Assembly (NCBI GenBank): GCA_027068485.1
Contig: JAMOSB010000012.1
Location: 48,347 to 112,346, forward strand
Direction of reading: 5' to 3'
Source: Sulfurovum sp.
GTDB lineage: Bacteria; Campylobacterota; Campylobacteria; Campylobacterales; Sulfurovaceae
Length of the DNA stretch: 64,000 bases
Part shown: positions 1 through 64,000 of the stretch, piece by piece
How the letters are laid out: the number at the start of each line of letters is the position of its first letter
How positions within the stretch are numbered: the stretch's first letter is position 1
Position numbers and translations under genes: made by a program
Notes under the pieces: generated by a model
Told to the model about the DNA's origin: nothing
The model's database searches: none
What the model saw: only the letters and a program-made list of their open reading frames with translations

Positions 1-29
1 TCCAACCAGAAGGGGGCAAAGAGGGGGCG

Positions 30-1463
30 ATGATCGAGCAAAAAGAGGATGATCCCAACCACTTTTGTGGTAGCTACTTCAAGGGGCTAACATGGCAAAA
101 GGCTGATACGGATGCGATGGAGTATGTCTACTACCTCACCAAAGAGGTCTTTGACAACGCGTCTCAGAAGATCTTCAACGCCACCCATGGTGGAAGACTA
201 GAGGTCTTTCCTCGTGTTGCGTTTGAGTCTCTTTTCCCACATGCCAACCACACCAAACTCTCTGTACCTATCACAACAACCGATAGGACTAAGACCCTTG
301 TTGTATCGATCAATCCTGATTTGGAAAATAGCTTTGGACACTATCTTCACTATGATCTTACTATCGCAAATCATCTCTCTAATCAGAGTCAACTCTTTAT
401 CCTTGCCAATAAAACCCTCTCAGAGGAGTTAGGCAAAACCCATCGTACCATTCTACCTACCTTCACACATAAAAGCTGGAATATTGGACTCCCCGAACAA
501 CGAACCCCTAGCAGAGATAAGCAGTTTACCCTAGAGCTACTCAATGCTATCGCAACACTCGATCACCTACAAACTAACAAACTCTTCTATCTCTATACGG
601 GGAGCCTCAACCATGCTGAGCTTATCTATACTATACTTGAAGCCTATGATATTCCCTATACTTTCCATATCAATCTCTTTAGAGAGCATTTCAATGTTGA
701 GTACATCCAATCACACCTAACAGAGACCTTGGCACGCCTAGAGAAACTTAGTCAAACAAAACAGATCAAGCTCTATATCGACTCAGAAGAGATGAATGAG
801 ACCTTCCAATCACTCCTAGGTGTAACATTTGCTAAATGGACGATGTTTCCTGTGACCAACTTTGATGTCCCCACAACACCACTCCTAGAACAAACCCCCA
901 ACCAACACCTCAATGTCATCTTCCCTGGCAATCTTAGATTAGAGAAAGGGTTTGACCTCACCACCTCTGCAGTCAATAGGCTCGCCAAACAAAACCTCAA
1001 TGTCTATATCCGTTCTACGCTCATCAATATTAAAGATAAAGCAATTGCAGACTTATTAACACAGATTGATAATCGTGTTAATATCATTGAGGGAGTACTA
1101 AGTGAATCAGCGTACCTCTCACTTATGAAACAGGCTGATATCATCATCCTTCCCTATCGGGTATCAGAGTTTAAGACCCGTACTTCAGGCTTGATGGCAG
1201 ATGCCCTCTACCTCTCCAAACCTGTCATCGCTGCCAAAGGCACATGGATGGGCAATCTTATTGAGCAGTATGAGAATGGTGTGGTATTTGATGATGGAGA
1301 TGCCCAAAGCCTCATTGATGCCGTACTTAAAGTAGAAGCCTCGATCGATAGCTATCGAGCCAATGCAACTGCTTGTAGTCGTGTATGGCGTGAAAAGAAT
1401 AGTGTAAATCTATTAATCGAAACAATCTTTGGACTGGAGACGAATAATGAAAAACAAGATTAA
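30..1463 (+). CDS. Glycosyltransferase-like protein with a GT-B/GT1-type C-terminal half. The frame is open back to nt 3, so the true start could lie upstream of the window.
   Basis: 477-aa ORF. The C-terminal segment ADIIILPYRVSEFKTRTSGLMADALYLSKPVIAAKGTWMGNLIEQYENGVVFDDGD resembles the donor-binding half of GT1/GT4 enzymes. A GAGGGGG SD-like run lies just 5' of ATG 30. There is no in-frame stop between nt 3 and 29. Confidence 0.6.
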   Translation: MIEQKEDDPNHFCGSYFKGLTWQKADTDAMEYVYYLTKEVFDNASQKIFNATHGGRLEVFPRVAFESLFPHANHTKLSVPITTTDRTKTLVVSINPDLENSFGHYLHYDLTIANHLSNQSQLFILANKTLSEELGKTHRTILPTFTHKSWNIGLPEQRTPSRDKQFTLELLNAIATLDHLQTNKLFYLYTGSLNHAELIYTILEAYDIPYTFHINLFREHFNVEYIQSHLTETLARLEKLSQTKQIKLYIDSEEMNETFQSLLGVTFAKWTMFPVTNFDVPTTPLLEQTPNQHLNVIFPGNLRLEKGFDLTTSAVNRLAKQNLNVYIRSTLINIKDKAIADLLTQIDNRVNIIEGVLSESAYLSLMKQADIIILPYRVSEFKTRTSGLMADALYLSKPVIAAKGTWMGNLIEQYENGVVFDDGDAQSLIDAVLKVEASIDSYRANATACSRVWREKNSVNLLIETIFGLETNNEKQD

Positions 1464-1755
1464 TCAAAATGAGATTATGGTAAGGCTACTGCTTTCTTCA
1501 GCAGAAGAACAAGAGAGTGAGATTGAAAATCTCAAAAATCAAGTTAAAAAACTTACGCATGAAAATAAACTCTTAGGAAGAAAAAGAGAACATCTTCTAC
1601 AAGATAAACTCACCCTACAAAATAAATTAAAAAAATATGAGGGTCATCTTAAACAATCAATATGCACACTACGAGATACAAAATTTATCAAAGCACCTCT
1701 TAAAAAATATAGTGCCTACAAAGCAATGATTACTATTTTTCATACGATTAAGTAG
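1447..1755 (+). CDS. Small stand-alone coiled-coil protein (about 102 aa), K/E/L/N-rich.
   Basis: GGAGA at 1436-1440 lies 6 nt before ATG 1447, and the start overlaps the end of the upstream ORF. Heptad-like sequence EIENLKNQVKKLTHENKLLGRKREHLLQDKLTLQNKLKKYE. The tail PLKKYSAYKAMI resembles the tail of the next protein. Confidence 0.55.
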   Translation: MKNKINQNEIMVRLLLSSAEEQESEIENLKNQVKKLTHENKLLGRKREHLLQDKLTLQNKLKKYEGHLKQSICTLRDTKFIKAPLKKYSAYKAMITIFHTIK

Positions 1756-1783
1756 CCGTTGCCCCCTATAGCTAGGGTAACGG
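1756..1783 (+). terminator. Stem-loop directly after the coiled-coil ORF stop; possible attenuator or weak terminator.
   Basis: CCGTTGCCC (1756-1764) pairs with GGGTAACGG (1775-1783), including one G-U pair, around a 10-nt loop. No clear T-run follows. Confidence 0.3.
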
Positions 1784-1813
1784 TACTTAACCCCTTCCGA
1801 ACTTCGTTTAGTG

Positions 1814-1819
1814 TATAAT
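1814..1819 (+). promoter_or_regulatory. Candidate -10 box (TATAAT) upstream of the sulfotransferase-GT2 gene.
   Basis: Perfect TATAAT at 1814-1819, 35 nt upstream of GTG 1854, inside a 98-nt intergenic gap. Confidence 0.35.
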
Positions 1820-1853
1820 ACCCCCAAAACAAATTCTCCAAAAGGTTTCTACT

Positions 1854-3485
1854 GTGATTGTTTGGCTCGTATCGTACCCTCAAAGTGGTGATGCTTTAGT
1901 GCGTCACCTCCTACACCAAATCTTTGGGATTGAAGTAGAGACGGTTGAGGAGCAAAAGCAATCACTCACCACCCTCCGTCAAGCAGACACCCCCACCTAT
2001 CTTACAACCCACCACCATCCAGATCAGACGATTTATCCTGAAGATAAGGTACTCTATCTACTTCGTGATGGACGAGAGAGTACACTGCTCTACTACCAAG
2101 CCATAGCATCGGACTATACTTTGCGTGAGGTGATTGTAGGAGAGGTACCTCTAGGCAATTGGGGTACACATCTAGGCGCATGGGATCCCCAACAGCGTCC
2201 CAATACCCTCTTGATACACTATGAAAAACTCCTCCAAGACCCCTATAGCCAGATCCCTTCTATCGCACACTTTTTGGTATGCACACCACAAGAGAAGCCC
2301 CTCTCTTCACTCTCTGCCTATACAACACCTATCACACACACCTATAGCCCAGCAGAGGAGAACCTCTTCTATGCCAAACACTCCCTACGACTCAAAGAGT
2401 ACGGCTATACTATTCCTCCTCACCCCTCTGCCCCCTCTAGTGAGCTAAAGATCTCAGTGATTACCCCCTCTTTGAATGCGGGAGAGTATATTGAGCGGGC
2501 GATAGAGAGTGTACTCGATCAGCACTACCCAAACTTTGAACATATTGTTATTGATGCACAATCGACCGATAACACCCTAGAGATACTACGACGCTATCCT
2601 CATCTTAAGTGGATTAGTGAACCAGACACAGGACAATCCAATGCCATGAACAAAGGCTTCGCCCTTGCCTCAGGAGATATCATCGTCATCCTCAACCATG
2701 ATGACTACTTCATCCCCAATGCCTTTCATAGTGTTATCCCTTACTTTGAAGCAGGTGAGCAGTTTGTTGTAGGCGATCTTCTTGTACATGATATGACACA
2801 ACGCGAAGTGGTAGTCTCACCCCAAACCACACATGAAGCGATCCTACACCACTGGCGTAAACGCGACTATATCACTCCCACCCATGCACGCTCCTCCTTC
2901 CCCAACAACCCCGTACAGTACTTCTATACCAAAGCCGTACAGCACGCATGCCCATTTAACGAATCCAACCACTTTACCATGGATATTGAGTTTCTTATCG
3001 ATGCCTCAGCGTCTTACTCATTTTGTAAAATCGATACTATTTTAGGAGTCTACTTCCGCAGAGAAGATGCCAAAGCAGTCGTAGCAACCAGTGATGCACT
3101 CCACTACTGGACTTTTGAGACCTTTGCCTATATCGATCGCTATATTCAGCACTGGAAGCCTGAGAAGCTCCTACAATTCAAAGCTGCACAATCACAAGGC
3201 TACCTAGAGCATATCAGCCACAAGCTACTCCAAACGATTACCCAGCAAAACAAAGAGATCAAACAACAACAGCAACAGATTGAGCAACAAACACAAGAGA
3301 TAGCAGAGACGACCCATACACTCTCAGAGGTGACTCATCAGCTCACCTCTCTAATGGAGAGTATCGAAGAGATCACAACGCACCCCATCACCTCACAACC
3401 ACTCAAAAAGCTCAAAGCCTACCAAACCATGCTCGATAGATTCGATCATACTAGAAAGGAGAGACCCCTATGTCTATCAAAGTAA
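1854..3485 (+). CDS. Three-module fusion: N-terminal sulfotransferase-fold domain, central GT2 glycosyltransferase, C-terminal Q/E-rich coiled coil.
   Basis: GTG start. Sulfotransferase-like blocks are VSYPQSGDALV (5'-PSB-like loop), THHHP, KVLYLLRDGRESTLLYY (3'-PB-like RxxRxxxxS), GNWGTHLGAW and LLIHYEKLLQDPYSQIPSIAHFL. GT2 block: ISVITPSLNAGEYIERAIESVLDQHYPNFEHIVIDAQSTDNT...NHDDY. Coiled coil: QQNKEIKQQQQQIEQQTQEIAE. Confidence 0.8.
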   Translation: MIVWLVSYPQSGDALVRHLLHQIFGIEVETVEEQKQSLTTLRQADTPTYLTTHHHPDQTIYPEDKVLYLLRDGRESTLLYYQAIASDYTLREVIVGEVPLGNWGTHLGAWDPQQRPNTLLIHYEKLLQDPYSQIPSIAHFLVCTPQEKPLSSLSAYTTPITHTYSPAEENLFYAKHSLRLKEYGYTIPPHPSAPSSELKISVITPSLNAGEYIERAIESVLDQHYPNFEHIVIDAQSTDNTLEILRRYPHLKWISEPDTGQSNAMNKGFALASGDIIVILNHDDYFIPNAFHSVIPYFEAGEQFVVGDLLVHDMTQREVVVSPQTTHEAILHHWRKRDYITPTHARSSFPNNPVQYFYTKAVQHACPFNESNHFTMDIEFLIDASASYSFCKIDTILGVYFRREDAKAVVATSDALHYWTFETFAYIDRYIQHWKPEKLLQFKAAQSQGYLEHISHKLLQTITQQNKEIKQQQQQIEQQTQEIAETTHTLSEVTHQLTSLMESIEEITTHPITSQPLKKLKAYQTMLDRFDHTRKERPLCLSK

Positions 3486-5662
3486 GTCTCATTATCCCCG
3501 TTTATAATGTTGAGTCCTATCTACGCAACTGTTTAGACTCCGCCTGCACGCAAACCCTCCAAGAGATTGAGATTGTCGTCGTCAACGATGGCTCTACCGA
3601 TCAGAGTCTCTCCATACTTACGGAGTATCAAGCTAAAGATCCTAGAGTCAAACTCTTCTCACAATCCAATCAAGGGCAAGGCTACGCACGCAACCTTGCT
3701 ATACGAGAAGCCGTAGGGGAGTTTATCTTTTGCCTTGATGGTGATGATATCATCGCTCCACATACACTCGCCCAACTCTACCAAAAATCCCAAGATGAAG
3801 CCTCCGATGTAGTCATCTGTGGCTGGCAACGCATCGATGAGATGAGTGGTGATATCCTTGCTACGCGTGAAGATATCCATGCACTCAAATCCTATGACAA
3901 AGAGACCATCAACCGTACGATTTTTTCAGGACGGATGAATCTCATGGCGTGTGCATCACTAATCAAACGCTCTATTATCACCGATAACTACATCCTCTAC
4001 CCCAACCTCCTCCATGAAGATCTCTATGTCATGCCAAAGGTCTACTTCTTTGCCAAGAAGATTACAATCGATACAGAGAACCTCTACAGCTGGTTGGTAC
4101 GCAGTACCTCCACCACCAATACCTTTACGATGCAACACGCCATTGGTATCGCGGGAATTGCCAATGAGTGGCGTATGTTTCTACTCAAAGAGGGGGTCTA
4201 TGAGAGCTATAAAGATGCCTATGTCCAAGGGGTAATTGCCTATCTTGACTCCTATCTACGCAAAGTCTATGCGTTTGCCACCCCCCAAGAGAAAGACCAA
4301 CTCCTTGAGTTTCTCACTGATACTTTACGGGGGATTCATGAGCTTGCAGACTACAGCATCATCCTCTCAGACAAGGAGCTTGAAGCACGCAAATCGCTAC
4401 TACACTTCTACCAAAATGTCACCTCTCACAAACAGACAAACTGTAAAAAACTTGTCGTTCAAAATAGCCTACTCAAATCACAACTCAATGAGATAAAATC
4501 CTCACGAGGCTACAAACTACTACTCAAGTACTACCGTACACGCGAACGGCACCTCCCGATAGGAAGTCGACGCAGAGAGGTGGTAAAACATCTTGCCAAC
4601 TTCATCGCCAAGCGAGAGCTCTCTGTCCTCAAACCCAACAAAAACCCCAAACGCCCTACACCCCAGATGCACTATGACATTATCTTTCTACCACACAAAG
4701 ATTATCAAGTCTGGACTATGGGGCTTATCACCCGCGCACTCAAAGCAGAAGGCATTACCGCGTGTATGATGGATCTCACCGACTACTACAAGGATGAAGG
4801 GGCGAGAGAGGCGATTAAACAGTTTGAGGATATTGACTTTAAAGACCTCTCTGTACTACTAGAGCATCAAGTCTCCTATGATGCCTTGATCTGTATGAAT
4901 GATTGGGATCAGAAGGTAACACGCCCCTTGATCTTAGAGGCACAAAAAGATGGTAAAAAAACCATTGGGATTATCGAAGGGATCAATGACTTCCATGATA
5001 GTGATATCCCATGGCAACGCCACGCTTACCAGACCGTAGAGTATCTCCTTATGACAGGGGAACACGATAGAACCTTCTTCCCAAGCAAAACAGACAAGAG
5101 CTATGTCATCGGGGTACCTCGTCTCCAAGAGCTGATGCAAGAGACTCCACACTTCCCCAAAAAGCCCCTAGCCGTTATCAATCTCAACTTCTCTTATGGT
5201 ATCTTAGAAGATCAACGCGATGCATGGTTAACCAGTGTCCTAGAGGGGTGTAGCATTGCCAATATCGATTATGTGATTACACAGCACCCCGCAGACCATG
5301 CCGATTTGAGTGACTACCATGTCTCAACCAAAAATATGTATGATACAATTCGAGAAGGGACGATTATCATTAGCCGTTTTGGATCGATTATCCTAGAGGC
5401 ACTTGCGATGGGTAAACCCGCTATCTATCACAACCCGCATCAGGAGAAAGTAGTGAAGTTCCAAGACCCTATGGGTGCCTATAGCACCAGCCAAACCGTC
5501 CAAGAGCTAGCAGAGGCGATTAGGTTTGAACTCGGCTTATCGGTAGATTATCGAGAACGAGCCAACACCTTTTTGAATCACCACTGCAATATCAACCAAA
5601 CCCAGAGTTCTGCGACCCTTGCAGCCAAAGTTATCACCACAATCCTAAAGGAGCACTCATGA
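3470..5662 (+). CDS. Two-domain glycosyltransferase: N-terminal GT2, short coiled-coil linker, and a C-terminal GT-B-like domain (TagF/capsule-synthesis-like).
   Basis: AGGAGAG RBS, and a 16-nt overlap with the upstream gene. GT2 block: VSLIIPVYNVESYLRNCLDSACTQTLQEIEIVVVNDGSTDQS...LDGDD. The C-terminal IISRFGSIILEALAMGKPAIYHNP is typical of GT-B donor-binding halves. Confidence 0.8.
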   Translation: MSIKVSLIIPVYNVESYLRNCLDSACTQTLQEIEIVVVNDGSTDQSLSILTEYQAKDPRVKLFSQSNQGQGYARNLAIREAVGEFIFCLDGDDIIAPHTLAQLYQKSQDEASDVVICGWQRIDEMSGDILATREDIHALKSYDKETINRTIFSGRMNLMACASLIKRSIITDNYILYPNLLHEDLYVMPKVYFFAKKITIDTENLYSWLVRSTSTTNTFTMQHAIGIAGIANEWRMFLLKEGVYESYKDAYVQGVIAYLDSYLRKVYAFATPQEKDQLLEFLTDTLRGIHELADYSIILSDKELEARKSLLHFYQNVTSHKQTNCKKLVVQNSLLKSQLNEIKSSRGYKLLLKYYRTRERHLPIGSRRREVVKHLANFIAKRELSVLKPNKNPKRPTPQMHYDIIFLPHKDYQVWTMGLITRALKAEGITACMMDLTDYYKDEGAREAIKQFEDIDFKDLSVLLEHQVSYDALICMNDWDQKVTRPLILEAQKDGKKTIGIIEGINDFHDSDIPWQRHAYQTVEYLLMTGEHDRTFFPSKTDKSYVIGVPRLQELMQETPHFPKKPLAVINLNFSYGILEDQRDAWLTSVLEGCSIANIDYVITQHPADHADLSDYHVSTKNMYDTIREGTIIISRFGSIILEALAMGKPAIYHNPHQEKVVKFQDPMGAYSTSQTVQELAEAIRFELGLSVDYRERANTFLNHHCNINQTQSSATLAAKVITTILKEHS

Positions 5663-6333
5663 AACTCAAAGCCCTACTCCCGATGAAAGGGACCTCCGAA
5701 CGCGTCCCCAATAAAAATATGAGAGATTTTGATGGTGCACCGCTCTATCATGCTATTATGAAATCACTACTTGCCTCTCAGTATATCGAGGCGGTAGTGA
5801 TCAATACCGATAGCCAGATCATCGCCCAAGATGCCAAGAAGCACTTTGGGGAGCGTGTCATCATCATCGACCGTCCCGAAGCGATCCAAGGAGGCGATGT
5901 CTCGATGAACCTCATCATCGACTATGATCTCCAACAGCTTGGAGGAGAACACTTCCTACAGACACACAGCACCAACCCACTCTTGCGTGCGGAGACGATT
6001 GACCATGCAGTAGAGGCGTACTTTGCCAAGCTTGATCAACACGATTCGCTCTTTGGGGTGACACGGGTACAGACACGCTTCTATGACAAAGATGCCAACC
6101 CTATCAACCACAACCCCCAAGAGCTTCTACGCACCCAAGACCTTGAGCCTCTCTATGAGGAGAACTCCAACTTCTACCTCTTCTCCAAAGCCTCCTTTGA
6201 AGCATCCCAGAAAAAACGCATCGGGCTTACCCCTCAGATCTTTGAGGTCAACAAACTCGAAGCGGTCGATATCGATGAGCCAGAGGATTTCAAACTCGCA
6301 GAACTACTACATATACATAAGGATCACCTATGA
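5659..6333 (+). CDS. Acylneuraminate/CMP-sugar-acid cytidylyltransferase family protein (NeuA/KdsB-like fold).
   Basis: ATGA overlap with the upstream gene. N-terminal LLPMKGTSERVPNKNMRDFDGAPLYHAIMKSL and HSTNPLL are characteristic of the CTP_transf_3 family. Confidence 0.85.
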   Translation: MKLKALLPMKGTSERVPNKNMRDFDGAPLYHAIMKSLLASQYIEAVVINTDSQIIAQDAKKHFGERVIIIDRPEAIQGGDVSMNLIIDYDLQQLGGEHFLQTHSTNPLLRAETIDHAVEAYFAKLDQHDSLFGVTRVQTRFYDKDANPINHNPQELLRTQDLEPLYEENSNFYLFSKASFEASQKKRIGLTPQIFEVNKLEAVDIDEPEDFKLAELLHIHKDHL

Positions 6334-7094
6334 GTCTAAAGAAAAAACTACAAAACAATCAGCTGACCCTCGGTAGCTGGATTATGATGGGCAACACCAT
6401 GAGTGTCGAGGTGATGGCACTGGCTGGATTTGAGTGGTTGGTGGTCGATAGCGAACACACCGCGATGGATATGGAGACGATACAGACCCTTATCGCCACA
6501 ATCCAAGCCAAAGGGATCAAAGCCCTTGTACGCGTGAGCAAAAACGAAGAGGTGGTGATCAAAAAAGTACTCGATATGGGTGCAGATGGGATCATCGTCC
6601 CGATGGTCTGCTCTCAAGATGATGCCAAGCAAGCTGTCGCCTACGCCAAGTACCCCCCTGTGGGCAAGCGTGGAGTGGGACTCTACCGCGCACAGCAGTT
6701 TGGTATGGGCTTTGAGGCGTATAAGAAGTGGGTCGATGAGGAGCTTGTCATTATCGCTCAGATTGAGCATATCGATGCAGTCAACTCGATCGATGCGATT
6801 TTAGCGGTTGAGGGGATCGATGGGACAATTATTGGTCCTTATGATCTCTCAGGTAGTATGGGATACCCAGGGGAGTTTGAGCGAGAGGATGTCAAAGAGG
6901 CTGTCCAAAAAGTCCTCGATCGATGTCACGCACACAATATCCCCTCAGGGTTCCATGTTGTCGATACCGACCCTGCCAAACTCCAACTCAAGATAGACCA
7001 AGGGTGTACCTTCCTTGCGTATGGTATCGACTACTTCTTTATGCGAGATGCGGCTATCTCTGGGATGAAAACCTTACGAGAGGAGAATGCGTAG
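6330..7094 (+). CDS. HpcH/HpaI-family class II (divalent-metal) pyruvate aldolase.
   Basis: ATGA overlap. LGSWIMMGNTMSVEVMALAGFEWLVVDSEHTAMD...LVRVSKNEEVVIKKVLDMGADGIIVPMV...IAQIEHIDAV...GPYDLS matches the 2-keto-3-deoxy-acid aldolase family. Confidence 0.85.
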   Translation: MSLKKKLQNNQLTLGSWIMMGNTMSVEVMALAGFEWLVVDSEHTAMDMETIQTLIATIQAKGIKALVRVSKNEEVVIKKVLDMGADGIIVPMVCSQDDAKQAVAYAKYPPVGKRGVGLYRAQQFGMGFEAYKKWVDEELVIIAQIEHIDAVNSIDAILAVEGIDGTIIGPYDLSGSMGYPGEFEREDVKEAVQKVLDRCHAHNIPSGFHVVDTDPAKLQLKIDQGCTFLAYGIDYFFMRDAAISGMKTLREENA

Positions 7095-8048
7095 ATGAAA
7101 GTATTTGTATCCACCCATCCCTTCTCCTCCACCTCACCCCTCCCAATGCAACTCGTAGAGGAGCATCGCATTGAGCTAAGCCTCAATGAACACGGCAGAA
7201 AGATCACCTCCGCAGAGCTAGCAGAGGATATCAAAGATGCCGAGGTACTCATCGCAGGGACAGAGAAGATCACCCAAGCAGTCTTTGAGAATGCCCCCAA
7301 CCTCAAGCTCATCTCACGGGTTGGGATCGGACTCGATGGGATCGACTTTGATCTGTGTCAGCAGTATGGTGTACGCGTCGCCTACACCCCTGATGCCCCC
7401 ACGATGGCAGTAGCAGAGCTGTGTGTGGGGATGATACTTGACCTTGCACGCAAGATCTCCACCACCAATACCCAGATCAAAGCAGGTATCTGGCACCGTC
7501 ACATGGGGACACTCCTCTATGGCAAAACGGTAGGGATCTTTGGGATGGGACGCATCGGCAAGAGCCTCATTCACCTCCTTAGTGGGTTCAATGTCACCTT
7601 CAAAGTCTATGATACCACCCCTGATCTCGCCTTTGGACGACTCTATGGTGTGGAGTTTGTCTCCAAAGAGAGCGTACTCTCCCAGAGTGATATCCTCTCG
7701 GTCAATGTCCCACTCAAAGCCGATACCCTTGACTATATCACCCTCAAAGAGCTTAAGATGATCCAACCCCACGCACTCCTCATCAACACCGCAAGAGGGG
7801 GGATCGTCAATGAAGCCGACCTCTATACGGCACTCAAAGAGGAGATCATCGCAGGGGCTGCGATCGATGTCTTTGAGGAGGAACCCTACACAGGAGTATT
7901 GACCCAACTTGACAATGCCCTACTCACCTGCCACATGGGTGCGAGTACCATCGATAGCCGTACCGATATGGAGGTACAAGCCCTAGAGGAGGCGATACGC
8001 TACCAAAACAACCTCCCCCTCAAAAATGAGGTATCAAGCAATGCCTAA
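7095..8048 (+). CDS. D-isomer-specific 2-hydroxyacid dehydrogenase (phosphoglycerate/glycerate dehydrogenase-like).
   Basis: Starts 1 nt after the upstream stop. NAD motif GKTVGIFGMGRIGKSL, plus ...LINTARGGIVNEADL... and ...CHMGAST. Confidence 0.85.
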   Translation: MKVFVSTHPFSSTSPLPMQLVEEHRIELSLNEHGRKITSAELAEDIKDAEVLIAGTEKITQAVFENAPNLKLISRVGIGLDGIDFDLCQQYGVRVAYTPDAPTMAVAELCVGMILDLARKISTTNTQIKAGIWHRHMGTLLYGKTVGIFGMGRIGKSLIHLLSGFNVTFKVYDTTPDLAFGRLYGVEFVSKESVLSQSDILSVNVPLKADTLDYITLKELKMIQPHALLINTARGGIVNEADLYTALKEEIIAGAAIDVFEEEPYTGVLTQLDNALLTCHMGASTIDSRTDMEVQALEEAIRYQNNLPLKNEVSSNA

Positions 8049-8922
8049 AAAAATCGTCGTCTTTGGAGGCAATGGATTTATCGGAAGCTATCTGATTGAG
8101 GAGTTGCTAGACCACGGCTACCATGTCATCTCAGCCGATCTCACCCCCTCTAAGTATGTCGATGACCGATACTACACACGGTGTGATATCCTAGATAAGG
8201 CTCAGGTCACTGCCTTGGTAGAGGGTGCCTCTATCGTCTACAACTTCGCAGGCTTTGCCAACCTCGATGATGCCATCGCCAACCCCACCAAAGCCCTAGA
8301 GCTCAATGTCATGGGTAACCTCAATATCTTAGAGGCGTGCAAGACACACCATGTCAAGCGGTTTGTCTATGCCAGTAGTGCCTATGCGATGAGTGACAAA
8401 GGCTCCTTCTACGGTATCAGCAAACTCACCTCTGAGAAGCTCACCGAGGAGTACTACAAGAAGTTTGGACTGGAGTTTACTATCGTGCGTTATGGTTCAG
8501 TCTATGGAGAGCGAGACTACCACAACAACTACATCTACAATCTCCTCAAGCAGTCCGTTGCCACACAGGAGATCCACCATAGTGGCGATGGGGAGGAGAT
8601 ACGGGAGTATATCCACGCAGCAGATGTCGCCAAACTTGCACGGGAGATTATCGAGTCAGATGACTTTATCAATGAGCATATTATCCTTACAGGGGTCGAG
8701 CGGATGCAACGCAGAGAGCTTTTTGAGATGATCAATGAGATCTTAGGGGGGAGCCTCACCATCAACCTCAATGATGATGGCTACCACAACCACTACAAAA
8801 CCACCCCCTACTCCTTCCACCCTACACGCAGTAAGAAGCTTGTCGCCAACCCCTATATCGATATGGGGCAGGGGCTGTTAGATTGTCTCAAAGATATCGA
8901 GGAGAACCAGCCCAATGACTAA
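8041..8922 (+). CDS. NAD-dependent epimerase/dehydratase (extended SDR).
   Basis: MPKKIVVFGGNGFIGSYLIEELL Rossmann motif, and YGISK (YxxxK). I prefer ATG 8041 (GAGG 8 nt upstream) over ATG 8026. 8-nt overlap with the upstream gene. Confidence 0.8.
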   Translation: MPKKIVVFGGNGFIGSYLIEELLDHGYHVISADLTPSKYVDDRYYTRCDILDKAQVTALVEGASIVYNFAGFANLDDAIANPTKALELNVMGNLNILEACKTHHVKRFVYASSAYAMSDKGSFYGISKLTSEKLTEEYYKKFGLEFTIVRYGSVYGERDYHNNYIYNLLKQSVATQEIHHSGDGEEIREYIHAADVAKLAREIIESDDFINEHIILTGVERMQRRELFEMINEILGGSLTINLNDDGYHNHYKTTPYSFHPTRSKKLVANPYIDMGQGLLDCLKDIEENQPND

Positions 8923-9586
8923 ACGCCTCTACCTCTCCCACCTACTCGATAGCCAGACCCCCACCTATGGCAACCGCAACCAGTTTGTCTGTGAAAGACG
9001 CTCAGCTATCGCCAAGGGGGATGTGGCCAATGATAGTCACATCGAGACGACCGTACATATCGGCACCCATATCGATATGCCCTATCACTTCTTTGAGGAG
9101 GGGCAGACGATAGAGGATTTTGATAGTGACTTTTTTGCGTTTAACCGCGTACACTTTCTCTCCTTTACTCCCCAAGAGCGGGTGATCCATCAGGAGCTTA
9201 TCGATCAGCTAGAGCCGATCGAAGAGAAAGCCTCTATCGAGCTACTCATCATCAAGACAGGCATCTGCCATCAGCGTACGACTCCCTACTTCTGGGAAGA
9301 GAACTATGGATTTGCTCCTGAGGTGGCACACTACCTCCGCACCCACTTCCCCAAGGTACGCGTAATTGGGTTTGATAGTATCTCCGTCTCTAGCTTTGCA
9401 CACCGTATGGTTGGGCGTGAGGCACATCGAGCCTTTCTTGATCCCTCTCACCCTATCCTACTCATCGAAGATATGGATCTATGTCTGCTTCAGGCAAGCA
9501 GTCAGATCAAACACCTCACCGTCGCACCCCTACGCATCGCACAGTGCGATGGACTACCCTGTACCATCATAGCGGAGATAGCATAA
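8915..9586 (+). CDS. Cyclase-family protein (kynurenine-formamidase-like metal hydrolase fold).
   Basis: GGAGAA RBS. The HIGTHIDMPYHF motif is typical of the PF04199 cyclase/formamidase family. Confidence 0.8.
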   Translation: MTKRLYLSHLLDSQTPTYGNRNQFVCERRSAIAKGDVANDSHIETTVHIGTHIDMPYHFFEEGQTIEDFDSDFFAFNRVHFLSFTPQERVIHQELIDQLEPIEEKASIELLIIKTGICHQRTTPYFWEENYGFAPEVAHYLRTHFPKVRVIGFDSISVSSFAHRMVGREAHRAFLDPSHPILLIEDMDLCLLQASSQIKHLTVAPLRIAQCDGLPCTIIAEIA

Positions 9587-9771
9587 TGGCCATTTTTGAT
9601 ACCTCAATGGATCTCATCAACTACCACGACACCACCGACTACTCAGAGTTCACCCTACACGCAGGAGATATCGCAATCTTCTACCCCGATGATGCCCATA
9701 TGCCCTGCGTCCAAATAGACACCCCTACCAAGGTGGTCAAGAGTGTAGTCAAGGTCGCCTACCATGGCTAA
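9586..9771 (+). CDS. 61-aa ORF matching only the C-terminal third of YhcH/YjgK/YiaL (DUF386, EbgC-like) proteins; probably a gene remnant or mini-protein.
   Basis: TAATG overlap with the cyclase stop, with GGAGA 7 nt upstream. FTLHAGDIAIFYPDDAHMPCVQIDTPTKVVKSVVKV resembles the conserved C-terminus of the roughly 150-aa family. The N-terminal two-thirds are absent. Confidence 0.45.
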   Translation: MAIFDTSMDLINYHDTTDYSEFTLHAGDIAIFYPDDAHMPCVQIDTPTKVVKSVVKVAYHG

Positions 9772-10390
9772 GATCCACACCATTATCTTCGATTTTGATG
9801 GGGTGATCCTCGACTCTGTGCCTGTCAAGACAGAGGCATTTAGACGACTCTTTGAGGCGTTTCCCTCGGAGCAGGTTGAGCAGTTTATCGCCTACCATGA
9901 GTACAATGGCGGGATCTCCCGCTATGTGAAGATCCAGTACTTCTTTGAGCAACTCCTCCAAACCTCTATCTCTCAAGCAGAGATATCCTCCTACGCCACA
10001 CGCTACTCAGAGTTGACCAAAGAGGAGCTAAGCAAGCCTCAGTATCTCATCACCCAGACCCTCACCTTTATCCAAGCCCACTACCAGCACCTCAACCTCC
10101 ATATCGCATCAGGTGCTGATCAGGCAGATCTTCGCTATATCTGTAATGCCTTGGGACTCTCTAAGTACTTTCTCACTATCGGTGGCTCCCCCACCCCCAA
10201 AGGGGAGATTGTCAAAGAGATTCTCTTGGCACACCACTACACGCAAGAGGAGACGATCTTGATTGGGGATAGTATCAATGACTTTGCCGCAGCAGAGGCT
10301 AACCATATCGGATTTTATGGCTTTAACAACCCCGATCTCCAAGCCGACCACCCCTATATCGAGCAGTTTGAGACCGTTGACTTTCTATGA
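9764..10390 (+). CDS. HAD-superfamily hydrolase (phosphatase, subfamily IA-like).
   Basis: IIFDFDGVILDS (DxDG motif I), and ILIGDSINDFAAA (motif IV). Confidence 0.85.
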   Translation: MAKIHTIIFDFDGVILDSVPVKTEAFRRLFEAFPSEQVEQFIAYHEYNGGISRYVKIQYFFEQLLQTSISQAEISSYATRYSELTKEELSKPQYLITQTLTFIQAHYQHLNLHIASGADQADLRYICNALGLSKYFLTIGGSPTPKGEIVKEILLAHHYTQEETILIGDSINDFAAAEANHIGFYGFNNPDLQADHPYIEQFETVDFL

Positions 10391-11235
10391 AGATCTCCCT
10401 CATTCTTGCGACCCTCCATCGCACCCATGAGGTGCAGGCACTCCTCACTTCACTCACCCAACAGACCTATAGCCACTTTGAGGTGATTATCATCGATCAA
10501 AACAGTGATGAGCGTATCACACCGCTCATCCAATCCTTTGATCAACTCGATATCCTCCACCTTCGTAGTGCGATAGGACTCTCCCTCGCACGCAATGTGG
10601 GACTCTCTCACGCCTCAGGGGAGATTGTCGGGTTTCCTGATGATGACTGCACCTATCCACCGATGCTACTCCAATCGATTGTAGCGTTCTTTCAACAAGG
10701 AGCCTACCCACTCCTCACAGGTAAGACCATCGACCCCACGAGTCAACAGATCGTAGCGGGGAGTCTACACACCACCCCTACCCCTCTCTCCTGTACACAG
10801 ATACACGGCTCTTCCACCACGCTCTTTATCGCCACGGCTACACTCGGTACGCTTCGCTTTGATGAACGGTTTGGGCTAGGAGCCAAATACCACGCTGAGG
10901 AGGAGAATGAGCTGATCTTACGCCTCCTTCAGCAAGGGGTCAAAGGCTACTACCACCCAGAGATCAACACCGTCTACCACCCCCCCTCAGACCTTGACTA
11001 CCACGACACCACACGCATTGCCTACCGTGCGGTGGGGTTGGGGGCGTTTATCGCCAAACACCTTGGCTCTCTTTGTGGCGTACACTACCTCATCAAGTAC
11101 GCCCTTATCCGTCCCCTGCTAGGCTCCCTACTCTATAGACTCAAGGGTGATCCGATCAAAGCACGCTTCTACTTCGCAAAGTTTCGTGGGATCTGGCAGG
11201 GACTACTCACCTATCTCAAGGAGGAGCGATCATGA
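10387..11235 (+). CDS. GT2-family glycosyltransferase.
   Basis: ATGA overlap. ISLILATLHRTHEVQALLTSLTQQTYSHFEVIIIDQNSDE...GFPDDDC. Confidence 0.85.
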   Translation: MKISLILATLHRTHEVQALLTSLTQQTYSHFEVIIIDQNSDERITPLIQSFDQLDILHLRSAIGLSLARNVGLSHASGEIVGFPDDDCTYPPMLLQSIVAFFQQGAYPLLTGKTIDPTSQQIVAGSLHTTPTPLSCTQIHGSSTTLFIATATLGTLRFDERFGLGAKYHAEEENELILRLLQQGVKGYYHPEINTVYHPPSDLDYHDTTRIAYRAVGLGAFIAKHLGSLCGVHYLIKYALIRPLLGSLLYRLKGDPIKARFYFAKFRGIWQGLLTYLKEERS

Positions 11236-12257
11236 CCATACTATTTGATGGGCGGGTCTTGACCCATAGCATCTTTACAGGAGTCGAACACTACACAGAG
11301 TCGATCTATCATCAGCTTCGTACCCAACTCAACCTCTCACTCCAAAGCCCCCCCACCCGCAACAAGTACCTCGCCCACCTCTGGAGCCACTTAGTACTTC
11401 CTTTTGCCAAAGGGGAGCTACTCTTCTGCCCTGCCAACCTCGCCCCCTACTTCGTCCCCAAGCACAAAAAGCTAGTCATCACCCTCCATGATGTCGCCTT
11501 TTTACGCTATCCTCAGAGCTTCACCCCTCTCTTTTGGCGGTACTACCAGTGGCTCATCCCTCATGTGCTAATGCGTGCAGATCGTATCATTACCATCTCC
11601 CAAAGCTCCAAAGCGGAGATATGCCACTACTATCCTCAGATCCAAGAGAAGATAAGCGTGATTGGGCTAGGGGTCGAGCCACACTTTCGCCCACTCCCCA
11701 CCCCCCAAAAGCACAAGCAGATACTCTTTGTCGGCTCCCTCAATACCCGCAAGAACTTCACCGCCGTCCTTGAGGCATTTAAGCGACTCAACCGACCCGA
11801 GTATCAGCTCATCATGGTAGGCAACTTCTCAGCCAACTTTGCCCTTGACCCGACCACCCAAGCCCTCCTCGATGAAGCCAGAGCCAACCCCGCCATCACC
11901 TTCCGCTCCAACCTCTCAACCGAGCAACTCGTTGCCTGCTACCAACACGCTACTCTCCTGCTCTTTCCCTCTCTCTATGAGGGGTTTGGACTCCCTCCAC
12001 TCGAAGCGATGGCGTGTGGTACCCCTGTCATCACCTCCCACTGCTCCTCGATGCCTGAGGTGTGTGGAGAGGCAGCGACCTACATCGACCCACACGATAT
12101 CGACGATATCGTCGCCAAACTCACAGAGCTACTCGATGATGAGGCGGGCTACTCTGCTAGAGTCGCCAAAGGGATAGCACACGCCAAGCACTTCACATGG
12201 GAGCAGAGTGCTACGGCACATCTTGAGTGCTTTAGAGGAGTCCTCTCATGCGAGTAG
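11232..12257 (+). CDS. GT4 (GT1-clan) glycosyltransferase.
   Basis: ATGA overlap. [28 protein letters not shown] contains the E-x7-E type motif. Confidence 0.85.
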
Positions 12258-13327
12258 CCATTGTCCATGACTGGCTTGTCACCAATGCAGGAGCGGAGAA
12301 GGTACTTCGCAGTATCCTCAACTGCTACCCCGATGCTACCCTCTTTGCGTTGGTTGACTTCCTCAGTGAGGAGGATCGAACGGTGATTTTGGATGGAAGA
12401 GAGGTGACCACCTCGTTTATCCAGAATCTCCCCCTAGCCAGACGCTACTTCCGCCACTACCTCCCCCTCTTCCCTAGAGCCATTGAGTCGCTTGATATGC
12501 GTGGGTTTGACCTCATCATCAGCTCCTCATGGGCAGTCGCCAAAGGGGTCAAAAAGCACGCAGGACAGCTCCATGTCTGCTACTGTCACACCCCCATACG
12601 CTACGCATGGGATCTCTATGAGGAGTACACCGCCTCCCTCTCTCAACCCAAGAAGTTTTTGGTAGAGCAGAGTTTGAAGTACCTACGCAACTGGGACATC
12701 GCTACTCTCGATCGGGTCGATTACTTTATCGCCAACTCCCACTTCGTCCAAGAGCGTATCGCACGCACCTACGGGAGGGAGTCTCATCTCATCTACCCCC
12801 CCGTCGCACTCGACCGCTTCACCCTACAGCCCCAAAAGTCCTCCCTCTTCCTCACCGCCTCACGGCTTGTTCCCTACAAAAAAACCAAGCTTATCGTAGA
12901 GGCATTTAACCAGATGCCCCACCACACCCTTGTCGTCATTGGTGCGGGGGAGGAGTATGAGGAGATCGCTCGTATCGCAGGGGCAAACATCCAACTCCTT
13001 GGCTTCCAAGAGGATGCCATACTCATCGAGACAATGCAACACGCCCAAGCCTTTGTCTACGCAGCGGTGGAGGATTTTGGGATTGTACCCATCGAAGCGA
13101 TGGCGTGTGGCACCCCCGTCATCGCACTCGACCAAGGGGGGACAAAAGAGACCATCACCGAGGGGGTGACAGGCGTACACTTTGCCACCCAGAGCATCGA
13201 GGCCATCATCGACGCAGTGGAGCGGTTTGAGCAGTACCACTTCGATCCTACCACCATACGCCAAGAGGCGATGGGCTATGGAGCCTTTGAGCAAGAACTC
13301 GTAGCATTTATAGGGGAACTTCTCTAG
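12248..13327 (+). CDS. GT4 (GT1-clan) glycosyltransferase.
   Basis: 10-nt overlap with the upstream gene. [31 protein letters not shown]. Confidence 0.85.
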   Translation: MRVAIVHDWLVTNAGAEKVLRSILNCYPDATLFALVDFLSEEDRTVILDGREVTTSFIQNLPLARRYFRHYLPLFPRAIESLDMRGFDLIISSSWAVAKGVKKHAGQLHVCYCHTPIRYAWDLYEEYTASLSQPKKFLVEQSLKYLRNWDIATLDRVDYFIANSHFVQERIARTYGRESHLIYPPVALDRFTLQPQKSSLFLTASRLVPYKKTKLIVEAFNQMPHHTLVVIGAGEEYEEIARIAGANIQLLGFQEDAILIETMQHAQAFVYAAVEDFGIVPIEAMACGTPVIALDQGGTKETITEGVTGVHFATQSIEAIIDAVERFEQYHFDPTTIRQEAMGYGAFEQELVAFIGELL

Positions 13328-13373
13328 ACTATCTCTCTAGTGTGGAGAAGTACTCCTCACTGAGAGTGTATTT

Positions 13374-14567
13374 CTAATATAAAAACCCAAACAGCCACAA
13401 GGGTATCTTATTGCCAAACCCTACCTCTATCTCATCTGCCACCACAAAAGAGTTCTCTAGATCTTTTATCTGTTTAAAGCTCTTATGTTTGCCACCTATC
13501 TCAACAATATACTTCATATCAATCAAAAAATCACCCACCTTTGAATACGCTATTGTATACTCCTTATCTAGCTGATTGACAAAAAAGCTCTCTCTGAGTG
13601 TGCCACTCTCTTGCATATCACAGTAGGCGTAGTTGAGATTGGTATTGTTGAGATAGAGCTTGGAGGGCTTGGAGAAAACGGTATCTCCTTTGGCTTTGGG
13701 CTGTACTTTGAGAAATATATCTCCTAGTGTAAGGTAGTGGATGTAAAGGTAGAGTGTTTTTCTGTTGATACCTATCTTACTTGCAAGGTTTGTGAGATTC
13801 AGCTCATAGGGCTTTGAGTTACAGATATATGCCACCAGCTGTTTAAGCTTCATGATATTGCTAGGCTCGATATTAAAGATCATCGGCAGATCACTCTCCA
13901 CTACGACATTGACCGTCTCTTCAAGTTTGAGATAGTAGGTATCGGGGGTCTCAAAATAGAACGGGTAGTACCCAAACTGTAGATAGGCTTTGAACTGCTC
14001 CAAGGGTTTGATCTGTTTCGTGATCTCTTTGGCTAGTCTCGTATGATGCTCCAAGATATCATCGAGTGTATAGGGTTCAAATGTCTGCCCCAGTTTAAAC
14101 TCCAAAAACTCTCTAAAACTAAGCCCCTTCACACGGTACAATACCGCCCTACGACTCAAATCCGCCTTTTTATGCTCCAGTACGATAGCAGAACTCCCAC
14201 TGAAAATGACTTGTATATCTAAAAAGTCATAGATCTCTTTAAGTGCAATCTCAAAGTTTGGATACTTGTGTATCTCATCTATCACCAGTACTTTTCCACC
14301 AAGGTTAGAGAAGCTCTCTGCAATCTCAAAGAGTCTCTCCTCTGAGCCAAGTATACTATCTACACTGAAGTAGAGTTTTTTATCCTCTGCTATCTCTAGA
14401 CTCTCTAGATACTGGAGTAAAAAAGTAGTCTTCCCCACCCCTCTTGCACCTACGATACCGATCAGTCTTTCACGGAAGTCTACGATATCAAAAAAGTATC
14501 GCTTGTACTTTACAGCCTCTATCTTTTTGTTGATATATGCATATTTTTTAAAGAGTGTAGCGATCAT
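13374..14567 (-). CDS. AAA-family ATPase of the AAA_14/DUF4143 type (orphan ATP-binding protein).
   Basis: Walker A GARGVGKTT and Walker B VLVIDEIH. Opposite strand to both flanking operons, and visibly lower GC. Confidence 0.85.
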   Translation of the reverse strand: MIATLFKKYAYINKKIEAVKYKRYFFDIVDFRERLIGIVGARGVGKTTFLLQYLESLEIAEDKKLYFSVDSILGSEERLFEIAESFSNLGGKVLVIDEIHKYPNFEIALKEIYDFLDIQVIFSGSSAIVLEHKKADLSRRAVLYRVKGLSFREFLEFKLGQTFEPYTLDDILEHHTRLAKEITKQIKPLEQFKAYLQFGYYPFYFETPDTYYLKLEETVNVVVESDLPMIFNIEPSNIMKLKQLVAYICNSKPYELNLTNLASKIGINRKTLYLYIHYLTLGDIFLKVQPKAKGDTVFSKPSKLYLNNTNLNYAYCDMQESGTLRESFFVNQLDKEYTIAYSKVGDFLIDMKYIVEIGGKHKSFKQIKDLENSFVVADEIEVGFGNKIPLWLFGFLY

Positions 14568-14589
14568 AGCACCTTCCTTTTGTATAGTA

Positions 14590-14621
14590 TAAACAACAAT
14601 AGTATAATTAAATGTTGTTTA
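14590..14621. promoter_or_regulatory. 9-bp perfect inverted repeat flanking a TATAAT box in the divergent intergenic region; operator-like.
   Basis: TAAACAACA (14590-14598) and TGTTGTTTA (14613-14621) lie 14 nt apart, with TATAAT at 14603-14608 between the arms. Confidence 0.35.
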
Positions 14622-14744
14622 ACCTATACTTTCAATCCCTTTATCCCAGTCTATTTTGGTAGCTATCGTTGAAAAAATCGCTTCCATAGATTAAACCAAG
14701 ATGCTATTAACTTTTTGATAAAATACTATTAAAAAAGGTACCCT

Positions 14745-16061
14745 ATGCGAGAGCTTCTCTCTAAGACTATTTTTGTCTTTTTTGATACCCTTATGATAAT
14801 ACTCTCGCTCTATCTTGCCTATCTTCTGCGTACCTCATGGGAGGGACTTCACCCCCATACGATTACCTTTAACACCTATTTGCACTTCTATCCGCTCTAT
14901 ATCATCCCGCTACTCCTCTTTACCTATGAGGGGATCTATAGCTACCGTTATGACTTCTGGCATGAGAGTCGTCTGATCCTCAAGGCGGTGATCTTCTCTG
15001 CGATACTGCTCTTTGCCTACCTTGCAATGACCAAATCGATCGAACACTACTCTCGTCTGGTGATAGGTCTCTCCTTTTTTACTATGGCGATCTTGATCCC
15101 ACTCGCCAAAAATATCACCAAAAAAACCCTCTACCGTATCGGGCTGTGGCGTAAAAAAGCCCTTATCTATGGGGATGATCGCTTCCTCCAAGATGAGATC
15201 TACCACAACCCCTACCTAGGCTATGTCTCCCCCAAACACCCCAAGGAGCCATCAACGGTCTTTATCAACTCACAAAACACCACCGCCCATAGTCTCAAAG
15301 ATATCATCGCCGATCAGATCAAACGCCACCATGAGGTGATCTTCATCCCACTAATCGATGACTACAACCTCACCCACTCCCATATCTATGAACTCTCCAA
15401 TACACGCACCAATCTCATCGTCTTTCGCAACCGCCTCAAGAGTCGCTACCGTCTGATTCTCAAGAATATCTCCGATATACTCCTCTCCCTACTCATCTTC
15501 CCACTCTTGATCGTGGGGATGCTCCTGATTGCACTAGCGATCAAGCTCAAAGAGCCTCACAGTAGTATCCTCTTCAGACAGAAACGCTTGGGCAAACACG
15601 GTAAGCCCTTCACCTGCTATAAGTTTCGTACGATGGCAGATCAAGGTGATCGTATCTTAGAGGCGTACCTCGCCACACACCCCGAAGAGGTCGCACACTA
15701 CGCCATCTATCACAAGTACCAAAACGACCCCCGTATCACGCCTATTGGGGATTTTTTGCGACGCACCTCTCTCGATGAACTTCCACAGATTCTCAATGTC
15801 ATTAAGCGGGAGATGAGCTTTATCGGTCCACGCCCCTATATACTCACCGAAGAGCCAAAGATGAACAAGCTTCATGAGACGATCCTCTCTGTCAAACCTG
15901 GGATTACAGGGTTGTGGCAGGTGAGTGGACGCAGTGATGTGGACTTCAAGTCACGACTACAGCTAGATGTGTGGTATATCCGCAACTGGAACCTCTGGAT
16001 GGATCTGGTTATTTTGATCAAGACCATCAAGACCGTACTTCACAAAGGGGGGGCGGTGTGA
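14745..16061 (+). CDS. Polyprenyl-phosphate sugar-phosphate transferase (WbaP/bacterial sugar transferase family), the initiating enzyme.
   Basis: N-terminal multi-TM region. The C-terminal block ILFRQKRLGKHGKPFTCYKFRTM...DPRITPIGDFLRRTSLDELPQILNVIKREMSFIGPRP is diagnostic. Confidence 0.85.
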   Translation: MRELLSKTIFVFFDTLMIILSLYLAYLLRTSWEGLHPHTITFNTYLHFYPLYIIPLLLFTYEGIYSYRYDFWHESRLILKAVIFSAILLFAYLAMTKSIEHYSRLVIGLSFFTMAILIPLAKNITKKTLYRIGLWRKKALIYGDDRFLQDEIYHNPYLGYVSPKHPKEPSTVFINSQNTTAHSLKDIIADQIKRHHEVIFIPLIDDYNLTHSHIYELSNTRTNLIVFRNRLKSRYRLILKNISDILLSLLIFPLLIVGMLLIALAIKLKEPHSSILFRQKRLGKHGKPFTCYKFRTMADQGDRILEAYLATHPEEVAHYAIYHKYQNDPRITPIGDFLRRTSLDELPQILNVIKREMSFIGPRPYILTEEPKMNKLHETILSVKPGITGLWQVSGRSDVDFKSRLQLDVWYIRNWNLWMDLVILIKTIKTVLHKGGAV

Positions 16062-16591
16062 TGTACCCACACAAAGCCCTCTTTCTTGATCGTGATGGGG
16101 TGATCAATATCGACTACGGCTATGTCTCCACCCAAGAGCAGTTTCACTTCTCTGAGGGGATCTTTGAGCTGGTGCGTCTCTTTGAGGAGGCGGGCTACTG
16201 GATCTTTGTCATCACCAACCAGTCAGGTATCGGTCGGGGCTACTATACCCAAGAGGCGTTTCATCAGCTAAGTGCGTGGATGTGTGAGGTGTTTCAAGCG
16301 CATGGCATCACCATCCAAGCTGTCGAGTACTGCCCCCACCACCCTGATGCCCACTGTCACTGTCGCAAACCCAATACAGGAATGATAGAGCACCTCACCG
16401 CACGCTACCCTATCGACTTGACACACTCTTGGCTCATCGGGGACAAACCCAGTGATATCGCTCTTGCCAACCACGCAGGGATAGGTGGGAGTATCGCCAT
16501 TGGTAGCACCCCTATCCCCACCAGTACCCTACACTTTGAGAGCATCACCGCGTGCTATGACTATATCCAACACAACCGAGGTAGATTATGA
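16061..16591 (+). CDS. gmhB: D-glycero-D-manno-heptose 1,7-bisphosphate phosphatase.
   Basis: TGATG overlap with the upstream gene. ALFLDRDGVINIDYGYV, ITNQSGIGRG, and CPHHPDAHCHCRKP (zinc-binding loop). Confidence 0.85.
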   Translation: MYPHKALFLDRDGVINIDYGYVSTQEQFHFSEGIFELVRLFEEAGYWIFVITNQSGIGRGYYTQEAFHQLSAWMCEVFQAHGITIQAVEYCPHHPDAHCHCRKPNTGMIEHLTARYPIDLTHSWLIGDKPSDIALANHAGIGGSIAIGSTPIPTSTLHFESITACYDYIQHNRGRL

Positions 16592-18018
16592 TAGAGACCC
16601 TACGCCAGACCCAACCCACAATCGCTGTTATTGGTGATTTGATGATCGATCACTACATCTGGGGAGCGTGTGAGCGTATCTCTCCAGAGGCTCCCGTCCA
16701 AGTCGTCTCTACCGATAAGGAGAGTATGGTACTAGGAGGGGCGGGTAATGTCCTCTCCAACCTTGTCGCCCTAGATGCCAAGGTCAGCCTCTACTCTGTC
16801 ATCGGAGAGGATCACAATGCCAAGCGACTCCAGAGCCTCCTAGAGACCCTCAACCCCGCACAGATGACCCTCATCTCCGAGAGCTACCGTGTCACCACCC
16901 AAAAGAGCCGTGTCATCGCCTCAGGTCAACAGATCTTACGCTTGGATGAGGAGAGTACCAATCCCATCGATGATACCTCTCAATCAGCACTACTGGAGGC
17001 ACTCTCACACAACATCTCCCACTACGATGCCCTACTACTCTCTGACTATGGTAAAGGGGTACTCACCCCCACGCTCTGCCACGCACTCATTGGACTCGCA
17101 CATCAGCAGGGGATCCCAATACTCATCGACCCCAAGGGAGCCGACTACCACAAATACCACGGGGCAACCCTTCTCACCCCCAACAAAAAAGAGGCTTCCC
17201 TCGCCTCGGGTATCCCCATCGATACCCCCCAACACCTCTCAGAGGCACTCCTCTACTTCAAAGAGCAGATCGACCTCACCTACGCCCTTATCACACTGAG
17301 TGAAGATGGAATAGGACTCCTAAGTGACCAGCTCACCACCATCCCCACTGTCGCACGAGAGGTGTTTGATGTCACAGGGGCAGGCGATACGGTCTTGGCA
17401 TCGCTAGGGGTCGCACTCGCTTCAGGTATCGATATCGTCTCGGCGTGTCACTTCGCCAACAAAGCCGCCGCTGTCGTCGTCGCCAAAGTCGGATCAGCCA
17501 CCGCCACACTCGCAGAGATCGAAGAGTATGAACACTCCCTCAACAAAGGCGAAGCCCAGAGCAAGATCAAAAACTTTGAGCAGATCGCCCGTATCACCCG
17601 ACGACTCAAGGAGCAGGGACGCAACATCATCTTCACCAATGGGTGCTTTGATATCTTGCACCGTGGACATGCAAGCTACCTAGAGCGTGCCAAAGCTCTT
17701 GGCGATATCCTCATTGTAGGACTCAACTCCGATGCGAGTATCACCCGACTCAAAGGGGAGAGCCGTCCCATCAACACCCTCGACGATCGTGCCTTTTTGC
17801 TTGGGGCATTGGAGAGTGTGGACTTTGTTGTCCCCTTCTATGAGGATACACCCTATAACCTCATCGAGCAGATACACCCTGATATCCTCGTCAAAGGGGC
17901 AGACTATGAGGGTAAGTGTGTTGTAGGCTCTAATCTTGCGGGAGAAGTACGCCTTTTGGAGTTTGTCGAGGGCAGAAGCACCTCTGCGATTATCGCCAAG
18001 ATAGAGACCAAGGAGTAG
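16588..18018 (+). CDS. hldE: Bifunctional heptose 7-phosphate kinase / heptose 1-phosphate adenylyltransferase.
   Basis: N-terminal ribokinase-like domain (DVTGAGDT) and C-terminal cytidylyltransferase-like domain (IIFTNGCFDILHRGHASYL). Confidence 0.9.
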   Translation: MIETLRQTQPTIAVIGDLMIDHYIWGACERISPEAPVQVVSTDKESMVLGGAGNVLSNLVALDAKVSLYSVIGEDHNAKRLQSLLETLNPAQMTLISESYRVTTQKSRVIASGQQILRLDEESTNPIDDTSQSALLEALSHNISHYDALLLSDYGKGVLTPTLCHALIGLAHQQGIPILIDPKGADYHKYHGATLLTPNKKEASLASGIPIDTPQHLSEALLYFKEQIDLTYALITLSEDGIGLLSDQLTTIPTVAREVFDVTGAGDTVLASLGVALASGIDIVSACHFANKAAAVVVAKVGSATATLAEIEEYEHSLNKGEAQSKIKNFEQIARITRRLKEQGRNIIFTNGCFDILHRGHASYLERAKALGDILIVGLNSDASITRLKGESRPINTLDDRAFLLGALESVDFVVPFYEDTPYNLIEQIHPDILVKGADYEGKCVVGSNLAGEVRLLEFVEGRSTSAIIAKIETKE

Positions 18019-18022
18019 CCCC

Positions 18023-19858
18023 ATGCCGACACAGACTTTTCCACTTTTTTTTAAAGCCAACCTACTCCTCACCGCACTACTCTTTACCCTCTTTTTGAGC
18101 TTCAACCAAGGCTATACACTCCTCACCTTTGGAGTGACACTCGCAGGAGCGATAGGGAGTGCGGGGGTACTCTACCTCCTCTTTGCACTGATTCTACTCC
18201 CCCTACGATGGTCACCACGCTGGAGACTTCCACTCTCCGCACTCCTCTTTATCCTCACCGATGTAGCCCTTCTTACTGACCTCTTTATCTACAAACTCTT
18301 TGGCTTTCATATCAATGCAATGGTACTCAATATCCTCACCTCCCCCGATGCACTCGACTCGATCCAAGCGGGGGTTATGCCTCTGATACTCTTTGGGGGG
18401 TTGGTGGTGGGGAGTGTGGCACTAGAGTGGTATCTCCTACACCGACTCCACCGCCTAAGCCTCCCCACACAGCAGAGACTCAACCGCCTGAGTAATCGCG
18501 TTATCCTCCTTCCCCTCCTTGTGATTATCCTTGGGGAGAAGGTGAGCTATGGGGTCGCCTCACTCTTCTCCTACAACGCCATTGTCTCCAAGTTTCGCGT
18601 GATTCCTCTCTATCAGCCCTTGACCTTCCGACGCATCGCCGCCAAACACTTTGGGTTCAAGGCAGAGGAGCAGGCCAAATACAGTATCCAGACCGATGCG
18701 ACCCTCCACTACCCTCTTCGCCCACTCACCCTTGCACCCGACCAGAAACCCTTCCCGATCTTTATCATCGCGAGTGACGCAGTCAAGTATACGATCCTCA
18801 GCCCCGAACTCACCCCACACCTCACCGCCTTTGCCAAGGAGTCCCTCAACTTTAAGCACCACTACAGTGGAGGCAATAGCACACGGTTTGGGATCTTTTC
18901 ACTGATGTATGGACTCAATGCCACCTACTGGTTTAGCTTCCTCAATGCCAACCAAAAGCCCCTACTCTTTGATATCCTCCAACAGCTCCACTATCAGATC
19001 GATATCTTCTCCTCGACCAACACCAACTGGCCAGAGTTTCGCAAGACCTGCTATGTGGCGATCCAATCCTCTATCCACGATAGGTTTGAGGGGGTACCAT
19101 GGAGAAAAGATCGACAAAATACCGACTGCTTCCTTCAGAGTCTCACCCCCACCACCACCCCACGCTTTAGCTTCGTCTTCCTTGATGCTCCACATGGCTA
19201 CTCCTACCCCCAAGCGTTCAACCTACACCACGCCCCCAAAGAGGAGATCAACTACCTCAAGGTAACCCAAGGGAGCCAAGAGCTTCAAAAGGTCATCAAA
19301 CGCTACAAAAATGCTGTCGCCTACAACGATGCCCTCTTTGGGGAGATGATCGCCAAACTCAAAGCGGTAGGACTCTATGAAGAGTCACTTATCCTCTTCA
19401 CCTCCGACCATGGGCAGGAGTTTTTTGAGCAGGGCAACTTCGGACACAACACCGCTTTCTCAGAGGGGCAGACCCATATCCCTCTACTGATGAAGCTCCC
19501 CAAGTCACTCCAAAACCAAGGCTTAGGGCGTGCGATCAATGACTCACTCAGTAGCCATCAAGACCTCGTCCCTACCCTCCTCACACTCCTAGGTGTCACC
19601 AGTGACCCCCAGAGCTATAGCAACGGTAAAGATCTCTTAGCCCCCACCTTCCACCGTGACTATGTCCTCAGTGCCAACTGGAACAACAACGCCATTATCA
19701 CCCCCACACGCACCTATCTCTTCTCCAACCTCCCCAACAAGATGTTTAGCAGTGAGATACGCGATAGCCAAAGCTACCAACTCCTCTCCAAGGAGCGGGT
19801 ACCAAGTCAACTCATCCTCCACGCGATCGATGAGAACAAAAAATTTATACGCCCCTAA
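18023..19858 (+). CDS. YejM/PbgA-like inner-membrane protein with a periplasmic alkaline-phosphatase/sulfatase-superfamily domain.
   Basis: AAGGAG RBS. Five N-terminal TM helices, then a sulfatase-like domain (FIIASDAV...FTSDHGQEF). Confidence 0.7.
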
Positions 19859-19868
19859 GGAGAGAGTA

Positions 19869-20435
19869 ATGCAAGCGATGATTCAGCGTGAACTTCATGC
19901 CCACCAAGAGACCCTAACCCACACCATCGAGACGATGCGACCTGCGATCGAAGAGGCACTCACGACCCTCATCTCAACCCTTCAGCGGGGGAACAAAATC
20001 CTACTCTGTGGCAATGGAGGCTCCGCAGCTGATGCCCAACATATCGCAGCCGAACTCACAGGACGCTACCGCATCGAACGCCAAGCCCTTCCCGCCATCG
20101 CCTTGAGTACCGATACCTCGGCTCTCACTGCCATCGCCAATGACTATGGGTATGACGCTGTCTTTGAGCGACAGGTCGAAGCGTTGGCACGCAAGGGGGA
20201 TCTACTCATTGGGATCTCAACAAGTGGCAACTCCACCAATATCCTCCGTGCCATACACAAAGCCAACGCCATGGGGTGTCAGACACTAGGGTTGAGTGGT
20301 GCCAAGGGGGGAGAGATGCGTAGCGTCTGTGATCTTAACCTCATCATCCCCTCAGATGCGACCCCTCGTATCCAAGAGATGCACATCATGCTAGGGCATA
20401 TCCTCTGCCAAGGGGTCGATGAGGCGTTTGCCTAA
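19869..20435 (+). CDS. gmhA: Phosphoheptose (sedoheptulose-7-phosphate) isomerase.
   Basis: AGGAG RBS before ATG 19869. [19 protein letters not shown], and GISTSGNS. The longer track ORF (from 19656) overlaps the upstream gene and is not GmhA-like. Confidence 0.9.
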
Positions 20436-20441
20436 TCCACG

Positions 20442-22271
20442 CTAGTGGTGAAGTCGCTTATCGTAGATATAGTAGCTTCCATAGAGGTACTCCAACCCCT
20501 CCTTGATGCGTGTTTGGTTCTGCTCCTGTTTACGGTAGTCCAGCCCATAGCACTGCGGTGCGTGAGACTTTTGATAGAGGACAAACCCCCCATCACTCAG
20601 ATAAGCATAGGCACCATGGTGGATCATCAAGGCTCGGGAGTGATCCCTACGGGTGAGATCCTCTCCCATCGCAGGGATATCCGCCTCCACCCCTGCTACA
20701 TCGAGTAGGGTCGGAGCGATGTCGATCTGATGGGTCACCCCACGCACTTCACGCGGTGGGAGATCCTTGGCGATAAACAACGCAGGGATACGAAACATCT
20801 TCACAGGAACTTTCGCCTCACCATAGATCTTGGCATTGTGGTCTGCCACCATCGCAAGTACCCCATCCTCAAAAAATTCTTCTCTCTTAAGCCACGCATA
20901 GAACTCCCCTAGAGCATAATCCGCATACTTAATCGCATTGGGAAATGACGCAACAGGGGCTTGGTCATAGTACTCAATCTTCCCCTCAGGGTAGTCAAAT
21001 GGCTTATGGGCAGAGAGGGTAAAGAGCATCAAGAAGAGTGGTTTATCACTCTGAGAGAGGATCTCCTCTGCTTTAGCATAGAGTGCCTCATCAGGAACAC
21101 CCCAAGTGTAGCGTTTGATCCCTCGATCAAAATCATACTTATCGATCACCTCATCAAAGCCGTTATTGAGTGCAAACCCCTTCATCGTATCAAACTTACT
21201 ATCTCCCCCATAGAGAAAGACTGTCCGATACCCTTTTGCTTGCATCGTGCGTGCGAGTGTCCAGAAGTGTGTTTGAGACTTAGGAAGCTTGAGATAGGTA
21301 CTCGCATAGATCGGAAAGAGCGAACTTAGCACCGCCTCAAAGCCTCGGTTGGAGCGATAGGAGGAGGAGTACATATTGGAGAGGAACAGCCCCTCTTTGC
21401 TCATCGCATCGAAGTGTGGTGTAGTGGGTGTCCCCCCAAGGCTCCCCACATAACTCGACCCAAAACTCTCCATCAACACCAAGACCACCTGTCGTTTAGA
21501 ACTAAAGTGTGTCGATTGGTGGTGGCGTAGTGTCCTAGAGGAGTCGTAGGGCTTGGGGCTAAGGGCTTGGAGCGATGCGATCGGAGAGGAGGGTATCTCA
21601 CCAAACACTGGCATCCCCTCTTTTTGTTTGAGGTAGAGGGCGTAGAGCAGTGAGAAGAGGGTGTTGTTGACAATATCGTTTTTGATCGTGGAGTTGGTGT
21701 AGCTATAGAAGCTCTGATTGGGTGTAGAGGAGTCAAAGGAGGAGCGTATCCCGATAAAAAGCACCACCAAGAGCAACGGAAGCAGGAGGAGTTTGGGGAG
21801 TATAGGCGTAGCCACCAGATGCTTTTGGCTCACCCCAAAGAGGCGGTAGGAGCCATAGACCAAGAGCGGTACCACCACCACCAAGACCTGCCAGTAGGAG
21901 ACCCACACCATCTCTAAGACCTCTTGTGGATAGGCTAGATACTCTACAAACTGATAGTTGAGCCGTGTACGAAACTCCTCAAAGAAGTAGTAGTTTGCCA
22001 CCTCCAGATACCCCAACACAAAAAAGACCCCCACCAGTAGCACCCGTGCCAACCAGACCAGATTGAGCGTAAAGAGTAGCAGTGGCACCACCAACAGCGC
22101 AGAAAGGACGATACTATCCATCCGCAACGCATAGAGAAAAAAGGGCAGATCCAAGACGATATCATACGCATAGACCAGCACCATCCTTGCCACCCAAAAG
22201 AGGAGGAGTACTCCAAGGGCATACCACCCCAAGAGTCGGTACCCTCGCAACACATCTCTAAACTTCTCCAT
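20442..22271 (-). CDS. LtaS/OpgB-type membrane phosphotransferase (sulfatase-fold; phosphoglycerol or phosphoethanolamine transferase-like).
   Basis: Multi-TM N-terminus. The extracytoplasmic domain has VVLVLMESFGSSYVG and LFTLSAHKPF motifs. Confidence 0.8.
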   Translation of the reverse strand: MEKFRDVLRGYRLLGWYALGVLLLFWVARMVLVYAYDIVLDLPFFLYALRMDSIVLSALLVVPLLLFTLNLVWLARVLLVGVFFVLGYLEVANYYFFEEFRTRLNYQFVEYLAYPQEVLEMVWVSYWQVLVVVVPLLVYGSYRLFGVSQKHLVATPILPKLLLLPLLLVVLFIGIRSSFDSSTPNQSFYSYTNSTIKNDIVNNTLFSLLYALYLKQKEGMPVFGEIPSSPIASLQALSPKPYDSSRTLRHHQSTHFSSKRQVVLVLMESFGSSYVGSLGGTPTTPHFDAMSKEGLFLSNMYSSSYRSNRGFEAVLSSLFPIYASTYLKLPKSQTHFWTLARTMQAKGYRTVFLYGGDSKFDTMKGFALNNGFDEVIDKYDFDRGIKRYTWGVPDEALYAKAEEILSQSDKPLFLMLFTLSAHKPFDYPEGKIEYYDQAPVASFPNAIKYADYALGEFYAWLKREEFFEDGVLAMVADHNAKIYGEAKVPVKMFRIPALFIAKDLPPREVRGVTHQIDIAPTLLDVAGVEADIPAMGEDLTRRDHSRALMIHHGAYAYLSDGGFVLYQKSHAPQCYGLDYRKQEQNQTRIKEGLEYLYGSYYIYDKRLHH

Positions 22272-22289
22272 TCTTCTTCCTTTATCTTA

Positions 22290-22898
22290 CTAAACTTCAC
22301 CCACGAGATAGCCCCGCTCCTCAAGGTAGCTAAGCACCGATGCCACTAACTCCTCTAGGCTCATCTGCTCACCTCTTAGCCAGATCTCAGGTGTAGTGGG
22401 GGCTTCATAGGGTGAGGAGATCCCCGTAAAGTTGGGGATCTCACCACTGCGTGCCTTACGATATAACCCCTTGGGGTCTCTTGCTTCACAGATCGCTAGG
22501 GGGGTATCGACAAATACTTCGATAAACTCCCCCTGCTCTACGACCCCTCTCACCTGCTCTCTATCAGCTTGAAAAGGGGAGATAAATGCACTCAAGACGA
22601 TCATCCCCGCATCGACAAAGAGCTTGCCCACCTCCCCGATACGACGGATATTCTCCACCCGATCCCTATCAGAAAAGCCCAATCCTCGATTGAGTCCTAG
22701 ACGGATATTGTCCCCATCAAGGAGATAGGTGTGGTGTCCCCGCGTGACGAGTTCCGCCTCCACCGCATTGGCGATGGTCGATTTGCCACTGCCACTCAAC
22801 CCCGTAAACCAAAGAATCGCAGGTTTTTGAGCCTTGAGTCTTGCCCGTTGTAGCTTGGTGACTTGTGGCGTATGCCATGTGAGATGCTTAGTTGACAT
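22290..22898 (-). CDS. cysC: Adenylyl-sulfate (APS) kinase, canonical.
   Basis: [20 protein letters not shown]-loop, [32 protein letters not shown], and FISPF. Start taken at ATG 22898; the alternative is GTG 22946. Confidence 0.85.
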
Positions 22899-23613
22899 AG
22901 TGACGCTTGATATAGGTGACGATCTGCTCTGTTGCCTCCTCGACACTCAGACGATCCGTATCGATGATGATCTCGGCATGTTGAGGCTCCTCATAGGGGT
23001 CATTAACCCCTGAGAAGTAGGGCAACTCCCCACGCAACGCTTTGGCATAGACCCCCTTGTAGTCTCGTGCTTGACAACTTTGAGGGGTCGCTTTGATATA
23101 GACTACTACCGTATTTTTGACCATGTGACGGATCGTTTTTCGACTCTCGGTATAGGGGGAGACAAAGGAGGCTACCGTAGAGATCGCATTATTTTGTAGG
23201 GTTTTGATCAGGTGTCCTATCCGTTTCATATGACGGTTACGATCTTCTCGACTAAACCCAATATTGGGTACCACATCGCGTATCTCTTTGGAGTCGAGTC
23301 GCTCAAGGGGGATATCCAGCTTCAACAGCTCCTCATAGACACGGTTGGCAATCGTCGTCTTACCACTCAGTGGCAACCCTGTAAACCAGAGATTAAACGG
23401 CTCAATACGCTCCCGCCCCCATCGTACCTTAAACCACACCCGCTCATGAAGCCAGTAGAGTCCTACCTTGAGCAGTGTCTCAATCATCCCCGCAGCAATC
23501 GCAAGATCGAGCCGATCAAAGAAGAAGTAGACAATCACAATGGTCGTTGTCGTCGCAATAACACGCCAGCTTATCCCCTTGGCGATGGAGCGGGTATTGG
23601 TCTCTTTATACAT
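22888..23613 (-). CDS. Fusion of a DUF2061-type membrane domain to a divergent APS-kinase-like domain.
   Basis: N-terminus [24 protein letters not shown]...[10 protein letters not shown]. The kinase domain has P-loop [16 protein letters not shown], but LDSKEIR replaces the canonical LDGDNxR. Confidence 0.8.
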
Positions 23614-25028
23614 TAGATTGCTTTACAACCCCACTCAGGAAAGTGTGATCGGATATAGGCATTGAGTGCGACCTCTGAGGCACTATAGGTACGCGGTGGG
23701 GTGATTGTCCTATCACTCTCTCGCTTTGCCACATCGACAATCATCCCTGCCCCTACGGTGTTGTTAGTGAGACGATCGATTAAGATAAAGCTCCCTGTCT
23801 GACGGTTCTGTCGATAGGCATCTACTGCGATAGGACGGGTGAGGCGGAGGCGTGCAGAGGCGATATCATTGAGCTGAAGTTGCTCCGTCTGCTCTCGCTC
23901 ATAGGTGTTGATATCGATACGGTAGTTGATATGCTCCACCACCCCCGCAATCAGACTACTCGCACACTTGATATCATAGGTTCGCCCCACCTCCATGGCT
24001 ACCTCATCCATCCAGACGAGCATCACTTTGAGCATATTGGAGACGCGTGGCAGGGTATTGGTATGTACCAGCATATCCCCACGACTGATATCCACCTCGT
24101 CTGTGGTGGTCACCGTCACCGCCATCTTTTTAGAGGCGACTTGGGATACCTCTCCTGCATTGAGGATCTCCTTGATATGGGTACTCTTCCCCGAGGGCAA
24201 TACCGTAATCGTATCCCCTACTTTGACCTCTCCACTCGCAACCGTCCCGCAAAAACCTCTAAAGTCTAGATTGGGGCGATTGACATACTGCACAGGGAGG
24301 CGAAAGGACTCAGCATGAGGCGATCGCTCCACCTTCAGCCCATCAAGAAGGCTCAGGAGTGGCTCTCCCTTATACCACCCAAGGTGAGGTGTTCGCTCTA
24401 CGACATTATCTCCCGTCAAAGCACTAAGCGGTATCGTATAGGTGTGGGGGATCCCTAACTCTTGAGCAAGAAGTCCATAGGAGGCTTTGATCTGCTCAAA
24501 CACCTCTTGACTAAAGTCGACTAGATCCATCTTATTGATCGCAACAATCACATGCTCTATCCCCAAGAGGTTGACAATATAGCTATGCCGTCGGGTCTGT
24601 GTGAGTATCCCCTTTCGTGCATCGATAAGGATGATTGCCACATCTGCGGTGGAGGCTCCTGTAACCATATTGCGTGTATACTGCTCATGCCCTGGAGTAT
24701 CAGCGATGATATATTTGCGATGCTCTGTCGCAAAGAAGCGGTACGCCACATCGATGGTGATCCCCTGCTCTCGCTCACTCTGCAATCCATCCACAAGCAG
24801 TGCAAGATCGATCGCTTCACCTGTGGTACCATACTTCTGGCTCTCACGCTTCACAGAGGCGAGTTGATCATCTAAGACCATCTGACTATCATAGAGTAGT
24901 CGCCCAATAAGTGTACTCTTCCCATCATCAACACTACCACAGGTGAGAAAACGGAGCATATCTTTCTGCTCATGTGCTTTAAGGTACGCCTCTATATCGG
25001 TTGTGATGGCTTCTTTTTGGTTTGACAT
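23613..25028 (-). CDS. cysN: Sulfate adenylyltransferase subunit 1 (GTPase).
   Basis: GSVDDGKSTLIGRLL, DTPGHEQY and NKMDL GTPase motifs. No fused APS-kinase domain. Confidence 0.9.
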   Translation of the reverse strand: MSNQKEAITTDIEAYLKAHEQKDMLRFLTCGSVDDGKSTLIGRLLYDSQMVLDDQLASVKRESQKYGTTGEAIDLALLVDGLQSEREQGITIDVAYRFFATEHRKYIIADTPGHEQYTRNMVTGASTADVAIILIDARKGILTQTRRHSYIVNLLGIEHVIVAINKMDLVDFSQEVFEQIKASYGLLAQELGIPHTYTIPLSALTGDNVVERTPHLGWYKGEPLLSLLDGLKVERSPHAESFRLPVQYVNRPNLDFRGFCGTVASGEVKVGDTITVLPSGKSTHIKEILNAGEVSQVASKKMAVTVTTTDEVDISRGDMLVHTNTLPRVSNMLKVMLVWMDEVAMEVGRTYDIKCASSLIAGVVEHINYRIDINTYEREQTEQLQLNDIASARLRLTRPIAVDAYRQNRQTGSFILIDRLTNNTVGAGMIVDVAKRESDRTITPPRTYSASEVALNAYIRSHFPEWGCKAI

Positions 25029-25029
25029 C

Positions 25030-25941
25030 CTAAAAATACCCCTCTATCTTTTTGCGTTCCATCGCTCCCTCACTCTCCTTGTCGATAAGTCGCCCCTCTC
25101 GCTCACTACTCGTAGAGAGGAGCATCTCTTGGATAATCTCAGGGAGGGTGGAGGCGGTGGAGGCGATGGCTCCTGTGAGTGGATAGCACCCTAGCGTACG
25201 AAACCGTACCATCTCTTTGGTAGCAGTTTTGCGTAGTGCCTCAGGGACACGGTCATCATCGACAAGGATCTTTGTCCCCTCATAGGCTACCACCTCTCGC
25301 TCTTTGGCAAAGTAGAGTGAGGGGATCTCAATAGATTCGAGATAGATATACTGCCAGATATCTAGCTCTGTCCAGTTGCTCAAAGGGAAGACGCGTACCG
25401 ACTCCCCCTTGTTGATTGAGGTATTGTAGAGACTCCACAGCTCGGGGCGTTGGTTTTTGGGATCCCATCGGTGGTGCTGATCTCTAAACGAGAAGATACG
25501 CTCCTTAGCACGGCTCTTCTCCTCATCACGCCTAGCACCTCCGATGATCGCATCATACCCCCCCGCATCGAGGGCTTGCTTGAGTGCCTCAGTCTTCATC
25601 ACCTCCGTATGGACTCTACTCCCATGGGTGAAGGGGCTGATATCCATCGCAATCCCCTTAGGGTTGGTGTGTACTACCAGATCGAGTCCCAACTCTCTCG
25701 CACGCCGATCACGAAAGGCGATCATCTCATGAAACTTCCAGAGCGTATCGACATGGAGAAACTTCAAGGGAGGCTTAGCAGGAGCAAAGGCTTTCATCGC
25801 GAGGTGGAGCATCACAGAGCTATCTTTGCCCACACTATACATCATCACAGGATTCTCAAAGACCGCTACCACCTCACGGAGGATATGGATCGACTCCGCT
25901 TCAAGCTGTTTGAGATGGGTCAGTCGCTCTTGGGTTAGCAT
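25030..25941 (-). CDS. cysD: Sulfate adenylyltransferase subunit 2.
   Basis: [15 protein letters not shown]..., [14 protein letters not shown] (PP-loop SxGxDS), and a C-terminal KKIEGYF. Confidence 0.9.
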
Positions 25942-25994
25942 GAAGACTCCTTTGGTTGGGGGGATACTTTAGTGGTAGTATACCATAGTACGGG

Positions 25995-27041
25995 TTATCC
26001 CTCTGCTACCATCTGCTTATAGCGCTCAAAGGCGGGGTACTTGGTGAGTCTACCCTCTCGGTCATCGACGAGTCCATAGCCCGTAGCGATGAGTTGATGC
26101 CAGTAGATTCGCTCCACTTTGCCACTCTCACGGGCGATGGTGTGGTAGGTACCCATATAGCGTGCGTAGTCTAGGGGGCTGACACACTCTCGCTCGGAGG
26201 TGGGGGCGTAGGGGGCGGTGTTGGAGAGGGGCCAGTTGACCTCGGTGATGTAGAGGTGTTGGGTAGTCTTGGGGGAGAGTCTCATGAGTGCATAGAGCAT
26301 ATCGATCTTGGTACGGGTGTCAAAAATCCCCATCTGTTTATTGGTCGGAGCCCCGCGTCGATCGACATAGAGTAGTGCGCAGAAGCGATCATAGCGGAGG
26401 TTAAAACCATTGAAGAGGGTGCGAATAGTGTAGTGGTACTCAAAGTCAATCACCGAAGAGCCTACCAACTTTAGCTTGGGGTAGTCACGATCTCGTAGTG
26501 TTGCAATCTGCTCATACCACCCCAGATACTCCTCCATCGAGAAGAAGCCCCACTTGGTACGGTTGATGGCGTGACCAATCTGATACTCCGTGACAAACGG
26601 ACTAAACTTCTTAAAGATCTCTGCGACATCTCGTTGGAGTAGGTCACTATCTTCGATATGTTCGCGATCTTGGATAATCGAGAGTAAAATCTGCTTATCT
26701 GCTCCAAAACTCTGGGCAAAGGCGACCACCGCATCGATACGATCCATCTGCCATAGGGGCATCCGAATCAGAAGGTGCTTCACCCCAAGCTCCTCAATCA
26801 ACCCAACCTGTGCCTCTCCCTTGTCAATATCGACCCCCATACCATAAAACGCCTCCCCCTCGATCGCCTCCCCCTTAACCCATCGCATCATAAGCATCCC
26901 AAGCGGGAAAAAGATCATCGTAAGTAGCAGAAGGGGCAGATAACTCCAGCGATGCTTTGTTCGCATCTGTTGTTTATAGACTCGGTCTTTGATAGGATAG
27001 GGCTGATCAGAGTAACCATCCCAGATAAATGGTGCTTTCAT
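25995..27041 (-). CDS. Membrane-anchored hypothetical protein with a glycoside-hydrolase-like (TIM-barrel, clan GH-A-like) domain.
   Basis: One TM helix (YLPLLLLTMIFFPLGMLMM). YITEVNWP resembles the nucleophile-Glu strand of GH-A enzymes. The assignment is weak and made by eye only. Confidence 0.45.
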   Translation of the reverse strand: MKAPFIWDGYSDQPYPIKDRVYKQQMRTKHRWSYLPLLLLTMIFFPLGMLMMRWVKGEAIEGEAFYGMGVDIDKGEAQVGLIEELGVKHLLIRMPLWQMDRIDAVVAFAQSFGADKQILLSIIQDREHIEDSDLLQRDVAEIFKKFSPFVTEYQIGHAINRTKWGFFSMEEYLGWYEQIATLRDRDYPKLKLVGSSVIDFEYHYTIRTLFNGFNLRYDRFCALLYVDRRGAPTNKQMGIFDTRTKIDMLYALMRLSPKTTQHLYITEVNWPLSNTAPYAPTSERECVSPLDYARYMGTYHTIARESGKVERIYWHQLIATGYGLVDDREGRLTKYPAFERYKQMVAEG

Positions 27042-27108
27042 TCTACTTCCACTTTGCTACTGCTATAGTTCATACACGACTCCTCTCGTTGGTAGATTAT
27101 AACCTATC

Positions 27109-28137
27109 TTACCCCAATGCCCTCAACCGCTTCCATATCTTATACTTACGGATGAGGTTGAGTGGCTTTCGCTTGATGGTATGATGGCGTAAGAAATCCA
27201 AGCAGGCCTCTACCACCCGTTGGCTAGAGCGTCCATCCGCATAGGGGTGGGTCTGTGCGATAAAGCCCTCTAGTGCCTCCATCACCTTGGGAGGTCGAGT
27301 CAGTGCCTCTCGAATCGCCCCCTCGATGGCGTGGGCATCGGTGATATTGATCATATAGGGTTGGGGTTGGTTGTTGTTGAGTGTGACCACGGGCTTGTGC
27401 TGTAGGACAAACTCTGTGATGGCAGAGGTGGTATCGGAGAGCATCACATCGGCACGCGTAAAGAGCGGAATCAACTCTGTGGTGTCATAGAAGTGAAAAT
27501 ACTCCCCCTCCATCGCCAAAAACTGCTCCACAATCTCCCGCTCCATCTTGGGGTGTAACACCGCGATAAACTCCCACTCCCCTAGCCTTGCGAGTCGGGC
27601 GATCTCTGCAACTGCGGTGGGGTTCTTGGCTAGACTAAGACGCGTGGTGAAGGTGGAGCTGATCATCACCACTTTACGCGGTGTAGAGGGTAGCGATCTA
27701 GGCAGGGGGAAGAGTGGATCGACCTTACTCCACCCCGTCTCGACCACCTCAAAGTGGCGGTGCTTGGCTTGTAGTGCCTTAAAGGGTATGGTGGTACTAG
27801 GGCCTTGGGTACAGTAGAGATCAAAAAAGCCTCGGATATTGAAATGCCCCTTCGCATTGGAGCGTTTGCCCACACTAAACCCATGAAAAATCTGCACCTT
27901 AATCCCACTAAAGAAGTGCGGGACGACATTGGTTGCAACCAGTACAACATCGGGCTGATAGTGCTTCACCTCTGCAACCGTATGAAGCACCCTAGCGGTT
28001 TGATCGAGATGGGCTTTGGTCGCAGGCTCATCACAAAACCAATGCACCACTAGTCCGCGTCGCTCTATCTCCACTTGGAGGGGGCGACAGATAGGGATAC
28101 TGTAGGGTTGGGAGAGGTAGAGGAGAAATTTGGTCAT
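27109..28137 (-). CDS. CDP-glycerol glycerophosphotransferase (TagB/TagF)-like protein.
   Basis: ADVMLSDTTSAITEFVLQHKPVVTL resembles the conserved TagF-family C-terminal motif. Confidence 0.65.
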   Translation of the reverse strand: MTKFLLYLSQPYSIPICRPLQVEIERRGLVVHWFCDEPATKAHLDQTARVLHTVAEVKHYQPDVVLVATNVVPHFFSGIKVQIFHGFSVGKRSNAKGHFNIRGFFDLYCTQGPSTTIPFKALQAKHRHFEVVETGWSKVDPLFPLPRSLPSTPRKVVMISSTFTTRLSLAKNPTAVAEIARLARLGEWEFIAVLHPKMEREIVEQFLAMEGEYFHFYDTTELIPLFTRADVMLSDTTSAITEFVLQHKPVVTLNNNQPQPYMINITDAHAIEGAIREALTRPPKVMEALEGFIAQTHPYADGRSSQRVVEACLDFLRHHTIKRKPLNLIRKYKIWKRLRALG

Positions 28138-28149
28138 CTCTCACCTCCC

Positions 28150-28743
28150 CTAGAGCATATTGCTAGTGATAGCATTATCATCATGGAAAGTATCCCACCC
28201 CTTAACCACCTCTTGCCACGCTCCATAACGATAGCTCAGATAGGCTTCACTCTCCTGAGGGATGAGATAGGATTTGCCATCAAAGGTGTGTCGCTTGAGG
28301 TGCTGATAAAAGTGTGCAGGGACAGATTTTTTCTTCTGCCCCACCTGCCAAAAGTACTCCCCCTCCTGCTCAAACTTGATAAAGATATCGAGTGCTACCT
28401 CCCCACGGATAAAGTGAAACTTACGGTTGCGTATTTTGATGATGCGTTTGATCCCCTTTTTAAACGGGGCATCATCTCGCTCAAACTCCTTAAACCAGAC
28501 CATATAGCCTAGCTTACGGATCTCTCCCACTGCATCAAGTAGGGCATCATAGTAGGCTTCGGTGAGGGAGATATCCATATCGTTATCCCACGGAAGTAGA
28601 CGATTTTCGCGTATGACCCCAAGGAGTGTCCCCCCCTCTAGCCAATACTCAATCCCTTTGTGATCAAGTAGATCTGTAACGCGTCGTAGCATCGTCAAGG
28701 CGATTGTGCCATTTTTCCCCTCAAGGGTGTATTTGCCTGCCAT
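28150..28743 (-). CDS. LicD-family phosphotransferase (phosphocholine/polyol-phosphate transferase family).
   Basis: YWLEGGTLLGVIRENRLLPWDNDMDISL (LicD DxD motif). Confidence 0.8.
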   Translation of the reverse strand: MAGKYTLEGKNGTIALTMLRRVTDLLDHKGIEYWLEGGTLLGVIRENRLLPWDNDMDISLTEAYYDALLDAVGEIRKLGYMVWFKEFERDDAPFKKGIKRIIKIRNRKFHFIRGEVALDIFIKFEQEGEYFWQVGQKKKSVPAHFYQHLKRHTFDGKSYLIPQESEAYLSYRYGAWQEVVKGWDTFHDDNAITSNML

Positions 28744-28744
28744 A

Positions 28745-29485
28745 TTAGCCTTTCAATTGTTTCAATCGTTTTTTACGGGAGAGGTAGCGTTGTTGCTTCT
28801 CCAGATAGCCTTGTAGTAAGCCCCAAAGCTCCTCCACACGCTCCCCTGAGTGCTTCGCGTAGAGGGTGACTAGCGTGTAGTTATCCTCACGGTTGGAGGT
28901 CAACTTCGCGAGGCTCTTCATACGCAACGCACTATCAAGGCTCAAAAACTCCATACGATTGAGATCAATCAACGAGAAGTGATAGCCTCCCTCAAGTAGT
29001 TTGACCAAGATATTGCCTGGGGAGTAGTCGACATGGTAGACCCCTTTGGTGTGCAGGTCATAGGTAAAGGCGACAAACGCCTCTAGTATCGCCTCACGCC
29101 CCTCAAACGCAGGATCCTTCAAGACCGCTCGTATCTCAAAATCATACGCAAAGAGTCCACTAATATAGTAACTCTCCCCAAACAGAAAGCGGGAGGGGTA
29201 CTCATGGTAGCCTATCGGGGTCGGGGTATTGACCCCTAGTGTGACAAGACGCAATCCATTCTCATAAGAGCGTTTCGCCTTGGAGGGGCGAAAGAAGCGG
29301 TAGATGAGTTGGTTGAGACGGTGGGGTATCTTAAAGGACTTCACTACATAGGTCTGCTCTTGGTGGGTGACCACCTTGAGGGTGTTGCGTTTGTGAAAGA
29401 GTGTCTCATTGCCCTCTTGGGCAAAATAGTGCTGTATATTGGCGACAAATGCCTCATCACGAGGGTTAGCGACTTCATATCCCAT
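28745..29485 (-). CDS. Lipopolysaccharide kinase family protein (Kdo/WaaP/InaA-like).
   Basis: GVYHVDYSPGNILV catalytic-loop-like motif and LIDLNRMEF. Size and layout fit PF06293. Confidence 0.7.
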   Translation of the reverse strand: MGYEVANPRDEAFVANIQHYFAQEGNETLFHKRNTLKVVTHQEQTYVVKSFKIPHRLNQLIYRFFRPSKAKRSYENGLRLVTLGVNTPTPIGYHEYPSRFLFGESYYISGLFAYDFEIRAVLKDPAFEGREAILEAFVAFTYDLHTKGVYHVDYSPGNILVKLLEGGYHFSLIDLNRMEFLSLDSALRMKSLAKLTSNREDNYTLVTLYAKHSGERVEELWGLLQGYLEKQQRYLSRKKRLKQLKG

Positions 29486-30543
29486 TATGGCTCCTCTAGT
29501 AGGGTGACAATACGCTCAGAGACCTGCCCATCGACCACCCCACAGATCGCTTGGGTGTAGGCGGTGCGTATGGCGTGATAGCGTTCAGGGTATTGGAGGT
29601 TTGCCTTGACCATGGTGACCATCTGGGCATAACTCTGGGCATTGTCCCCAATCTTACGGTAGCTCTCTATCCCCTGATCGAGACGGTTGAAGAGCTTTTT
29701 TGGGTTGAGGATATAGCTCCATCGGAGCTTCAAAAAGCGATTGAGAATGACAGGTTTATCCAGTGCCGTAAACTCAAAAATCGCTGAACTCTCATCGGAG
29801 ATCATCACATCACACAGATGCAAAAAAGGTACCAAGGAGTACTCACTACTCTCACACACCACACAGTTGGGGTAACTCGCCCAGTGCCTAAAGCGTGCTT
29901 GCTGTTTGGCGTAGCGTTTGCGGTGAAGGCTGAGATAGTGCGGTTTGATAATGATATTGCACGCGTTAAAGTCCTGAGGAAAATCCATCGCCATCTTCTC
30001 GATAGAGGAGGGGTAAAAGGTGGGAGCGTAGAGAATCGTGGGCTTGGAGGGGTCGAGGTGGTACTTCTCTTGATAGTGGGTTTGTTCTGCCTCAGAGAAG
30101 TGTACAACCGCATCGAGCTTAGAGAAGCCCACCTTATGGAGCTTATGGGCAAATGCAGGATAGGCGTGACGCAAGGAGCTATCACGATACTCCCCCTCTA
30201 CAAGGACGATATCAAACTCCTCCAACGCACGGGCATAGTTACAGTGTTTGGTTCCTACCCCATGATCCATAAAGAGTGTCGTCGCAGAGATCTGAGCGAT
30301 AGACTCAAAGAAGTTGGCAAAGAAGATTGCATCTACCGTAGAGTCAAAGAGTTCTGACTCCTCCCATCCATAGTCTAGCCCCTCTCTCTGGGCTATCTCC
30401 TCCATCAGCACACTGTTTTGTTGGGTGCTAAGGATATAGCGTACCTGATCCCCCCGCTCCTCTAGCACCCTACCAATTGGTAAGAAGTGTGGAAAGTAGT
30501 AGGGGTAGGCGATATAAAATAGTACCGTGAGGGGCTTAGACAT
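29485..30543 (-). CDS. CDP-glycerol glycerophosphotransferase (TagF)-like protein.
   Basis: CDVMISDESSAIFEFTALDKPVIL motif. Start taken at ATG 30543 (MSKPLTVLFY), which gives an 8-nt overlap with the upstream gene. Confidence 0.75.
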   Translation of the reverse strand: MSKPLTVLFYIAYPYYFPHFLPIGRVLEERGDQVRYILSTQQNSVLMEEIAQREGLDYGWEESELFDSTVDAIFFANFFESIAQISATTLFMDHGVGTKHCNYARALEEFDIVLVEGEYRDSSLRHAYPAFAHKLHKVGFSKLDAVVHFSEAEQTHYQEKYHLDPSKPTILYAPTFYPSSIEKMAMDFPQDFNACNIIIKPHYLSLHRKRYAKQQARFRHWASYPNCVVCESSEYSLVPFLHLCDVMISDESSAIFEFTALDKPVILNRFLKLRWSYILNPKKLFNRLDQGIESYRKIGDNAQSYAQMVTMVKANLQYPERYHAIRTAYTQAICGVVDGQVSERIVTLLEEP

Positions 30544-31810
30544 GAGGACTCCTTGGGGTCGTCGGCTCAGGGGTACCATACTCTATAGAGAGCAGATACA
30601 TCACCATCACACTATAGCCATAAAATGGGATAAAGAACTTACTCGTAAAGAGTTCTGAGAGGCTAAAGAGTGTCACAATCGTCGTCACAATCAACACCAC
30701 AAAGGGAGCGGAGTGACTCGCTAGGGCAATTCGAAGCTGAGTAGAGAGGATCCAAAGCAACAACACAAGCCCCACCACACCAAACTGCATAAACATAAAC
30801 AGATACATATTGTGCGGATTGAACTGTCCTGAGCCATCACCTAGACACTGCTTAAAGAGCTGTTTGGCTTCGGGCTTACCTATGAGGCGTTGGAGTTCGA
30901 GGATACCATCACCTGAGCCGACCCCCAAGAGTGGATTGGCACGCCCAATCTGATAGGCGTAGTACCAAAACTCAAACCGACAGGTCAAGGAGCGTCGCTT
31001 GGTGGTATCTTGCTCTAAGACCTGAGCCTCAAGATCCATCGTCTTAATCACCTTGATTGTTGAGTCGACCTGATGCTTCACCTGAGGGAGAGTACCATAC
31101 GCAAGCAGTGCGAAGAGTACCAACCCACCAATCATCCCCACAACCCCACGCCACGAGAGCCTAAAGTGATAGAGTATTACAATCGCCGTAGCAATAAAGA
31201 GGTTGATATAGCCCATCCGTGAACCACTCACCTCAAGGGTATAGACCATCAATAGTGCAAGCAGTACCATCACCCCTGTATGCCATGAGACAAGGGGACG
31301 GGTGGCGATACGGTCTAAGAAGTAACTATACGCAAAGATAAGCATCCCCGCAAGATAGACACGGTGGACATAGGGTGAGGTGTCGATAGTATAGGGGATA
31401 TCGAGTAGACCCAAGGCGATCAAGCCTGTCATAATACCCGTCGTAATCAACGCCAACAGCATCGACCAGAGGTAGTAAGGGATAAACTTTCGCTGGTACA
31501 TCGAGAGGGCTATAGGGACGATCAGATAGAGTAGTGGGCGTTCAAGTATCTTACGTCCTGCGTAGAAGTTCTCTGTCCAGAGTAACCCCACCACAAACAT
31601 CCCCACAAAGAGCAGAAAAGTCCAGACAAGTTTATGAGATCTAATCCGCTCCCACTTTGCATGGAAATCTCCTGTCACAAGCCACAAAACCCCTAGCAGT
31701 ACCAAAATCGCACGGCTCGCCTTATGGTCAAAAAAGAGTACAAATCCAAAGAGGATAATCAGCAGATTAGCAAAGAGATAAAGCTTTGGCTTCACACGAG
31801 TAGCATACAT
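30536..31810 (-). CDS. O-antigen ligase / Wzy_C-family polytopic membrane protein (WaaL-like).
   Basis: About 10-12 TM helices, with a periplasmic loop containing GSGDG...FNPHNMYLFMFMQFG (Wzy_C-type H motif). Confidence 0.75.
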   Translation of the reverse strand: MYATRVKPKLYLFANLLIILFGFVLFFDHKASRAILVLLGVLWLVTGDFHAKWERIRSHKLVWTFLLFVGMFVVGLLWTENFYAGRKILERPLLYLIVPIALSMYQRKFIPYYLWSMLLALITTGIMTGLIALGLLDIPYTIDTSPYVHRVYLAGMLIFAYSYFLDRIATRPLVSWHTGVMVLLALLMVYTLEVSGSRMGYINLFIATAIVILYHFRLSWRGVVGMIGGLVLFALLAYGTLPQVKHQVDSTIKVIKTMDLEAQVLEQDTTKRRSLTCRFEFWYYAYQIGRANPLLGVGSGDGILELQRLIGKPEAKQLFKQCLGDGSGQFNPHNMYLFMFMQFGVVGLVLLLWILSTQLRIALASHSAPFVVLIVTTIVTLFSLSELFTSKFFIPFYGYSVMVMYLLSIEYGTPEPTTPRSPHV

Positions 31811-31816
31811 ACCTCT

Positions 31817-33526
31817 CTACCCCTCAAGCCCAAAGTTTCTCTTAAAGGCATCACTCTGTGCCACCTCACTATAACGACCTATCTCCACAATCTCCCCTTG
31901 ACTCATCACCACCACCTTATCGGCATGCTTGATGGTGTTGAGGCGGTGGGCGATGACAATGGAGGTCTTTGAGGCGATGATATGGAGAAGACTCTCTTGG
32001 ATCATATTTTCGGTATCGGTATCGAGTGCAGAGGTCGCTTCATCCAAAACAAAAAGTGAGGCATCTTTATAGAGTGCCCGTGCGAGGGCAAGGCGTTGGC
32101 GTTGTCCGCCTGAGAGCTTCTTCCCATTCTCCCCTACCTTGTAGGCATCCTTCTGACTAAACCCATCGATAAACTCACAATGAGCCAATGCAACAGCTTG
32201 AGCATAGCGTGCCTCATCGTAGGGGAGTCCATAGAGGATATTCTCTTGGATGGTGGTGTTGAATGTCCCTGCACTTTGATTGACATAGGAGATGTGATCA
32301 CGAATACTCGGTGCCATACGGGTGGTGATATCGATACCGTTGATAAGTATCTGCCCTGAGGTGGGTGTGCGAAACCCAAAGAGCAGGGTCAAGATGGAGC
32401 TTTTGCCCGCTCCTGTCTTGCCCACAAAGGCAAAGGTCTCATTCTCCTCTATGGTAAAGCTAAGATTTTTCAAGATCTCTTTATCTCCTATCGTAAGTGA
32501 AACCGCTCTAAATTCGATCTTCTTAATCGCCTCATCGAGTGGTGGGAGGGTGTGGTTCTCCTGTTTCATCTTGAGAATATTCTCTGTCCGCTTCACATAG
32601 GTGTCGAGGATATTGAGTACCAGTGCATTTTTGGTGACGACTTTAATCGGTGCATAGAGCATCATCAGAGCAGTCAAAAAAGCAAAGAAATCCCCCACGG
32701 TCATCCCATCTTCTATCACCAGTGTCCCCCCAAAGTAGACCACCGACGCAATCGCCAAGGAGACGAAAAACTCCATCGCAGGCGAGGTCGCCTCTTTGTA
32801 GCGAGAGAGCTTGAGCTGAAACTCTTTGTAGTACTCTAGTACCGTATCAAACCGCTTCTGCTCATACTCGGTGCGGTTGTAGACCTTGACAATATCGATA
32901 TGGTTGAAGGTCTCATTGATACTATCGGTAAGTCCTGAGATCATCTTCTCCGCACTCAAGACATGCTGTTTGACCCGCTTGCCTAGATAGCGTACAGGGA
33001 GTATCACAATCGACGCAAAGAGAATCGCAAAGAGTGAGAGCTTCCAGTTGAGAAAGAGTATCATCCCCACCAGTGCAATAATCGTCATCACACTCACAAG
33101 GTAGTTGGGGAGGGTACGGGCGATGACATTACGCATATTGAGTACCGTCTGGATGATATGGGCATTGAGATCCCCTACGGTCTTGTTCTGTATCGTAGCA
33201 AACTCCGCATTGATCGCCCGACCAAACATCTCAGAGCGGATCGTCTTGGTCACCCCTATCCCGATACTTGTAGCCAGATAGATACTCAAAAAGCGGAAGA
33301 TCCCCCGTGTCACAAAGAGGATAATAATCGCAAAAGGGATGAGTGTCAACATCGCTTCATTCTTATCCACAAAGATATTATTGAGGATAGGCTTCATCAT
33401 ATAGGCACCCAGTGCCGAGGTGATCGCCACCATCACCATCGAAAAGACCGCCCAGATGATACGCAGTTTATAGGTTTTTATATAGGGGAGTAGGAACTTT
33501 ACTCCATACCATTTTTCATTTTTCAT
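31817..33526 (-). CDS. MsbA/PglK(Wzk)-family ABC exporter (fused TMD-NBD half transporter); lipid A or lipid-linked-glycan flippase.
   Basis: Six-TM domain, Walker A GKTGAGKSS, signature LSGGQRQRLALARAL, and Walker B LFVLDEATSALD. Confidence 0.9.
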   Translation of the reverse strand: MKNEKWYGVKFLLPYIKTYKLRIIWAVFSMVMVAITSALGAYMMKPILNNIFVDKNEAMLTLIPFAIIILFVTRGIFRFLSIYLATSIGIGVTKTIRSEMFGRAINAEFATIQNKTVGDLNAHIIQTVLNMRNVIARTLPNYLVSVMTIIALVGMILFLNWKLSLFAILFASIVILPVRYLGKRVKQHVLSAEKMISGLTDSINETFNHIDIVKVYNRTEYEQKRFDTVLEYYKEFQLKLSRYKEATSPAMEFFVSLAIASVVYFGGTLVIEDGMTVGDFFAFLTALMMLYAPIKVVTKNALVLNILDTYVKRTENILKMKQENHTLPPLDEAIKKIEFRAVSLTIGDKEILKNLSFTIEENETFAFVGKTGAGKSSILTLLFGFRTPTSGQILINGIDITTRMAPSIRDHISYVNQSAGTFNTTIQENILYGLPYDEARYAQAVALAHCEFIDGFSQKDAYKVGENGKKLSGGQRQRLALARALYKDASLFVLDEATSALDTDTENMIQESLLHIIASKTSIVIAHRLNTIKHADKVVVMSQGEIVEIGRYSEVAQSDAFKRNFGLEG

Positions 33527-33541
33527 AGGCTCTCCTCTCCT

Positions 33542-34261
33542 TTAGCGTAAGGCACTCAACTGCTCTATCGCCCGATCGATATCCTCAAAGTCGATACCAT
33601 TAAGTTGTGCTAAATCATACTCCCACCACGCCAAAGCAAGGAGTTTCTCAATCTGCTGAGGATCAAAACGATACCGTATCACCTTGGCAGGTACCCCCCC
33701 TACAATCGCGTAGGGTGGGACATCTTTGGTCACAACAGACCCCGCAGCCACAATCGCCCCATCCCCTATCGTTACACCTGCCTTGACAAAGACCAGAGAA
33801 CCGATCCAGACATCATTGCCTATCACCGCCCCCTCAGGTGTATCAAAGGGCTTTTGAGCAAACCCATCACAATAGGGTTTATACTCAAAATGCTCTGCGA
33901 TATTGTACTGTATCGAGGAGCTACTGAGCCAATCAATGGGGTGATCCACCGCTCCTATCTCACACTTCTTGCCAATAGAGCAGTACCGCCCCACACGCGT
34001 GGTGTAGAAGAGTGTGGTACCGTTATTAATATAGCTAAATGCCCCGATCTTCACCTTGGCTCGGATATCAACATTGGCATAGAGGGTCACAGGGGCTTCA
34101 AGCTGTGCCTTTTTATGGAGATAGACCGAGGGAGCAATACGGTTATTGTTTTGTGATAAGTCACGCTTCTTACTCCCCACTGCACACGGGGTGATACCCC
34201 TTCGTACGACACGGCAGAGCTCTTTTTTGATCTTAGTGAGCATAGAGTTCTCTAAGTGCAT
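33542..34261 (-). CDS. Hexapeptide-repeat acetyltransferase of the XAT (CatB/Vat-like) class.
   Basis: Left-handed beta-helix repeats ([31 protein letters not shown]) and the DHPIDWLSS motif typical of XAT enzymes. Confidence 0.8.
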
Positions 34262-35303
34262 CCACTAATACATCAACATAGGCGCGATCCATCTCACCCA
34301 TATGAGACACCCTAAAGATTGTCTCTTGAAGTGCCCCGCCATTGGGACAGACCATCACCTTGGCATCACGCTCCAACGCATGGACAATCTCACTCGCTCC
34401 CCACCCATCAGTTGGCGTAAGTGTTGTCATAGCATTGGGCATAAAGGGGGTATAGGCTCGGAGTGGTAACCCCTTGATCTGCTCTCTGAAGTAGGTCGCC
34501 ATCTCTTTGGCTCGTTGGATCGTCGCCTCAACACCCCCCTCTCGCTCGATCTGCTCCAAGCGTGCAAGAAGCTGAAGGAGTATCGTCACCGCAGGGGTGT
34601 AGGGGGTCTGTCCCCGCTCCCCATCTTTGAGGTAGTTTTTGAAGTTGAAGTAGTGACTCTGCACCTCTCCTATCTTGGCGATCGCTTTGGGGTTGAGGAC
34701 AACCATCGTCAGCCCAGGAGGGAGTGCCAAGCCCTTTTGACTACTCAAGATCACCGTATCGATATGGTGCTGTTGCATATCGATAGGATCGGTGACAAAC
34801 ATACTAATCGCATCGACGATATTGAGGAGATTATGCTTGTGACAAAATGCTCCAATCGCTGGGAGATCATAGAGATGCCCCACACTGGTCTCATGGGCAT
34901 TGAGCACCAACGCAGTGTACTCCTCTCCCCTCACCCATCTCTCAATATCACTGAGGTTTCCCTCTGTAACAGGCAGGACATCATGGGGGACATGGTAGCT
35001 TTCACACAGATCAACAAAACGCGCACCAAATCCCCCACCATTGACCACCAACGCATGATCCTCCGCACCGAGTAGGTTCATCACCACCGACTCCATTCCC
35101 GCTGTCCCTGAAGCGGTCAAGAAGATCACCCGACTCCCCGTAGGAGCATTGAGCATCTTAAGCAGATACGCCTCACAGCGGTGTACCACTTGGGAAAATT
35201 CACTATTTCTAAAGTAAGGTGTCTGCTTCGCACCTATTGCGAGTATCTCCTGTGACATCTTCACAGGGCCTGGGGTAAAGATGGCGTAATCTTCATATAT
35301 CAT
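34233..35303 (-). CDS. Class V PLP aminotransferase (AGXT/PhnW/serine-pyruvate aminotransferase-like).
   Basis: [14 protein letters not shown]-terminus, [10 protein letters not shown], and [11 protein letters not shown] containing the PLP lysine. Confidence 0.85.
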
Positions 35304-36666
35304 TGGGATGCTCCTTATTGTATTGGACGACGATTTTATTGAGTTCTAGCATATCGTAGTGGGTGAGTCGTGCGGACTCTATCTCCCCTCGTTGGATCAA
35401 GGTCACAAACTCTGCAATCATATAGCGAAGTCCATCCCCCTCAAACTCATAAGAGAAGTGATACTCTTTGTGTGGATCTTCAAACTTGAAGTAGAACTCT
35501 TTGGTAAGCCACCACGGAGCGGGGATATAGAGATACCCTTTGGTACCAGAGATCACCGCATTGCCATCGGACTTCATCTCTATCCCCACAGTAGCCAGAC
35601 CAATCACCCCTTTTTTGTGTGTGGTGATGACACGGTTGCTACTATCATACCCCTGCGTCTTCTGATCAAAAAAGGTGATACTCTTGCTCTCTCCTGCGAT
35701 CTTCTGCACCAACAAAGAGGGGTAGGAGATGAGCAGATTTGTCGCACCATTTTGAATATACCGCTTAGGAAAGCCTCGCTCTTTGTAGAGGGAGGTGAAG
35801 GTACTTCTCACCTCTTTTATCTCCCCTATCACCCCACTCTTAAGCTCGGACAACATGGTATTAAAGGCAGGGGCAAAGGCGGTTTTGAGTGCCATAAGAA
35901 GCAGTCGATTCTGCTCTTTTGCCAACACAAAAAGCTCCTCAGCCTGCCCCTCCTCTAAGACCAGAGGATTTTCACATAGAACATGTTTTTTCTGCCTAAG
36001 TGCTAACTTGATCTGTGCGTAGTGGTGTTTGATATCGGTTGCGATATAGACCGCATCGATAGAGGAGTCTAAGAGATCAGCGTAGGAGTCGTAGAGTTCA
36101 GAGAGGAGAAACTCCTCTTGAAACTTACGCCGTGCTTTGGGCTTCTGGGAGTAGAGGGCGACCGCTTTGGCACTAGAGACAAAGGAGAGCTCCCGCAAAA
36201 ACCGTCTACTATCTCCATTGGCACCCACAATCCCAATCTTAATCGTATCGATCTGCTCATTACGTAGCTTGGTACTAGAGATCCCCTCGGTACGAGGGAG
36301 ATAGACCACTTGGGTATAGGCGTTGAGATAGTCAAACTTCCCTACCCAGTCATCCCCAATCACAAACTTATCGATACCATACTTCTGCATATCTTCGACT
36401 TTCTGTTTGGCGTGGGTTTCGAGTATCACCTCATCGACAAAATCGAGCCGTCGCACCGCCTCTAGTCGCTCCTCTTGACTCTGAGAGACATGCAACTTTC
36501 CACGCGATCGGTCATAATCCTCACTGGTCACCCCTACAATGAGATAGTCCCCTTGGGCTTTGGCTCGTGTGAGGATATTGATATGTCCGATATGGAGCAT
36601 ATCGTAGGTACCATAGGTGATGATCTTGGTTATCTTTTTTTGCTTCTTACTGCTTGCCAAAGTCAT
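35293..36666 (-). CDS. Fusion of a TagD-type (glycerol-3-phosphate-like) cytidylyltransferase to a Gfo/Idh/MocA oxidoreductase.
   Basis: N-terminus ITYGTYDMLHIGHINILTRAKAQGDYLIVGVTSEDY (HxGH nucleotidyltransferase). Then IGIVGANGDSRRFL...VYIATDIKHHYAQIKLALRQKKHVLCENP (Rossmann plus the EKP-like motif of Gfo/Idh/MocA). The start is uncertain: ATG 36666, 36696 or 36753. Confidence 0.8.
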   Translation of the reverse strand: MTLASSKKQKKITKIITYGTYDMLHIGHINILTRAKAQGDYLIVGVTSEDYDRSRGKLHVSQSQEERLEAVRRLDFVDEVILETHAKQKVEDMQKYGIDKFVIGDDWVGKFDYLNAYTQVVYLPRTEGISSTKLRNEQIDTIKIGIVGANGDSRRFLRELSFVSSAKAVALYSQKPKARRKFQEEFLLSELYDSYADLLDSSIDAVYIATDIKHHYAQIKLALRQKKHVLCENPLVLEEGQAEELFVLAKEQNRLLLMALKTAFAPAFNTMLSELKSGVIGEIKEVRSTFTSLYKERGFPKRYIQNGATNLLISYPSLLVQKIAGESKSITFFDQKTQGYDSSNRVITTHKKGVIGLATVGIEMKSDGNAVISGTKGYLYIPAPWWLTKEFYFKFEDPHKEYHFSYEFEGDGLRYMIAEFVTLIQRGEIESARLTHYDMLELNKIVVQYNKEHPNDI

Positions 36667-37378
36667 CTCCTTGCTGGGTGATACACTCACTCTCATCCCA
36701 TGAAACATCAGGGGTCTGCCACGCACCATAGATCGCGGTGAGATAGGCTTCATAGTTTTTGGGAATGGTACACTTCAGGTGATAAAAATCGATCTCAATC
36801 AGCCCCCCCTCCAAGAGATCCTTAGGGATACTCTGGACACGATTTTCTGCCATCCAATAGAGTGACCCCTCCTTCTCATACTTAAAGAAGATATCCATGG
36901 AGTTGTACCCCGCTTTGCGTTTGCGTAGTAGTCCACTGGTTCGGCTATTGCGTATCTCAGCCAATCGGTAGTAGTAGGGGTCTGTGAAGTCTATACTGTC
37001 GACAAAGACACTGAGTGAGGGATTCTTTTGGAGTTTGAGTTTGCGGTTTTTGATACTCCGATAAAAAGAGACCACCCACCCGTGAAGCCCCTCTGCTCGT
37101 AGGTCTTTGAGTACCTCTTGTATCTTGTGATAGTCACACTCATCTACCAACGAGATATCGACATCATCATCCCACGGGATAAAGCCCTTCTCTCGTACGG
37201 CTCCCAAGAGCGTCCCAAAATCCAAATAGTAGGCGATATCGTGTGCCTTAAGTACCGCGATACTCTTCTCTAGTATCGCTAAGGAGTTGGTGACATTGTG
37301 TGGATATTTAAACTGCTTTTGCTCTTTGCGTTGTGCTCTTCGTTTGGCTTTGGATAGACTCAATACTCTCATAAACAC
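36647..37378 (-). CDS. LicD-family phosphotransferase.
   Basis: YYLDFGTLLGAVREKGFIPWDDDVDISL. Confidence 0.8.
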   Translation of the reverse strand: MFMRVLSLSKAKRRAQRKEQKQFKYPHNVTNSLAILEKSIAVLKAHDIAYYLDFGTLLGAVREKGFIPWDDDVDISLVDECDYHKIQEVLKDLRAEGLHGWVVSFYRSIKNRKLKLQKNPSLSVFVDSIDFTDPYYYRLAEIRNSRTSGLLRKRKAGYNSMDIFFKYEKEGSLYWMAENRVQSIPKDLLEGGLIEIDFYHLKCTIPKNYEAYLTAIYGAWQTPDVSWDESECITQQGDDFGKQ

Positions 37379-38019
37379 TCTCCTTGTAGTTGTGTTGGAC
37401 TCTCATCTTCTCTCCAGGTACGGTTGGGGATCTGCCACTCGCCATAGAGCTGACTCAAGTACGCCTCATACGCCACAGGTACACTACACGAGATACCACA
37501 AAAATCAATCTGCTTCACCCCCTGCTCTAGCAGTGAGGCATCGATACGGTTGATGCGACCATCTGCAAGCCAGTAGAGTCCCCCCTCAAAACTATATTTA
37601 AAGAAGATATCCATCGTCGTATTGCCCCGCCCAAAGATCCAAAACTTATTGGTACGAAGCTTAGCAATCTGAAAATCCTCATCCGATGCAAAGGAGATAT
37701 GCTCATGAAAAATAGGGTTGTGGTTTTTGCGACGCTTCTCTCTAGAGCTTCGGAAGGTAAAGAGATAGGTGCGGTAGCGATAGCGTTTCTGTATCTCTCT
37801 TAGCACCTCTTGAGCTTTGGGGTAGTCGGAGGGGTTGAGCAGGCTGATATCGAGATCATCATCCCATGGGATCAATGCCCCCTCACGCATTGCACCCAAA
37901 AGTGTCCCAAAATCCAAATAGTAGGCGATATGGTGTGCGTCTAGTGTCGTCACCACCGCCTGAAGCATCTTCAGTGCCTCCACTACATTCTCTTGATGTA
38001 TAAATCGTTTATCTGCCAC
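37369..38019 (-). CDS. LicD-family phosphotransferase (paralog of the previous gene).
   Basis: YYLDFGTLLGAMREGALIPWDDDLDISL. 10-nt overlap with the downstream LicD gene. Confidence 0.8.
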   Translation of the reverse strand: MADKRFIHQENVVEALKMLQAVVTTLDAHHIAYYLDFGTLLGAMREGALIPWDDDLDISLLNPSDYPKAQEVLREIQKRYRYRTYLFTFRSSREKRRKNHNPIFHEHISFASDEDFQIAKLRTNKFWIFGRGNTTMDIFFKYSFEGGLYWLADGRINRIDASLLEQGVKQIDFCGISCSVPVAYEAYLSQLYGEWQIPNRTWREDESPTQLQGECL

Positions 38020-38077
38020 AACTCCCCCTCACACTTTAAGATCTATATTTTATCTAACAAACACTTAGCCCCTCTCT

Positions 38078-38674
38078 TTAGAAGTGGTGCTTGAGTCCTA
38101 CCATCACCTTATCACTATCGAAGTAGAGCAGTAGTGGCGTCTCTCGCTTATATGCCCAATACCCAGAGGCAAACCCGACCAACGCCCCAATGAGGACATC
38201 ACTCTGCCAGTGGGCTTGGGCTTTGAGCCGTCCTCCCATCTGATGGAGAGGAAATGCCCAGAGCAGGTGTACCCACGGTGACTCCTCTTGATACTCCAAA
38301 ATATAGGGGGTCACCAGTGCAGTCATCCCCGAGACATGCCCACTAAAGAAGCTCTTACCTCCACTAAACCACTCTGAGGAGCTATCGGAGTCACGAGGGC
38401 GTAGGCGACCTGTCCCACGCTTAGCGATCTCAGCAATCAACTGACTCATAATCCCCGCATCCAGACTCTTCCAAGAGGTTCGTCCAAAGCGACTCTCTGT
38501 CCCCTCATAGAGAGCCGTTGCGACAATCCCTACCGTAGCGATTTTGGGAATATCATAGTGTGCCCCCCAGAAACCACTCTCATCGAGCTTCACTTTGTGG
38601 TCAAACTCCCATGAGAGGAGCAGACTCACGCCCAACACCATCACACCGATCACTCGACCCATCATCTTTAGCAT
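38078..38674 (-). CDS. PAP2-family lipid phosphatase (LpxE/LpxF-like candidate lipid A phosphatase).
   Basis: KRGTGRLRPRD, SFFSGHVS and QAHWQSDVLIGALVG match the tripartite PAP2 motif. GAGGAAG RBS before ATG 38674. Confidence 0.75.
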   Translation of the reverse strand: MLKMMGRVIGVMVLGVSLLLSWEFDHKVKLDESGFWGAHYDIPKIATVGIVATALYEGTESRFGRTSWKSLDAGIMSQLIAEIAKRGTGRLRPRDSDSSSEWFSGGKSFFSGHVSGMTALVTPYILEYQEESPWVHLLWAFPLHQMGGRLKAQAHWQSDVLIGALVGFASGYWAYKRETPLLLYFDSDKVMVGLKHHF

Positions 38675-38685
38675 ACTATCTTCCT

Positions 38686-39585
38686 CTATTTCCATCGTTT
38701 GTGCATCCAAAACCACTGCTTGGGGTAGGTACGCATCACCTGCTCCATCACCTTGGCTTGGGCTTGTGTCATCACTATCAAGTCTCGCTCTTGATCTTCA
38801 CTCTTGATGGGGGGGAGTGGCTCATAGATCGTCACATGGTAGTTGATATAGTCATCGGTATGGATAAACGCAGGGATCAGTGCCACCCCAAACTTGCGTG
38901 AGAGTATCGACGCGAGTGGGGTATGGGTCGCAGGATAGCCAAAGAGCTTCACTCCGATGGAGAACTTCTTGCGTATCGCCTGATCGATCAAGATCCCTAC
39001 GGCTTTGCCTTGAGAGAGTGCCTTAAGACACCCCTTCATCGCCCCTTTTTTATAGACCATCTCGACATTGAAGCGTTCGCGGTTGGCTTTGAGTACCTCA
39101 TCCATCACCGCACTATCGAGCTTCCGTCCTACCCCCACAAGGGTGAGATCAAACTTCAGAGCAATCGCTTGGGAGAGCAGCTCCCAGTTGCCTTGATGCC
39201 CCGTCACAAAGATGATCTTCTGCCCCTGATCCTGATAGGCACGGACAATCTCCTCCCCCTCAAAGGTCACATTCTCTAGTACCTCTTGGGGAGTCAACCG
39301 CTCCCGCTTGATAATCCCAAAGAGGGTATCGATGAGATTGACAAACGCCTCTACCCCTATCGTTCGCTTCTGCTTGATCGTCAAGGTATGTGCAAATGCC
39401 AAATCAAGATTGTGGTGGATAATCGCCCGATGTTTGGCACTCACCCCATACGCAATCCACGCCAATCCACGCATCAATCCACGCACCATCCACGCAGGCA
39501 CTATCCACAACACCACCCCAAAGAGACGGTAGATCCCCAAGTAGAGCCAATCAATCACCCAAAAGCTCCTTGGCAATGGTGACAA
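38686..39585 (-). CDS. lpxL: Lipid A biosynthesis late (lauroyl/myristoyl) acyltransferase family.
   Basis: NLDLAF..., FVTGHQGNWELL (HX4D/E-like acyltransferase motif region), and GILIDQA. Confidence 0.75.
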   Translation of the reverse strand: MSPLPRSFWVIDWLYLGIYRLFGVVLWIVPAWMVRGLMRGLAWIAYGVSAKHRAIIHHNLDLAFAHTLTIKQKRTIGVEAFVNLIDTLFGIIKRERLTPQEVLENVTFEGEEIVRAYQDQGQKIIFVTGHQGNWELLSQAIALKFDLTLVGVGRKLDSAVMDEVLKANRERFNVEMVYKKGAMKGCLKALSQGKAVGILIDQAIRKKFSIGVKLFGYPATHTPLASILSRKFGVALIPAFIHTDDYINYHVTIYEPLPPIKSEDQERDLIVMTQAQAKVMEQVMRTYPKQWFWMHKRWK

Positions 39586-40546
39586 TCTCAGCTACAGCAA
39601 TCTCCTCAATAGAGAAGTCTTGCTTATTGAGCTTGTAGGGGTTGACCCTACTAGAGGAGTTGACCACGCGGTTGATGGGGGTTTCGTAGACACGGTTGAT
39701 CGGTGTGGGACCAAAGATTGTGATGGAGGGGATATTGAGTCCCCACGCCATATGCGTAGGTCCCGTATCGTTACCAATCAGCAGATCAGCGTGAGCGATC
39801 AGGGCTTTGAGGGCATTGAGATTGAGTGGGGGGAGTGCTGTAGCGTAGCGACTCTGTTGCGCGATCCACACTGCACGCTCCCGCTCCGTCTCACTCCCCC
39901 ACACCACAAGGATATTGGCACGCAGTGCATCTGCAATCTGAGCAAACTTCTCTTTGGGGTAGTTGCGACTCTCCCAAGTCGAGCCAATCACGAAGATCAC
40001 CATAGGGGTATCCTCACGCAGATAGGGGACAATCTCAGGAGCCTCCTCATAGAACAAAAAGGGCTTCTTAGCTTGAATCATCGCGGGGGTAATCTCCACA
40101 CCAAGAGGCTCAGAGAGGACTTTGGCATTGCGGTCAATGGTATTGGCATCATAGGCGATCGTCACTTTTTGGGTGTAGAGGTAGGAGGCGATGCCCTCTC
40201 GGATAGAGGATTTGGAGAAGCCTGCTCTGCGTTTACCAAGGAGCATGGTGGTAAGTGCCGATTTGATTAGTCCTTGGGCATCGATCACCAGATCGTAGTG
40301 ATTTTGGGCATAGGCTCTGACCTGTCGAACCTGTGCAACGAGTGCTTTTTTATCTTTTTTGATCGCTTTGAGGTTGAGTGGTAGGATATGGTCAATATCG
40401 GGATTGCCCTCTAGCACCTTGGCAAACCCCGCCTCAACAACCCAATCGATCTCTAGCTCTGGATTGGCACGCTTGAGATACTGAAGTGCGACCATTGCAT
40501 GGATGATATCCCCCATGGCTGAGAGTTTGACAATCGCGACTTTCAT
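39551..40546 (-). CDS. waaC: Lipopolysaccharide heptosyltransferase I.
   Basis: MKVAIVKLSAMGDIIHAMVALQYLK N-terminus and the GNDTGPTHMA motif of GT9. Confidence 0.85.
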   Translation of the reverse strand: MKVAIVKLSAMGDIIHAMVALQYLKRANPELEIDWVVEAGFAKVLEGNPDIDHILPLNLKAIKKDKKALVAQVRQVRAYAQNHYDLVIDAQGLIKSALTTMLLGKRRAGFSKSSIREGIASYLYTQKVTIAYDANTIDRNAKVLSEPLGVEITPAMIQAKKPFLFYEEAPEIVPYLREDTPMVIFVIGSTWESRNYPKEKFAQIADALRANILVVWGSETERERAVWIAQQSRYATALPPLNLNALKALIAHADLLIGNDTGPTHMAWGLNIPSITIFGPTPINRVYETPINRVVNSSSRVNPYKLNKQDFSIEEIAVAEIVTIAKELLGD

Positions 40547-40599
40547 ACGCTCCCCTAGTTTTTGTTTTTGATATTTTACCCAAATTTAACTATTTTGGA

Positions 40600-40605
40600 T
40601 ATAAT
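40600..40605 (+). promoter_or_regulatory. Candidate -10 box for hisH.
   Basis: TATAAT lies 30 nt upstream of GTG 40635, in the divergent AT-rich waaC/hisH gap. Confidence 0.4.
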
Positions 40606-40634
40606 CGCATCTATTTAATACAAGGAGTCGCACC

Positions 40635-41246
40635 GTGATAGGCATCGTCGATTACAATATGGGAAATCTCGCTTCTGTTATCAACGCATTTGCAAAAGTA
40701 GGTGCCGATATCCAACTAGAGCGTGACCCCAACCAACTACACCGCTATGATAAACTCATCCTCCCTGGCGTAGGTGCCTATGCCGATGCGATGGAGCATC
40801 TGCGTAGCAATGGCATGGATAAAGCAGTCATCGCCTATGCCCAGAGTGGCAAACCCCTCCTAGGGATCTGCCTTGGGATGCAACTCCTCTTTGAGAGCTC
40901 TGAGGAGTTTGGCTCTACCCAAGGACTCGGACTCATTGAGGGAAAAGTCGTGGCGTTTGATAAAGCGAAGTTTGACCACAAAAGCAAAGTACCCCATATG
41001 GGTTGGAATGAACTCTTCCAACACCACCATACACCACTATTTGAGGGGCTAGAAGAGGAGTTTTACCTCTACTTTGTCCACTCCTTCCACGCCGTATGCG
41101 ATGAACAGTACGCTATAGGCAAGACCTTTTACGGCTATGAGTTTGTCTCCGCAGTCCAAAAAGAGAACATCTACGGTATCCAACCCCACCCCGAAAAGAG
41201 CCACGAAAACGGGCTTAAAATCATAGAAAATTTTGTCAACCTATAA
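40635..41246 (+). CDS. hisH: Imidazole glycerol phosphate synthase, glutamine amidotransferase subunit.
   Basis: GTG start with AAGGAG 7 nt upstream. IGIVDYNMGNL, LPGVGAY, GICLGMQLL (catalytic Cys), and QPHPEKS. Confidence 0.9.
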   Translation: MIGIVDYNMGNLASVINAFAKVGADIQLERDPNQLHRYDKLILPGVGAYADAMEHLRSNGMDKAVIAYAQSGKPLLGICLGMQLLFESSEEFGSTQGLGLIEGKVVAFDKAKFDHKSKVPHMGWNELFQHHHTPLFEGLEEEFYLYFVHSFHAVCDEQYAIGKTFYGYEFVSAVQKENIYGIQPHPEKSHENGLKIIENFVNL

Positions 41247-41258
41247 GCGAGTATCTCC

Positions 41259-41627
41259 ATGACCCCACACTTTATCACACGCATCGAGATCGATAACTTT
41301 AAGTGCTTTAAGAAGTTCAAAGCAGAAAGCTTTGGTCGGGTTAACTTGATAGGTGGGAAGAATAATGTGGGGAAGACGGCCTTTATGGAGGCATGTTCAA
41401 TCAATGTCTATTCACAAGATATTGAGTCTATGACAATGGCATTAAGAAACCCAAAATATAGAAGAGAAAAGTTAAACCTTTTGAAAGAAACCTATAGTGA
41501 AAACGATACAAAACAATTTATTGAACAGATTAATGGTTTTTTTGCTCAAAGTAATATAAGAAAAGTACTGTTTGATTGGTTTATAGATGAGATAGAGCAA
41601 GAGCATGAGGTTCGTGGATGTCTATAA
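41259..41627 (+). CDS. N-terminal fragment (122 aa) of an SMC/OLD/ABC-type AAA ATPase; truncated.
   Basis: ITRIEIDNFKCFKKFKAESFGRVNLIGGKNNVGKTAFMEA is the typical N-terminal beta-strand plus Walker A of AAA_15/AAA_21-type ATPases. No Walker B or signature region is present. AT-rich, with no obvious SD. Confidence 0.6.
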   Translation: MTPHFITRIEIDNFKCFKKFKAESFGRVNLIGGKNNVGKTAFMEACSINVYSQDIESMTMALRNPKYRREKLNLLKETYSENDTKQFIEQINGFFAQSNIRKVLFDWFIDEIEQEHEVRGCL

Positions 41628-42073
41628 GAATTTTTGTGGAGGGTAATGATGATAAGAAATTCATCATTACTCTATTAAATGATTTAAAGAAAGATAAAGA
41701 GATAGAAGTTCAAGATAATATTAATTTTAATGCATATATTGAGGTAATGGGTTGTAAATCACATCTTCTTGATCACTCAAATGCTTGTTTTATGGAATTA
41801 AAGGATAAATTAAAATGGACTATACCTATAGATAATTATATCTTCAGTAAAAACTTAGACTATTTTTTAGTAGAAACAATAAATACAAAAGCGTGTTATG
41901 AATATTTTGATAAATTAATAGCGTGTTTAGATGTAGAAAAACTAAAACTAAACAAAAAACCGATAGCAAATTTATATAGAGATTTATATCCTTATCCTCA
42001 ATTTGATTTTAAAGATAATAAATTCAACGAACTAAAAACCAAACTAAAAAACTTATTTAAGGAACAAAACTAA
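41618..42073 (+). CDS. Small (151 aa) protein with a TOPRIM-like N-terminal motif (DUF3226/DUF4435/DUF4276 class); hypothetical.
   Basis: [21 protein letters not shown] resembles the hhhEG-x-D start of OLD-type TOPRIM partner proteins. GAGG 7 nt upstream, and a 10-nt overlap with the ATPase fragment. Very AT-rich. Confidence 0.45.
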
Positions 42074-42074
42074 C

Positions 42075-42785
42075 ATGACCATACTACCAGCCATAGACCT
42101 CAAAGACGGGAAAGCCGTACGACTAAGCAAAGGACTCATGGAGTCTGCCAAGATATACTCAGATGAGCCGTGGCAGGTTGCCAAGCGATTTGAAGAACTT
42201 GGGAGTGAGTGGGTACACCTTGTTGACCTAAACGGTGCGTTTGCAGGACAGCCTGAGAACCTAGAGCAGATTCGTAAGATCCGAGCCAACTGTAACCTCA
42301 AGCTAGAGCTTGGTGGGGGGATTCGTGATGAGGAGACGATTAAGATGTATCTGGAGTTGGGGATTGATAGACTTATCCTTGGCTCTATCGCGGTCAAAGA
42401 TGCTCAGTTTGTCAAAGATATGGCAGCGAAGTACCCTATCGTCGTGGGGATTGATGCGATTGATGGGATGGTAGCTGTAGAGGGTTGGGCTGAGACCTCT
42501 GATATGAAAGCCACCGACCTAGCCCGTGCCTTTGCCGACTGTGGCGTAGAGGCGATTATCTGTACGGATGTGGGGCGTGATGGGATGATGACGGGGGTCA
42601 ACTTGGAGTTTACCAAAGCGATCCAAGAGGCTTCAGGGCTTGAGACGATTGCGAGTGGAGGACTCAAAGATATGAGTGATATTCATGGGCTTATCGACGC
42701 GGGGATTGATGGGACGATTGTCGGTAAGGCATTTTATGAGGGGACGCTTGAGCTTGAAGAGGCGTTTGGAGTTGCCAATGCATAA
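42075..42785 (+). CDS. hisA: ProFAR isomerase.
   Basis: [30 protein letters not shown], and ASGG...[11 protein letters not shown]. Confidence 0.9.
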
Positions 42786-43605
42786 GCACTACTATGAGCT
42801 GACCATTACACTCGATAGCGATCTTGTGGAGTTTGTCGCGGACTTTATCGGGACACTCTCCTCTGATGGGATAGAGCTTGGCAGAGGGGAGATTGTCGTA
42901 CGCAGTGAGTCTGATGTCACCTTTATCCAAGAGGCACTCACCAAGCTTGCCACAGAGCTAGGCGAAGGGGTCACCCTCTCTAGCCATATCGAGCAGAAGG
43001 AGAATGTCGACTGGATCAAGCAGTATCAAGACTCTATTGAGCCTATCTTAGCAGGCAAGTTCTATATCTTCCCTAGCTGGTACCCACCCAAAGAGGATGC
43101 TATCAATATCAAGATCGATCCTGCCCTCGCCTTTGGTTCAGGACACCATGCGACGACCTTCTCCTGCTTGGAGGCGGTGAGTCGTTATGTCACGCCGAGT
43201 CACCATGTGGTAGATGTAGGATGTGGATCGGGTATCTTAGGGCTTGCGTGCTGTAAGCTTGGAGCAACGGTTGATCTGTGTGATACCGATCCACTCTCCG
43301 TGGAGAGCTGTGAGCAGAACTTTATCCTCAACCAAGAGCAGTACCACAAACTCTGGGAGGGTTCTATCCACCAAGCAACGCATACCTATGATGTCGTCAT
43401 CGCCAATATCATCGCTGATGTACTCAAATTTATCGCAAAAGATCTCAAAAAATCTGCCAAAGAGGGAGGGATACTCATCCTCTCAGGCATCCTTGATACC
43501 AAGGAGAAGAAGGTGACAGAAGCGTTCAAGGAGCTTACCCTTATCGAAAAAATCGTCAAAGATGAGTGGGTCACACTTGTCTATAAGAAGGAAACCAATG
43601 GCTAA
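42778..43605 (+). CDS. prmA: Ribosomal protein L11 methyltransferase.
   Basis: Start at ATG 42778 ([10 protein letters not shown]). [15 protein letters not shown], and [12 protein letters not shown] (SAM motif I). Confidence 0.9.
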
Positions 43606-45541
43606 CTCTAACAACCAAAACAACAATAACAACAACTTTTTTAACAACAATCCACTACTGGCATTTGCCCTCTTCTCTATCATCATTATTATGCTTTTTA
43701 AATCCTTCGTAGGAGAGGGAGAGGGGCTAGAGACGATGATGGGCAACACAAACAATGTGGCTCAAACCAAACAGGTCAAATACTCTCAAATCAAAGCAGA
43801 GATCGCCAAAGGGGGAGTAGAGAGTGTCAAACTCACCCCTACGACAATCGAAGCGATTGCCAATACAGGGAGCCACAAAATACGCTTTGTGGCTCAAAAT
43901 GTCCCCACTTATGATAAAGAGCTTATCCCCCTCCTTGAGGAGAAAAATATCACCTATGAGGGGGTTATGGGGGGAGGCTTTATCCAAGAGCTTATCAGTA
44001 TGATGCTCCCGATCTTGATCTTCTTTGCGATCTGGATCTTCTTGGCACGCAAGATGTCCAAGGGGATGGGCGGAGGTATCTTGGGTGCAGGTAAAGCCGA
44101 TGGGCTAATCAATGCCGAAAAGCCCGATACGAAGTTTGATGATGTCCAAGGGGTCGAAGAGGCGAAAGATGAAGTCAAAGAGATTGTCGACTTCCTCAAA
44201 TACCCTGAACGCTATATGGAGCTAGGGGCGAAGATCCCCAAAGGGCTTCTGCTTGTCGGACCTCCAGGAACGGGTAAAACCCTCCTTGCCAAAGCTGTTG
44301 CAGGAGAAGCAGAAGTCCCCTTCTTCTCCGTGAGTGGTTCAGGCTTTATTGAGATGTTTGTCGGAGTGGGAGCGAGCCGTGTGCGTGACCTCTTTGCCCA
44401 AGCCAAAAAAGAGGCTCCCTCTATTATCTTTATCGATGAGATCGATGCGATAGGAAAGAGCCGTGCGAGTGGTGGACAGATGGGGGGCAATGATGAGCGA
44501 GAGCAGACACTCAACCAACTCCTAGCAGAGATGGATGGCTTTGGTACGGATACGCCTGTCATCGTCCTTGCAGCGACCAACCGCCCTGAGACACTCGATG
44601 CAGCCTTGCTTCGTGCGGGGCGTTTTGATAGACAGGTACTCGTAGACAAACCTGACTTTGATGGGCGTTTGGCTATCTTGAAGGTACACAGTAGTGATGT
44701 GAAGCTCTCCAAAGAGGTGGACTTGGAGATTGTTGCCAAGCAGACTGCGGGACTCGCAGGGGCAGATCTTGCCAATATCATCAATGAGGCAGCCCTCCTT
44801 GCGGGACGCTTCGATAAAAAAGAGATCGAGCAGGCGGATCTTCTTGAATCGATCGAACGCTCCTTTGTAGGACTAGAGAAGAAGAACCGTAAGATCTCGG
44901 ATGTTGAGAAACGCATTGTCGCCTACCATGAGAGTGGACATGCCCTCATGGCAGAGCTGAGCAAAGGGGCGACCCGTGTCACCAAAGTCTCTATCATCCC
45001 TAGGGGCTTGGGTGCATTGGGCTATACCCTCCACCTCCCTGATGATGAAGATCGCTTCCTCAAACAGAAACATGAACTCCTAGCAGAGGTCGATGTCCTG
45101 CTTGGGGGGCGTGCCGCAGAGGAGATCTTCATCAAAGAGGTGAGTACAGGAGCGGGCAATGACCTTGACCGTGCTACGGCTATCCTCAAAGATATGATCT
45201 CCGTCTACGGGATGAGTGAAGTAGCAGGACTCATGGTACTCAAACGCACAGAGAACTCCTTCCTTGGGGGTGGTATGGCATCTACAGACTACAGCCAAAA
45301 GACCGCTGAGGCGATCGATGTAGAGATCCGCACCACACTCAATGAACGCTACGCCTTTGTCAAACAGACCTTGAGAGACTACCATCAAGCCATTGAAAAT
45401 ATGGCACAGATACTCCTTGATGTTGAGGTGATTGAGGGTGACAGAGTACGCTCTATCATCCAAGCGTATGAAGAGGAGCAGGGTATGACTAGCCGTCTAG
45501 CACATCCAGACAAACCCAAACCAACACCCCCCTCAAAGTAG
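43598..45541 (+). CDS. ftsH: ATP-dependent zinc metalloprotease FtsH.
   Basis: Start at ATG 43598. [27 protein letters not shown], the SRH region, and the HESGHAL zinc motif. Confidence 0.95.
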
Positions 45542-45547
45542 CGGGGG
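45527..45547 (+). terminator. G/C stem-loop spanning the ftsH stop codon; possible terminator.
   Basis: CCCCCC (45527-45532) pairs with GGGGG (45543-45547) around a 10-nt loop. Only an interrupted T-rich stretch follows. Confidence 0.3.
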
Positions 45548-45611
45548 TTCACTCTCTTGTGATTTTATCCCATTTAGTGTATACTTACACCAAATTATGC
45601 AGGAGAGCTTT

Positions 45612-45683
45612 ATGAAAACAACCATCATACCACAGACTATTTTCACTCCAGATACTCCCCTTCTGCTACTGCTTACACTCTAA
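45612..45683 (+). promoter_or_regulatory. Candidate leucine-rich leader peptide ORF (23 aa) upstream of leuA.
   Basis: AGGAGA (45601-45606) lies 5 nt before ATG 45612. It encodes MKTTIIPQTIFTPDTPLLLLLTL: five consecutive Leu codons (CTT CTG CTA CTG CTT), one more Leu as the last sense codon, then TAA. leuA starts 126 nt downstream. Confidence 0.5.
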
Positions 45684-45808
45684 TCGTTTAAAACGATCCA
45701 ATTTCCCTTTTTACAACTTCCAACTATTAGTTTCTAATAACCACATTTTAGGTAAAATTAGACAATTTACAGCCACTTCTAGTGGTCTTTATACAACAAG
45801 GTAACACA

Positions 45809-47365
45809 ATGAGTCCAGAGACGATTAAAATATTTGATACAACACTAAGAGATGGTGAGCAGAGCCCAGGGGCTTCGATGAACACCGAAGAGAAGATACA
45901 GATCGCTGCACAGTTGGAGCGGTTGGGTGTCGATATCATCGAAGCGGGGTTTGCTGCGGCTAGTCCAGGGGATTTTGATGCGATAGAGAAGATCGCCCAA
46001 CGCGTCACTACCTCTACCATCTGCTCCCTCGCCCGTGCCATCGATAGCGATATCAAATCCGCAGGAGAGGCGATAGCCAAAGCCAAGATGAAGCGTATCC
46101 ACACCTTTATCGCGACCTCCTCTATCCATATGGAGCATAAACTCAAGATGACCCCTGATGAGGTGATTCGTCGTGCGGTGCGTGCGGTATCCTACGCACG
46201 CACCTTTGTGGAGGATGTTGAGTTTAGCTGTGAGGATGCGGGACGCTCCGATATGGGCTTTATGAAGGAGATCAGTGACGCAGTGATAGAGGCAGGGGCA
46301 ACGACGATCAATCTCCCCGATACGGTAGGGTTTCGACTCCCCTCTGAGATCGGAGCGATGGTCAAGGAGATGAGTGAGTACACCCGTGGTAGAGCTATCA
46401 TCTCTGTGCATAATCACAATGACTTGGGCTTAGGGGTTGCCAACTCTCTTGAGGCAGTGGTCAATGGTGCAAGACAGGTTGAGTGTACGATCAATGGTCT
46501 AGGAGAGCGTGCGGGGAATGCTGCCTTGGAGGAGATCGTCATGGCACTCAAAACCCGTAGTGATATCTTTGCCAATTACACTACAAACATCAATACCACA
46601 GAGATCTACCCCTCTAGCCGTTTGATTGCTAGTATCACAGGGATTGAGCCACAACCCAACAAAGCCATTGTCGGGAAGAATGCCTTTGCCCATGAGAGTG
46701 GTATCCACCAAGATGGTATGCTCAAAAACAAAGCTACCTATGAGATCATCACCCCTGAGAGTATAGGACTCGTCAAAGATGACACCTTGGTACTTGGCAA
46801 ACACTCAGGGCGTGCCGCATTTAAAGATAAGTTAGCCAAGCTCGGGTTTATCTTGGATGAGGAGGCACTCAACGCTTCATTCGCACGCTTCAAGATCATG
46901 GCTGATAGAAAAAAAGAGATCTATGATGATGACTTAAGAGCCTTAGTCACCAATGAGATGACCAAAGCAACACAGATCTATGAGCTTCTCTCTTTGCAGT
47001 TGATGGACTGCTCTGATGGGGTTCCCTCTGCTGCGGTAAAAATCAAGACCCATAAAGATGAGATTATCGAAGCGGGGATTGGTGCGGGGACAATGGATGC
47101 GATCTTTAAGACCATTGACCGTATCTCAGGCTATGAGGGACAGCTTCTTGACTACAAAGTCAAATCCGTCAGCCAAGGCAAAGATGCCCTTGCAAGTGTC
47201 ACCGTCAAAGTCTCCTTCAATGGAGAACCTGCTATCATAGGACATGGACTCAATATCGATACCATGCTAGCGAGTGCGAGAGCCTATATCGGTGCGTTAA
47301 ATAGCTACCTTAGTATGGAGGGGAAACTCAAGTCACGCCATAGTGACAGCTCCAAAACAGTCTAA
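45809..47365 (+). CDS. leuA: 2-isopropylmalate synthase.
   Basis: [30 protein letters not shown], and [11 protein letters not shown]-terminal LeuA regulatory domain is present. Confidence 0.9.
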
Positions 47366-47371
47366 CCCCTA

Positions 47372-47395
47372 GGGGTTTCTCCTCTGAGAAGCCCC
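47372..47395. terminator. 10-bp stem-loop between convergent leuA and serS; putative bidirectional terminator.
   Basis: GGGGTTTCTC / GAGAAGCCCC (one G-U pair) with the 4-nt loop CTCT. No strong U-tract on either strand. Confidence 0.5.
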
Positions 47396-47405
47396 TCCCC
47401 TCGTG

Positions 47406-48650
47406 CTACATATACTTTTTGAGTACCTTAGGGATCTCAATGGTACCATCTTCATTTTGATAGTTCTCCATAATCGCCACAATCGTACGCCCTACTGCCA
47501 ACGCAGAGCCATTGAGTGTATGGACAAAGCGGTTCTTCTTCCCCTCTTTGAATCGAATCTTTGCACGGCGTGCTTGGAAGTCTCGGGTATTGGAGATAGA
47601 GGAGATCTCACGGTATTGGTTTTGTCCAGGGAGCCACACCTCTAGATCTATCGTCGTCGCGGCAGAGAAGCCCAAGTCTCCACCACACAGCTCTACCACC
47701 CTATGGGGTAGCCCAAGTTGGGTGAGGATATCCGAGGCATTGGCTACCATCATTTCAAATACCTCTTGACTCTTATCAGGGTGAGCAATCGCTACCATCT
47801 CTACTTTGTTAAACTGATGCTGACGGATAATCCCACGGGTATCGCGTCCTGCACTTCCTGCCTCTTTACGAAAGCATGGGGTATACCCTGTCATAAGAAG
47901 CGGTAGCTCCTTTTCAGAGAGGATCTCATCGTGGTAGAGATTGGTTAGGGGAACTTCTGCGGTAGGGATAAGGTAGAGATCCTCCTCCTCAATCTTATAG
48001 AGATCCTCCTCAAACTTTGGAAGCTGTCCTGTCCCTTGAAGCATGGTTGCATTATTGAGGAAAGGGACAGAGTGTTCGATGAAGCCTTGTTTGGCATTGC
48101 TATCTAAAAAGAAGTTGATCAACGCTCTCTCTAGCCGTGACCCCTCTCCACGCAAGACAGAGAAGCGAGAGTGTGCGAGTTTGACCCCTCGCTCAAAGTC
48201 GATCCACCCATTCTGCTCTCCTAAGTCCCAATGCTCTTTTGGGGTAAAGGAGAACTCTCGTGGCTCTAGTACACGACGAAGCTCTACATTGTCTGACTCA
48301 TCTGCCCCTTCAGGGACATCATCATCAGGGAAGTTTGGCATAGAGAGTGCCACTGTAGCGAGTGCTTGTTCTGCTTCTCGTACCGCCTCTTGGAGTGGTA
48401 CCATTGCCTCTTTATTGGCATCGACTTTGGCTTTAAGCTCAGTGATATCTCTACCCTCTTTTTTGTACTGACCAAAGAGCTTAGACATACTATTTTGCTC
48501 GGCTCTGAGTAGTTCGAGATTCGCATTGAGCTCTTTAAGCGTCTGAAATAGGGTTTGAAGAGTTTGGAGCGTAGCAGATGCTACCCCCTTTTTTTGAAGC
48601 TTTAGACTCGCCTCATCAAAGTTTTTTTGTAGGTATTTTAAATCGATCAT
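47406..48650 (-). CDS. serS: Seryl-tRNA synthetase.
   Basis: N-terminal coiled-coil arm ([13 protein letters not shown]...). Class II motifs [21 protein letters not shown] and GSALAVGRT. Confidence 0.95.
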
Positions 48651-48682
48651 TCTATCTGCCTCTCTATGGGTTTAGTAGTGGC

Positions 48683-48688
48683 ATTATA
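48683..48688 (-). promoter_or_regulatory. Candidate -10 box for serS.
   Basis: The minus strand reads TATAAT about 30 nt upstream of the serS ATG. It follows a T-rich tract, as is typical for Campylobacterota promoters. Confidence 0.45.
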
Positions 48689-48691
48689 GTC

Positions 48692-48724
48692 AAAAAAAGG
48701 TAAGGGGAACGCTATGCCCCCCTT
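48692..48724 (-). terminator. Rho-independent terminator downstream of the lipoprotein gene.
   Basis: The minus strand reads AAGGGGGG-CATAGCGTT-CCCCTT followed by ACC and a T7 run. Confidence 0.65.
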
Positions 48725-48738
48725 GGATGGAGAAAAGG

Positions 48739-51078
48739 TTAAAACTCCTGAGATGGGAAGATATCTTTGATTGTTATGTAACAATCTTTACTTCCTGCTT
48801 CGACTTTATAGACGACATATGCCTGTCCATCGTAGTTACCATAGTTGACACACGCAGTCGTTGGATCATCATCTTCATCTACACAGACCGTATTGTCACA
48901 CTTTCGTGCATCATAGCTATTACTTGTAGCAGCCACATCGATAGTTTTACACTCTCCCGTATAGAGCAGGTCATATCGAAAGTGAGCATTGCGGTAGCGT
49001 TCAGGGGCATTTTTATGCCAAATATCAAACTGTACATATTCTGTAGTATCCTGTTTGACCGTATAGCCCTCTTCAGGGTTCTGTACGAGTTCTATCCCTC
49101 GTAGTGTATGTTTCACCGCCTCCCCAATACGCGTCTGCTTACCTGTATCGGGTTGGATTCCATCGAGATTGACCCAGATCATAGGGTCTTTTCCTGTGAG
49201 GTGATAGTCATACTTATAAGAGACGATGACTGTCCCCTCTTCATCAAGCTGATAGCTCTCTGAGCTAGTCGTACCAACCCACTCACGCCCATCCTCAAGA
49301 CACTGATCTTGATAGTAGTTGTGTCCTACCGCGTAGTAGAGTTCACTTCTATCGACACCATAGTAGCCATCTTGTAGCGTGAGGGTATGGTTATCTGTTC
49401 CTTTGAGTATATCCCATTTTCCCATCGCCTCATAGGCCTTCTTCGCACCAAAGACAACGAGTTTATCCGTATTGTTCCCTTCCCCATTGACATACTGAAA
49501 GACATCTGAGCGATCATTAATCGTATCTTCAAAGTTGGTTGTACCACTATCACTATCTCCAAGCGTATCGATAATACCAGAAGCATCCCCTGCCTCAATA
49601 CTACTCTTACCATAGAAGAGTCGGCGGGTCTTATAGCTCTCTTTATCCGTAGACTCTTTACCATCTACTGCATACCCCACAATCGCTCCTAGAGAGATAT
49701 TGGGACGGGTATTGACTTGGTTTCCATACTCATCTTCGACTGAGATAGCCAACTTCTCGATATACTTGGCACGGCTTGAGTCTTGGTCTGTCCCAACATA
49801 GGAGATACTGATCGCAGAGGGGGGACCTGAGAAGACCATCACATTGATCGTCATCTCCAAGGTTTTAGCATCGCCATTGGCATCTTTGAACTCCATGGTG
49901 ATATGCAGTGGTACCAAGCCTGAAGTCTTATTGGACTTGAGGGTAAACTTACTGCTATTTTCTGTGGCTATCTCTAGCTCTTTAACCTCTGTTGCAGGGG
50001 TAGTACTCGTATCGAGGATCTTAGCGACAAACTCATTCTCTGTAGCTACCGTAATCTTGGTGATATTCTCATCGGTGAGATCAACGGCTTTTCCACTAGA
50101 GTCTTCGGCTCGAAGCAGTACAGAGAAGACCTTCTCTTTGGCAGGGATCCCCATCTTAAACTCACTATCTGCTGTGATAATATCAAGCGTATAGTTACGG
50201 TTGACAAAGGTACTTTGAGGCATCTCATACTTCACGGTCATCGTCTGCTTATCGGCACTATTGTCTGCGTGATAGAACTTAAAGATACTCTGAGTATCTC
50301 CACTATTGATAAGGCTTTGGAGATTGGCTGGACCACTATACTTAAAGAGTGCGATCCCTTGCGCATCTACATCGATACTATAGGCTTCAAACTGTCCTAC
50401 ATCAACCCCAGTCAAGACCTTGGTTGGGAGTTCGACTTTGACTGTCCCTTGACCATAGGGTGCCATATCTTTAAAGGCTTGGATACGGATCTCAATTTGT
50501 GCTGCACTGTTGTCTTTGAGAGTGATTACCTTTTGTGCATTGGGTACCACGACGATAGGCAATGCCGTATTGACCACAGAGATATTGGCATCGGCAAAGA
50601 GAATCTTCATCTTAGCACTATCAATTGTTCTACCATTGGCATCAAAGACCACATCAAACTCATAGCTCTTACCGATAAGCGTATCAATCGATGCAGGAGC
50701 GGTATAGATAAAGTTGGCAAAACCATTGGCATCTGTCTTAACCGCTTGTTTCTCGATCTCCCCATAGTTGGTACTATACGCCAAGATCTCAATCAACTGA
50801 TCTGGCTCACCTTTGAGCTTCTTATTGATAAGCTGGATTTTAAGTGGATACTTCTCTGCTGGCTTATCAATCACCGTCACAGAGGGGATATTATAAAACG
50901 CATAGTCCCCCTTGACAATTGGTACTTCAGGATCAATAGGCTCTGTCGTACCCTCATCCCCTACACTACCATTTATATCGATTGTATCTATAATAGGATC
51001 CGCTTTGGTATTACTCCCACAGCCAGAGATCCCCATAAGCCCCAAAAGAAGCATCAGTGTTATTATATAGTTTTTCAT
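48739..51078 (-). CDS. Large (779 aa) lipoprotein with several bacterial Ig-like (Big/invasin-type) repeats and a Cys-containing C-terminal domain.
   Basis: Lipobox LLLGLMGISGC. Recurring motifs of the type DANGFANFIYTAPAS / DAQGIALFKYSGPAN / DANGDAKTLEMTINV. Confidence 0.75.
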   Translation of the reverse strand: MKNYIITLMLLLGLMGISGCGSNTKADPIIDTIDINGSVGDEGTTEPIDPEVPIVKGDYAFYNIPSVTVIDKPAEKYPLKIQLINKKLKGEPDQLIEILAYSTNYGEIEKQAVKTDANGFANFIYTAPASIDTLIGKSYEFDVVFDANGRTIDSAKMKILFADANISVVNTALPIVVVPNAQKVITLKDNSAAQIEIRIQAFKDMAPYGQGTVKVELPTKVLTGVDVGQFEAYSIDVDAQGIALFKYSGPANLQSLINSGDTQSIFKFYHADNSADKQTMTVKYEMPQSTFVNRNYTLDIITADSEFKMGIPAKEKVFSVLLRAEDSSGKAVDLTDENITKITVATENEFVAKILDTSTTPATEVKELEIATENSSKFTLKSNKTSGLVPLHITMEFKDANGDAKTLEMTINVMVFSGPPSAISISYVGTDQDSSRAKYIEKLAISVEDEYGNQVNTRPNISLGAIVGYAVDGKESTDKESYKTRRLFYGKSSIEAGDASGIIDTLGDSDSGTTNFEDTINDRSDVFQYVNGEGNNTDKLVVFGAKKAYEAMGKWDILKGTDNHTLTLQDGYYGVDRSELYYAVGHNYYQDQCLEDGREWVGTTSSESYQLDEEGTVIVSYKYDYHLTGKDPMIWVNLDGIQPDTGKQTRIGEAVKHTLRGIELVQNPEEGYTVKQDTTEYVQFDIWHKNAPERYRNAHFRYDLLYTGECKTIDVAATSNSYDARKCDNTVCVDEDDDPTTACVNYGNYDGQAYVVYKVEAGSKDCYITIKDIFPSQEF

Positions 51079-51103
51079 TACGGTTCCTTACTGAGAAAAT
51101 AGA

Positions 51104-51619
51104 CTAATAGAGGTAGTTCAACCCAACAAAAGCCGTACCCATATGGTCAAACTCATCTGCTCCTGCGAGCGAGTAGCGGTACCCAACATCGATATCAAGT
51201 GAGTCCATAATCTCTGAGACAAATCCAAACTGTGCACCATAGAGAAAGGCATCTGTATCCTCTTGATAAGAGACCTCATAGCTTGCATAGCCCATATTGG
51301 CACCGAGATAGGGGTTGAAGTAGCGTCCTCCCTCTTGGGTATCAAAGATAAAGTAATCCACACTCACCATCAGTTTTTCTGTGTTGTGATCCCCCTCATC
51401 GAAGTAGTTTAAAAGCACCATACTTCGCCACTGATCAAGCTGTGCACCTACACGCAAACCAAACTCAATCCCTGTCTCATCACCTCTTACACTATCTCCC
51501 TGCACTTTGGCAGGACCTGCTTCAATCCCTACGAACTTCTCACTCTGTGCCATACTTCCTGCATAGAGGCTACTACTGAGCACGGTAGACAAAAGTGTCA
51601 TTGCTATCTTCTTTACCAT
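51104..51619 (-). CDS. Small outer-membrane beta-barrel protein (8-stranded OmpA-N/OmpW-like class).
   Basis: Signal peptide MVKKIAMTLLSTVLSSSLYAGS, alternating hydrophobic beta-strand pattern, and an aromatic C-terminus (VGLNYLY). Confidence 0.75.
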   Translation of the reverse strand: MVKKIAMTLLSTVLSSSLYAGSMAQSEKFVGIEAGPAKVQGDSVRGDETGIEFGLRVGAQLDQWRSMVLLNYFDEGDHNTEKLMVSVDYFIFDTQEGGRYFNPYLGANMGYASYEVSYQEDTDAFLYGAQFGFVSEIMDSLDIDVGYRYSLAGADEFDHMGTAFVGLNYLY

Positions 51620-51757
51620 CTGTAAACTCCTTATAGTTATCTAAGTTTGGATCACTCTGATGCTATATCAAAATGACTATCTTCAAAGAATATCATATTT
51701 TTATATTTTTTAAGATTAAATATTTCAAAATATTAAAGAATTACAATGGGGAAAATC

Positions 51758-54118
51758 CTAGAGATAGACCCCTCTCTCACACAGTAGAGCAAACTCACAA
51801 AAGGTACATTTTTGAAGTGATTCACATCGTTTGGCGACAAAGCGTGTCGTCTGCTTGAGTTGGATAATCGTCTCAAAAAGTAGACTATCATACGCCTCAA
51901 GCAAGCCCACATCCTGCATTCCCCCTCCATCAAAAAGCTTAAGATATGCCATCTTGATAGTTTGAAAACGACCTTTTAGCATCTGATGATAGATAGCCAT
52001 CTGAAAATCTGTCACCATATCAGGATTGAGTGTACGAGGCTCTTTGGCTACACGACCACTCTTGTAGTCTATCACCAGCGTCTCTGTGGCATTCTGGTCG
52101 ATACGATCGATACGCCCCTTGAAGGTGAGTCCTCCAATGGTTGTCTGATACTCCTCTTCACGCACCACCACACGCCATCCTGCTTCAAAATGTTCTATCT
52201 GCTTCTGGATAAACCCCTCTAGCTTGGCTAGCCAGAGTTGCTTCTCATAGGAGGCTTTCGCCCCTTGATAGGGGTGCATCCTATCAAGGAGTTTTTCTAG
52301 GGCTTGGTGCATCTGGCTCTGAGTCGTATAGTGGTCGATAGGATCAAAGAGGTGGTTGAGTATCATATGTAGATGTGCCCCCTCATTGAGCTCCTCTTGT
52401 ACTTTGGTGGGAATCTTCTGAATATAGCGGTAGTAGTATTTGCGTTTACACTCCAAAAAGACCTTCAGACGCGAGGCAGACCAAGTAGTAGCACGGGCAT
52501 CAAACGCCTCAACGATAGGATCTTCCATCCACTGAAGCTTTGAGGGTTGCGCATAGAGTAACTCAAGGGGTGCGGTGCGGGATATGGCAGACTTCACCCC
52601 TAACTCATAGAGAAACTTAGAGGGGAGGAGATTGTCTGTCGTAGTATAGAGGATGACAGACTTATCTGCCTGCTCCAAGAGGCGTTTGTAGTACTGCTTC
52701 TGGAGGGCTTCTCTATCGAGTTTGGTAGGGAGATTGGCGAAGGCTCTTACTTGAGAGTTGAGAAACTGATCTTTGCTTGAGGTCGCAGGGATACGCCCCT
52801 CATTGAAATCTACAATCACCACCCCCTCAAAGGCAACCCCCCGTGTCTCTAGTACCCCCATCACCGTCACAAGCCCCCCACGCACATCATCTTGGGTGAT
52901 CTCTCCTAATGCTTTAAGCCACAAAAAGAGCCACTCTTTGAGTGTTAGGGTATAGGTGTGGAGGATCTGTGTAAAGTGTCGATACCTCTCCTCTACCCCC
53001 TCATGGGTCTGCCCCTTTCGCTCCCCCCCAATCAGTGAAGCTTCATGGAGTCCTAGGCTATCGATAGCGTTAAAAAAGGGTGCTATTGCCACCCGACTCC
53101 CTGCATGGAGTGGTGCGATGCGACTCACCTCTACCCCATAGTAGGCTAGTCGTGCTTTAGGCTCTGGTTCGGTGGGCTGTTGCCAATGAAGATAGAGTGT
53201 CTCTAACGCTCTGTAGATAGGCGTATGGTGATAGTCATACCCCATTGCAAAGTTGAGATTGTTGTGGTGATCAAAGAGCATAAAGTGCTCCTTAAACGAC
53301 TCATCAGGGAGAATCAGCGCGATCTTATCAGGGGCGATCCCCTCTTGTACCATCGTCTCAATCGCCTCAAATGCCACCGCTACCTGCTCCTCTCGCTCCT
53401 CAACAGCGTAGAGTGTCGCCTCAATCTTCGCTTCATTGGGTATGGCGTACACTACCCGCTTCTCTTGGAGTGAAAAGGTCGTATGGTGGTGGGGAGGAAG
53501 CACTATACCTACCGCTTCAAAACGCTCTTGCATCTTGAGGTTAAAGGGGCTAGTGGTGTAGTGGACACTCAGAGGTATATGCGTTGCGATACGCATAAAG
53601 AGTTCTAGCTCATAGTGACTCAGATACCCCTCAAGGTGGAGGTCGATCTCTGTATAGTGGCGTAAAAACCCCTCATTGAGTTGGTAGTGTGTAGGGAGGA
53701 GGAGCTTATCACTCAGTCCCTTGGCATCAAGCAGTGTGATGTAGTTATCCCGGAGCTGTTGGAGTATCTCTAAGTGGGTGCCAAACTCTGCGTAGGCATC
53801 CGCTTCACCCAACTGCTCAAACCCAACCCCCTCAAGTGCCAACTCCTCAAAAAACTTAAAGAGTGCCTCACTCTTGGTAAAAAACTGTACCAAAGAGCGA
53901 TCAAAATGGAGTTGCTCAAAATGCTCAAAGTGTGTAGCTTCACGCAGAAGTAGTATCCGCTGTAGTCTATCCACTTGCACCCGATCTTCAAGCAGTACTA
54001 CACGCTGTTCAAACTCATCGATACGCATCAGGGAGGGGAGAAATCCCTCTAAAGTTTTGTGTTGGAGGCTAACGCGACGCAGTGCTCTGGAGGTGGGGTA
54101 TAGGTGTAGATGATTCAT
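51758..54118 (-). CDS. addB: AddB-like helicase-nuclease subunit (PD-(D/E)XK nuclease with an Fe-S cysteine staple).
   Basis: RecB-family nuclease motif FKGRIDRIDQNATETLVIDYKSGR. Cysteines at FLECKRKYYY plus CTFCEFALLC (C-x2-C-x5-C). Confidence 0.7.
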   Translation of the reverse strand: MNHLHLYPTSRALRRVSLQHKTLEGFLPSLMRIDEFEQRVVLLEDRVQVDRLQRILLLREATHFEHFEQLHFDRSLVQFFTKSEALFKFFEELALEGVGFEQLGEADAYAEFGTHLEILQQLRDNYITLLDAKGLSDKLLLPTHYQLNEGFLRHYTEIDLHLEGYLSHYELELFMRIATHIPLSVHYTTSPFNLKMQERFEAVGIVLPPHHHTTFSLQEKRVVYAIPNEAKIEATLYAVEEREEQVAVAFEAIETMVQEGIAPDKIALILPDESFKEHFMLFDHHNNLNFAMGYDYHHTPIYRALETLYLHWQQPTEPEPKARLAYYGVEVSRIAPLHAGSRVAIAPFFNAIDSLGLHEASLIGGERKGQTHEGVEERYRHFTQILHTYTLTLKEWLFLWLKALGEITQDDVRGGLVTVMGVLETRGVAFEGVVIVDFNEGRIPATSSKDQFLNSQVRAFANLPTKLDREALQKQYYKRLLEQADKSVILYTTTDNLLPSKFLYELGVKSAISRTAPLELLYAQPSKLQWMEDPIVEAFDARATTWSASRLKVFLECKRKYYYRYIQKIPTKVQEELNEGAHLHMILNHLFDPIDHYTTQSQMHQALEKLLDRMHPYQGAKASYEKQLWLAKLEGFIQKQIEHFEAGWRVVVREEEYQTTIGGLTFKGRIDRIDQNATETLVIDYKSGRVAKEPRTLNPDMVTDFQMAIYHQMLKGRFQTIKMAYLKLFDGGGMQDVGLLEAYDSLLFETIIQLKQTTRFVAKRCESLQKCTFCEFALLCERGVYL

Positions 54119-54176
54119 GCCAAAAGTATACCATATTTTGGCATGAGAGAGTAGTGAGGGTGTACCCCCTACTCTG

Positions 54177-54725
54177 TTATGATTTGAGGTAGGCTGGTTG
54201 CTCTAAGTAGCCTATCGCCTCTCCCAGATTGACTCTAAGCTGCAGAATATAGCGACCCGCTTTTTCAATCTCAATATCTTTGATCCGATACTCCCCCTCA
54301 ACAGGTGAGATATTGGCAATAAGCCTATCCTCTCTACGCGTATGTGGGCGTGTCAACAAAAAAGTCACATTGGCATCTTCAAGTGGATGGCTACCAATCG
54401 CTTCAATCTTATAGCGAAAGCTATTGCTTCCTTTAGAGAGAATCACCACACGCTCATCTTTGGCTCGTTTGCTGTTTTCAAGTGCAATATTTTCACGCTT
54501 CACATCCATGAGCGTGATACGATACGCTTGATCAAACAACGCACGCTTCTGAATAATCTCATTGATATTCATATCCGCTTGTTGATACTTGAGCATATAG
54601 TTATTGGACTCTTGTACAGGCATTGAGCTAGCAGATTTGACCGTCCAGTAACTCAAGGTCATACCCAAAAAGAGAAATCCCAAAATCATATGAGGCCAGT
54701 AGGTCTTTTCACTATTTTTTGCCAT
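54177..54725 (-). CDS. FixH/CcoH-like cbb3 oxidase accessory protein (putative).
   Basis: Single N-terminal TM (YWPHMILGFLFLGMTLSYWTV) followed by an Ig-like soluble domain. Positioned in the cco operon. Confidence 0.5.
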   Translation of the reverse strand: MAKNSEKTYWPHMILGFLFLGMTLSYWTVKSASSMPVQESNNYMLKYQQADMNINEIIQKRALFDQAYRITLMDVKRENIALENSKRAKDERVVILSKGSNSFRYKIEAIGSHPLEDANVTFLLTRPHTRREDRLIANISPVEGEYRIKDIEIEKAGRYILQLRVNLGEAIGYLEQPAYLKS

Positions 54726-55341
54726 TTCGTATCCTTATTATAATCGGTCTGAGAATAAATATCCAAAAGACAAAGAGCGCCCCGATGTAGACCAAGATCT
54801 TCACATAGCCAATAATCGTCTTGGTATCATTGGGGATAGTGGTCGTTAGCTCCACATGTTTACTTGTAGCAATCTCATCGGCAAGCTCAGAGAAGCCTTG
54901 TACAATCCCGATATTAAACTTATCCTCTTTGCTGTTTTTATCCTTCGCAGCCACCACATCAATGGTCGCATCCATCACATCACTTCTATGGTAGTGTGCT
55001 ACCAAACTTGGATCAGAGGGGATGATTCCTACCCGCCCTTTCTGTCCAGAGGCTTGGGTTATCACTGCATTAGGGGCAAATATCAACATCACATAGGGCT
55101 TACTTATGTTAGCTTCATACTTCGTACTGTAGGCAACAAGATTAAATCTTTCGGGAAATTTCTCATTGGTTGCAACAACATAACCATGAATACCCGTCTT
55201 AGAGAAGAGTTCTTCACCCATCGTTTCGATAAGTTTAGAGGCTTCAGGTTTTAAAAGGTCATCTTTGAGAAGTGTTGTAGCGTTGAGTAGAAGAGGAAGT
55301 AACAAAGCAAGCAAGGCGAACCTTACTACTGCTTTGTTCAT
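54712..55341 (-). CDS. Secreted, C-terminally membrane-anchored protein of the cco downstream cluster (TPM/YgcG-like fold suspected).
   Basis: Signal peptide MNKAVVRFALLALLLPLLLNA and a C-terminal TM (ILVYIGALFVFWIFIL). 14-nt overlap with the downstream gene. Confidence 0.4.
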   Translation of the reverse strand: MNKAVVRFALLALLLPLLLNATTLLKDDLLKPEASKLIETMGEELFSKTGIHGYVVATNEKFPERFNLVAYSTKYEANISKPYVMLIFAPNAVITQASGQKGRVGIIPSDPSLVAHYHRSDVMDATIDVVAAKDKNSKEDKFNIGIVQGFSELADEIATSKHVELTTTIPNDTKTIIGYVKILVYIGALFVFWIFILRPIIIRIRNGKK

Positions 55342-55344
55342 GCG

Positions 55345-55449
55345 TTACCCTATAAAAAGGTGATTGGGTGTGAGTACAGCCCATGCAGTATACGCTGCAC
55401 AAAGAACCATACCCCAACCGAGTACTTTATCCATAATTGTAATCATCAT
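55345..55449 (-). CDS. Unlisted 34-aa single-TM micro-ORF between the DUF4006-like and TPM-like genes.
   Basis: The minus strand encodes MMITIMDKVLGWGMVLCAAYTAWAVLTPNHLFIG. AAAGGA lies 4 nt upstream of the ATG. Its stop is 3 nt before the next gene's ATG. It falls below the size cut-off of the ORF track. Confidence 0.4.
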   Translation of the reverse strand: MMITIMDKVLGWGMVLCAAYTAWAVLTPNHLFIG

Positions 55450-55464
55450 TTATCCTTTTATGAA

Positions 55465-55701
55465 TTACTTAGCATCGACAAATGCAAACTGTGCATTGTC
55501 CTTACTATCTGCTTTGACATTATCCAAGTTACTTGTAATTGGTGTTGGGTCATAGAAGTTTGTTGCACTTTTTTGTTGTACACTAATTCCCCATACGGTT
55601 AAGAAGGCAAGGATTGAGAGCAACAATACCGTTGCTATCAACATACCTGTTACACCATGAAGACCAAATACGGCTCTGTTTGTATTTTCAGTTGCTGACA
55701 T
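55465..55701 (-). CDS. DUF4006-like small membrane protein, typically linked to ccoP in Campylobacterota.
   Basis: 78 aa with one TM (GMLIATVLLLSILAFLTVWGI). It starts 2 nt after the ccoP stop. Confidence 0.6.
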   Translation of the reverse strand: MSATENTNRAVFGLHGVTGMLIATVLLLSILAFLTVWGISVQQKSATNFYDPTPITSNLDNVKADSKDNAQFAFVDAK

Positions 55702-55702
55702 C

Positions 55703-56596
55703 TTATTCTCCTTGACCTAATGTTTTGATATATGTTGCCAATGCCTTAGTCTGTACAGGTGTCATTCTATCGTGGAATGCTGGCATTACACCCAATGCAC
55801 CTTTTTTACCACTCTTGACAACATGGACAATCAAGTCTTCATCAAAGCTTGCAATGTTTGGTGCAGTACCACCCATCCCTTTACCATCTGCTCCGTGACA
55901 TCCCGCACACACACCAAATGACGCAGGCTGTTCACCCTTCATACCACCCGCTACATACGCAGCGATAGCTTCAGCATCTTGACCTGTCGCCATCATTGGA
56001 GGCATTGCACCCATAGCGTACCCAAGTTGATCTGAACCTTTTTCAATCACATCAAGTACCTGTGCTTTACTCATACGGCTTGTGAAGTCATGTGCTTTAC
56101 CAGAAAGCCCATCCCCTGTACTACCGTGACATGGTGCGCACTGTACCAAGAAGATAGACTCACCCATCTCTGTCAAGGTTGCTTTATCGGCATTTTTATT
56201 AGTCTTTTCAAACTTAATATTATAAGCCTTAACCTCTTCGTTCCATTGACCAATCTGGCTAAAACTATTGACTGGGTATCCAATAGTCCAGTACCAAATA
56301 GCCCAAATCATAGTCCCCAAAAATGAGTATGCCCATCCACCAGGAAGTTCATTTTTATACTCACCGATACCATCCCAGTTCTCTTCAGCCAACTCACCTT
56401 GTGCGGTGTCTGTCTTCATCTGGTTGATATATTTAGCAGATACACCAAAAGTGAGTACTGCAATTGCGATCGCACCGATCATCGTGATCATGTTGATAGG
56501 ATCACTTAGGTCGATATTCATAGACTTCACAACAGCAAGCGTTGCACCAATCAGTACTGCTGAGAAAGCCAATGCTTTTATCATTAACGCATTCAT
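55703..56596 (-). CDS. ccoP: cbb3-type cytochrome c oxidase subunit III (diheme).
   Basis: Two heme c motifs, CAPCHG and CAGCHG, and N-terminal TM helices. Confidence 0.9.
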   Translation of the reverse strand: MNALMIKALAFSAVLIGATLAVVKSMNIDLSDPINMITMIGAIAIAVLTFGVSAKYINQMKTDTAQGELAEENWDGIGEYKNELPGGWAYSFLGTMIWAIWYWTIGYPVNSFSQIGQWNEEVKAYNIKFEKTNKNADKATLTEMGESIFLVQCAPCHGSTGDGLSGKAHDFTSRMSKAQVLDVIEKGSDQLGYAMGAMPPMMATGQDAEAIAAYVAGGMKGEQPASFGVCAGCHGADGKGMGGTAPNIASFDEDLIVHVVKSGKKGALGVMPAFHDRMTPVQTKALATYIKTLGQGE

Positions 56597-56811
56597 TTAT
56601 TTTGCTCCTTGTTTTCACTCGGAAGAGGATCACTCGTATTAATAGGGGGACTATCGATCTCATCATCAAGTGCGATATTCCCTAACTTTTCGTAATCCTT
56701 CTCCCCCTTTTTTTCACTTCTGTAGAGGTACACAATATACCAATACAGCATCACCACTAAAAAAATGGTCATAAAGAAACTGGCATAGCCTTGAAGTTCT
56801 CTAATCTCCAT
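56593..56811 (-). CDS. ccoQ: cbb3-type oxidase small subunit CcoQ.
   Basis: 72 aa with a single TM. ATGA-type overlap with ccoP, and positioned between ccoO and ccoP. Confidence 0.7.
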   Translation of the reverse strand: MEIRELQGYASFFMTIFLVVMLYWYIVYLYRSEKKGEKDYEKLGNIALDDEIDSPPINTSDPLPSENKEQNK

Positions 56812-56820
56812 CTCTCTTCA

Positions 56821-57486
56821 CTACTTCAATCGATTGAGGTATGCAATCAATGCAACAATCTCAGGAACATTTCCTGCTTTGACTGCATCTTTAACATCTT
56901 GATTTTTCATACCCGCAGCGATCTTTTGCGCTTCTGCCAAAATAGCTGGTTTATGTGCTTCAAACGCCTCTACACCTGGTTGAATCTCATCACCATATGG
57001 TGTTTTGAAGATATTTTTCACAGTGACGGCTTCTGCATATGCAGTAGCAATATCTGCTACATTGGTAAACATATGCTTATAAGCGGGCATAATAGACCCA
57101 GGTACAACCGAAGTTGGCTCCCACATATGGTTTTCATGCCAATCTGTTGTACGGTAGTTTCCTACACGGTGAAGATCTGGACCAGTTCTTTTTGAACCCC
57201 AGAGGAATGGTCTATCATACGCATACTCTCCAGAGAGTGAGTATTGACCATATCTGTCTGTTTCTGCTTTAAATGGACGAATCAATTGTGAATGACAAGC
57301 AATACACTGATCTTTCATATAAATATTTTTACCTGCCAGTTCAAGAACAGAGTAAGGCTTAAGCCCTACCACTGGTCTTGAAGCCTCTGCAAAGTTTGGC
57401 AGAATCTCGATGAGTCCTGCAAATGCGATAACCAAAAATACTCCTACTGAAAAGAAGAATGGATTTTTTTCTAACCAATGAAACAT
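56821..57486 (-). CDS. ccoO: cbb3-type cytochrome c oxidase subunit II (monoheme).
   Basis: CIACHSQLIRPF heme motif, and GPDLHRVGNYRTTDWH. Confidence 0.9.
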   Translation of the reverse strand: MFHWLEKNPFFFSVGVFLVIAFAGLIEILPNFAEASRPVVGLKPYSVLELAGKNIYMKDQCIACHSQLIRPFKAETDRYGQYSLSGEYAYDRPFLWGSKRTGPDLHRVGNYRTTDWHENHMWEPTSVVPGSIMPAYKHMFTNVADIATAYAEAVTVKNIFKTPYGDEIQPGVEAFEAHKPAILAEAQKIAAGMKNQDVKDAVKAGNVPEIVALIAYLNRLK

Positions 57487-57497
57487 AACCTACCTCC

Positions 57498-58964
57498 TTA
57501 TGCCATAGGTGAGCTAAACTGTGGCTCTTCTTCAAGTTTTCTAGAAGAAGTCATAGTTTTAACCATATTGTAAGCGAACATCAAGAAACCTGTCAAGAAT
57601 AATACACCTGAGAGAGCTCTAATCGCATAGTAAGGGTGAAGTACAGTAACGGTATCGATGAATGAATACATCAAGTTACCATACTCATCAACCGCTCTCC
57701 ACATCATACCTTGTGTGATACCTGCGATCCACATAGAAGTAAAGTAAAGAACAACGGCTGTTGTCTGAAGCCAAAATTGTGCTTCAATCAATTTTTTAGA
57801 GTAGATTTCTCTTTTGAACATGCGTGGAGCCATGTGGAAGAGTGCTGCCATAATCATAAACGCAACCCAACCAAGTACACCATCGTGGACATGCCCTGGA
57901 ATCCAATCTGTAAAGTGTGCAATCGCATTGACTGACTTAATCGCTTGGATTGGTCCTTCAAGTGTAGAGAGCATATAGAATGTAGAGGCAAGAACCATGA
58001 ACTTAATCAATGGATTCTCTGTCAACTGGTTCCACTCACCTTTCATAGTAAGGAGCATGTTGATCGCTGAACCCCATGAAGGAAGGATCAATACAACTGA
58101 GAAGATAGACCCCATTGTCTGCATCCAATCTGGGACAGTTGACCAAAGAAGGTGGTGTGAACCAGCCCAAAGGTAGACAAACATCAATCCCCAGAAAGAG
58201 AGTAGTGACAATTTATACGAGTAGACTGCTTGACCAGACTCTTTTGGCAAGAAGTAGTAGATCATCGCAACAATAGGCACAGTAAAGACGAATGCAACCG
58301 CATTATGTCCCCACCACCACTGTACGAGTGCATCATTGGTTCCTGCATACATAGAGACTGAGTGCATCATACTACCCACACCACCTGAAGCGAAGTAAGT
58401 TGGCACTTCCATATTGTTGAAGAGGTAGAGCATCGCAACACCCAAGAAACATGCGATAAAGTACCACATAGAGATATAGAGTGCCTTCTCTCTTCTAATA
58501 CCAATCAAGGCAAACATCGCTAGACCCCAAGTAACCCAAATGACAACAATTATAATATCAAGTGGCCACTCCATTTGAGCATACTCTTTACTTGTAGTGA
58601 TACCCATAAGCAGGGTCAATACCATCGCTACCGCAGCGACAAGATAGAGTCCAAAGTGGAATTTACCAAGGAACATAATGAACTTGGACTCCGCCATAGA
58701 GACCTTAAGTACTCTCTGTGCTGAGTAGTAGAAAGTTGCCCAAACTCCACTTAGTGTAAATCCGTAAATTACCACATTCGTGTGAAGTGGTCGTAATCTT
58801 GAGAAAGTCCCATACTCACCTAGTAAGTAGTTCAATTCTGGAAATGCTAGTTGAGCCGCGATAAGCGTACCAATTAACATACCTACAAATCCAAACAAAA
58901 TTGCCGTATAAGTAAACAGTTTTGCTACGGAATAATCGTATTCCAATGCTGCGTTTGATTGCAT
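57498..58964 (-). CDS. ccoN: cbb3-type cytochrome c oxidase subunit I.
   Basis: 12-TM heme-copper oxidase with WWGHNAV and HFTDWIPGHVHDG motifs. Confidence 0.95.
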   Translation of the reverse strand: MQSNAALEYDYSVAKLFTYTAILFGFVGMLIGTLIAAQLAFPELNYLLGEYGTFSRLRPLHTNVVIYGFTLSGVWATFYYSAQRVLKVSMAESKFIMFLGKFHFGLYLVAAVAMVLTLLMGITTSKEYAQMEWPLDIIIVVIWVTWGLAMFALIGIRREKALYISMWYFIACFLGVAMLYLFNNMEVPTYFASGGVGSMMHSVSMYAGTNDALVQWWWGHNAVAFVFTVPIVAMIYYFLPKESGQAVYSYKLSLLSFWGLMFVYLWAGSHHLLWSTVPDWMQTMGSIFSVVLILPSWGSAINMLLTMKGEWNQLTENPLIKFMVLASTFYMLSTLEGPIQAIKSVNAIAHFTDWIPGHVHDGVLGWVAFMIMAALFHMAPRMFKREIYSKKLIEAQFWLQTTAVVLYFTSMWIAGITQGMMWRAVDEYGNLMYSFIDTVTVLHPYYAIRALSGVLFLTGFLMFAYNMVKTMTSSRKLEEEPQFSSPMA

Positions 58965-59023
58965 GCATACCCCCTTGTAAAATTTATGCTGAAACTCGAA
59001 AAAAGTGACAACATTCAGCCCTA

Positions 59024-59029
59024 ATTATA
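59024..59029 (-). promoter_or_regulatory. Candidate -10 box for the ccoNOQP operon.
   Basis: The minus strand reads TATAAT about 60 nt upstream of the ccoN ATG, preceded by a T9/A-T-rich tract. AAGGGGG RBS before the ATG. Confidence 0.4.
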
Positions 59030-59123
59030 AGATTTTTTTTTAGCTATGTAGCTTAATAAAGTTAACGGTTTTTTGATTTTAAATACAATTTTACGAAATT
59101 AAAGTGGGGAAGGAGCGGGAGAG

Positions 59124-59150
59124 AAAATAGGAGGACAAAACTCCTATTTT
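59124..59150 (-). terminator. Perfect 10-bp stem-loop at the ddl stop codon; putative terminator separating ddl from cco.
   Basis: AAAATAGGAG (59124-59133) pairs with CTCCTATTTT (59141-59150) around a 7-nt loop. The trailing sequence on the minus strand is T-poor. Confidence 0.45.
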
Positions 59151-60195
59151 ACACTTTGCCTTTGGCACTCTGAATGGAGTGGATATAGTCATACCCAATG
59201 ATAATATCCTGCTCTTTAGGAAGGTGTTGACTCAGACGATAGAGCATCACTTCAAACTCCTCAAAGAGGTAGTTTGCCATCGAGCCGGGGATAGGATTGA
59301 TCTCATTAAGGAGTACCTCTCCCTCCACAACAAAGAAGTCACAACGAATAATACTCCCCCCAAAAAGGGAGCCATAGACCTTCTTAAAGCTCTCTTGGAT
59401 CGATGAGGCTAGGGTATCAGGGATATCCGCAGACAATACCTGTCCATCACGCGAGAAGTCCATATACTTCTTCTCAAAGTCCAAAAACTCCTCTTTGTGA
59501 GGCTCTTCAATAAGTGAAAGCTCCCATCGATCGGTATAACACCCTGCTTGGTTGTACTCCTTGACCCCCTCAATAAAGGGCTCAATAATCACCTCACTAT
59601 CAAACTCAAATGCCACATCCAACGCATAATCAAGTGAAGATGCCTCCTTGACAATACTCACCCCGATACTTGAGCCGAGTCTCACAGGCTTGATAATCAC
59701 AGGATACTGCAAGGGGATATCACGGCTATCAGTTGTGCGAAGTAGTTGGTAGGGTACTGTCTTGACCCCTAGGCTCTGAGCCAAGAGCTTGGTGTAGAGT
59801 TTGTTGTAGGAGAGTGTAGAGGCTTCCATACGCGGTGAGATAAAAGGGATACCAAAGAAGCTCATCATTGAGGCGATTTTGCCATCCTCTCCATCTCGAC
59901 CGTGGATAAGATTAAGCAGGGTATCAAAAGGAACACGCTTACTCCCCAAGAGTCCTTCAGTAAAAAACCCGCCCTGCTTAAGGAGGAGTTTTTTGGACTT
60001 TTTGTAGCCTCCTGAAGAGAAGTACTTTGAGGTCATAGAGGCACTATCGATGAGATAAAAGTCACGATTGGCATCGACAAAGATAAAGGATAACTCACTC
60101 TTTTTGAGTACCTTTTTGAGTGTAATCGCAGAGACGATGCTAATCTCATGCTCAAAGCTTGAACCTCCAAAGAGTATGGCTAACTTCATCCTCAC
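59149..60195 (-). CDS. ddl: D-alanine--D-alanine ligase.
   Basis: ILFGGSSFEHEISIVSA, HGRDGEDG, ATP-grasp blocks, and EINPIPGS. Confidence 0.9.
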   Translation of the reverse strand: MRMKLAILFGGSSFEHEISIVSAITLKKVLKKSELSFIFVDANRDFYLIDSASMTSKYFSSGGYKKSKKLLLKQGGFFTEGLLGSKRVPFDTLLNLIHGRDGEDGKIASMMSFFGIPFISPRMEASTLSYNKLYTKLLAQSLGVKTVPYQLLRTTDSRDIPLQYPVIIKPVRLGSSIGVSIVKEASSLDYALDVAFEFDSEVIIEPFIEGVKEYNQAGCYTDRWELSLIEEPHKEEFLDFEKKYMDFSRDGQVLSADIPDTLASSIQESFKKVYGSLFGGSIIRCDFFVVEGEVLLNEINPIPGSMANYLFEEFEVMLYRLSQHLPKEQDIIIGYDYIHSIQSAKGKV

Positions 60196-60198
60196 CCC

Positions 60199-61317
60199 TT
60201 AGAGCATCTTGGCAAATTCGCCAAAGATATAAGCACTCTCATGTGGACCAGGACTCGCCTCTGGGTGATGCTGGACAGACATCGTTGGAGTGTCATTGTA
60301 CCGCAACCCCTCAATGGTCTGGTCAAAGAGATTGGTGTGTGTCACCGTGGCGACCTCTGTGATACTCTCAGGGACATTGTAGTTGTGGTTTTGTGCGGTG
60401 ATCTCCACACTCCCTGTCATCTCATTTTTGACAGGGTGGTTCCCCCCGTGGTGACCAAACTTCAGCTTGTAGGTATCATACCCATGAGCGATAGAGAGGA
60501 GCTGATGCCCTAGACAGATACCAAAGAGTGGTATCTTATGGGCGATAAGCTTCTTGATCTTCTCCTGCTCCTCCTTGAGAATGAGTGGATCCCCTGGTCC
60601 ATTGGAGAGAAAGACCCCATCGATCACCTTAGCCTCAAACTTCTCGATAATCTCCTCTGCGGTGATGGCATTTGGTACCACCGTGACCTCCATCCCTGCA
60701 TGGGTGAGTTCATTGAGGATATTGCGTTTGACCCCAAAATCTAGTGCGAGGATCTTCTTGGTTGTCTCTGGTGCATTGTAGGCAAAAGTATCAGTGTTGT
60801 AGCGTGCATGTGCATGGACATACGCCTCTTTGGTACTTACCTGCTCGATATAGTTGATCTCTTCGATACGCGGAGCACTCTCAAGCACTTTTTTGAGTGC
60901 TGCCTCCTCATGGATCTCAGTCGATGCGACCATCATCATCGCCCCCTCATCTCTGAGCATCTTCGTAAGATAACGGGTATCGACCTGTGTAATCCCTAGT
61001 ACATTCTCTCGCTTGAGGAGTGACGCGAGTGTCTCTTCTGAGCGGAAGTTAGAGGGTCTCTCTTGGTAGGAGCGGACGATAATCCCTTTACAGTGAGCCC
61101 CTTGGCTCTCCATATCTTGTGCATTACACCCAACATTTCCAATCTCAGGCATCGTAAAGGTGACAAACTGCCCCGCATAAGAGGGGTCTGTCACGATCTC
61201 TTGATACCCTGTCAACGAGGTATTAAATACCACTTCCCCAACAGAAGTACCCTCTGCCCCAAAACTCTTCGCTTCTAACAATAGCCCATTCTCAAAATAT
61301 AGTGAAACCTTTTGCAT
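60199..61317 (-). CDS. carA: Carbamoyl-phosphate synthase small (glutaminase) subunit.
   Basis: GEVVFNTSLTGYQEIVTDPSYAGQ, GICLGHQLL (catalytic Cys), and VQHHPEASPGPHE. Confidence 0.95.
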   Translation of the reverse strand: MQKVSLYFENGLLLEAKSFGAEGTSVGEVVFNTSLTGYQEIVTDPSYAGQFVTFTMPEIGNVGCNAQDMESQGAHCKGIIVRSYQERPSNFRSEETLASLLKRENVLGITQVDTRYLTKMLRDEGAMMMVASTEIHEEAALKKVLESAPRIEEINYIEQVSTKEAYVHAHARYNTDTFAYNAPETTKKILALDFGVKRNILNELTHAGMEVTVVPNAITAEEIIEKFEAKVIDGVFLSNGPGDPLILKEEQEKIKKLIAHKIPLFGICLGHQLLSIAHGYDTYKLKFGHHGGNHPVKNEMTGSVEITAQNHNYNVPESITEVATVTHTNLFDQTIEGLRYNDTPTMSVQHHPEASPGPHESAYIFGEFAKML

Positions 61318-61868
61318 TACAACATCCCTCTTTTTGCCAACTCTTCTTCATAATACTTCTCATAAAGCAGTTCATAATCCTGTGTCCCAGGGATCACCTC
61401 TTTGGTCATATTTTTAATCTTACTATAGACAATATCATCGATCTTATCATACGCATCGGCAAACGCCTTAAAGGATTTGAAGATGATATTTTTGACCTGA
61501 TTTTCATTGATTGTATACTCTGCGAGGTAGTTCTCATAGAGTTCATCCAAGATAAGGTGTGCGAGATCATTGTAGCGATCATCATAGTTCATAATCACCC
61601 CATGCTCCGCAGCCATCTTCTTCTTGATCATAAAGAAAAGCTGTCGCTCATCGGCGTGTTGAAACTCTATCTCATCATAGTTCTCATCGAGTATCTTCTT
61701 GACCTTCTCATCGAGTGCATGCTCTTGTGCCAAGTTCTCATCAATGATGCGTTTGGCTGCTTCCACCACGGCATCTTTACCCTTAGGCAGTGTGATGAAT
61801 GATGCATTGGCCAAATCGATCCCAATCTTACTTGCTACATATCGTGTCTGTTGTGGTTTTAGTCTCAA
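61317..61868 (-). CDS. DUF507-family protein.
   Basis: MRLKPQQTRYVASKIGIDL start and acidic helical content, in the conserved position upstream of carA in Campylobacterota. Its stop overlaps the carA start by 1 nt. Confidence 0.75.
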   Translation of the reverse strand: MRLKPQQTRYVASKIGIDLANASFITLPKGKDAVVEAAKRIIDENLAQEHALDEKVKKILDENYDEIEFQHADERQLFFMIKKKMAAEHGVIMNYDDRYNDLAHLILDELYENYLAEYTINENQVKNIIFKSFKAFADAYDKIDDIVYSKIKNMTKEVIPGTQDYELLYEKYYEEELAKRGML

Positions 61869-61897
61869 TTACTGCCCCTTTATTTCTATGGTTGCGA

Positions 61898-64000
<2,103 letters not shown>

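Follow-up and report, generated by a model that had tools for sequence, protein, structure and literature searches.

A putative GT2 enzyme of Wzm/Wzt O-polysaccharide assembly in Sulfurovum carrying a probable gene-fusion-derived pseudo-sulfotransferase domain

Does a protein that joins a sulfotransferase (ST)-like domain to a GT2 domain in an O-antigen locus also sulfate the glycan? The question is raised by a single gene in a 64,000-nucleotide stretch of a Sulfurovum sp. genome, hereafter the window. An earlier note, made from the DNA letters, had proposed that its product adds a sugar and then sulfates it, possibly as a chain-terminating cap, and had stated that glycan sulfation was not established in Campylobacterota LPS. 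A literature search likewise gave no report of sulfated LPS in Campylobacterota. The host belongs to this group, its SerRS being ~85% identical to Sulfurovum sp. sequences. The ABC-transporter-dependent O-antigen system that the note had supposed was also found. The Wzm and Wzt genes (ABC2_membrane, 270 aa; ABC_tran, 396 aa; L010) lie directly upstream of the window and of a 1159-aa gene that reaches into it, and residues 280-388 of Wzt gave a Wzt_C-like match (E = 1e-6; 29.2 bits, below the cutoff of 30.4).

The gene begins with GTG, runs uninterrupted for 1632 nt and overlaps the next gene by 16 nt at its 3′ end, in tight operon packing (Table 1). Its tri-modular architecture is directly evident from Pfam matches to Sulfotransfer_1 and Glycos_transf_2 and from the long helix behind them in the AF2 model, and each motif string quoted in the earlier note was found in its place. 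An identical protein was present in four samples, each assembled independently, and the ORF is therefore not an assembly artefact. Among the neighbours, the 102-aa coiled-coil-only protein has a similar 107-aa ORF in the syntenic locus L008. An adjacent cassette is assigned to the synthesis of a CMP-ulosonic acid. The C-terminal domain of the 730-aa neighbour was considered as a known Kdo transferase, and this assignment was rejected because no Pfam or PDB sequence match was obtained.

Table 1 Features of the gene and its neighbours (window positions)
Feature	Position	Strand	Basis or remark
Whole ORF: ST-like domain, linker, GT2, coiled-coil helix, C-terminal helix	1854..3485	+	543 aa
Sulfotransferase-fold domain, residues 1-185, predicted catalytically dead	1854..2408	+	Pfam PF00685, AF2, Foldseek
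Degenerate 5′-PSB loop SYPQSGDAL (family SYPRSGNTF)	1872..1898	+	Comparison with relatives
LTTHHH: catalytic His53 kept, preceding Lys replaced by Thr (family KTH)	2001..2018	+	Comparison with relatives
RDGRESTLLYY: 3′-phosphate Arg71 kept, 3′-phosphate Ser79 replaced by Leu	2064..2096	+	Comparison with relatives
SSL/SAY: 12-residue deletion site, NPxFFR of the FFRSG..SWK PAPS loop gone	2304..2321	+	Alignment A5
Pro/Ser-rich linker TIPPHPSAPSSE at the putative gene-fusion junction	2409..2444	+	Next codon CTA
Intact GT2 (GT-A) domain, residues 198-432	2445..3149	+	Pfam, alignment A4, AF2
Q/E-rich continuous helix, residues 436-509, presumed coiled coil	3159..3380	+	AF2 pLDDT >90
Basic C-terminal helix, residues 516-536, conserved post-coil motif PLKKLKAY	3399..3461	+	AF2, alignment
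102-aa coiled-coil-only protein, same post-coil motif (APLKKYSAYKAM)	1447..1755	+	Neighbour
730-aa protein: GT2, coiled coil, unassigned C-terminal domain	3470..5662	+	Neighbour
PAPS synthesis genes in LPS-core operon	22290..25941	-	Two APS kinases, CysN, CysD
CysD	25030-25941	-	
CysN	23613-25028	-	
Two APS kinases (cysC)	22290-23613	-	

The N-terminal domain matched the sulfotransferase fold by both an HMM and a structure comparison, as the earlier note had assigned it. Residues 31-155 hit Pfam Sulfotransfer_1 (PF00685) above the gathering score (E = 4e-12, 46.5 bits against a cutoff of 22), and a Foldseek search with the AF2 model of the domain (pLDDT 75.6) returned only sulfotransferases among its top 50 matches, with TM up to 0.66. 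The domain spans ~185 residues instead of the ~150 given in the note, and the claim that all the blocks of the fold were present proved too generous. The match covers profile positions 54-193 of 255 only, Lys51 and Ser79 are replaced by Thr and Leu, and both the PAPS loop and a 21-residue segment are gone. The full-length AF2 model was made without ST coverage and its residues 1-166 are uninformative; a joint MAFFT alignment of ST and GT2 relatives placed the ST sequences wrongly onto GT2. The closest family comprises uncharacterised bacterial Sulfotransfer_1 proteins beginning MIVWLASYPRSGNTF, with more than 1000 representatives at 50% clustering, and the N-terminus of the 543-aa protein, MIVWL, matches that of the family exactly.

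The residues lost from this domain were identified by comparison with the 149 nearest family representatives. A canonical 5′-PSB loop (PKSGTT or PRSGNT) carries a basic residue and Ser/Thr, and the window domain has PQSGDA instead. Position 10, Arg in 143/143 relatives, is Gln; position 13, Asn in 141 of 143, is Asp; and position 14, Thr or Ser in 142 of 143, is Ala. The Gln and Asp-Ala substitutions pointed out in the earlier note are thus real, and Asp13 places a negative charge inside the phosphate-binding loop. Position 51 is Lys or Arg in all 149 relatives and Thr in the window domain (TTH); Lys106 of EST, likewise two residues before the catalytic His, is said to have been given a catalytic role by Kakuta et al. 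in 1998. The catalytic His53 itself (His108 of mouse EST) is kept, as in 149/149 relatives. Arg130 and Ser138 make up the 3′-phosphate motif of mouse estrogen ST (PMC4199319); in the window domain Arg71 is present, but Ser79, invariant in the 149 relatives, is replaced by Leu. The C-terminal region IV loop (RKGxxGxWK or GxxGxxK, with the role of GxxGxxK in sulfotransferases given in PMC4199319; FFRSGxxDSWK in the ST family) is deleted. His53 and Arg71 are the only canonical PAPS or catalytic elements left.

Three deletions of 21, 4 and 12 residues were located in alignment A5, the first of which takes out the conserved DIGAD...VGH..LP segment. The spacing from F140 to F172, across the lost PAPS loop, is 33 residues in the window domain against 41-48 in 141/141 relatives, and FFRxG is present in 108 of 128 relatives, most of the others having close variants. 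A frameshift or assembly error was rejected as the source of the missing loop, since no remnant was found in the other frames and the four assemblies are identical. At the 35 columns that are at least 90% conserved in the family, the window domain departs nine times (family mean 1.2, maximum 6), and among 142 family members none diverges further. It keeps the remaining 26 columns, and its five radical changes all fall at PAPS-contact or catalytic positions. The changes at Arg10, Lys51 and Ser79 and the loop deletion occur in 0/149 relatives. The damage goes well beyond the two substitutions from which an altered activity or donor preference had been suggested, with five family-invariant or near-invariant residues replaced and the third PAPS-binding loop deleted. 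Because the PSB residues, the catalytic Lys, the 3′-phosphate Ser and this loop are lost, neither PAPS binding nor transfer would be expected. Sulfation by this protein is unlikely on these residues, and the proposed succession of sugar addition and sulfation by one protein did not survive the comparison.

The downstream GT2 domain presents the opposite state of preservation. Residues 201-333 matched Pfam Glycos_transf_2 (PF00535; E = 2e-28), AF2 gave pLDDT >95 over residues 200-432, and the Foldseek matches included WrtF, K4CP, SpsA and TarS. The motifs IDAQSTDNT, DTGQSNAMNKG, NHDD, NPVQYFY and TMDIEFL are present, all 41 invariant columns of alignment A4 are kept, and this half is 62% identical to its orthologs with zero gaps. 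The nucleotide-binding and DxD-type positions D234, D239, D258 and D283-D284 (NHDD) are invariant in A4, the first position of the DxD-type motif being Asn across the whole subfamily. The candidate catalytic-base Asp lies in M376-D377 (TMDIEFL), which is likewise invariant and aligns with 'vDyd' of K4CP. In the full-length AF2 model the domain is followed by helix 436-509, of 74 aa or about 11 nm, a segment whose length differs widely between orthologs, and then by helix 516-536. The PLKKLKAY-type motif of the latter is common to GT2-coiled-coil orthologs and ST-coiled-coil family members. An amphipathic membrane helix was considered at this C-terminus and rejected, as the hydrophobic moment (0.77; net charge +3) was equalled by 27% of shuffled sequences.

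The gene neighbourhoods of related loci indicate how the two halves may have come together. In Wzm/Wzt loci of other Sulfurovaceae, STs of the MIVWLASYPRSGNTF family are observed directly beside the orthologous GT2-coiled-coil gene: in L017 an intact ST-coiled-coil gene stops 6 bp before it, and in L016 four ST genes lie upstream of it. Many members of the family consist of an ST, a coiled coil and a P[LI]xK..AY helix, and some carry fused GT modules (ST-CC-GT2 in P0069 and P0070; ST-X-CC in P0091 and P0133). Since the closest GT2-coiled-coil orthologs have an intact ST gene immediately upstream, an in-frame fusion of two adjacent genes, an ST(-coiled-coil) gene and a GT2-coiled-coil gene, is the most likely origin of the protein. 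Linker TIPPHPSAPSSE is followed by CTA (Leu) at the position of the start Met of GT2 homologs. An internal start for a separate GT2 protein was rejected on this ground, and a search of the sequence gave no conspicuous promoter- or terminator-like signal. The intact sister-locus STs share 54-61% identity with 0-3 gaps among themselves, against 30-37% identity and 34-37 gap columns between the window ST domain and intact STs of the L016/L017 type. The STs of these neighbours are putative orthologs of the window domain, and a different origin could partly account for its faster divergence. The ST-rich sister loci have Wzt C-terminal domains that are similar to one another, and the C-terminal domain of the Wzt here is not related to them. 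A rule that the ST family as a whole represents terminators in ABC-transporter loci was discarded, as three members from Planctomycetota (P0003, P0007 and P0009) are located in neither glycan nor Wzm/Wzt clusters.

Relatives sharing the state of the window protein were searched for in three ways. A word-index search for orthologs with the fusion or the degenerate motifs yielded only stand-alone STs at ~28% identity, a GTDB scan for fusion orthologs yielded only distant GT2s, and an exhaustive search of 1.84 billion representatives for closer relatives gave none better than E = 1.6e-32. The members of the protein's own cluster are near-identical, with no relatives at intermediate divergence, and no clade conserving the degenerate ST variant is known.

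Taken together, the protein is probably a GT2 module of Wzm/Wzt O-polysaccharide assembly that carries a pseudo-sulfotransferase domain derived from gene fusion; judged from its sequence, its activity is very probably sugar transfer without sulfation. The intact GT2 domain would add the sugar during O-polysaccharide assembly, a coiled-coil stalk is probably formed by the ~74-residue helix, and the third putative working part is the conserved basic C-terminal helix, which recurs in the neighbouring coiled-coil proteins. The N-terminal domain keeps its fold and would neither bind PAPS nor transfer sulfate. After the fusion, the ST half would have decayed and the GT2 half would have been conserved. 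With the start codon of GT2 gone, the ST-derived leader would have to remain open and foldable, which would explain the preserved structural core of the ST-like domain.

This account of the kept core bears on the alternative in which the ST-like domain, though without catalytic activity, has taken on a new role as a binding module, which we consider unlikely. The losses are selective, with 26 of the 35 core positions retained and the radical changes all at cofactor contacts, and selective loss of a cofactor site with a kept core is typical of pseudoenzymes. The model of the ST-like domain is confidently folded, and the domain occupies the position of the terminator modules in WbdD-type proteins. 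Human SULT4A1, a conserved non-catalytic ST-fold protein, still binds small ligands (PMC1847840). However, with no internal start the GT2 domain has to be translated and folded by way of the leader, a requirement that accounts equally well for the kept fold. The conserved 21-residue segment is deleted as well, no other family member diverges so far, and no clade is known to conserve the variant.

A further alternative credits the N-terminal domain with sulfotransferase activity at a divergent site for PAPS or another donor, so that a sugar is added and then sulfated as a terminating cap recognised by Wzt. We regard it as highly improbable. The joint presence of PAPS and ST genes has been described as the hallmark of clusters for sulfated polysaccharides (PMC11641403), and cysDN and two cysC genes are found in the same LPS region. 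The earlier note had cited these genes, 20 kb away, as fitting sulfation; they are indeed present, but as support they are circumstantial, belonging to a separate minus-strand LPS-core operon. No other recognisable sulfotransferase was detected in the 64-kb window, where ORFs of at least 150 aa over 1-61 kb were covered, or in the 10 kb upstream, about 74 kb in all, and neither the unannotated 348-aa protein beside CysD nor the 412-aa protein beside Wzm gave an ST signal, so that a consumer of PAPS is missing in the region. The ST fold with His53 and Arg71, the order of catalytic modules before a coiled coil shared with WbdD-type terminators, the Wzm/Wzt pair with a Wzt_C-like domain, and the intact STs of the same family beside the orthologous GT2-coiled-coil gene in sister loci are also in keeping with such an activity. 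Yet the domain has substitutions at five PAPS-contact or catalytic positions and lacks the third PAPS loop and the 21-residue segment, and none of the 149 relatives shares the changes at invariant residues or the deletion. In SULT4A1 much milder changes suffice to abolish PAP binding, Asp13 of the window domain brings a negative charge to the phosphate-binding loop, and the Wzt C-terminal domain is unrelated to that of the ST-rich sister loci. Moreover, the Wzm/Wzt cluster of Aeromonas salmonicida contains an ST-domain ORF to which no sulfate in its O-antigen corresponds (PMC4483657).

There is also a very slim chance that the N-terminal domain transfers sulfate or another group through a rebuilt site, the protein adding a sugar and sulfating it as a cap read by Wzt. 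His53 with the extra His54 and His55 could contribute to such a site, and the donor would possibly lack a 3′-phosphate, as APS does. If true, the protein would be the first sulfate-type chain terminator, with the first sulfated LPS in Campylobacterota, and a sulfotransferase with an unprecedented active site. A reading of the entire gene as a decaying or non-functional relic within a degenerating O-antigen locus is very improbable, for despite the three deletions in the ST half and a deletion remnant of DUF386 elsewhere in the locus, the GT2 half keeps every invariant column at 62% identity to its orthologs without gaps, and the frame is uninterrupted, identical in four samples and tightly packed in its operon. 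The DUF386 gene at the locus is an internally deleted remnant of 61 aa, compared with 164 aa in the syntenic L008.

A GT2 enzyme with a pseudo-sulfotransferase domain has consequences for annotation. The label 'sulfotransferase domain-containing' together with nearby PAPS genes would suggest a sulfated O-antigen, which is unsafe for this protein. It would be a bacterial example of a pseudo-sulfotransferase born by gene fusion, its fold kept since translation of the downstream enzyme passes through it. For the sister Sulfurovaceae loci, by contrast, sulfated O-polysaccharides and possibly sulfate-type chain termination are a testable Campylobacterota prediction, because intact ST-coiled-coil genes adjoin the GT2-coiled-coil gene in Wzm/Wzt(Wzt_C) clusters.

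Several known systems resemble parts of this protein. The MIVWLASYPRSGNTF family shares with the window domain its fold, its N-terminus and, out of 35 highly conserved core positions, 26. Loss of Arg10, Asn13, Thr14, Lys51, Ser79 and the FFRSG..SWK loop, together with the three deletions, is peculiar to the window domain, which is joined straight to GT2 without a coiled coil of its own, unlike many family members. SULT4A1 (PDB 1ZD1; Foldseek rank 2) likewise has the fold of an ST and an impaired cofactor site, its experimentally shown failure to bind PAP resulting from one aromatic-to-Leu change and a shortened PAP loop (PMC1847840). However, this conserved animal protein stands alone, retains the PSB Lys and has far milder losses.

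For the GT2 domain, the closest solved relatives are WrtF, a GDP-L-fucose transferase of Rhizobium tropici (PDB 9OMH; sequence E = 2.8e-13; Foldseek E = 4e-18, TM 0.72), and the GlcA-transferase domain of the chondroitin polymerase K4CP (2Z86; profile E = 4.8e-26). WrtF acts in a Wzm/Wzt operon with gmd/fcl (PMC12595478), to which the GDP-mannose/gmd/reductase set upstream of the window can be likened, and NHDD fits the 'NXDD' type of related GT2 fucosyltransferases. Nevertheless, identity to both is only about 20-23%, and both are without an ST-like domain or coiled coil. A donor sugar assignment was rejected, as WrtF (GDP-Fuc) and K4CP (UDP-GlcA) score about equally, and because the two use different donors their specificity is not transferable to the window GT2.

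As to coiled-coil chain terminators and molecular rulers, the protein was compared with WbdD (Escherichia coli O9a and Klebsiella pneumoniae O3), WbbB (K. pneumoniae O12) and those of K. pneumoniae O4 and O7. Catalytic modules lie N-terminal to the coiled coil in WbdD-type proteins (PMC11231755). As with these systems, the locus is Wzm/Wzt-dependent, its Wzt has a putative extra C-terminal domain (with a Wzt_C match just below the Pfam cutoff), several coiled-coil proteins are encoded in one locus, and N-terminal catalytic modules are followed by an extended helix and a short C-terminal helix (in the window protein, by the AF2 model). In contrast to these terminators, the would-be modifying domain is degenerate and no terminating chemistry can be assigned to it, the helix is shorter (74 aa, a single predicted helix), and the C-terminal helix is not demonstrably amphipathic. 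A terminal sugar might be added by the GT2 domain of the window protein.

The ORF under study, which starts with GTG, encodes 543 amino acids and carries every motif string quoted for it in an earlier note made from the nucleotides alone, each at the place stated. Every relative begins at the same point as its N-terminal MIVWL, which validates the GTG start. Two Pfam domains were identified, Sulfotransfer_1 over residues 31-155, with a score that passes the gathering threshold (E 4e-12), and Glycos_transf_2 over residues 201-333 (E 2e-28). The AlphaFold model shows a confidently folded GT2 domain (residues ~200-432, pLDDT >95), then a single continuous helix of 74 residues (436-509, about 11 nm), and a second helix (516-536) set off from the first by a short break. 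The protein was identical in four separately assembled samples, so its features are not errors. Judged by sequence, the host is a Sulfurovum-like member of the Campylobacterota, with a SerRS ~85% identical to named Sulfurovum sequences. The ORF probably encodes a functional GT2-coiled-coil module that belongs to a Wzm/Wzt O-polysaccharide system and bears a fusion-derived pseudo-sulfotransferase domain. The ORF, modules and motifs described in the earlier note stood and the completeness of its sulfotransferase domain did not; its interpretation, a fusion that adds and sulfates a sugar, possibly as a chain-terminating cap, was partly supported.

Features of the window and of the comparison loci
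Feature	Location	Strand	Remark
1159-aa protein	window 30-1463; L010 6538-10017	+ (window)	C-terminal end in window
102-aa coiled-coil protein with post-coil basic motif, first	window 1447-1755	+	APLKKYSAYKAM
ORF under study	window 1854-3485	+	543 aa
Post-coil basic motif, second	window 3399-3461	+	QPLKKLKAYQTM
730-aa GT2-coiled-coil protein	window 3470-5662	+	C-terminal module, residues about 380-730
Post-coil basic motif, third	window about 4480-4540	+	SRGYKLLLKYYR
CMP-sugar cassette	window 5659-10390; L008 8084-12807		63-86% aa identity between loci
DUF386 gene	window 9562-9747	+	61 aa; 164 aa in syntenic L008
"Sulfatase"-family protein	window 18023-19858	+	membrane-anchored, about 610 aa
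"Sulfatase"-family protein	window 20442-22271	-	membrane-anchored, about 610 aa
cysD, cysN, two APS kinase genes	window 22290-25941	-	tightly packed LPS-core/lipid A operon
348-aa protein	window 25995-27041	-	directly beside cysD
Wzt	L010 5351-6541; L016 10155-11492; L017 6940-7581
Sister sulfotransferase-rich loci	L017 5930-11068; L016 167-11492		loci of closest GT2-coiled-coil orthologs P0013 and P0014

An exhaustive search of 1.84 billion representatives yielded 1067 members of the sulfotransferase family, and the PAPS-contact and catalytic positions were compared by aligning the window domain with the best 149 of them. In sulfotransferases, the 5'-phosphate is contacted by region I and the 3'-phosphate by Arg130 and Ser138, while the GxxGxxK loop makes up region IV (PMC4199319). 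The basic residue of the 5'-phosphosulfate loop at position 10 (Lys48 of estrogen sulfotransferase), Arg in 143/143 relatives, is Gln in the window; position 13 is Asp instead of Asn (141/143), and position 14 Ala instead of Thr/Ser (142/143). Two residues ahead of the catalytic His, position 51 is Thr instead of Lys/Arg (149/149), and the 3'-phosphate Ser at position 79 (Ser138 of estrogen sulfotransferase; 149/149) is Leu. The third cofactor element, FFRSGxxDSWK, the family counterpart of RKGxxGxWK / GxxGxxK, has its canonical form in 108 of the 128 relatives whose tail is complete, and most of the remainder carry a close variant. A 12-residue deletion takes it out of the window domain, where the flanking conserved Phe-Phe spacing is 33, versus 41-48 in 141/141 relatives; no remnant of the loop was found in another frame of the window gene. 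Two more deletions (21 and 4 residues) also cost the domain the family-conserved DIGAD...VGH..LP segment, among others. The Pfam match spans only profile positions 54-193 of 255, and PDB sequence matches to cytosolic sulfotransferases end near residue 225 of about 294. Of the cofactor and catalytic residues, the domain retains only the catalytic His53 and the 3'-phosphate Arg71. The loop changes at positions 10, 13 and 14 that had been noticed earlier are real, and Lys51, Ser79 and the FFRSGxxDSWK loop are lost as well.

Across the 35 family columns that are at least 90% conserved, the window domain departs at nine (family mean 1.2, maximum 6). Four departures are conservative, and the five radical ones coincide exactly with the positions that contact the cofactor or take part in catalysis; the 26 columns kept are the fold-defining Trp, Gly, Pro and Tyr. 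Among 142 members, a set picked for similarity to it, the window domain nevertheless diverges most (mean identity 0.34 vs 0.42 ± 0.02). Its model (pLDDT 75.6), whose 50 best PDB neighbours are all sulfotransferases, indicates that the fold is kept. In human SULT4A1 the damage is limited to an aromatic-to-Leu change and a shortened PAP loop, yet the protein is inactive and shows no PAP binding even at 90 mM (PMC1847840). Since the window domain is much more damaged than SULT4A1, it is predicted neither to bind PAPS nor to transfer sulfate.

The best full-length matches of the 543-aa protein are GT2-coiled-coil proteins of 300-370 aa without a sulfotransferase domain (49-56% identity), one of them from a Sulfurovaceae MAG. 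At L017, the GT2-coiled-coil ortholog is preceded, at a distance of 6 bp, by the end of an intact sulfotransferase gene (YPRSGNT, KTH, RDGRESTLS and FFRSGKINSW, then a coiled coil and NPFKKMEAYRK), in a cluster with Wzm, Wzt_C and two additional sulfotransferase genes. At L016, four sulfotransferase genes precede the ortholog and Wzm/Wzt(Wzt_C) follows it. In the window, the codon at the homologs' start Met is CTA (Leu), just after a Pro/Ser-rich linker. The simplest history is that a neighbouring upstream sulfotransferase gene would have fused in frame to the GT2-coiled-coil gene, its own coiled coil being dropped. The GT2 core is 62% identical to its orthologs without gaps (orthologs among themselves, 70%), whereas the sulfotransferase half is 30-37% identical to the intact enzymes of L008, L016 and L017 with 34-37 gap columns (among themselves, 54-61% and 0-3 gaps). 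This is consistent with relaxed constraint on the sulfotransferase half, strict orthology of which is not proven. Because the GT2 is translated only through the sulfotransferase-derived leader, which must be open and foldable, selection for such a leader would preserve the structural core with no need for a catalytic role. Repurposing of the dead domain as a binding module, a variant of the pseudo-sulfotransferase reading, is possible but rather unlikely.

The gene order upstream was read from L010, a metagenome contig extending beyond the window start: ManC, Gmd, epimerase/reductase, a 412-aa protein, Wzm, Wzt and a 1159-aa DUF4915/MptE-like/GT4 protein, then the 102-aa coiled-coil protein, the 543-aa ORF, the 730-aa protein and the CMP-sugar cassette. 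Wzm and Wzt bear out the earlier premise of ABC-transporter-dependent O-antigen export; Wzt combines ABC_tran with a marginal Wzt_C match (E 1e-6; 29.2 bits, just under the cutoff of 30.4).

An active N-terminal sulfotransferase, as the earlier note proposed, is improbable. Its strongest point is that the PAPS-synthesis genes mentioned there do exist, as CysD, CysN and two APS kinases, with no other sulfotransferase detected in the 64-kb window or 10 kb upstream, and finding PAPS and sulfotransferase genes together is regarded as a hallmark of sulfated polysaccharide clusters (PMC11641403). However, the loss of PAPS-contact residues and of the third loop outweighs these genes, because the genome is seen only in part, PAPS may serve other pathways, and an Aeromonas salmonicida Wzm/Wzt cluster has a sulfotransferase-domain ORF yet no matching sulfate in its O-antigen (PMC4483657). 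Furthermore, Wzm and the Wzt nucleotide-binding domain are 42-55% identical across L010, L016 and L017, whereas the Wzt C-terminal domain of L010 is unrelated to those of sulfotransferase-rich L016 and L017, which are homologous (E 4e-14); this is weak evidence for a different cap or terminal epitope here. The PAPS genes lie on the opposite strand from the ORF, among genes for a GT9 heptosyltransferase, a lipid A acyltransferase, LicD proteins, WaaL, a MsbA/PglK-type exporter and phosphoethanolamine-transferase-like proteins. One APS kinase bears an N-terminal DUF2061 membrane domain. The two "Sulfatase" proteins are of phosphoethanolamine-transferase type, one with DUF3413; they flank heptose genes and abut the APS kinase genes. 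The 348-aa protein has an N-terminal transmembrane segment, no Pfam match and stretches such as ITEVNWP, and looks similar to TIM-barrel glycoside hydrolases.

The window GT2 keeps all 41 subfamily-invariant columns, including D234, D239, D258, N281-H-D283-D284 and M376-D377, and a decaying, non-functional gene for the 543-aa protein is improbable. The closest solved relatives of the GT2 domain are WrtF and the K4CP GlcA-transferase domain; no donor is assigned, since their donors differ and identity is only ~20-23%. WrtF, a GT2 enzyme that transfers L-fucose from GDP-L-fucose, belongs to a Wzm/Wzt O-polysaccharide operon, and the window GT2 likewise lies in a Wzm/Wzt locus. Given the upstream gmd/reductase genes and the NxDD motif, a GDP-6-deoxyhexose is an attractive candidate donor.

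The cassette encodes CTP_transf_3 (cytidylyltransferase), HpcH/HpaI aldolase, 2-hydroxyacid dehydrogenase, epimerase/dehydratase, cyclase, DUF386 and HAD phosphatase proteins, which together resemble a pathway for making a CMP-activated 2-keto-3-deoxy (ulosonic) sugar acid. Its DUF386 gene is an internally deleted remnant, MAIF being joined to the last 57 or so residues, the second deletion-type lesion in the O-antigen locus. The 1159-aa protein, encoded directly after Wzt, combines DUF4915 and a GT4 domain with an MptE-like domain of the kind present in Maf-type nonulosonic-acid transferases, and may be the ulosonic-acid transferase of this system. With both cassette and MptE-like domain present, we speculate, by analogy with Kdo caps, that the ulosonic acid could be an alternative, Kdo-like cap. 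The 102-aa protein, whose gene overlaps the stop codon of the 1159-aa gene, consists only of a coiled coil and basic motif; in each of the three consecutive 102-, 543- and 730-aa proteins, a related basic motif comes after a coiled coil. GT2-coiled-coil orthologs also carry the P[LI]xK..AY motif, as do at least 13 of 103 long sulfotransferase-family members; it may be a common element for docking or membrane association.

The more interesting lead is at L016 and L017, Sulfurovaceae-type Wzm/Wzt(Wzt_C) clusters with 3-4 apparently intact sulfotransferase genes. Because intact sulfotransferase-coiled-coil genes adjoin the GT2-coiled-coil gene there, sulfated O-polysaccharides are predicted in Sulfurovaceae; the clusters are genomic evidence for such polymers, and possibly for sulfate-type chain terminators, in Campylobacterota.

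In layout, the 543-aa protein resembles the WbdD-type terminators (defined in PMC11231755): its catalytic modules lie N-terminal to an extended helix, and a short helix closes the C-terminus. Compared with theirs, the extended helix, presumed to be a coiled coil, is short (74 residues). Helix 516-536 is conserved and basic, its amphipathicity not demonstrable, and the sulfotransferase-like domain, going by its residues, cannot be credited with terminating chemistry. Membership of this class is therefore not established, given also the marginal Wzt_C. In the 730-aa neighbour, the C-terminal 350 residues had no Pfam or PDB sequence match, the sole match being a weak NCBIfam PseG-like one (E 0.012); this catalytic-looking module stands beyond the coiled coil, as in WbbB-type proteins.

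What the first reader, a model, noticed from the sequence alone, without database searches (positions are those of the whole stretch)
5659..10390. Non-canonical CMP-activated acidic-sugar module: a NeuA-like cytidylyltransferase paired with an HpcH/HpaI aldolase instead of a NeuB/KdsA-type synthase
Seven translationally coupled genes (ATGA, TAATG or 8-nt overlaps) encode a CTP_transf_3 cytidylyltransferase, an HpcH/HpaI class II pyruvate aldolase, a D-2-hydroxyacid dehydrogenase, an extended SDR, a cyclase/formamidase-fold hydrolase, a YhcH remnant and a HAD phosphatase. Established knowledge: CTP_transf_3 enzymes activate 2-keto-3-deoxy sugar acids (Kdo, sialic/legionaminic/pseudaminic acids) as CMP esters. 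HpcH/HpaI aldolases reversibly condense pyruvate with an aldehyde to give 4-hydroxy-2-keto acids. The window contains no PEP-dependent NeuB/KdsA-type synthase, NeuC, PseB/C or LegB/C homolog. Inference: the aldolase supplies a 2-keto-3-deoxy (ulosonic-type) acid by a pyruvate-dependent route, and the acid is then CMP-activated and transferred by the flanking GTs. Alternative inference: the dehydrogenase, phosphatase and hydrolase build a glycerate/lactate-type acyl substituent. I do not know of a characterised pathway with this composition.
Basis: partly seen in the sequence, partly recalled or inferred. Interest (0 to 1): 0.75.

Follow-up and report, generated by a model that had tools for sequence, protein, structure and literature searches.

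The report
Uncharacterised CMP-keto-sugar-acid biosynthesis module
A tightly packed set of seven genes, found almost unchanged in bacteria of at least eight phyla, appears to make and CMP-activate an acidic keto-sugar for the cell surface without either known synthase type, so it points to a surface sugar and a route that nobody has described.

Summary
Seven co-oriented, overlapping ORFs at 5659-10390 encode a NeuA-like cytidylyltransferase (CT), an HpcH/HpaI aldolase, a PGDH-like 2-hydroxyacid dehydrogenase (2HADH), an extended SDR, a cyclase-fold hydrolase, a 61-aa YhcH remnant and a HAD phosphatase. No protein reaches any curated equivalog cut-off, and the window holds no KdsA, KdsB or NeuB homolog.

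The set is a mobile module. CT+aldolase+SDR+2HADH+HAD co-occur in about 45 of 81 loci, across Campylobacterota, Bacteroidota, Desulfobacterota, Deferribacterota, Proteobacteria, Spirochaetota and Bacilli.

Comparison changes the interpretation:
- The pair nearest to invariant is CT+2HADH. Basal members and some crown loci lack the aldolase.
- The hydrolase slot is filled by cyclase or by a bona fide 6-phosphogluconolactonase, never both.
- YhcH is optional.

I could not fix the product. My preferred route: sugar-phosphate to lactone to phospho-aldonate to 2-keto-phospho-aldonate, with the aldolase making or re-making the C3-C4 bond, then dephosphorylation and CMP activation.

Eight full-text searches found no description of this pathway. 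I class it as a new variant of a known kind.

The parts
3470..5662 (+). 730-aa two-domain glycosyltransferase: N-terminal GT2 plus C-terminal GT-B-fold domain (about 4670-5659). Candidate transferase for the activated sugar acid.
   Evidence: Pfam GT2 hit on residues 6-170. AlphaFold model of the C-terminal domain has pLDDT 91.6. It is a generic GT-B fold, nearest UDP-GlcNAc 2-epimerases, TagF and PglA. Homologs of this domain lie in seven other module-bearing loci. Its stop overlaps the CT start (ATGA).
5659..6333 (+). NeuA/PseF-like cytidylyltransferase (CT), 224 aa
   Evidence: CTP_transf_3, 91 bits. Best curated model is PseF at 82.7 bits, below the 205.7 cut-off. NeuA motifs are kept in alignments to 1qwj, 6ifd and 1eyr. 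Homologs of 77-99% identity occur in Sulfurovum, Sulfurimonas, Vibrio algarum and Flavobacteriaceae.
6330..7094 (+). HpcH/HpaI class II (metal-dependent) keto-acid aldolase, 254 aa
   Evidence: PF03328, 122 bits. Nearest solved structure is GarL 1dxe (E 1e-47). His, Arg, Glu and Asp align with the residues I recall as catalytic in GarL. All equivalog cut-offs are missed.
7095..8048 (+). PGDH-like D-2-hydroxyacid dehydrogenase (2HADH), 317 aa
   Evidence: Pfam. Nearest solved structure is P. horikoshii phosphoglycerate dehydrogenase 1wwk (E 1e-56). It shares the Arg before the GxGxD motif and the short W-x-R loop with PGDHs, not with glyoxylate reductases. It is 44-47% identical to the dehydrogenase half of a widespread CT-like/2HADH fusion.
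8041..8922 (+). Extended SDR, about 293 aa from the 8041 start (298 aa from 8026). It is the most conserved protein of the module.
   Evidence: Epimerase PF01370, 140 bits. Nearest solved structures are NDP-sugar 4-epimerases at only E 1e-22; uronate dehydrogenase and UXS also match. It is 82-85% identical in Vibrio algarum and Sulfurovum.
8915..9586 (+). Cyclase/kynurenine-formamidase-fold metal hydrolase, 223 aa. Inferred lactonase slot.
   Evidence: PF04199, 62 bits. Weak matches to metal-dependent hydrolases and kynurenine formamidases. In nearly all loci that have both, it directly follows the SDR (exceptions L013, L028, L047). It is mutually exclusive with a 6-phosphogluconolactonase that holds the same position (29 versus 16 loci, never both).
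9586..9771 (+). Remnant of a YhcH/NanQ-type (DUF386) gene: 61 aa, with an in-frame internal deletion of ~100 residues
   Evidence: Pfam and TIGR00022 match only the last third of the family profile, 43.0 bits against a 45.5 cut-off. Comparison with full-length genes at the same position in L001, L005, L006 and L008.
9764..10390 (+). HAD-IA phosphatase, 208 aa
   Evidence: HAD_2 and Hydrolase Pfam hits. Nearest curated models are beta-phosphoglucomutase-family and phosphoglycolate phosphatases, all below cut-off.
10387..11235 (+). GT2 glycosyltransferase co-inherited with the module
   Evidence: Pfam GT2. A 41-56% identical gene directly follows the HAD gene in L001, L005, L006, L014 and L015.
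11232..12257 (+). GT4 glycosyltransferase that often travels with the module
   Evidence: Pfam Glycos_transf_1. The same protein cluster is present in 13 module loci.

Best explanation
The seven genes are one horizontally mobile module. It makes a 2-keto (ulosonic-type) sugar acid from a phosphorylated central metabolite and activates it as a CMP ester. Adjacent glycosyltransferases then use it for an LPS or surface glycan. No PEP-dependent NeuB/KdsA synthase is involved.

Preferred order of steps (all inferred):
1. The extended SDR oxidises C1 of a sugar phosphate to a lactone.
2. The cyclase-fold hydrolase opens the lactone to a phospho-aldonate. Bacteroidota use a true 6-phosphogluconolactonase here.
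3. The PGDH-like 2HADH oxidises C2, which creates the alpha-keto acid.
4. The HpcH aldolase breaks and re-forms the C3-C4 bond of this 2-keto-3-hydroxy acid. It uses a hydroxypyruvate-type enolate plus a phospho-aldehyde, and so sets stereochemistry or exchanges the aldehyde part.
5. The HAD enzyme removes the phosphate.
6. A YhcH-type anomerase, decayed in this window, would speed ring closure.
7. The NeuA-like CT forms the CMP-sugar acid.
8. The GT-B domain of 3470-5662 and/or the GT2 at 10387 transfers it.

On this reading the product is a 3-hydroxy, non-3-deoxy 2-ulosonic acid. It would be hex-2-ulosonic if the precursor is a hexose 6-phosphate.

Shown directly: gene content, conserved catalytic motifs, synteny, and the pattern of slot replacements. 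Inferred: every substrate and the order of steps.
For: The module is conserved. All five core proteins (CT, aldolase, SDR, 2HADH, HAD) lie together in about 45 of 81 loci from many phyla; each one singly is present in 54-62 loci.

The CT keeps the NeuA motifs for CTP, the carboxylate-binding R-x-Q-D and the DID metal site.

CT+2HADH is the most constant pair:
- Basal branches of the CT clade have 2HADH but no aldolase.
- The window-type 2HADH also occurs fused to a CT-like domain in at least 120 protein clusters.

Aldolase-less loci lie in a Lachnospiraceae-type genome (L057: MBL-fold hydrolase, CT, 2HADH, classical SDR) and in Anaerolineales (L089). No NeuB, KdsA or aldolase hit turned up among the neighbouring ORFs I scanned.

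Non-homologous replacement within slots:
- Cyclase (29 loci) versus a 6-phosphogluconolactonase that passes its curated cut-off (161.9 > 124.45; 16 loci), never both. In nearly all loci that have both genes the hydrolase sits directly after the SDR.
- Extended SDR versus a classical SDR whose good matches include glucose- and aldose-1-dehydrogenase models, though its best match is generic and none reaches cut-off.
- None of the six classical-SDR loci has a HAD gene clustering with the module's, whereas 15 of 16 Pgl loci do. This looks like a free-sugar version and a phospho-sugar version.

The 2HADH is PGDH-like in two diagnostic segments, so a phosphorylated or anionic substrate is likely. 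The residues that align with the GarL catalytic set are intact.

Kdo/NulO-type transferase families lie nearby in other loci.
Against: - No enzyme was assayed and no product is known.
- The role I give the aldolase (epimerisation or exchange through retro-aldol and aldol) is the weakest step. I know of no HpcH-family enzyme shown to do this in a biosynthetic pathway.
- CT, aldolase and SDR diverge in parallel between phyla (51-61% identity), while 2HADH and HAD are replaced by distant paralogs (25-33%). That fits a view in which the aldolase belongs to the specific core and the 2HADH and HAD only supply precursors.
- The SDR is closer to NDP-sugar 4-epimerases than to any sugar-phosphate dehydrogenase.
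- L064 has a SIS sugar-phosphate isomerase next to the aldolase, as KdsD sits with KdsA.
- The only Pgl locus without an aldolase (L043) may be a deletion remnant.
- The related 2HADH fusion also heads a NeuB-containing cluster, where it cannot be the source of the keto acid.
Confidence: 0.4

Rival explanations
1. The HpcH aldolase is the synthase. It condenses pyruvate with an aldose phosphate to a 2-keto-3-deoxy-ulosonate phosphate, as a pyruvate-dependent analogue of KdsA or NeuB. The HAD enzyme dephosphorylates it as KdsC does. YhcH helps ring closure. The CT makes the CMP ester. The SDR, hydrolase and 2HADH tailor the sugar or its precursor.
For: The aldolase has an intact catalytic set and lies next to the CT in most loci. 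CT, aldolase and SDR co-diverge as a unit. L064 carries a SIS isomerase beside the aldolase, matching the KdsD-KdsA logic. A second, unrelated pyruvate-aldolase-type protein (HMGL-like) sits next to CTs in L080-L083 and in L056/L071, in the last two with a HAD gene. YhcH is related to the Neu5Ac anomerase that works with the pyruvate aldolase NanA. Phosphatase plus CT mirrors KdsC/KdsB.
Against: It gives no role to the 2HADH, which is the gene most constantly linked to the CT. It gives no role to the 6-phosphogluconolactonase/cyclase slot. It cannot explain the aldolase-less loci L057, L089, L076, L077 and L084.
Confidence: 0.3
2. Ulosaric-acid route. The 2HADH and HAD convert 3-phosphoglycerate to hydroxypyruvate, which isomerises to tartronate semialdehyde. 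The GarL-like aldolase joins this to pyruvate, giving 2-keto-3-deoxy-hexaric acid, a six-carbon relative of Dha. The CT activates it. The SDR and hydrolase act later, for example on a lactone of the diacid.
For: The best matches of three enzymes fit literally: the 2HADH matches phosphoglycerate dehydrogenases, the aldolase matches 2-dehydro-3-deoxy-glucarate/galactarate aldolase, and the HAD is a phosphatase. The four-gene version in Facilibium (L030: CT, aldolase, 2HADH, HAD) would be complete starting from 3-PG and pyruvate. A distal 2-hydroxy-acid end would give the CT-like/2HADH fusion something to act on in a CMP-bound sugar. An AP_endonuc_2 gene, the family that includes hydroxypyruvate isomerase, lies at the edge of L090.
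Against: I know of no such sugar in any glycan. No isomerase is in the window. It does not explain the 6-phosphogluconolactonase or the aldolase-less loci. The aldolase scores well below the GarL equivalog cut-off (190.9 versus 406.75).
Confidence: 0.1
3. Substituent route. The CT activates an ulosonic acid made elsewhere in the genome (Kdo or a nonulosonic acid). The 2HADH, HAD, SDR, hydrolase and aldolase build a small hydroxy-acid substituent of glycerate, lactate or dihydroxybutyrate type that decorates it.
For: A 2HADH 47% identical to the window's, fused to a CT-like domain, heads a canonical NeuB/NeuC/PglD/DegT legionaminic-type cluster in L091. PGDH plus phosphatase is the simplest way to hydroxypyruvate or glycerate. 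N-glyceroyl nonulosonic acids exist and their genetics were unknown in 2017 (PMC5378307). Only 64 kb of the genome is visible.
Against: The module has no acyl-activating enzyme, carrier protein or acyltransferase. The CT clade is separate from KdsB and from the NeuB- and Leg-associated CTs sampled. The module occurs in Bacilli, Lachnospiraceae-type and Chloroflexota loci, with no NeuB or KdsA hit among the neighbours I scanned. A YhcH-type sugar-acid anomerase and a lactonase are hard to place in this scheme.
Confidence: 0.12
4. The genes form a catabolic or salvage set for sugar acids (dehydrogenase, lactonase, aldolase, as in non-phosphorylative sugar oxidation) that merely lies inside a glycan locus.
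For: SDR, lactonase and an HpcH aldolase are also the components of the L-rhamnose and uronate oxidative pathways. The nearest solved aldolases (GarL, HpaI, YfaU) are all catabolic.
Against: There is no dehydratase, kinase, transporter or regulator. The genes are translationally coupled to a CT and to glycosyltransferases. In all 81 loci the neighbours are glycan-assembly genes: GTs, Wzx-like flippases, Wzm/Wzt and MptE-like proteins.
Confidence: 0.03

Closest known systems
Kdo pathway (KdsD, KdsA, KdsC, KdsB)
   Same: The overall logic is shared: sugar phosphate, then keto-acid phosphate, then dephosphorylation, then a CMP ester used by LPS or capsule transferases. One related locus even has a SIS isomerase.
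   Different: There is no PEP-dependent DAHP-synthase-type KdsA. The phosphatase is HAD-IA rather than KdsC type. The CT is NeuA/PseF-like and gives no tblastn match with E. coli KdsB. Three further enzymes (2HADH, SDR, lactonase-type hydrolase) have no counterpart.
Nonulosonic acid pathways (NeuC/NeuB/NeuA; Pse and Leg pathways with PseF/LegF)
   Same: The CT belongs to the same Pfam family and keeps the same motifs. MptE-like/DUF115 proteins, as in Maf flagellin glycosyltransferases, accompany the module in 24 loci.
   Different: No NeuB synthase, NeuC hydrolysing epimerase, aminotransferase or acetyltransferase is present. The CT scores 82.7 bits against the 205.7 PseF cut-off and branches apart from NeuB- and Leg-associated CTs.
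Sialic acid catabolism: NanA aldolase with the NanQ/YhcH anomerase
   Same: A pyruvate-type aldolase is combined with a YhcH-family protein that acts on a 2-keto sugar acid.
   Different: As far as I know NanA is a class I (Schiff-base) aldolase of the DHDPS family, whereas this aldolase is class II HpcH. The context here is biosynthetic, and the YhcH gene is decayed in this window.
GarL / HpaI / YfaU catabolic class II aldolases
   Same: 35-40% identity range and the same catalytic His, Arg, Glu and Asp.
   Different: Scores are about half the curated equivalog cut-offs. The gene is coupled to a cytidylyltransferase and glycosyltransferases instead of catabolic genes.
Oxidative pentose-phosphate entry (Zwf, Pgl) and the Pseudomonas 2-ketogluconate branch (KguD, a 2HADH-family 2-keto-6-phosphogluconate reductase; from my own knowledge)
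   Same: The proposed steps sugar-6-P, lactone, 6-phospho-aldonate, 2-keto-6-phospho-aldonate use the same chemistry. Bacteroidota modules carry a protein that passes the 6-phosphogluconolactonase cut-off.
   Different: The dehydrogenase would be an extended SDR, not Zwf. The 2HADH would run in the oxidative direction. The product would be CMP-activated rather than catabolised.
Serine pathway enzymes SerA (PGDH) and SerB (HAD phosphatase)
   Same: The 2HADH is nearest to PGDHs in all three diverged subfamilies found in the modules, and it is paired with a HAD phosphatase.
   Different: There is no SerC aminotransferase. The 2HADH scores 213.6 bits against the 454 cut-off and lacks the R-S motif seen at that position in the aligned PGDHs.

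Membership tests
CTP_transf_3 (NeuA/KdsB/PseF-type cytidylyltransferases) | Pfam PF02348 gathering score | tested here: met
   91.4 bits against 22.6.
CTP_transf_3 (NeuA/KdsB/PseF-type cytidylyltransferases) | P-loop with basic residues, Q-x-(T/S)-(S/N)-P sugar motif, R-x-Q-D carboxylate motif, D-I-D metal site | tested here: met
   MKGTSERVPNKN, QTHSTNP, RTQD and VDIDEPED align with the corresponding segments of 1qwj, 6ifd and 1eyr. The roles of these residues come from my own knowledge of NeuA structures.
PseF, KdsB or MocA equivalogs (NCBIfam) | Curated whole-protein cut-off | tested here: not met
   PseF 82.7 against 205.7; KdsB models at most 34 against 155-281. No tblastn match between E. 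coli KdsB and the window.
HpcH/HpaI class II aldolases | Pfam PF03328 gathering score, plus the catalytic His/Arg and metal-binding Glu/Asp | tested here: met
   122.3 bits against 25. His (DSEH), Arg (VRV), Glu (QIEH) and Asp (GPYD) align with the corresponding GarL residues, which I number H50, R75, E153 and D179 from my own knowledge.
HpaI, GarL or YfaU (RhmA) equivalogs | Curated cut-off | tested here: not met
   201.3 against 368.8; 195.9 against 393; 190.9 against 406.75; 161.5 against 441.
D-3-phosphoglycerate dehydrogenase | Curated cut-off, and the residues I recall as phosphate-binding arginines | tested here: inconclusive
   213.6 against 454, so it is not an equivalog. The Arg before GxGxD and the W-x-R loop are present, but the R-S motif is replaced by A-G-T.
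KdsA/NeuB-dependent ulosonic acid pathways | A PEP-dependent synthase (DAHP_synth_1 or NeuB) in the cluster | tested here: not met
   No match in the 64-kb window. No such synthase turned up in the module-bearing loci whose neighbours were scanned or carry Pfam annotation. The rest of the genome is not visible.
YhcH/YjgK/YiaL (DUF386) family | Full-length cupin domain (~150 aa) and the TIGR00022 cut-off | tested here: not met
   Only profile positions 93-145 are matched, 43.0 bits against 45.5. About 100 residues are deleted internally. Full-length genes occur in 28 related loci.
6-phosphogluconolactonase (for the hydrolase slot) | TIGR01198 cut-off | tested here: not met
   The window protein is cyclase-fold, not Pgl. 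The protein in the same slot in L032 passes (161.9 against 124.45). Lactonase activity of the cyclase-fold protein is inferred from the shared position only.
NDP-sugar 4-epimerase/dehydratase (extended SDR) | Pfam Epimerase score, YxxxK, and an equivalog cut-off for GalE, RmlB, LegB or PseB | tested here: inconclusive
   The Pfam score is met (140.4 bits) and YGISK is present in the translation. All equivalog cut-offs are missed: LegB 81 against 475, RmlB 80 against 365, GalE 65 against 262. The substrate class, nucleotide sugar or sugar phosphate, could not be decided.

The most novel reading that the evidence does not exclude
[quoted passage not shown] That would be a third, independent biochemical route to activated ulosonic acids. 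It would imply an unrecognised acidic sugar, probably often methylated or sulfated, on the surfaces of many marine, sediment and gut bacteria.
Probability: 0.45. Interest if true: 0.85.

Novelty: new variant of a known kind. Interest (0 to 1): 0.7.

Why it matters
As far as I know, every characterised route to a CMP-activated ulosonic acid (Kdo, sialic, legionaminic and pseudaminic acids, Kdn) starts from a PEP-dependent aldol-type synthase. A route that starts from dehydrogenases and/or a class II keto-acid aldolase would add new chemistry to glycan biosynthesis.

It would also predict a surface sugar acid that structural studies have missed. Such ketosidic linkages can be very acid-labile, as was noted for the hexulosonic acid of the E. 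coli K3 capsule.

The module is common, with homologs in at least eight phyla, and it travels with sulfotransferases and methyltransferases. Its product may therefore matter for phage and host recognition and for marine polysaccharide chemistry. The aldolase, dehydrogenase and cytidylyltransferase set could also be useful for enzymatic synthesis of activated keto-sugar acids.

Tried and rejected
1. A single-sequence AlphaFold run of the whole 730-aa glycosyltransferase failed (pLDDT 37). The C-terminal domain with an 18-sequence alignment worked. However, the fold search returned only generic GT-B relatives, with no sialyltransferase or KpsC/S signal. The transferase type therefore does not identify the donor.

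2. Profile and sequence searches of that domain against PDB and Pfam gave nothing.

3. Eight literature searches on combinations of HpcH, aldolase, cytidylyltransferase, ulosonic acid, hexulosonic acid, heptulosaric acid, the Pfam accessions and hydroxypyruvate found no description of this gene set. One further search was rejected for syntax.

4. E. coli leads:
- The E. coli K3 capsule, which contains 4-deoxy-2-hexulosonic acid, was considered. No E. coli complete genome has DNA similar to the module at blastn sensitivity.
- An E. coli plasmid CT (29% identity) belongs to a different module, with a CT, an inositol monophosphatase and a NeuB.

5. An oxidative-pentose-phosphate-like model (G6P to 6PG to pentose-P, then pyruvate) was rejected. 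I know of no 2HADH enzyme that decarboxylates, and pentose phosphates are not limiting.

6. A tail-oxidation model leading to Dha was set aside, because no enzyme in the set is suited to oxidise a primary alcohol.

7. Phosphonate, MeOPN and CDP-alcohol pathways were rejected. There is no PEP mutase, kinase or LicC/IspD-type transferase in the module.

8. I tried to read substrate specificity from 2HADH residues. This showed only that the enzyme is PGDH-like rather than glyoxylate-reductase-like.

Full report
**What is there**

The window carries seven co-oriented ORFs at 5659-10390. Each passes its Pfam gathering score:
- CTP_transf_3 cytidylyltransferase (CT), 5659-6333
- HpcH/HpaI aldolase, 6330-7094
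- D-2-hydroxyacid dehydrogenase (2HADH), 7095-8048
- extended SDR, 8026/8041-8922
- cyclase-fold hydrolase, 8915-9586
- the C-terminal third of a YhcH/DUF386 protein, 9481-9771
- HAD-IA phosphatase, 9764-10390

The junctions are ATGA at 5659, 6330 and 10387. There are 8-nt overlaps at 8041, 8915 and 9764, and TAATG at 9584-9588. The aldolase/2HADH junction is TAG followed directly by ATG.

The YhcH remnant is a 61-aa in-frame ORF (9586-9771). It has lost about 100 internal residues compared with full-length genes at the same position in related loci.

The flanks hold glycosyltransferases, including a sulfotransferase-GT2 fusion and a 730-aa GT2 with an extra domain, plus an initiating phosphoglycosyl transferase and HldE. 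Downstream on the minus strand lies an LPS core/lipid A region with PAPS synthesis, three LicD genes, MsbA, WaaL, LpxL and a heptosyltransferase. The last 20 kb are housekeeping genes, so the locus is chromosomal.

E. coli KdsA, E. coli KdsB and a NeuB-family protein find nothing in the 64 kb.

**None of the proteins is a known equivalog**

Against NCBIfam every protein stays far below the curated cut-offs:
- CT: PseF 82.7 against 205.7; KdsB models at most 34
- aldolase: HpaI 201 against 369; GarL 191 against 407
- 2HADH: PGDH 214 against 454
- SDR: LegB 81 against 475

The nearest solved structures are NeuA enzymes for the CT, at only E 1e-9. For the aldolase they are GarL, HpaI and YfaU. 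For the 2HADH they are an archaeal phosphoglycerate dehydrogenase followed by glyoxylate reductases. For the SDR they are NDP-sugar 4-epimerases, weakly. For the hydrolase they are kynurenine formamidase-like enzymes.

The CT keeps the NeuA motifs: the P-loop, Q-x-S-T-N-P, R-T-Q-D and D-I-D. The aldolase keeps the residues that align with the catalytic His, Arg, Glu and Asp of GarL. The 2HADH resembles PGDHs, not glyoxylate reductases, in the Arg before GxGxD and in the short W-x-R loop.

**It is a conserved, mobile module**

CT homologs of 77-99% identity occur in Sulfurovum, Sulfurimonas, Flavobacteriaceae and Vibrio algarum. A scan of one genome per species returned 80 loci from these groups:
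- Campylobacterota, Desulfobacterota, Deferribacterota, Bacteroidota
- Gamma- and Alphaproteobacteria
- Spirochaetia, Bacilli, Chloroflexota, Bdellovibrionota, Verrucomicrobiota
- one archaeon

I clustered all neighbouring ORFs. With the CT, the SDR is found in 62 of 81 loci, the 2HADH in 61, the aldolase in 60 and the HAD in 54. All five occur together in about 45 loci. Related versions lie on alphaproteobacterial plasmids.

Frequent neighbours are MptE-like/DUF115 proteins (24 loci), Wzx-like flippases, ABC exporters, methyltransferases and sulfotransferases. One locus has KpsC/S-like Capsule_synth genes beside the CT.

The C-terminal domain of the window's 730-aa transferase recurs in seven other module loci. 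It folds as a generic GT-B, which does not identify the donor.

**What the variants say**

1. The hydrolase slot holds either the cyclase-fold protein (29 loci) or a protein that passes the curated cut-off for 6-phosphogluconolactonase (16 loci), never both. In nearly all loci that have both genes it sits directly after the SDR. In one Firmicute locus an MBL-fold hydrolase lies directly upstream of the CT. About eleven complete loci have no such hydrolase, as expected for a step that also runs spontaneously.

2. YhcH is present in 28 loci. It resembles the Neu5Ac anomerase and is again dispensable.

3. The 2HADH is the gene most constantly linked to the CT.
- In a rough neighbour-joining tree the window's CT clade is separate from E. 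coli KdsB, a NeuB-associated CT and a legionaminic-cluster CT.
- Its basal members have 2HADH but no aldolase.
- Aldolase-less loci are also scattered in the crown: L028, L043, L050, L057 and L069.

4. The window-type 2HADH (44-47% identity) is fused to a degenerate CT-like domain in at least 120 protein clusters from many phyla.

5. Six loci replace the extended SDR by a classical SDR. Its good matches include glucose- and aldose-1-dehydrogenase models, though its best match is generic and none reaches cut-off. None of the six has a HAD gene clustering with the module's, whereas 15 of 16 Pgl loci do.

6. Aldolase-less loci lie in a Lachnospiraceae-type genome (L057) and in Anaerolineales (L089). 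As far as I know these lineages make no Kdo. No NeuB, KdsA or aldolase hit turned up among the neighbouring ORFs I scanned, although several of those ORFs have no Pfam family.

7. Some observations point the other way.
- CT, aldolase and SDR diverge in parallel between phyla, while 2HADH and HAD are swapped for distant paralogs.
- One Bacilli locus has a SIS isomerase next to the aldolase.
- An unrelated HMGL-type aldolase-like protein accompanies CTs in other clades.
- The 2HADH fusion also heads a canonical NeuB-containing cluster.

**Most likely mechanism**

I am fairly confident (about 0.8) that the module makes a CMP-activated 2-keto sugar acid independently of NeuB or KdsA, and that the flanking glycosyltransferases use it. 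The exact sugar is not determined.

The scheme that accounts for the most variants is an oxidative one:
1. The SDR oxidises a sugar phosphate to a lactone.
2. The cyclase-fold hydrolase (or Pgl) gives the phospho-aldonate.
3. The PGDH-like 2HADH creates the 2-keto group.
4. The HpcH aldolase breaks and re-makes the C3-C4 bond, either epimerising the acid or exchanging its aldehyde part through a hydroxypyruvate-type enolate.
5. The HAD enzyme dephosphorylates.
6. YhcH anomerises.
7. The CT activates.

I give this 0.4. Its weak point is the aldolase step. Its weak points are the unexplained 2HADH and lactonase and the aldolase-less loci. A 3-PG to hydroxypyruvate/tartronate-semialdehyde route to a 3-deoxy-hexulosaric acid gets 0.1. 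A substituent-building role, with the ulosonic acid made elsewhere, gets 0.12. Catabolism gets 0.03. All substrate assignments are inferences; nothing was assayed.

**Comparison with what is known, and novelty**

The module works like the Kdo and nonulosonic-acid pathways: keto-acid phosphate, then phosphatase, then a CMP ester. It fails the defining test for membership, which is a PEP-dependent synthase. Its CT is not an equivalog of KdsB or PseF. Its parts resemble catabolic or central enzymes (GarL/HpaI, SerA, Pgl, NanQ) recruited to biosynthesis.

Eight full-text searches found no paper describing this gene set. Recent untargeted work shows that new CMP-ulosonic acids are still being found. 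The genetics of some known hexulosonic and N-glyceroyl sugars remain open.

I class the finding as a new variant of a known kind, with interest 0.7. It is real, widespread and uncharacterised. One LC-MS experiment with predicted masses would test it directly.

Noticed in passing
window 1854-3485 (+) and 22290-25941 (-): A Sulfotransfer_1 + GT2 fusion protein lies near the module. So does a PAPS supply set: two APS kinases, one of them fused to DUF2061, plus CysN and CysD. Sulfotransferases also sit beside CT/2HADH genes in L084, L089 and L090, which suggests the glycan is sulfated.
   Followed up: partly
window 28150-30579 and 33542-38019 (-): A second, unrelated head-group pathway is present. 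It comprises three LicD genes, a TagF-like glycerophosphotransferase, a 486-aa CTP_transf_like + GFO_IDH_MocA fusion, a class-V aminotransferase and a hexapeptide acyltransferase. This looks like a CDP-activated amino-alcohol or polyol substituent for the LPS core.
   Followed up: no
L037:6160-7911, and P0138-P0257 (for example L089:9001-10773, L090:9001-10788, L091:9001-10746): A ~585-aa fusion is widespread. It joins a degenerate CTP_transf_3-like domain to a PGDH-like 2HADH that is 44-47% identical to the window's. The CT-like domain has lost the P-loop, keeps DID and has a new DIDYxWQVP motif. The fusion always sits beside a separate, intact CT. In L091 it heads a canonical NeuB/NeuC/PglD/DegT cluster. 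Its function is unknown.
   Followed up: partly
L080-L083, L056, L071 (for example L056:11291-12829): A ~510-aa protein with an HMGL-like (DRE-TIM aldolase/synthase) domain plus an unassigned C-terminal domain lies directly next to CTs of other clades. This may be another NeuB-independent synthase type.
   Followed up: no
window 13374-14567 (-): An AAA_14/DUF4143 ATPase gene on the opposite strand interrupts the plus-strand glycosyltransferase operon, between the GT4 genes and the Bac_transf gene.
   Followed up: no
window 18023-19858 (+) and 20442-22271 (-): There are two ~610-aa Sulfatase-domain membrane proteins, one with DUF3413. They resemble phosphoethanolamine-transferase or YejM-type LPS modifiers.
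   Followed up: no
L023, L027, L034, L037, L041, L022, L025, L077, L089, L090, L093 (inside or beside the module): Methyltransferase genes (Methyltransf_24/TylF-like, FkbM, class I SAM) are often inserted between the CT and the aldolase or next to them. This suggests that the sugar acid is O-methylated in many lineages. None is present in the window's module.
   Followed up: partly
window 25995-27041 (-) and 48739-51078 (-): Two sizeable ORFs (348 and 779 aa) have no Pfam family at E<=1e-5. The first gives a faint match (E 0.004) to a NeuB-family/DUF115-like plasmid protein.
   Followed up: no

Follow-up and report, generated by a model that had tools for sequence, protein, structure and literature searches.

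Why would a set of sulfate-activation genes lie within an LPS operon of the sulfur-oxidising Sulfurovum sp. when its genome shows no genes for sulfate reduction? This question is raised by a 64-kb window, the whole stretch of 64,000 nucleotides that was analysed, in which a four-gene cassette occupies positions 22290-25941 on the minus strand. The four genes overlap or abut, and all were found contiguous and co-oriented as the original prediction had described them:

25030-25941, minus strand: cysD, small subunit of sulfate adenylyltransferase, producing APS with CysN (NF009214)
23613-25028, minus strand: cysN, GTPase subunit of sulfate adenylyltransferase, without a fused kinase (PRK05124)
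22888-23613, minus strand: DUF2061::APS-kinase-like fusion, in which a short-loop-type APS-kinase fold follows a predicted membrane hairpin of two helices (PF09834 and PF01583)
22290-22898, minus strand: cysC, canonical APS kinase converting APS to PAPS (PRK03846)

CysD scores 508.2 bits against NF009214 (cut-off 413) and 476 bits against TIGR02039 (cut-off 396.6), and the 471-aa CysN scores 680.3 bits against PRK05124 (cut-off 590). With CysD above its equivalog cut-off and the adjacent CysN above its own, CysDN is predicted to carry out GTP-dependent APS synthesis. The absence of a kinase fused to cysN, also part of the prediction, follows from the CysNC-model match, which is limited to positions 2-439 of 632. 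CysC reaches 306 bits against PRK03846 (cut-off 163). It was tested for the Walker A motif (GxxxxGK[ST]), the LDGDN motif, and FISP, which are present (16 residues not shown, and FISP); KGLYRKAR and a set of 20 residues (not shown) are likewise preserved. Predicted coordinates were correct for cysD, cysN, and the fusion, but the start of cysC is most likely ATG 22898 rather than 22946, giving a protein of 202 aa and an overlap of 11 nt with the stop of the fusion. The gap between cysD and cysN is 1 nt, and cysN and the fusion meet at a shared TAATG; overlaps of this kind suggest translational coupling. No terminator-like sites were found between the cassette genes in a scan of the sequence, and promoter-like matches in the operon were at chance level, so that the promoter and terminator scans are uninformative.

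The surroundings of the cassette are devoted to the cell surface:

20442-40546, minus strand: 20-gene co-oriented LPS/glycan operon housing the cassette (gaps, overlaps, gene families)
20442-22271, minus strand: LtaS/OpgB-like membrane transferase from the alkaline-phosphatase superfamily, which closes the operon (PF00884, 159 bits)
25995-27041, minus strand: membrane-anchored protein of 348 aa, encoded immediately before cysD (matched by neither Pfam nor NCBIfam)

From its upstream end, the operon contains waaC, lpxL, PAP2, two licD genes, a sugar-modification set, an ABC exporter, waaL, tagF, a Kdo-kinase-like gene, a further licD, a tagF-like gene, the 348-aa gene, cysD, cysN, the fusion, cysC, and the ltaS-like gene. 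Glycosyltransferases are carried on the plus strand. The predicted glycosyltransferase, LicD, TagF, and LtaS-type flanks are thus borne out, with the ltaS-like gene 3′ of cysC and the LicD and TagF-type genes upstream. The widest intergenic gap is 67 nt and numerous genes overlap, and the operon genes, including the cassette, are probably co-transcribed. The ltaS-like gene starts 18 nt after cysC, although it adjoins the cassette in no relative and is, as a neighbour, peculiar to this genome. A role as a sulfatase or sulfate-handling enzyme was rejected because the C/SxPxR formylglycine motif is missing and none of the relatives shows linkage to the cassette. The 348-aa protein has 2891 homologues, mainly in Sulfurovum and other Campylobacterota, and is named a glycosyl hydrolase by one source; its gene lies close to the cassette in just one other locus (L029).

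The remainder of the genome, a 1.73-Mb draft in 38 contigs with an estimated completeness of 98.4%, was searched for the other parts of sulfur metabolism. The genome-wide search with PF01507 (PAPS_reduct) for cysH returned cysD as the sole gene above the cut-off, and the genome-wide search with PF01077 (NIR_SIR) for siroheme sulfite reductase was empty, although it gave matches in 11 of 14 control genomes. When all ORFs of at least 150 aa in the 64-kb window were scanned, no cysH, sulfite reductase, or sulfate transporter was found there, as had been claimed; elsewhere the genome does encode a SulP+STAS permease. A second assimilatory cys locus, which the original prediction proposed to look for, did not emerge, as cysDN is present in a single copy genome-wide. 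That prediction had held that a sole cysDN copy would count against it. The cassette is indeed the sole copy, yet this does not refute the supply of PAPS because no reductive branch exists to feed. The genome also encodes CysQ (297 bits against a cut-off of 228.8) and MetY (554 bits against a cut-off of 495), the latter of which can, by its family assignment, provide a direct route of sulfide fixation. Here, cysQ is unlinked to the cassette and sits in a second glycan locus that runs off the end of its contig. Because of this truncation and the 38-contig assembly, a gene could be missing from the data.

Relatives were compared in a sample of 61 genomes from the genus and a sample of 151 Campylobacterales genomes from the order, and two types of locus were found. 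The type A locus, which is assimilatory, has the order DUF2061-cysH(APS reductase)-cysD-cysN-sir without an APS kinase and occurs in nine of the 61 genus genomes. The reductive genes of the relatives are confined to this one compact locus of 6-7 genes, which has its own kinase-free cysDN. The cysH copies in the type A locus of one genome (G021) lie above the APS-reductase cut-off; therefore, assimilation in the clade needs no PAPS. Similarly, S. denitrificans assimilates sulfate without PAPS according to a review of the genus Sulfurimonas (PMC4584964).

The type B locus, cysD-cysN-DUF2061::APSK-cysC(-cysQ), lies in glycan loci and is found in 17 of the 61 genus genomes, only two of which have both types. 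CysQ-like genes flank it at 16 of 18 loci, and epimerases, NTP-transferases, UDPG-DH, DegT, GT2, and ABC-2 genes are also found in its flanks. Sulfotransferases are encoded by 15 of the 17 type B genus genomes versus 5 of the 44 others, counts that come from related genomes and are not independent, and in at least 10 genomes a sulfotransferase lies on the type B contig within 2-25 kb. No cysH is present in 15 of the 17 type B genus genomes or in 18 of the 24 fusion-bearing genomes of the order. Cultured relatives with only the type B locus include Sulfurimonas autotrophica, S. indica NW8N, and Malaciobacter halophilus DSM 18005. The CysD studied here falls outside the type A CysD clade (clade support 99/99). 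Relaxed selection on the cassette, raised by the long branch of this CysD in the tree, was rejected since its identity to the type B orthologues of the genus (84-85%) equals that of PurA (83-86%). No species-level relative was found for comparison of the locus, the best match being 83-85%, in metagenomes.

The cassette is best interpreted as a dedicated PAPS-generating module whose PAPS is used for sulfuryl transfer, the acceptor probably being a surface glycan or LPS, and this interpretation is given a probability of roughly 70%. The non-assimilatory supply of PAPS, as first predicted, is well supported by the missing reductive genes, by CysQ and MetY, and by the division in relatives between a module in glycan loci with sulfotransferases and a separate kinase-free cysH/sir locus. 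Embedding of the PAPS-synthesis genes in a surface-glycan cluster is common to this genome and its relatives. Since the organism has no means of reducing APS, PAPS, or sulfite and can fix sulfide via MetY, its PAPS would be made for sulfuryl transfer, and a surface glycan or LPS is indicated as the acceptor because of the placement of the cassette and the comparative data. From gene content, the cassette most likely serves the sulfation of surface sugars, since in relatives this gene set has sulfotransferases as neighbours; PAPS output and glycan sulfation are what we infer for this strain. In the proposed mechanism, CysD and CysN would convert sulfate to APS at the expense of ATP and GTP, and the canonical CysC would phosphorylate APS to PAPS. 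The PAPS would then be destined for sulfuryl transfer to a cell-surface glycan or LPS, with the unlinked CysQ clearing the by-product PAP. The conserved Campylobacterales unit would be cysD-cysN-DUF2061::APSK-cysC, usually followed by cysQ, with a membrane-tethered APS-kinase paralogue as its third gene.

In rhizobia, NodP/NodQ together with NodH form a system in which CysDN-type activation and an APS kinase supply PAPS to sulfotransferases. CysD/CysNC is the sulfate-activating complex of Mycobacterium tuberculosis (PMC4373884). Both resemble the present cassette in coupling CysDN-type activation to an APS kinase, with PAPS for glycolipid or oligosaccharide sulfotransferases. However, the kinase is fused to CysN in NodQ and CysNC, whereas here CysN is unfused and accompanied by two kinase-fold proteins, one of which is membrane-tethered and altered in its motif. 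In M. tuberculosis, CysH is a further consumer of APS, an outlet that this genome does not have. Cassettes of this general sort are already known within surface-polysaccharide clusters. In Vibrio sp. KMM 8419, second copies of cysD-cysN-cysC are found inside a capsule gene cluster, and the sulfated CPS has been chemically proven (PMC11641403). PAPS genes and sulfotransferases in such a cluster are considered by the authors a hallmark of sulfated-polysaccharide synthesis (PMC11641403). The Vibrio copies are extra to an assimilatory set and accompanied by intact sulfotransferases, and a DUF2061::APS-kinase paralogue is not reported there; in contrast, the present genome has a sole cysDN, no reductive pathway, and a degenerate sulfotransferase domain. 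In a genus related to Sulfurovum, the same gene complement is found in Sulfurimonas autotrophica, which has CysDN and CysC without CysH/CysI (PMC4584964). That review regards the set as part of an assimilation pathway that is incomplete and suggests no function for it, nor does it describe a glycan context, linkage to CysQ or sulfotransferases, or the fusion kinase.

The least familiar member of the cassette is the fusion. PF09834 matches aa 10-60 and PF01583 aa 72-218 (144 bits), and the protein scores 156.7 bits against TIGR00455 (cut-off 138.7). An AF2 model (pLDDT 81.9) places two helices (2-32 and 35-65) ahead of the kinase fold (pLDDT about 85-93). The kinase domain belongs to the short-loop, archaeal-type lineage of APS kinases, unlike the neighbouring CysC, and origin as a decayed tandem duplicate of cysC was rejected on this ground. 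Its P-loop, GLPLSGKT, conforms to Walker A, and besides the Walker A Lys/Thr the domain keeps both Arg residues, the FVSPY motif, and the Phe/Tyr that stacks against adenine. Where the canonical sequence is LDGDNIR, though, the fusion reads LDSKEIR, the second catalytic Asp being replaced by Lys. It therefore lacks one of the two Asp of DGDN that are both needed in hPAPSS1, as D87A and D89A each abolish the APS-kinase activity of the human enzyme (PMC8528679). In the 24 aligned Campylobacterota orthologues (23 loci and the window), the P-loop GLP(L/M)(S/C)GK(T/S) is common to all, DSK(D/E) is found in 23, and DSSD in one. The acidic residue after the Lys might substitute in catalysis. The best PDB matches, 2YVU (E 4e-35), 7YQ0, and 8A8H, all retain LDGD. 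Among the top 150 family representatives, DGD is lost in 15 of 49 DUF2061-fused kinases, in differing ways and in some cases with broken P-loops, versus 6 of 96 without the DUF2061 domain.

These features suggest that the fusion, instead of acting as another kinase, is a subunit that binds nucleotide with weak catalysis or none. With its P-loop and APS-binding residues kept and Lys at the second catalytic Asp, it would tether sulfate activation to the membrane or regulate it there. A precedent may be found in the ATP sulfurylase of Penicillium chrysogenum (PDB 1I2D/1M8P), whose C-terminal APS-kinase-like domain is non-catalytic and allosteric, binding PAPS to regulate sulfate activation. The fusion kinase domain matches this fungal domain at E about 7e-22, and by analogy regulation by the fusion may be similar, although the fungal domain is fused to a soluble homo-oligomeric ATP sulfurylase, whereas the fusion here carries a DUF2061 membrane hairpin and lies beside a CysDN-type enzyme. 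Of the 54 copies of DUF2061 in the 151 Campylobacterales genomes, 49 lie at most 3 kb from cysD or cysH; in assimilatory loci it is a free protein of ~77 aa beside cysH-cysDN, and in PAPS loci it is fused to the APS-kinase fold. A search of the literature on DUF2061 turned up six mentions, all incidental. It is conceivable, if still doubtful, that DUF2061 is an unrecognised membrane component of bacterial sulfate activation and the DSK-type fusion a dead kinase that binds APS/PAPS and tethers or regulates CysDN-CysC.

An alternative that concerns the fusion alone is an active kinase with altered substrate or kinetics, either a 3′-kinase for another nucleotide donor or a membrane-localised second APS kinase. 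The 3′-kinase step in the CDP-phosphoramidate route is presumably carried out by an APS-kinase homologue, Cj1415. This C. jejuni protein, annotated cysC, is likewise encoded in a surface-glycan locus of the Campylobacterota, the capsule locus, whose product is a 3′-phosphorylated PAPS-like donor, and Cj1415-Cj1418 jointly make CDP-phosphoramidate 3′-phosphate (PMC11800397). The conserved nucleotide-binding residues, the acidic residue of DSK(D/E), and the separate lineage of the kinase domain, which is no decayed duplicate, favour activity. However, the second DGDN Asp is replaced in all aligned Campylobacterota orthologues, a canonical CysC is also present at nearly all fusion loci, and the scattered losses of DGD fit repeated loss of catalysis rather than one new specificity. 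Cj1415 lacks a cysDN partner and acts on CDP-phosphoramidate together with Cj1416-1418, whereas the fusion carries DUF2061, is always placed between cysN and cysC, and has no Cj1416-1418-like genes alongside. The GATase of the window is HisH adjoining HisA, making a Cj1415-like phosphoramidate pathway unlikely. Overall, an active fusion kinase is considered unlikely.

The supply of PAPS implies a sulfotransferase, and the original prediction had assigned this role to a gene near the start of the window:

1854-3485, plus strand: degenerate Sulfotransfer_1-like domain with GT2 and a coiled coil (PF00685, E 4e-12)

It is the only sulfotransferase-family gene found genome-wide, and its match covers only positions 54-193 of the 255-position profile. 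The 5′-PSB loop (P-K/R-S-G-x-T) is lost: where 10 of 10 homologues read YPRSGNT and estrogen sulfotransferase reads YPKSGTT, the sequence here is YPQSGDA. The 3′-phosphate-binding FFRSGK..SWK motif of this subfamily has also gone, through a deletion of 12 residues; the catalytic His is retained (TTHHH aligned with KTH). With both binding motifs gone, the proposal of glycan sulfation by this protein finds no support, and no candidate was found in this genome for the unrecognised sulfotransferase offered as the other option. Sulfotransfer_2, _3, and _4 (PF03567, PF13469, PF17784) gave no match in the genome, and neither did Stf0 (PF09037), a search that is uninformative as it had no match in the control genomes. 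A 5′-PSB regular expression run over ORFs of at least 120 aa gave one match, in a low-complexity ORF that is not credible. Three further proteins were rejected: the 348-aa ORF beside cysD, a member of a large family that is unlinked to the cassette elsewhere; the C-terminal 530 aa of GT2_730 (3470-5662), which resemble TagF-type GT-B transferases with weak scores; and, in the cysQ locus, a 366-aa HprK-related protein that resembles P-loop kinases. A cognate PAPS-dependent sulfotransferase was thus not found in this genome, in contrast to the 15 of 17 type B genomes that have one, often adjacent. That in genomes without an intact sulfotransferase the fusion itself passes the sulfuryl group to a membrane-bound acceptor is highly improbable. 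No chemical report of a sulfated glycan was found in the literature for this organism or any Campylobacterota.

These results leave room for an orphan module, in which PAPS is still made after recent loss of the sulfotransferase but has no current acceptor, and the cassette survives as a remnant that will decay or be re-used. The dead domain at 1854-3485, the separation of cysQ from the cassette that sets this genome apart from 16 of 18 relatives, and the unique ltaS-like neighbour, which suggests a rearranged locus, are consistent with such a history. Nevertheless, it is improbable, as the four ORFs are intact, far above curated cut-offs, and keep their overlapping starts and stops, and CysD is as conserved as the housekeeping PurA. 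Moreover, ATP and GTP are spent on the synthesis of APS and PAPS, PAP is toxic, and a useless cassette should vanish fast from a 1.73-Mb genome. Far less probable still is that the cassette feeds cysteine synthesis with cysH and sir in unassembled DNA or unrecognised families: although it is the only cysDN copy in a draft genome and E. coli-type assimilation uses cysDNC, neither a PAPS_reduct gene besides cysD nor a NIR_SIR gene is present, a whole type A locus would need to be missing, this CysD lies outside the clade of that locus, cysH is also absent from most type B and fusion-bearing relatives, and MetY offers a direct sulfide route.

The supply of PAPS for surface-glycan sulfation gives a proposed function to a gene set that genome papers on Campylobacterota sulfur oxidisers record as incomplete sulfate assimilation. 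What is new is the conserved membrane-anchored kinase paralogue, with its change from LDGDN to LDSKE/D, and the close association of DUF2061 with sulfate activation. DUF2061 thereby gains a concrete and testable functional context, and the membrane-tethered APS-kinase paralogues, in which DGD has been repeatedly lost, may be pseudo-enzymes that organise PAPS synthesis. The strain offers a natural example in which PAPS is supplied but no sulfotransferase can be recognised, and is a place to seek a new sulfotransferase family. If the interpretation is true, many members of Sulfurovum, Sulfurimonas, Sulfuricurvum, and the Arcobacter group from vents and sediments would make sulfated surface glycans that are as yet unreported, and sulfation of the envelope would have consequences for the binding of metals, for adhesion to minerals and hosts, and for recognition by phages.

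The cassette is best read as a non-assimilatory supply of PAPS, with a probability of about 0.7. The four contiguous minus-strand genes placed at 22290-25941 in the original prediction are borne out by family scores above the cut-offs.

Genes of the cassette
25030-25941, minus strand: cysD (NF009214, 508 bits against a cut-off of 413)
23613-25028, minus strand: cysN, 471 aa (PRK05124, 680 bits against 590)
22888-23613, minus strand: DUF2061::APS-kinase fusion, 241 aa (PF09834 at aa 10-60; PF01583 at aa 72-218, 144 bits)
From ATG 22898, minus strand: canonical cysC, 202 aa (PRK03846, 306 bits against 163)

The fusion also reaches 156.7 bits against TIGR00455 (cut-off 138.7). CysN has no fused kinase, since its alignment covers just positions 2-439 of the 632 in the CysNC model. 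The cysN stop and the fusion start have TAATG in common, and cysC, read from its ATG, overlaps the stop of the fusion by 11 nt, an arrangement typical of translational coupling. The cassette belongs to a run of 20 co-oriented genes (20442-40546, minus strand) with a widest gap of 67 nt. This run encodes WaaC, LpxL, PAP2, three LicD and two TagF-type proteins, a Kdo-kinase-like protein, WaaL, an MsbA-like ABC exporter, and sugar-modifying enzymes, and terminates in a gene for an LtaS-like protein. A scan of all window ORFs of at least 150 aa upheld the earlier statement that the window has no cysH, sulfite reductase, or sulfate transporter gene.

The gene gmhA is flanked by convergent genes for membrane proteins of the alkaline-phosphatase superfamily, one DUF3413+Sulfatase (18023-19858, plus strand) and one LtaS-like (20442-22271, minus strand). 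The formylglycine motif is absent from both, and these proteins probably decorate LPS with phosphoglycerol or phosphoethanolamine. Between glycosyltransferase genes at 5659-10390 (plus strand), genes for a CTP_transf_3 cytidylyltransferase, an HpcH/HpaI aldolase, a D-2-hydroxyacid dehydrogenase, an NAD epimerase, a putative cyclase, and a HAD phosphatase together resemble a pathway to a CMP-activated keto- or hydroxy-acid sugar or substituent. A lone AAA_14/DUF4143 ATPase gene (13374-14567, minus strand) sits inside a plus-strand glycosyltransferase operon, just before a WbaP-like initiating transferase, and GC drops to 0.44 in its 2-kb bin. At 48739-51078 and 51758-54118 (both minus strand), a 779-aa ORF without any Pfam match is close to the gene for a 786-aa protein with a terminal PD-(D/E)XK nuclease domain (AddB-like); the ORF could be a divergent AddA/RecB-type partner.

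Loci of Sulfurimonas, Sulfuricurvum, Sulfurovum, Hydrogenimonas, Malaciobacter, and other Campylobacterota repeat the order cysD-cysN-DUF2061::APSK-cysC. An Inositol_P-family (CysQ-like) gene comes after cysC in 16 of 18 long loci, and the flanks of the long loci carry genes for epimerase/dehydratases, RmlA- and ManC-type nucleotidyltransferases, UDP-glucose dehydrogenase, DegT aminotransferase, GT2, and ABC-2 transporters. Across the 61 genomes scanned in the genus, two locus types can be told apart. Type A (9/61) consists of a free ~77-aa DUF2061, cysH, cysD, cysN, and a siroheme reductase of ~530 aa, with no APS kinase. Type B, the cassette arrangement in glycan loci, occurs in 17 of the 61, the present genome included. 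Both types occur together in two genomes, one of them the closed genome G021. The order in its type B locus is UDPG-DH-epimerase-CysD-CysN-fusion-CysC-CysQ-like-unknown-Sulfotransfer_3, and its type A locus reads DUF4395-DUF2061-CysH-CysH-CysD-CysN-NirA/Sir-like, a layout found likewise in G016, G059, and G089. The two CysH copies of the latter locus score 264.8 and 263.5 against an APS-reductase cut-off of 235.3. From this it follows that assimilation in the clade goes via APS and has no need of PAPS. A Sulfurimonas review describes sulfate assimilation without PAPS in S. denitrificans, and notes, but leaves unexplained, the presence of CysDN and CysC in S. autotrophica, which has neither CysH nor CysI (PMC4584964). 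The CysD tree unites the type A copies in a clade with 99/99 support and puts the CysD of the present genome outside it, among type B. Among 151 Campylobacterales genomes, 18 of the 24 that bear the fusion lack cysH.

Type A loci L058 (G021:C1:1432500-1442500), L060, L061, and L062 start with DUF4395, followed by a free 76-aa DUF2061 upstream of cysH; DUF4395 is a possible further partner in sulfate assimilation, as yet uncharacterised. A 291-aa ORF with no Pfam match (L059:5178-6053, minus strand) lies between the CysQ-like gene and the sulfotransferase gene in G021's type B locus, which makes it a candidate for an additional part of the sulfation module.

Genes for sulfotransferases (PF00685 or PF13469) are present in 15 of 17 type B genomes, compared with 5 of 44 others. 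They lie on the contig of the cassette in at least 10 genomes, often 2-6 kb away. Among 42 further cassette loci of at least 8 kb, single-sequence queries, which are insensitive, found one in at least 10-12. As related genomes are not independent samples, these counts describe a pattern and are no test. The pattern of sulfotransferase and cysH across relatives is a consistent one.

In the present genome, the sole sulfotransferase-family domain is the N-terminus of the 1854-3485 protein, proposed earlier as a possible sulfating enzyme. The sequence does not support this proposal: the protein has YPQSGDA where the ten closest homologues all have YPRSGNT, and a 12-residue deletion has removed their FFRSGK..SWK 3'-phosphate-binding block, while the catalytic-His region and RDGRES are retained in the same alignment. 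No sulfotransferase candidate emerged in the genome from further Pfam sulfotransferase families or from scanning every ORF by motif. The 348-aa neighbour of cysD, the C-terminus of GT2_730, and the 366-aa ORF of the cysQ locus were each considered and bear no resemblance to sulfotransferases. Every testable feature of a PAPS-supply cassette was found on the supply side; on the acceptor side the feature is lacking in this genome, and there is no known sulfated product. The cassette might be orphaned, left with no partner to use its PAPS, which we consider unlikely: it bears no sign of decay, its CysD being 84-85% identical to the type B orthologues of G013, G021, and G006, where housekeeping PurA is 83-86% identical.

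Sulfur metabolism was surveyed across the assembly (1.73 Mb, 38 contigs, estimated 98.4% complete), in which the window lies within contig C12. The original prediction had called for a check of the whole genome for a second, assimilatory cys locus and for cysH; the cysD of the cassette proved to be the only copy, and no second assimilatory locus was found. Nothing but cysD exceeds the cut-off for the PAPS_reduct family genome-wide, so the genome has no cysH. No NIR_SIR domain was detected across the genome by a search positive in 11 of 14 control genomes, and it is most improbable that reductive genes were missed. The only APS-kinase genes above noise are the two of the cassette. The genome further encodes CysQ on contig C30 (297 bits against 228.8), a SulP+STAS permease on contig C36, and an O-acetylhomoserine/O-acetylserine sulfhydrylase (554 bits against 495). 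CysK/M gave no match above cut-off. Judged from this gene content, the organism would be able to import sulfate, make PAPS, recycle PAP, and fix sulfide directly, and unable to reduce sulfate.

cysQ does not adjoin cysC here; it sits in a second surface-glycan locus on C30 (~13800-30570; L055, L057), which reaches the contig end. This locus encodes UDPG-DH, CysQ, a CMP-sugar synthetase/GT28, NeuB, the 366-aa ORF, which is HprK-related and kinase-like, an APH-like kinase, FnlA/B/C-like enzymes, PIG-L, a methyltransferase, GT10, a Wzx-type flippase, along with a 444-aa ORF lacking any Pfam match.

DUF2061 is tied to sulfate activation in both locus types. The Pfam model recovers 54 copies, in two size classes, from the 151 Campylobacterales genomes: 28 of 30 free copies are directly upstream of cysH-cysD, and 21 of 24 fused copies are within 3 kb of cysD. 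Since CysDN is common to both types, DUF2061 may act with CysDN or in sulfate entry. In a Bifidobacteriaceae MAG, cysC-cysD-cysN is flanked by two DUF2061 genes; four distant DUF2061 loci (Nitrospira, Bryobacterales, two Bacteroidota) had no cys neighbours with the queries used. The literature holds incidental mentions only. Loci L037-L039 of Neomarinimicrobiota MAGs combine cysQ, a DUF2061::APSK with canonical DGD, cysD, cysN, and a short terminal piece weakly similar to APS kinase (24-29% identity), the same parts in a different arrangement in another phylum. In L025, L035, G208:C3, and G128:C5, the fusion and cysC occur together with no adjoining cysDN (cysD is 49 kb away in G128, and only in a type A locus on another contig in G208); the kinase pair is therefore separable from the sulfurylase.

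The AlphaFold model of the fusion (23 orthologues, pLDDT 81.9) has long, moderately hydrophobic helices at 2-32 and 35-65, a short linker, and a confident APS-kinase fold; DUF2061 is a predicted membrane protein, as named by Pfam. The kinase domain is nearest to the short-loop APS kinases 2YVU, 7YQ0, and 8A8H (E 4e-35 to 1.5e-31), all three of which retain LDGD. The fusion is thus of a lineage of its own rather than a decayed copy of the neighbouring CysC (33% identity). All 24 aligned Campylobacterota orthologues have the P-loop GLP(L/M)(S/C)GK(T/S), and their further motif is (L/I)DSK(D/E), one having DSSD; canonical CysC is present too in nearly all their loci. In Neomarinimicrobiota, DUF2061::APSK keeps the canonical motifs GLSGSGKS and LDGD and occurs without a full-length CysC. 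The Lys of DSK occupies the position equivalent to D89 of human PAPSS1, in which either D87A or D89A is enough to abolish APS-kinase activity (PMC8528679). Activity of the fusion kinase is possible, since an acidic residue follows the Lys; C. jejuni Cj1415 (PMC11800397) also indicates that an APS-kinase homologue from a glycan locus of the Campylobacterota may act on other substrates.

From the 12,550 proteins that the fusion matches with E no higher than 1e-3, the best 150 cluster representatives were classified by alignment. The 49 fused to DUF2061 have DGD (34), DS[KR] (3), or other replacements (12), some with broken P-loops. Those without the domain (96) have DGD (85), DAD (4), DGN (2), or DS[KR] in N-terminally truncated sequences (3), and the other two of the 96 are unaligned at the motif; five more representatives have a partial DUF2061 domain. 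In these alignments the catalytic motif is thus lost repeatedly in the predicted membrane-tethered form, differently each time. Because the losses differ, repeated conversion to a non-catalytic nucleotide-binding protein fits better than a single new specificity. Fungal ATP sulfurylase, whose APS-kinase-like domain is allosteric and binds PAPS, offers a parallel to this proposed state, and its structures 1I2D/1M8P are among the matches of the fusion kinase domain.

By analogy, the cassette appears to be a supply of PAPS dedicated to the sulfation of surface glycans, a concept already established. NodPQ is such a dedicated supply. The mycobacterial sulfate-activating complex is another (PMC4373884), and the capsule cluster of Vibrio sp. 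KMM 8419, where second cysDNC copies stand alongside sulfotransferases, resembles the cassette in supplying PAPS for surface-glycan sulfation (PMC11641403). What is new is the link of DUF2061 to sulfate activation, the occurrence of the cassette in a strain without any recognisable sulfotransferase, and a conserved Campylobacterales module with a motif-altered, predicted membrane-tethered kinase paralogue, which in most carriers is the only sulfate-activation system, unaccompanied by reduction.
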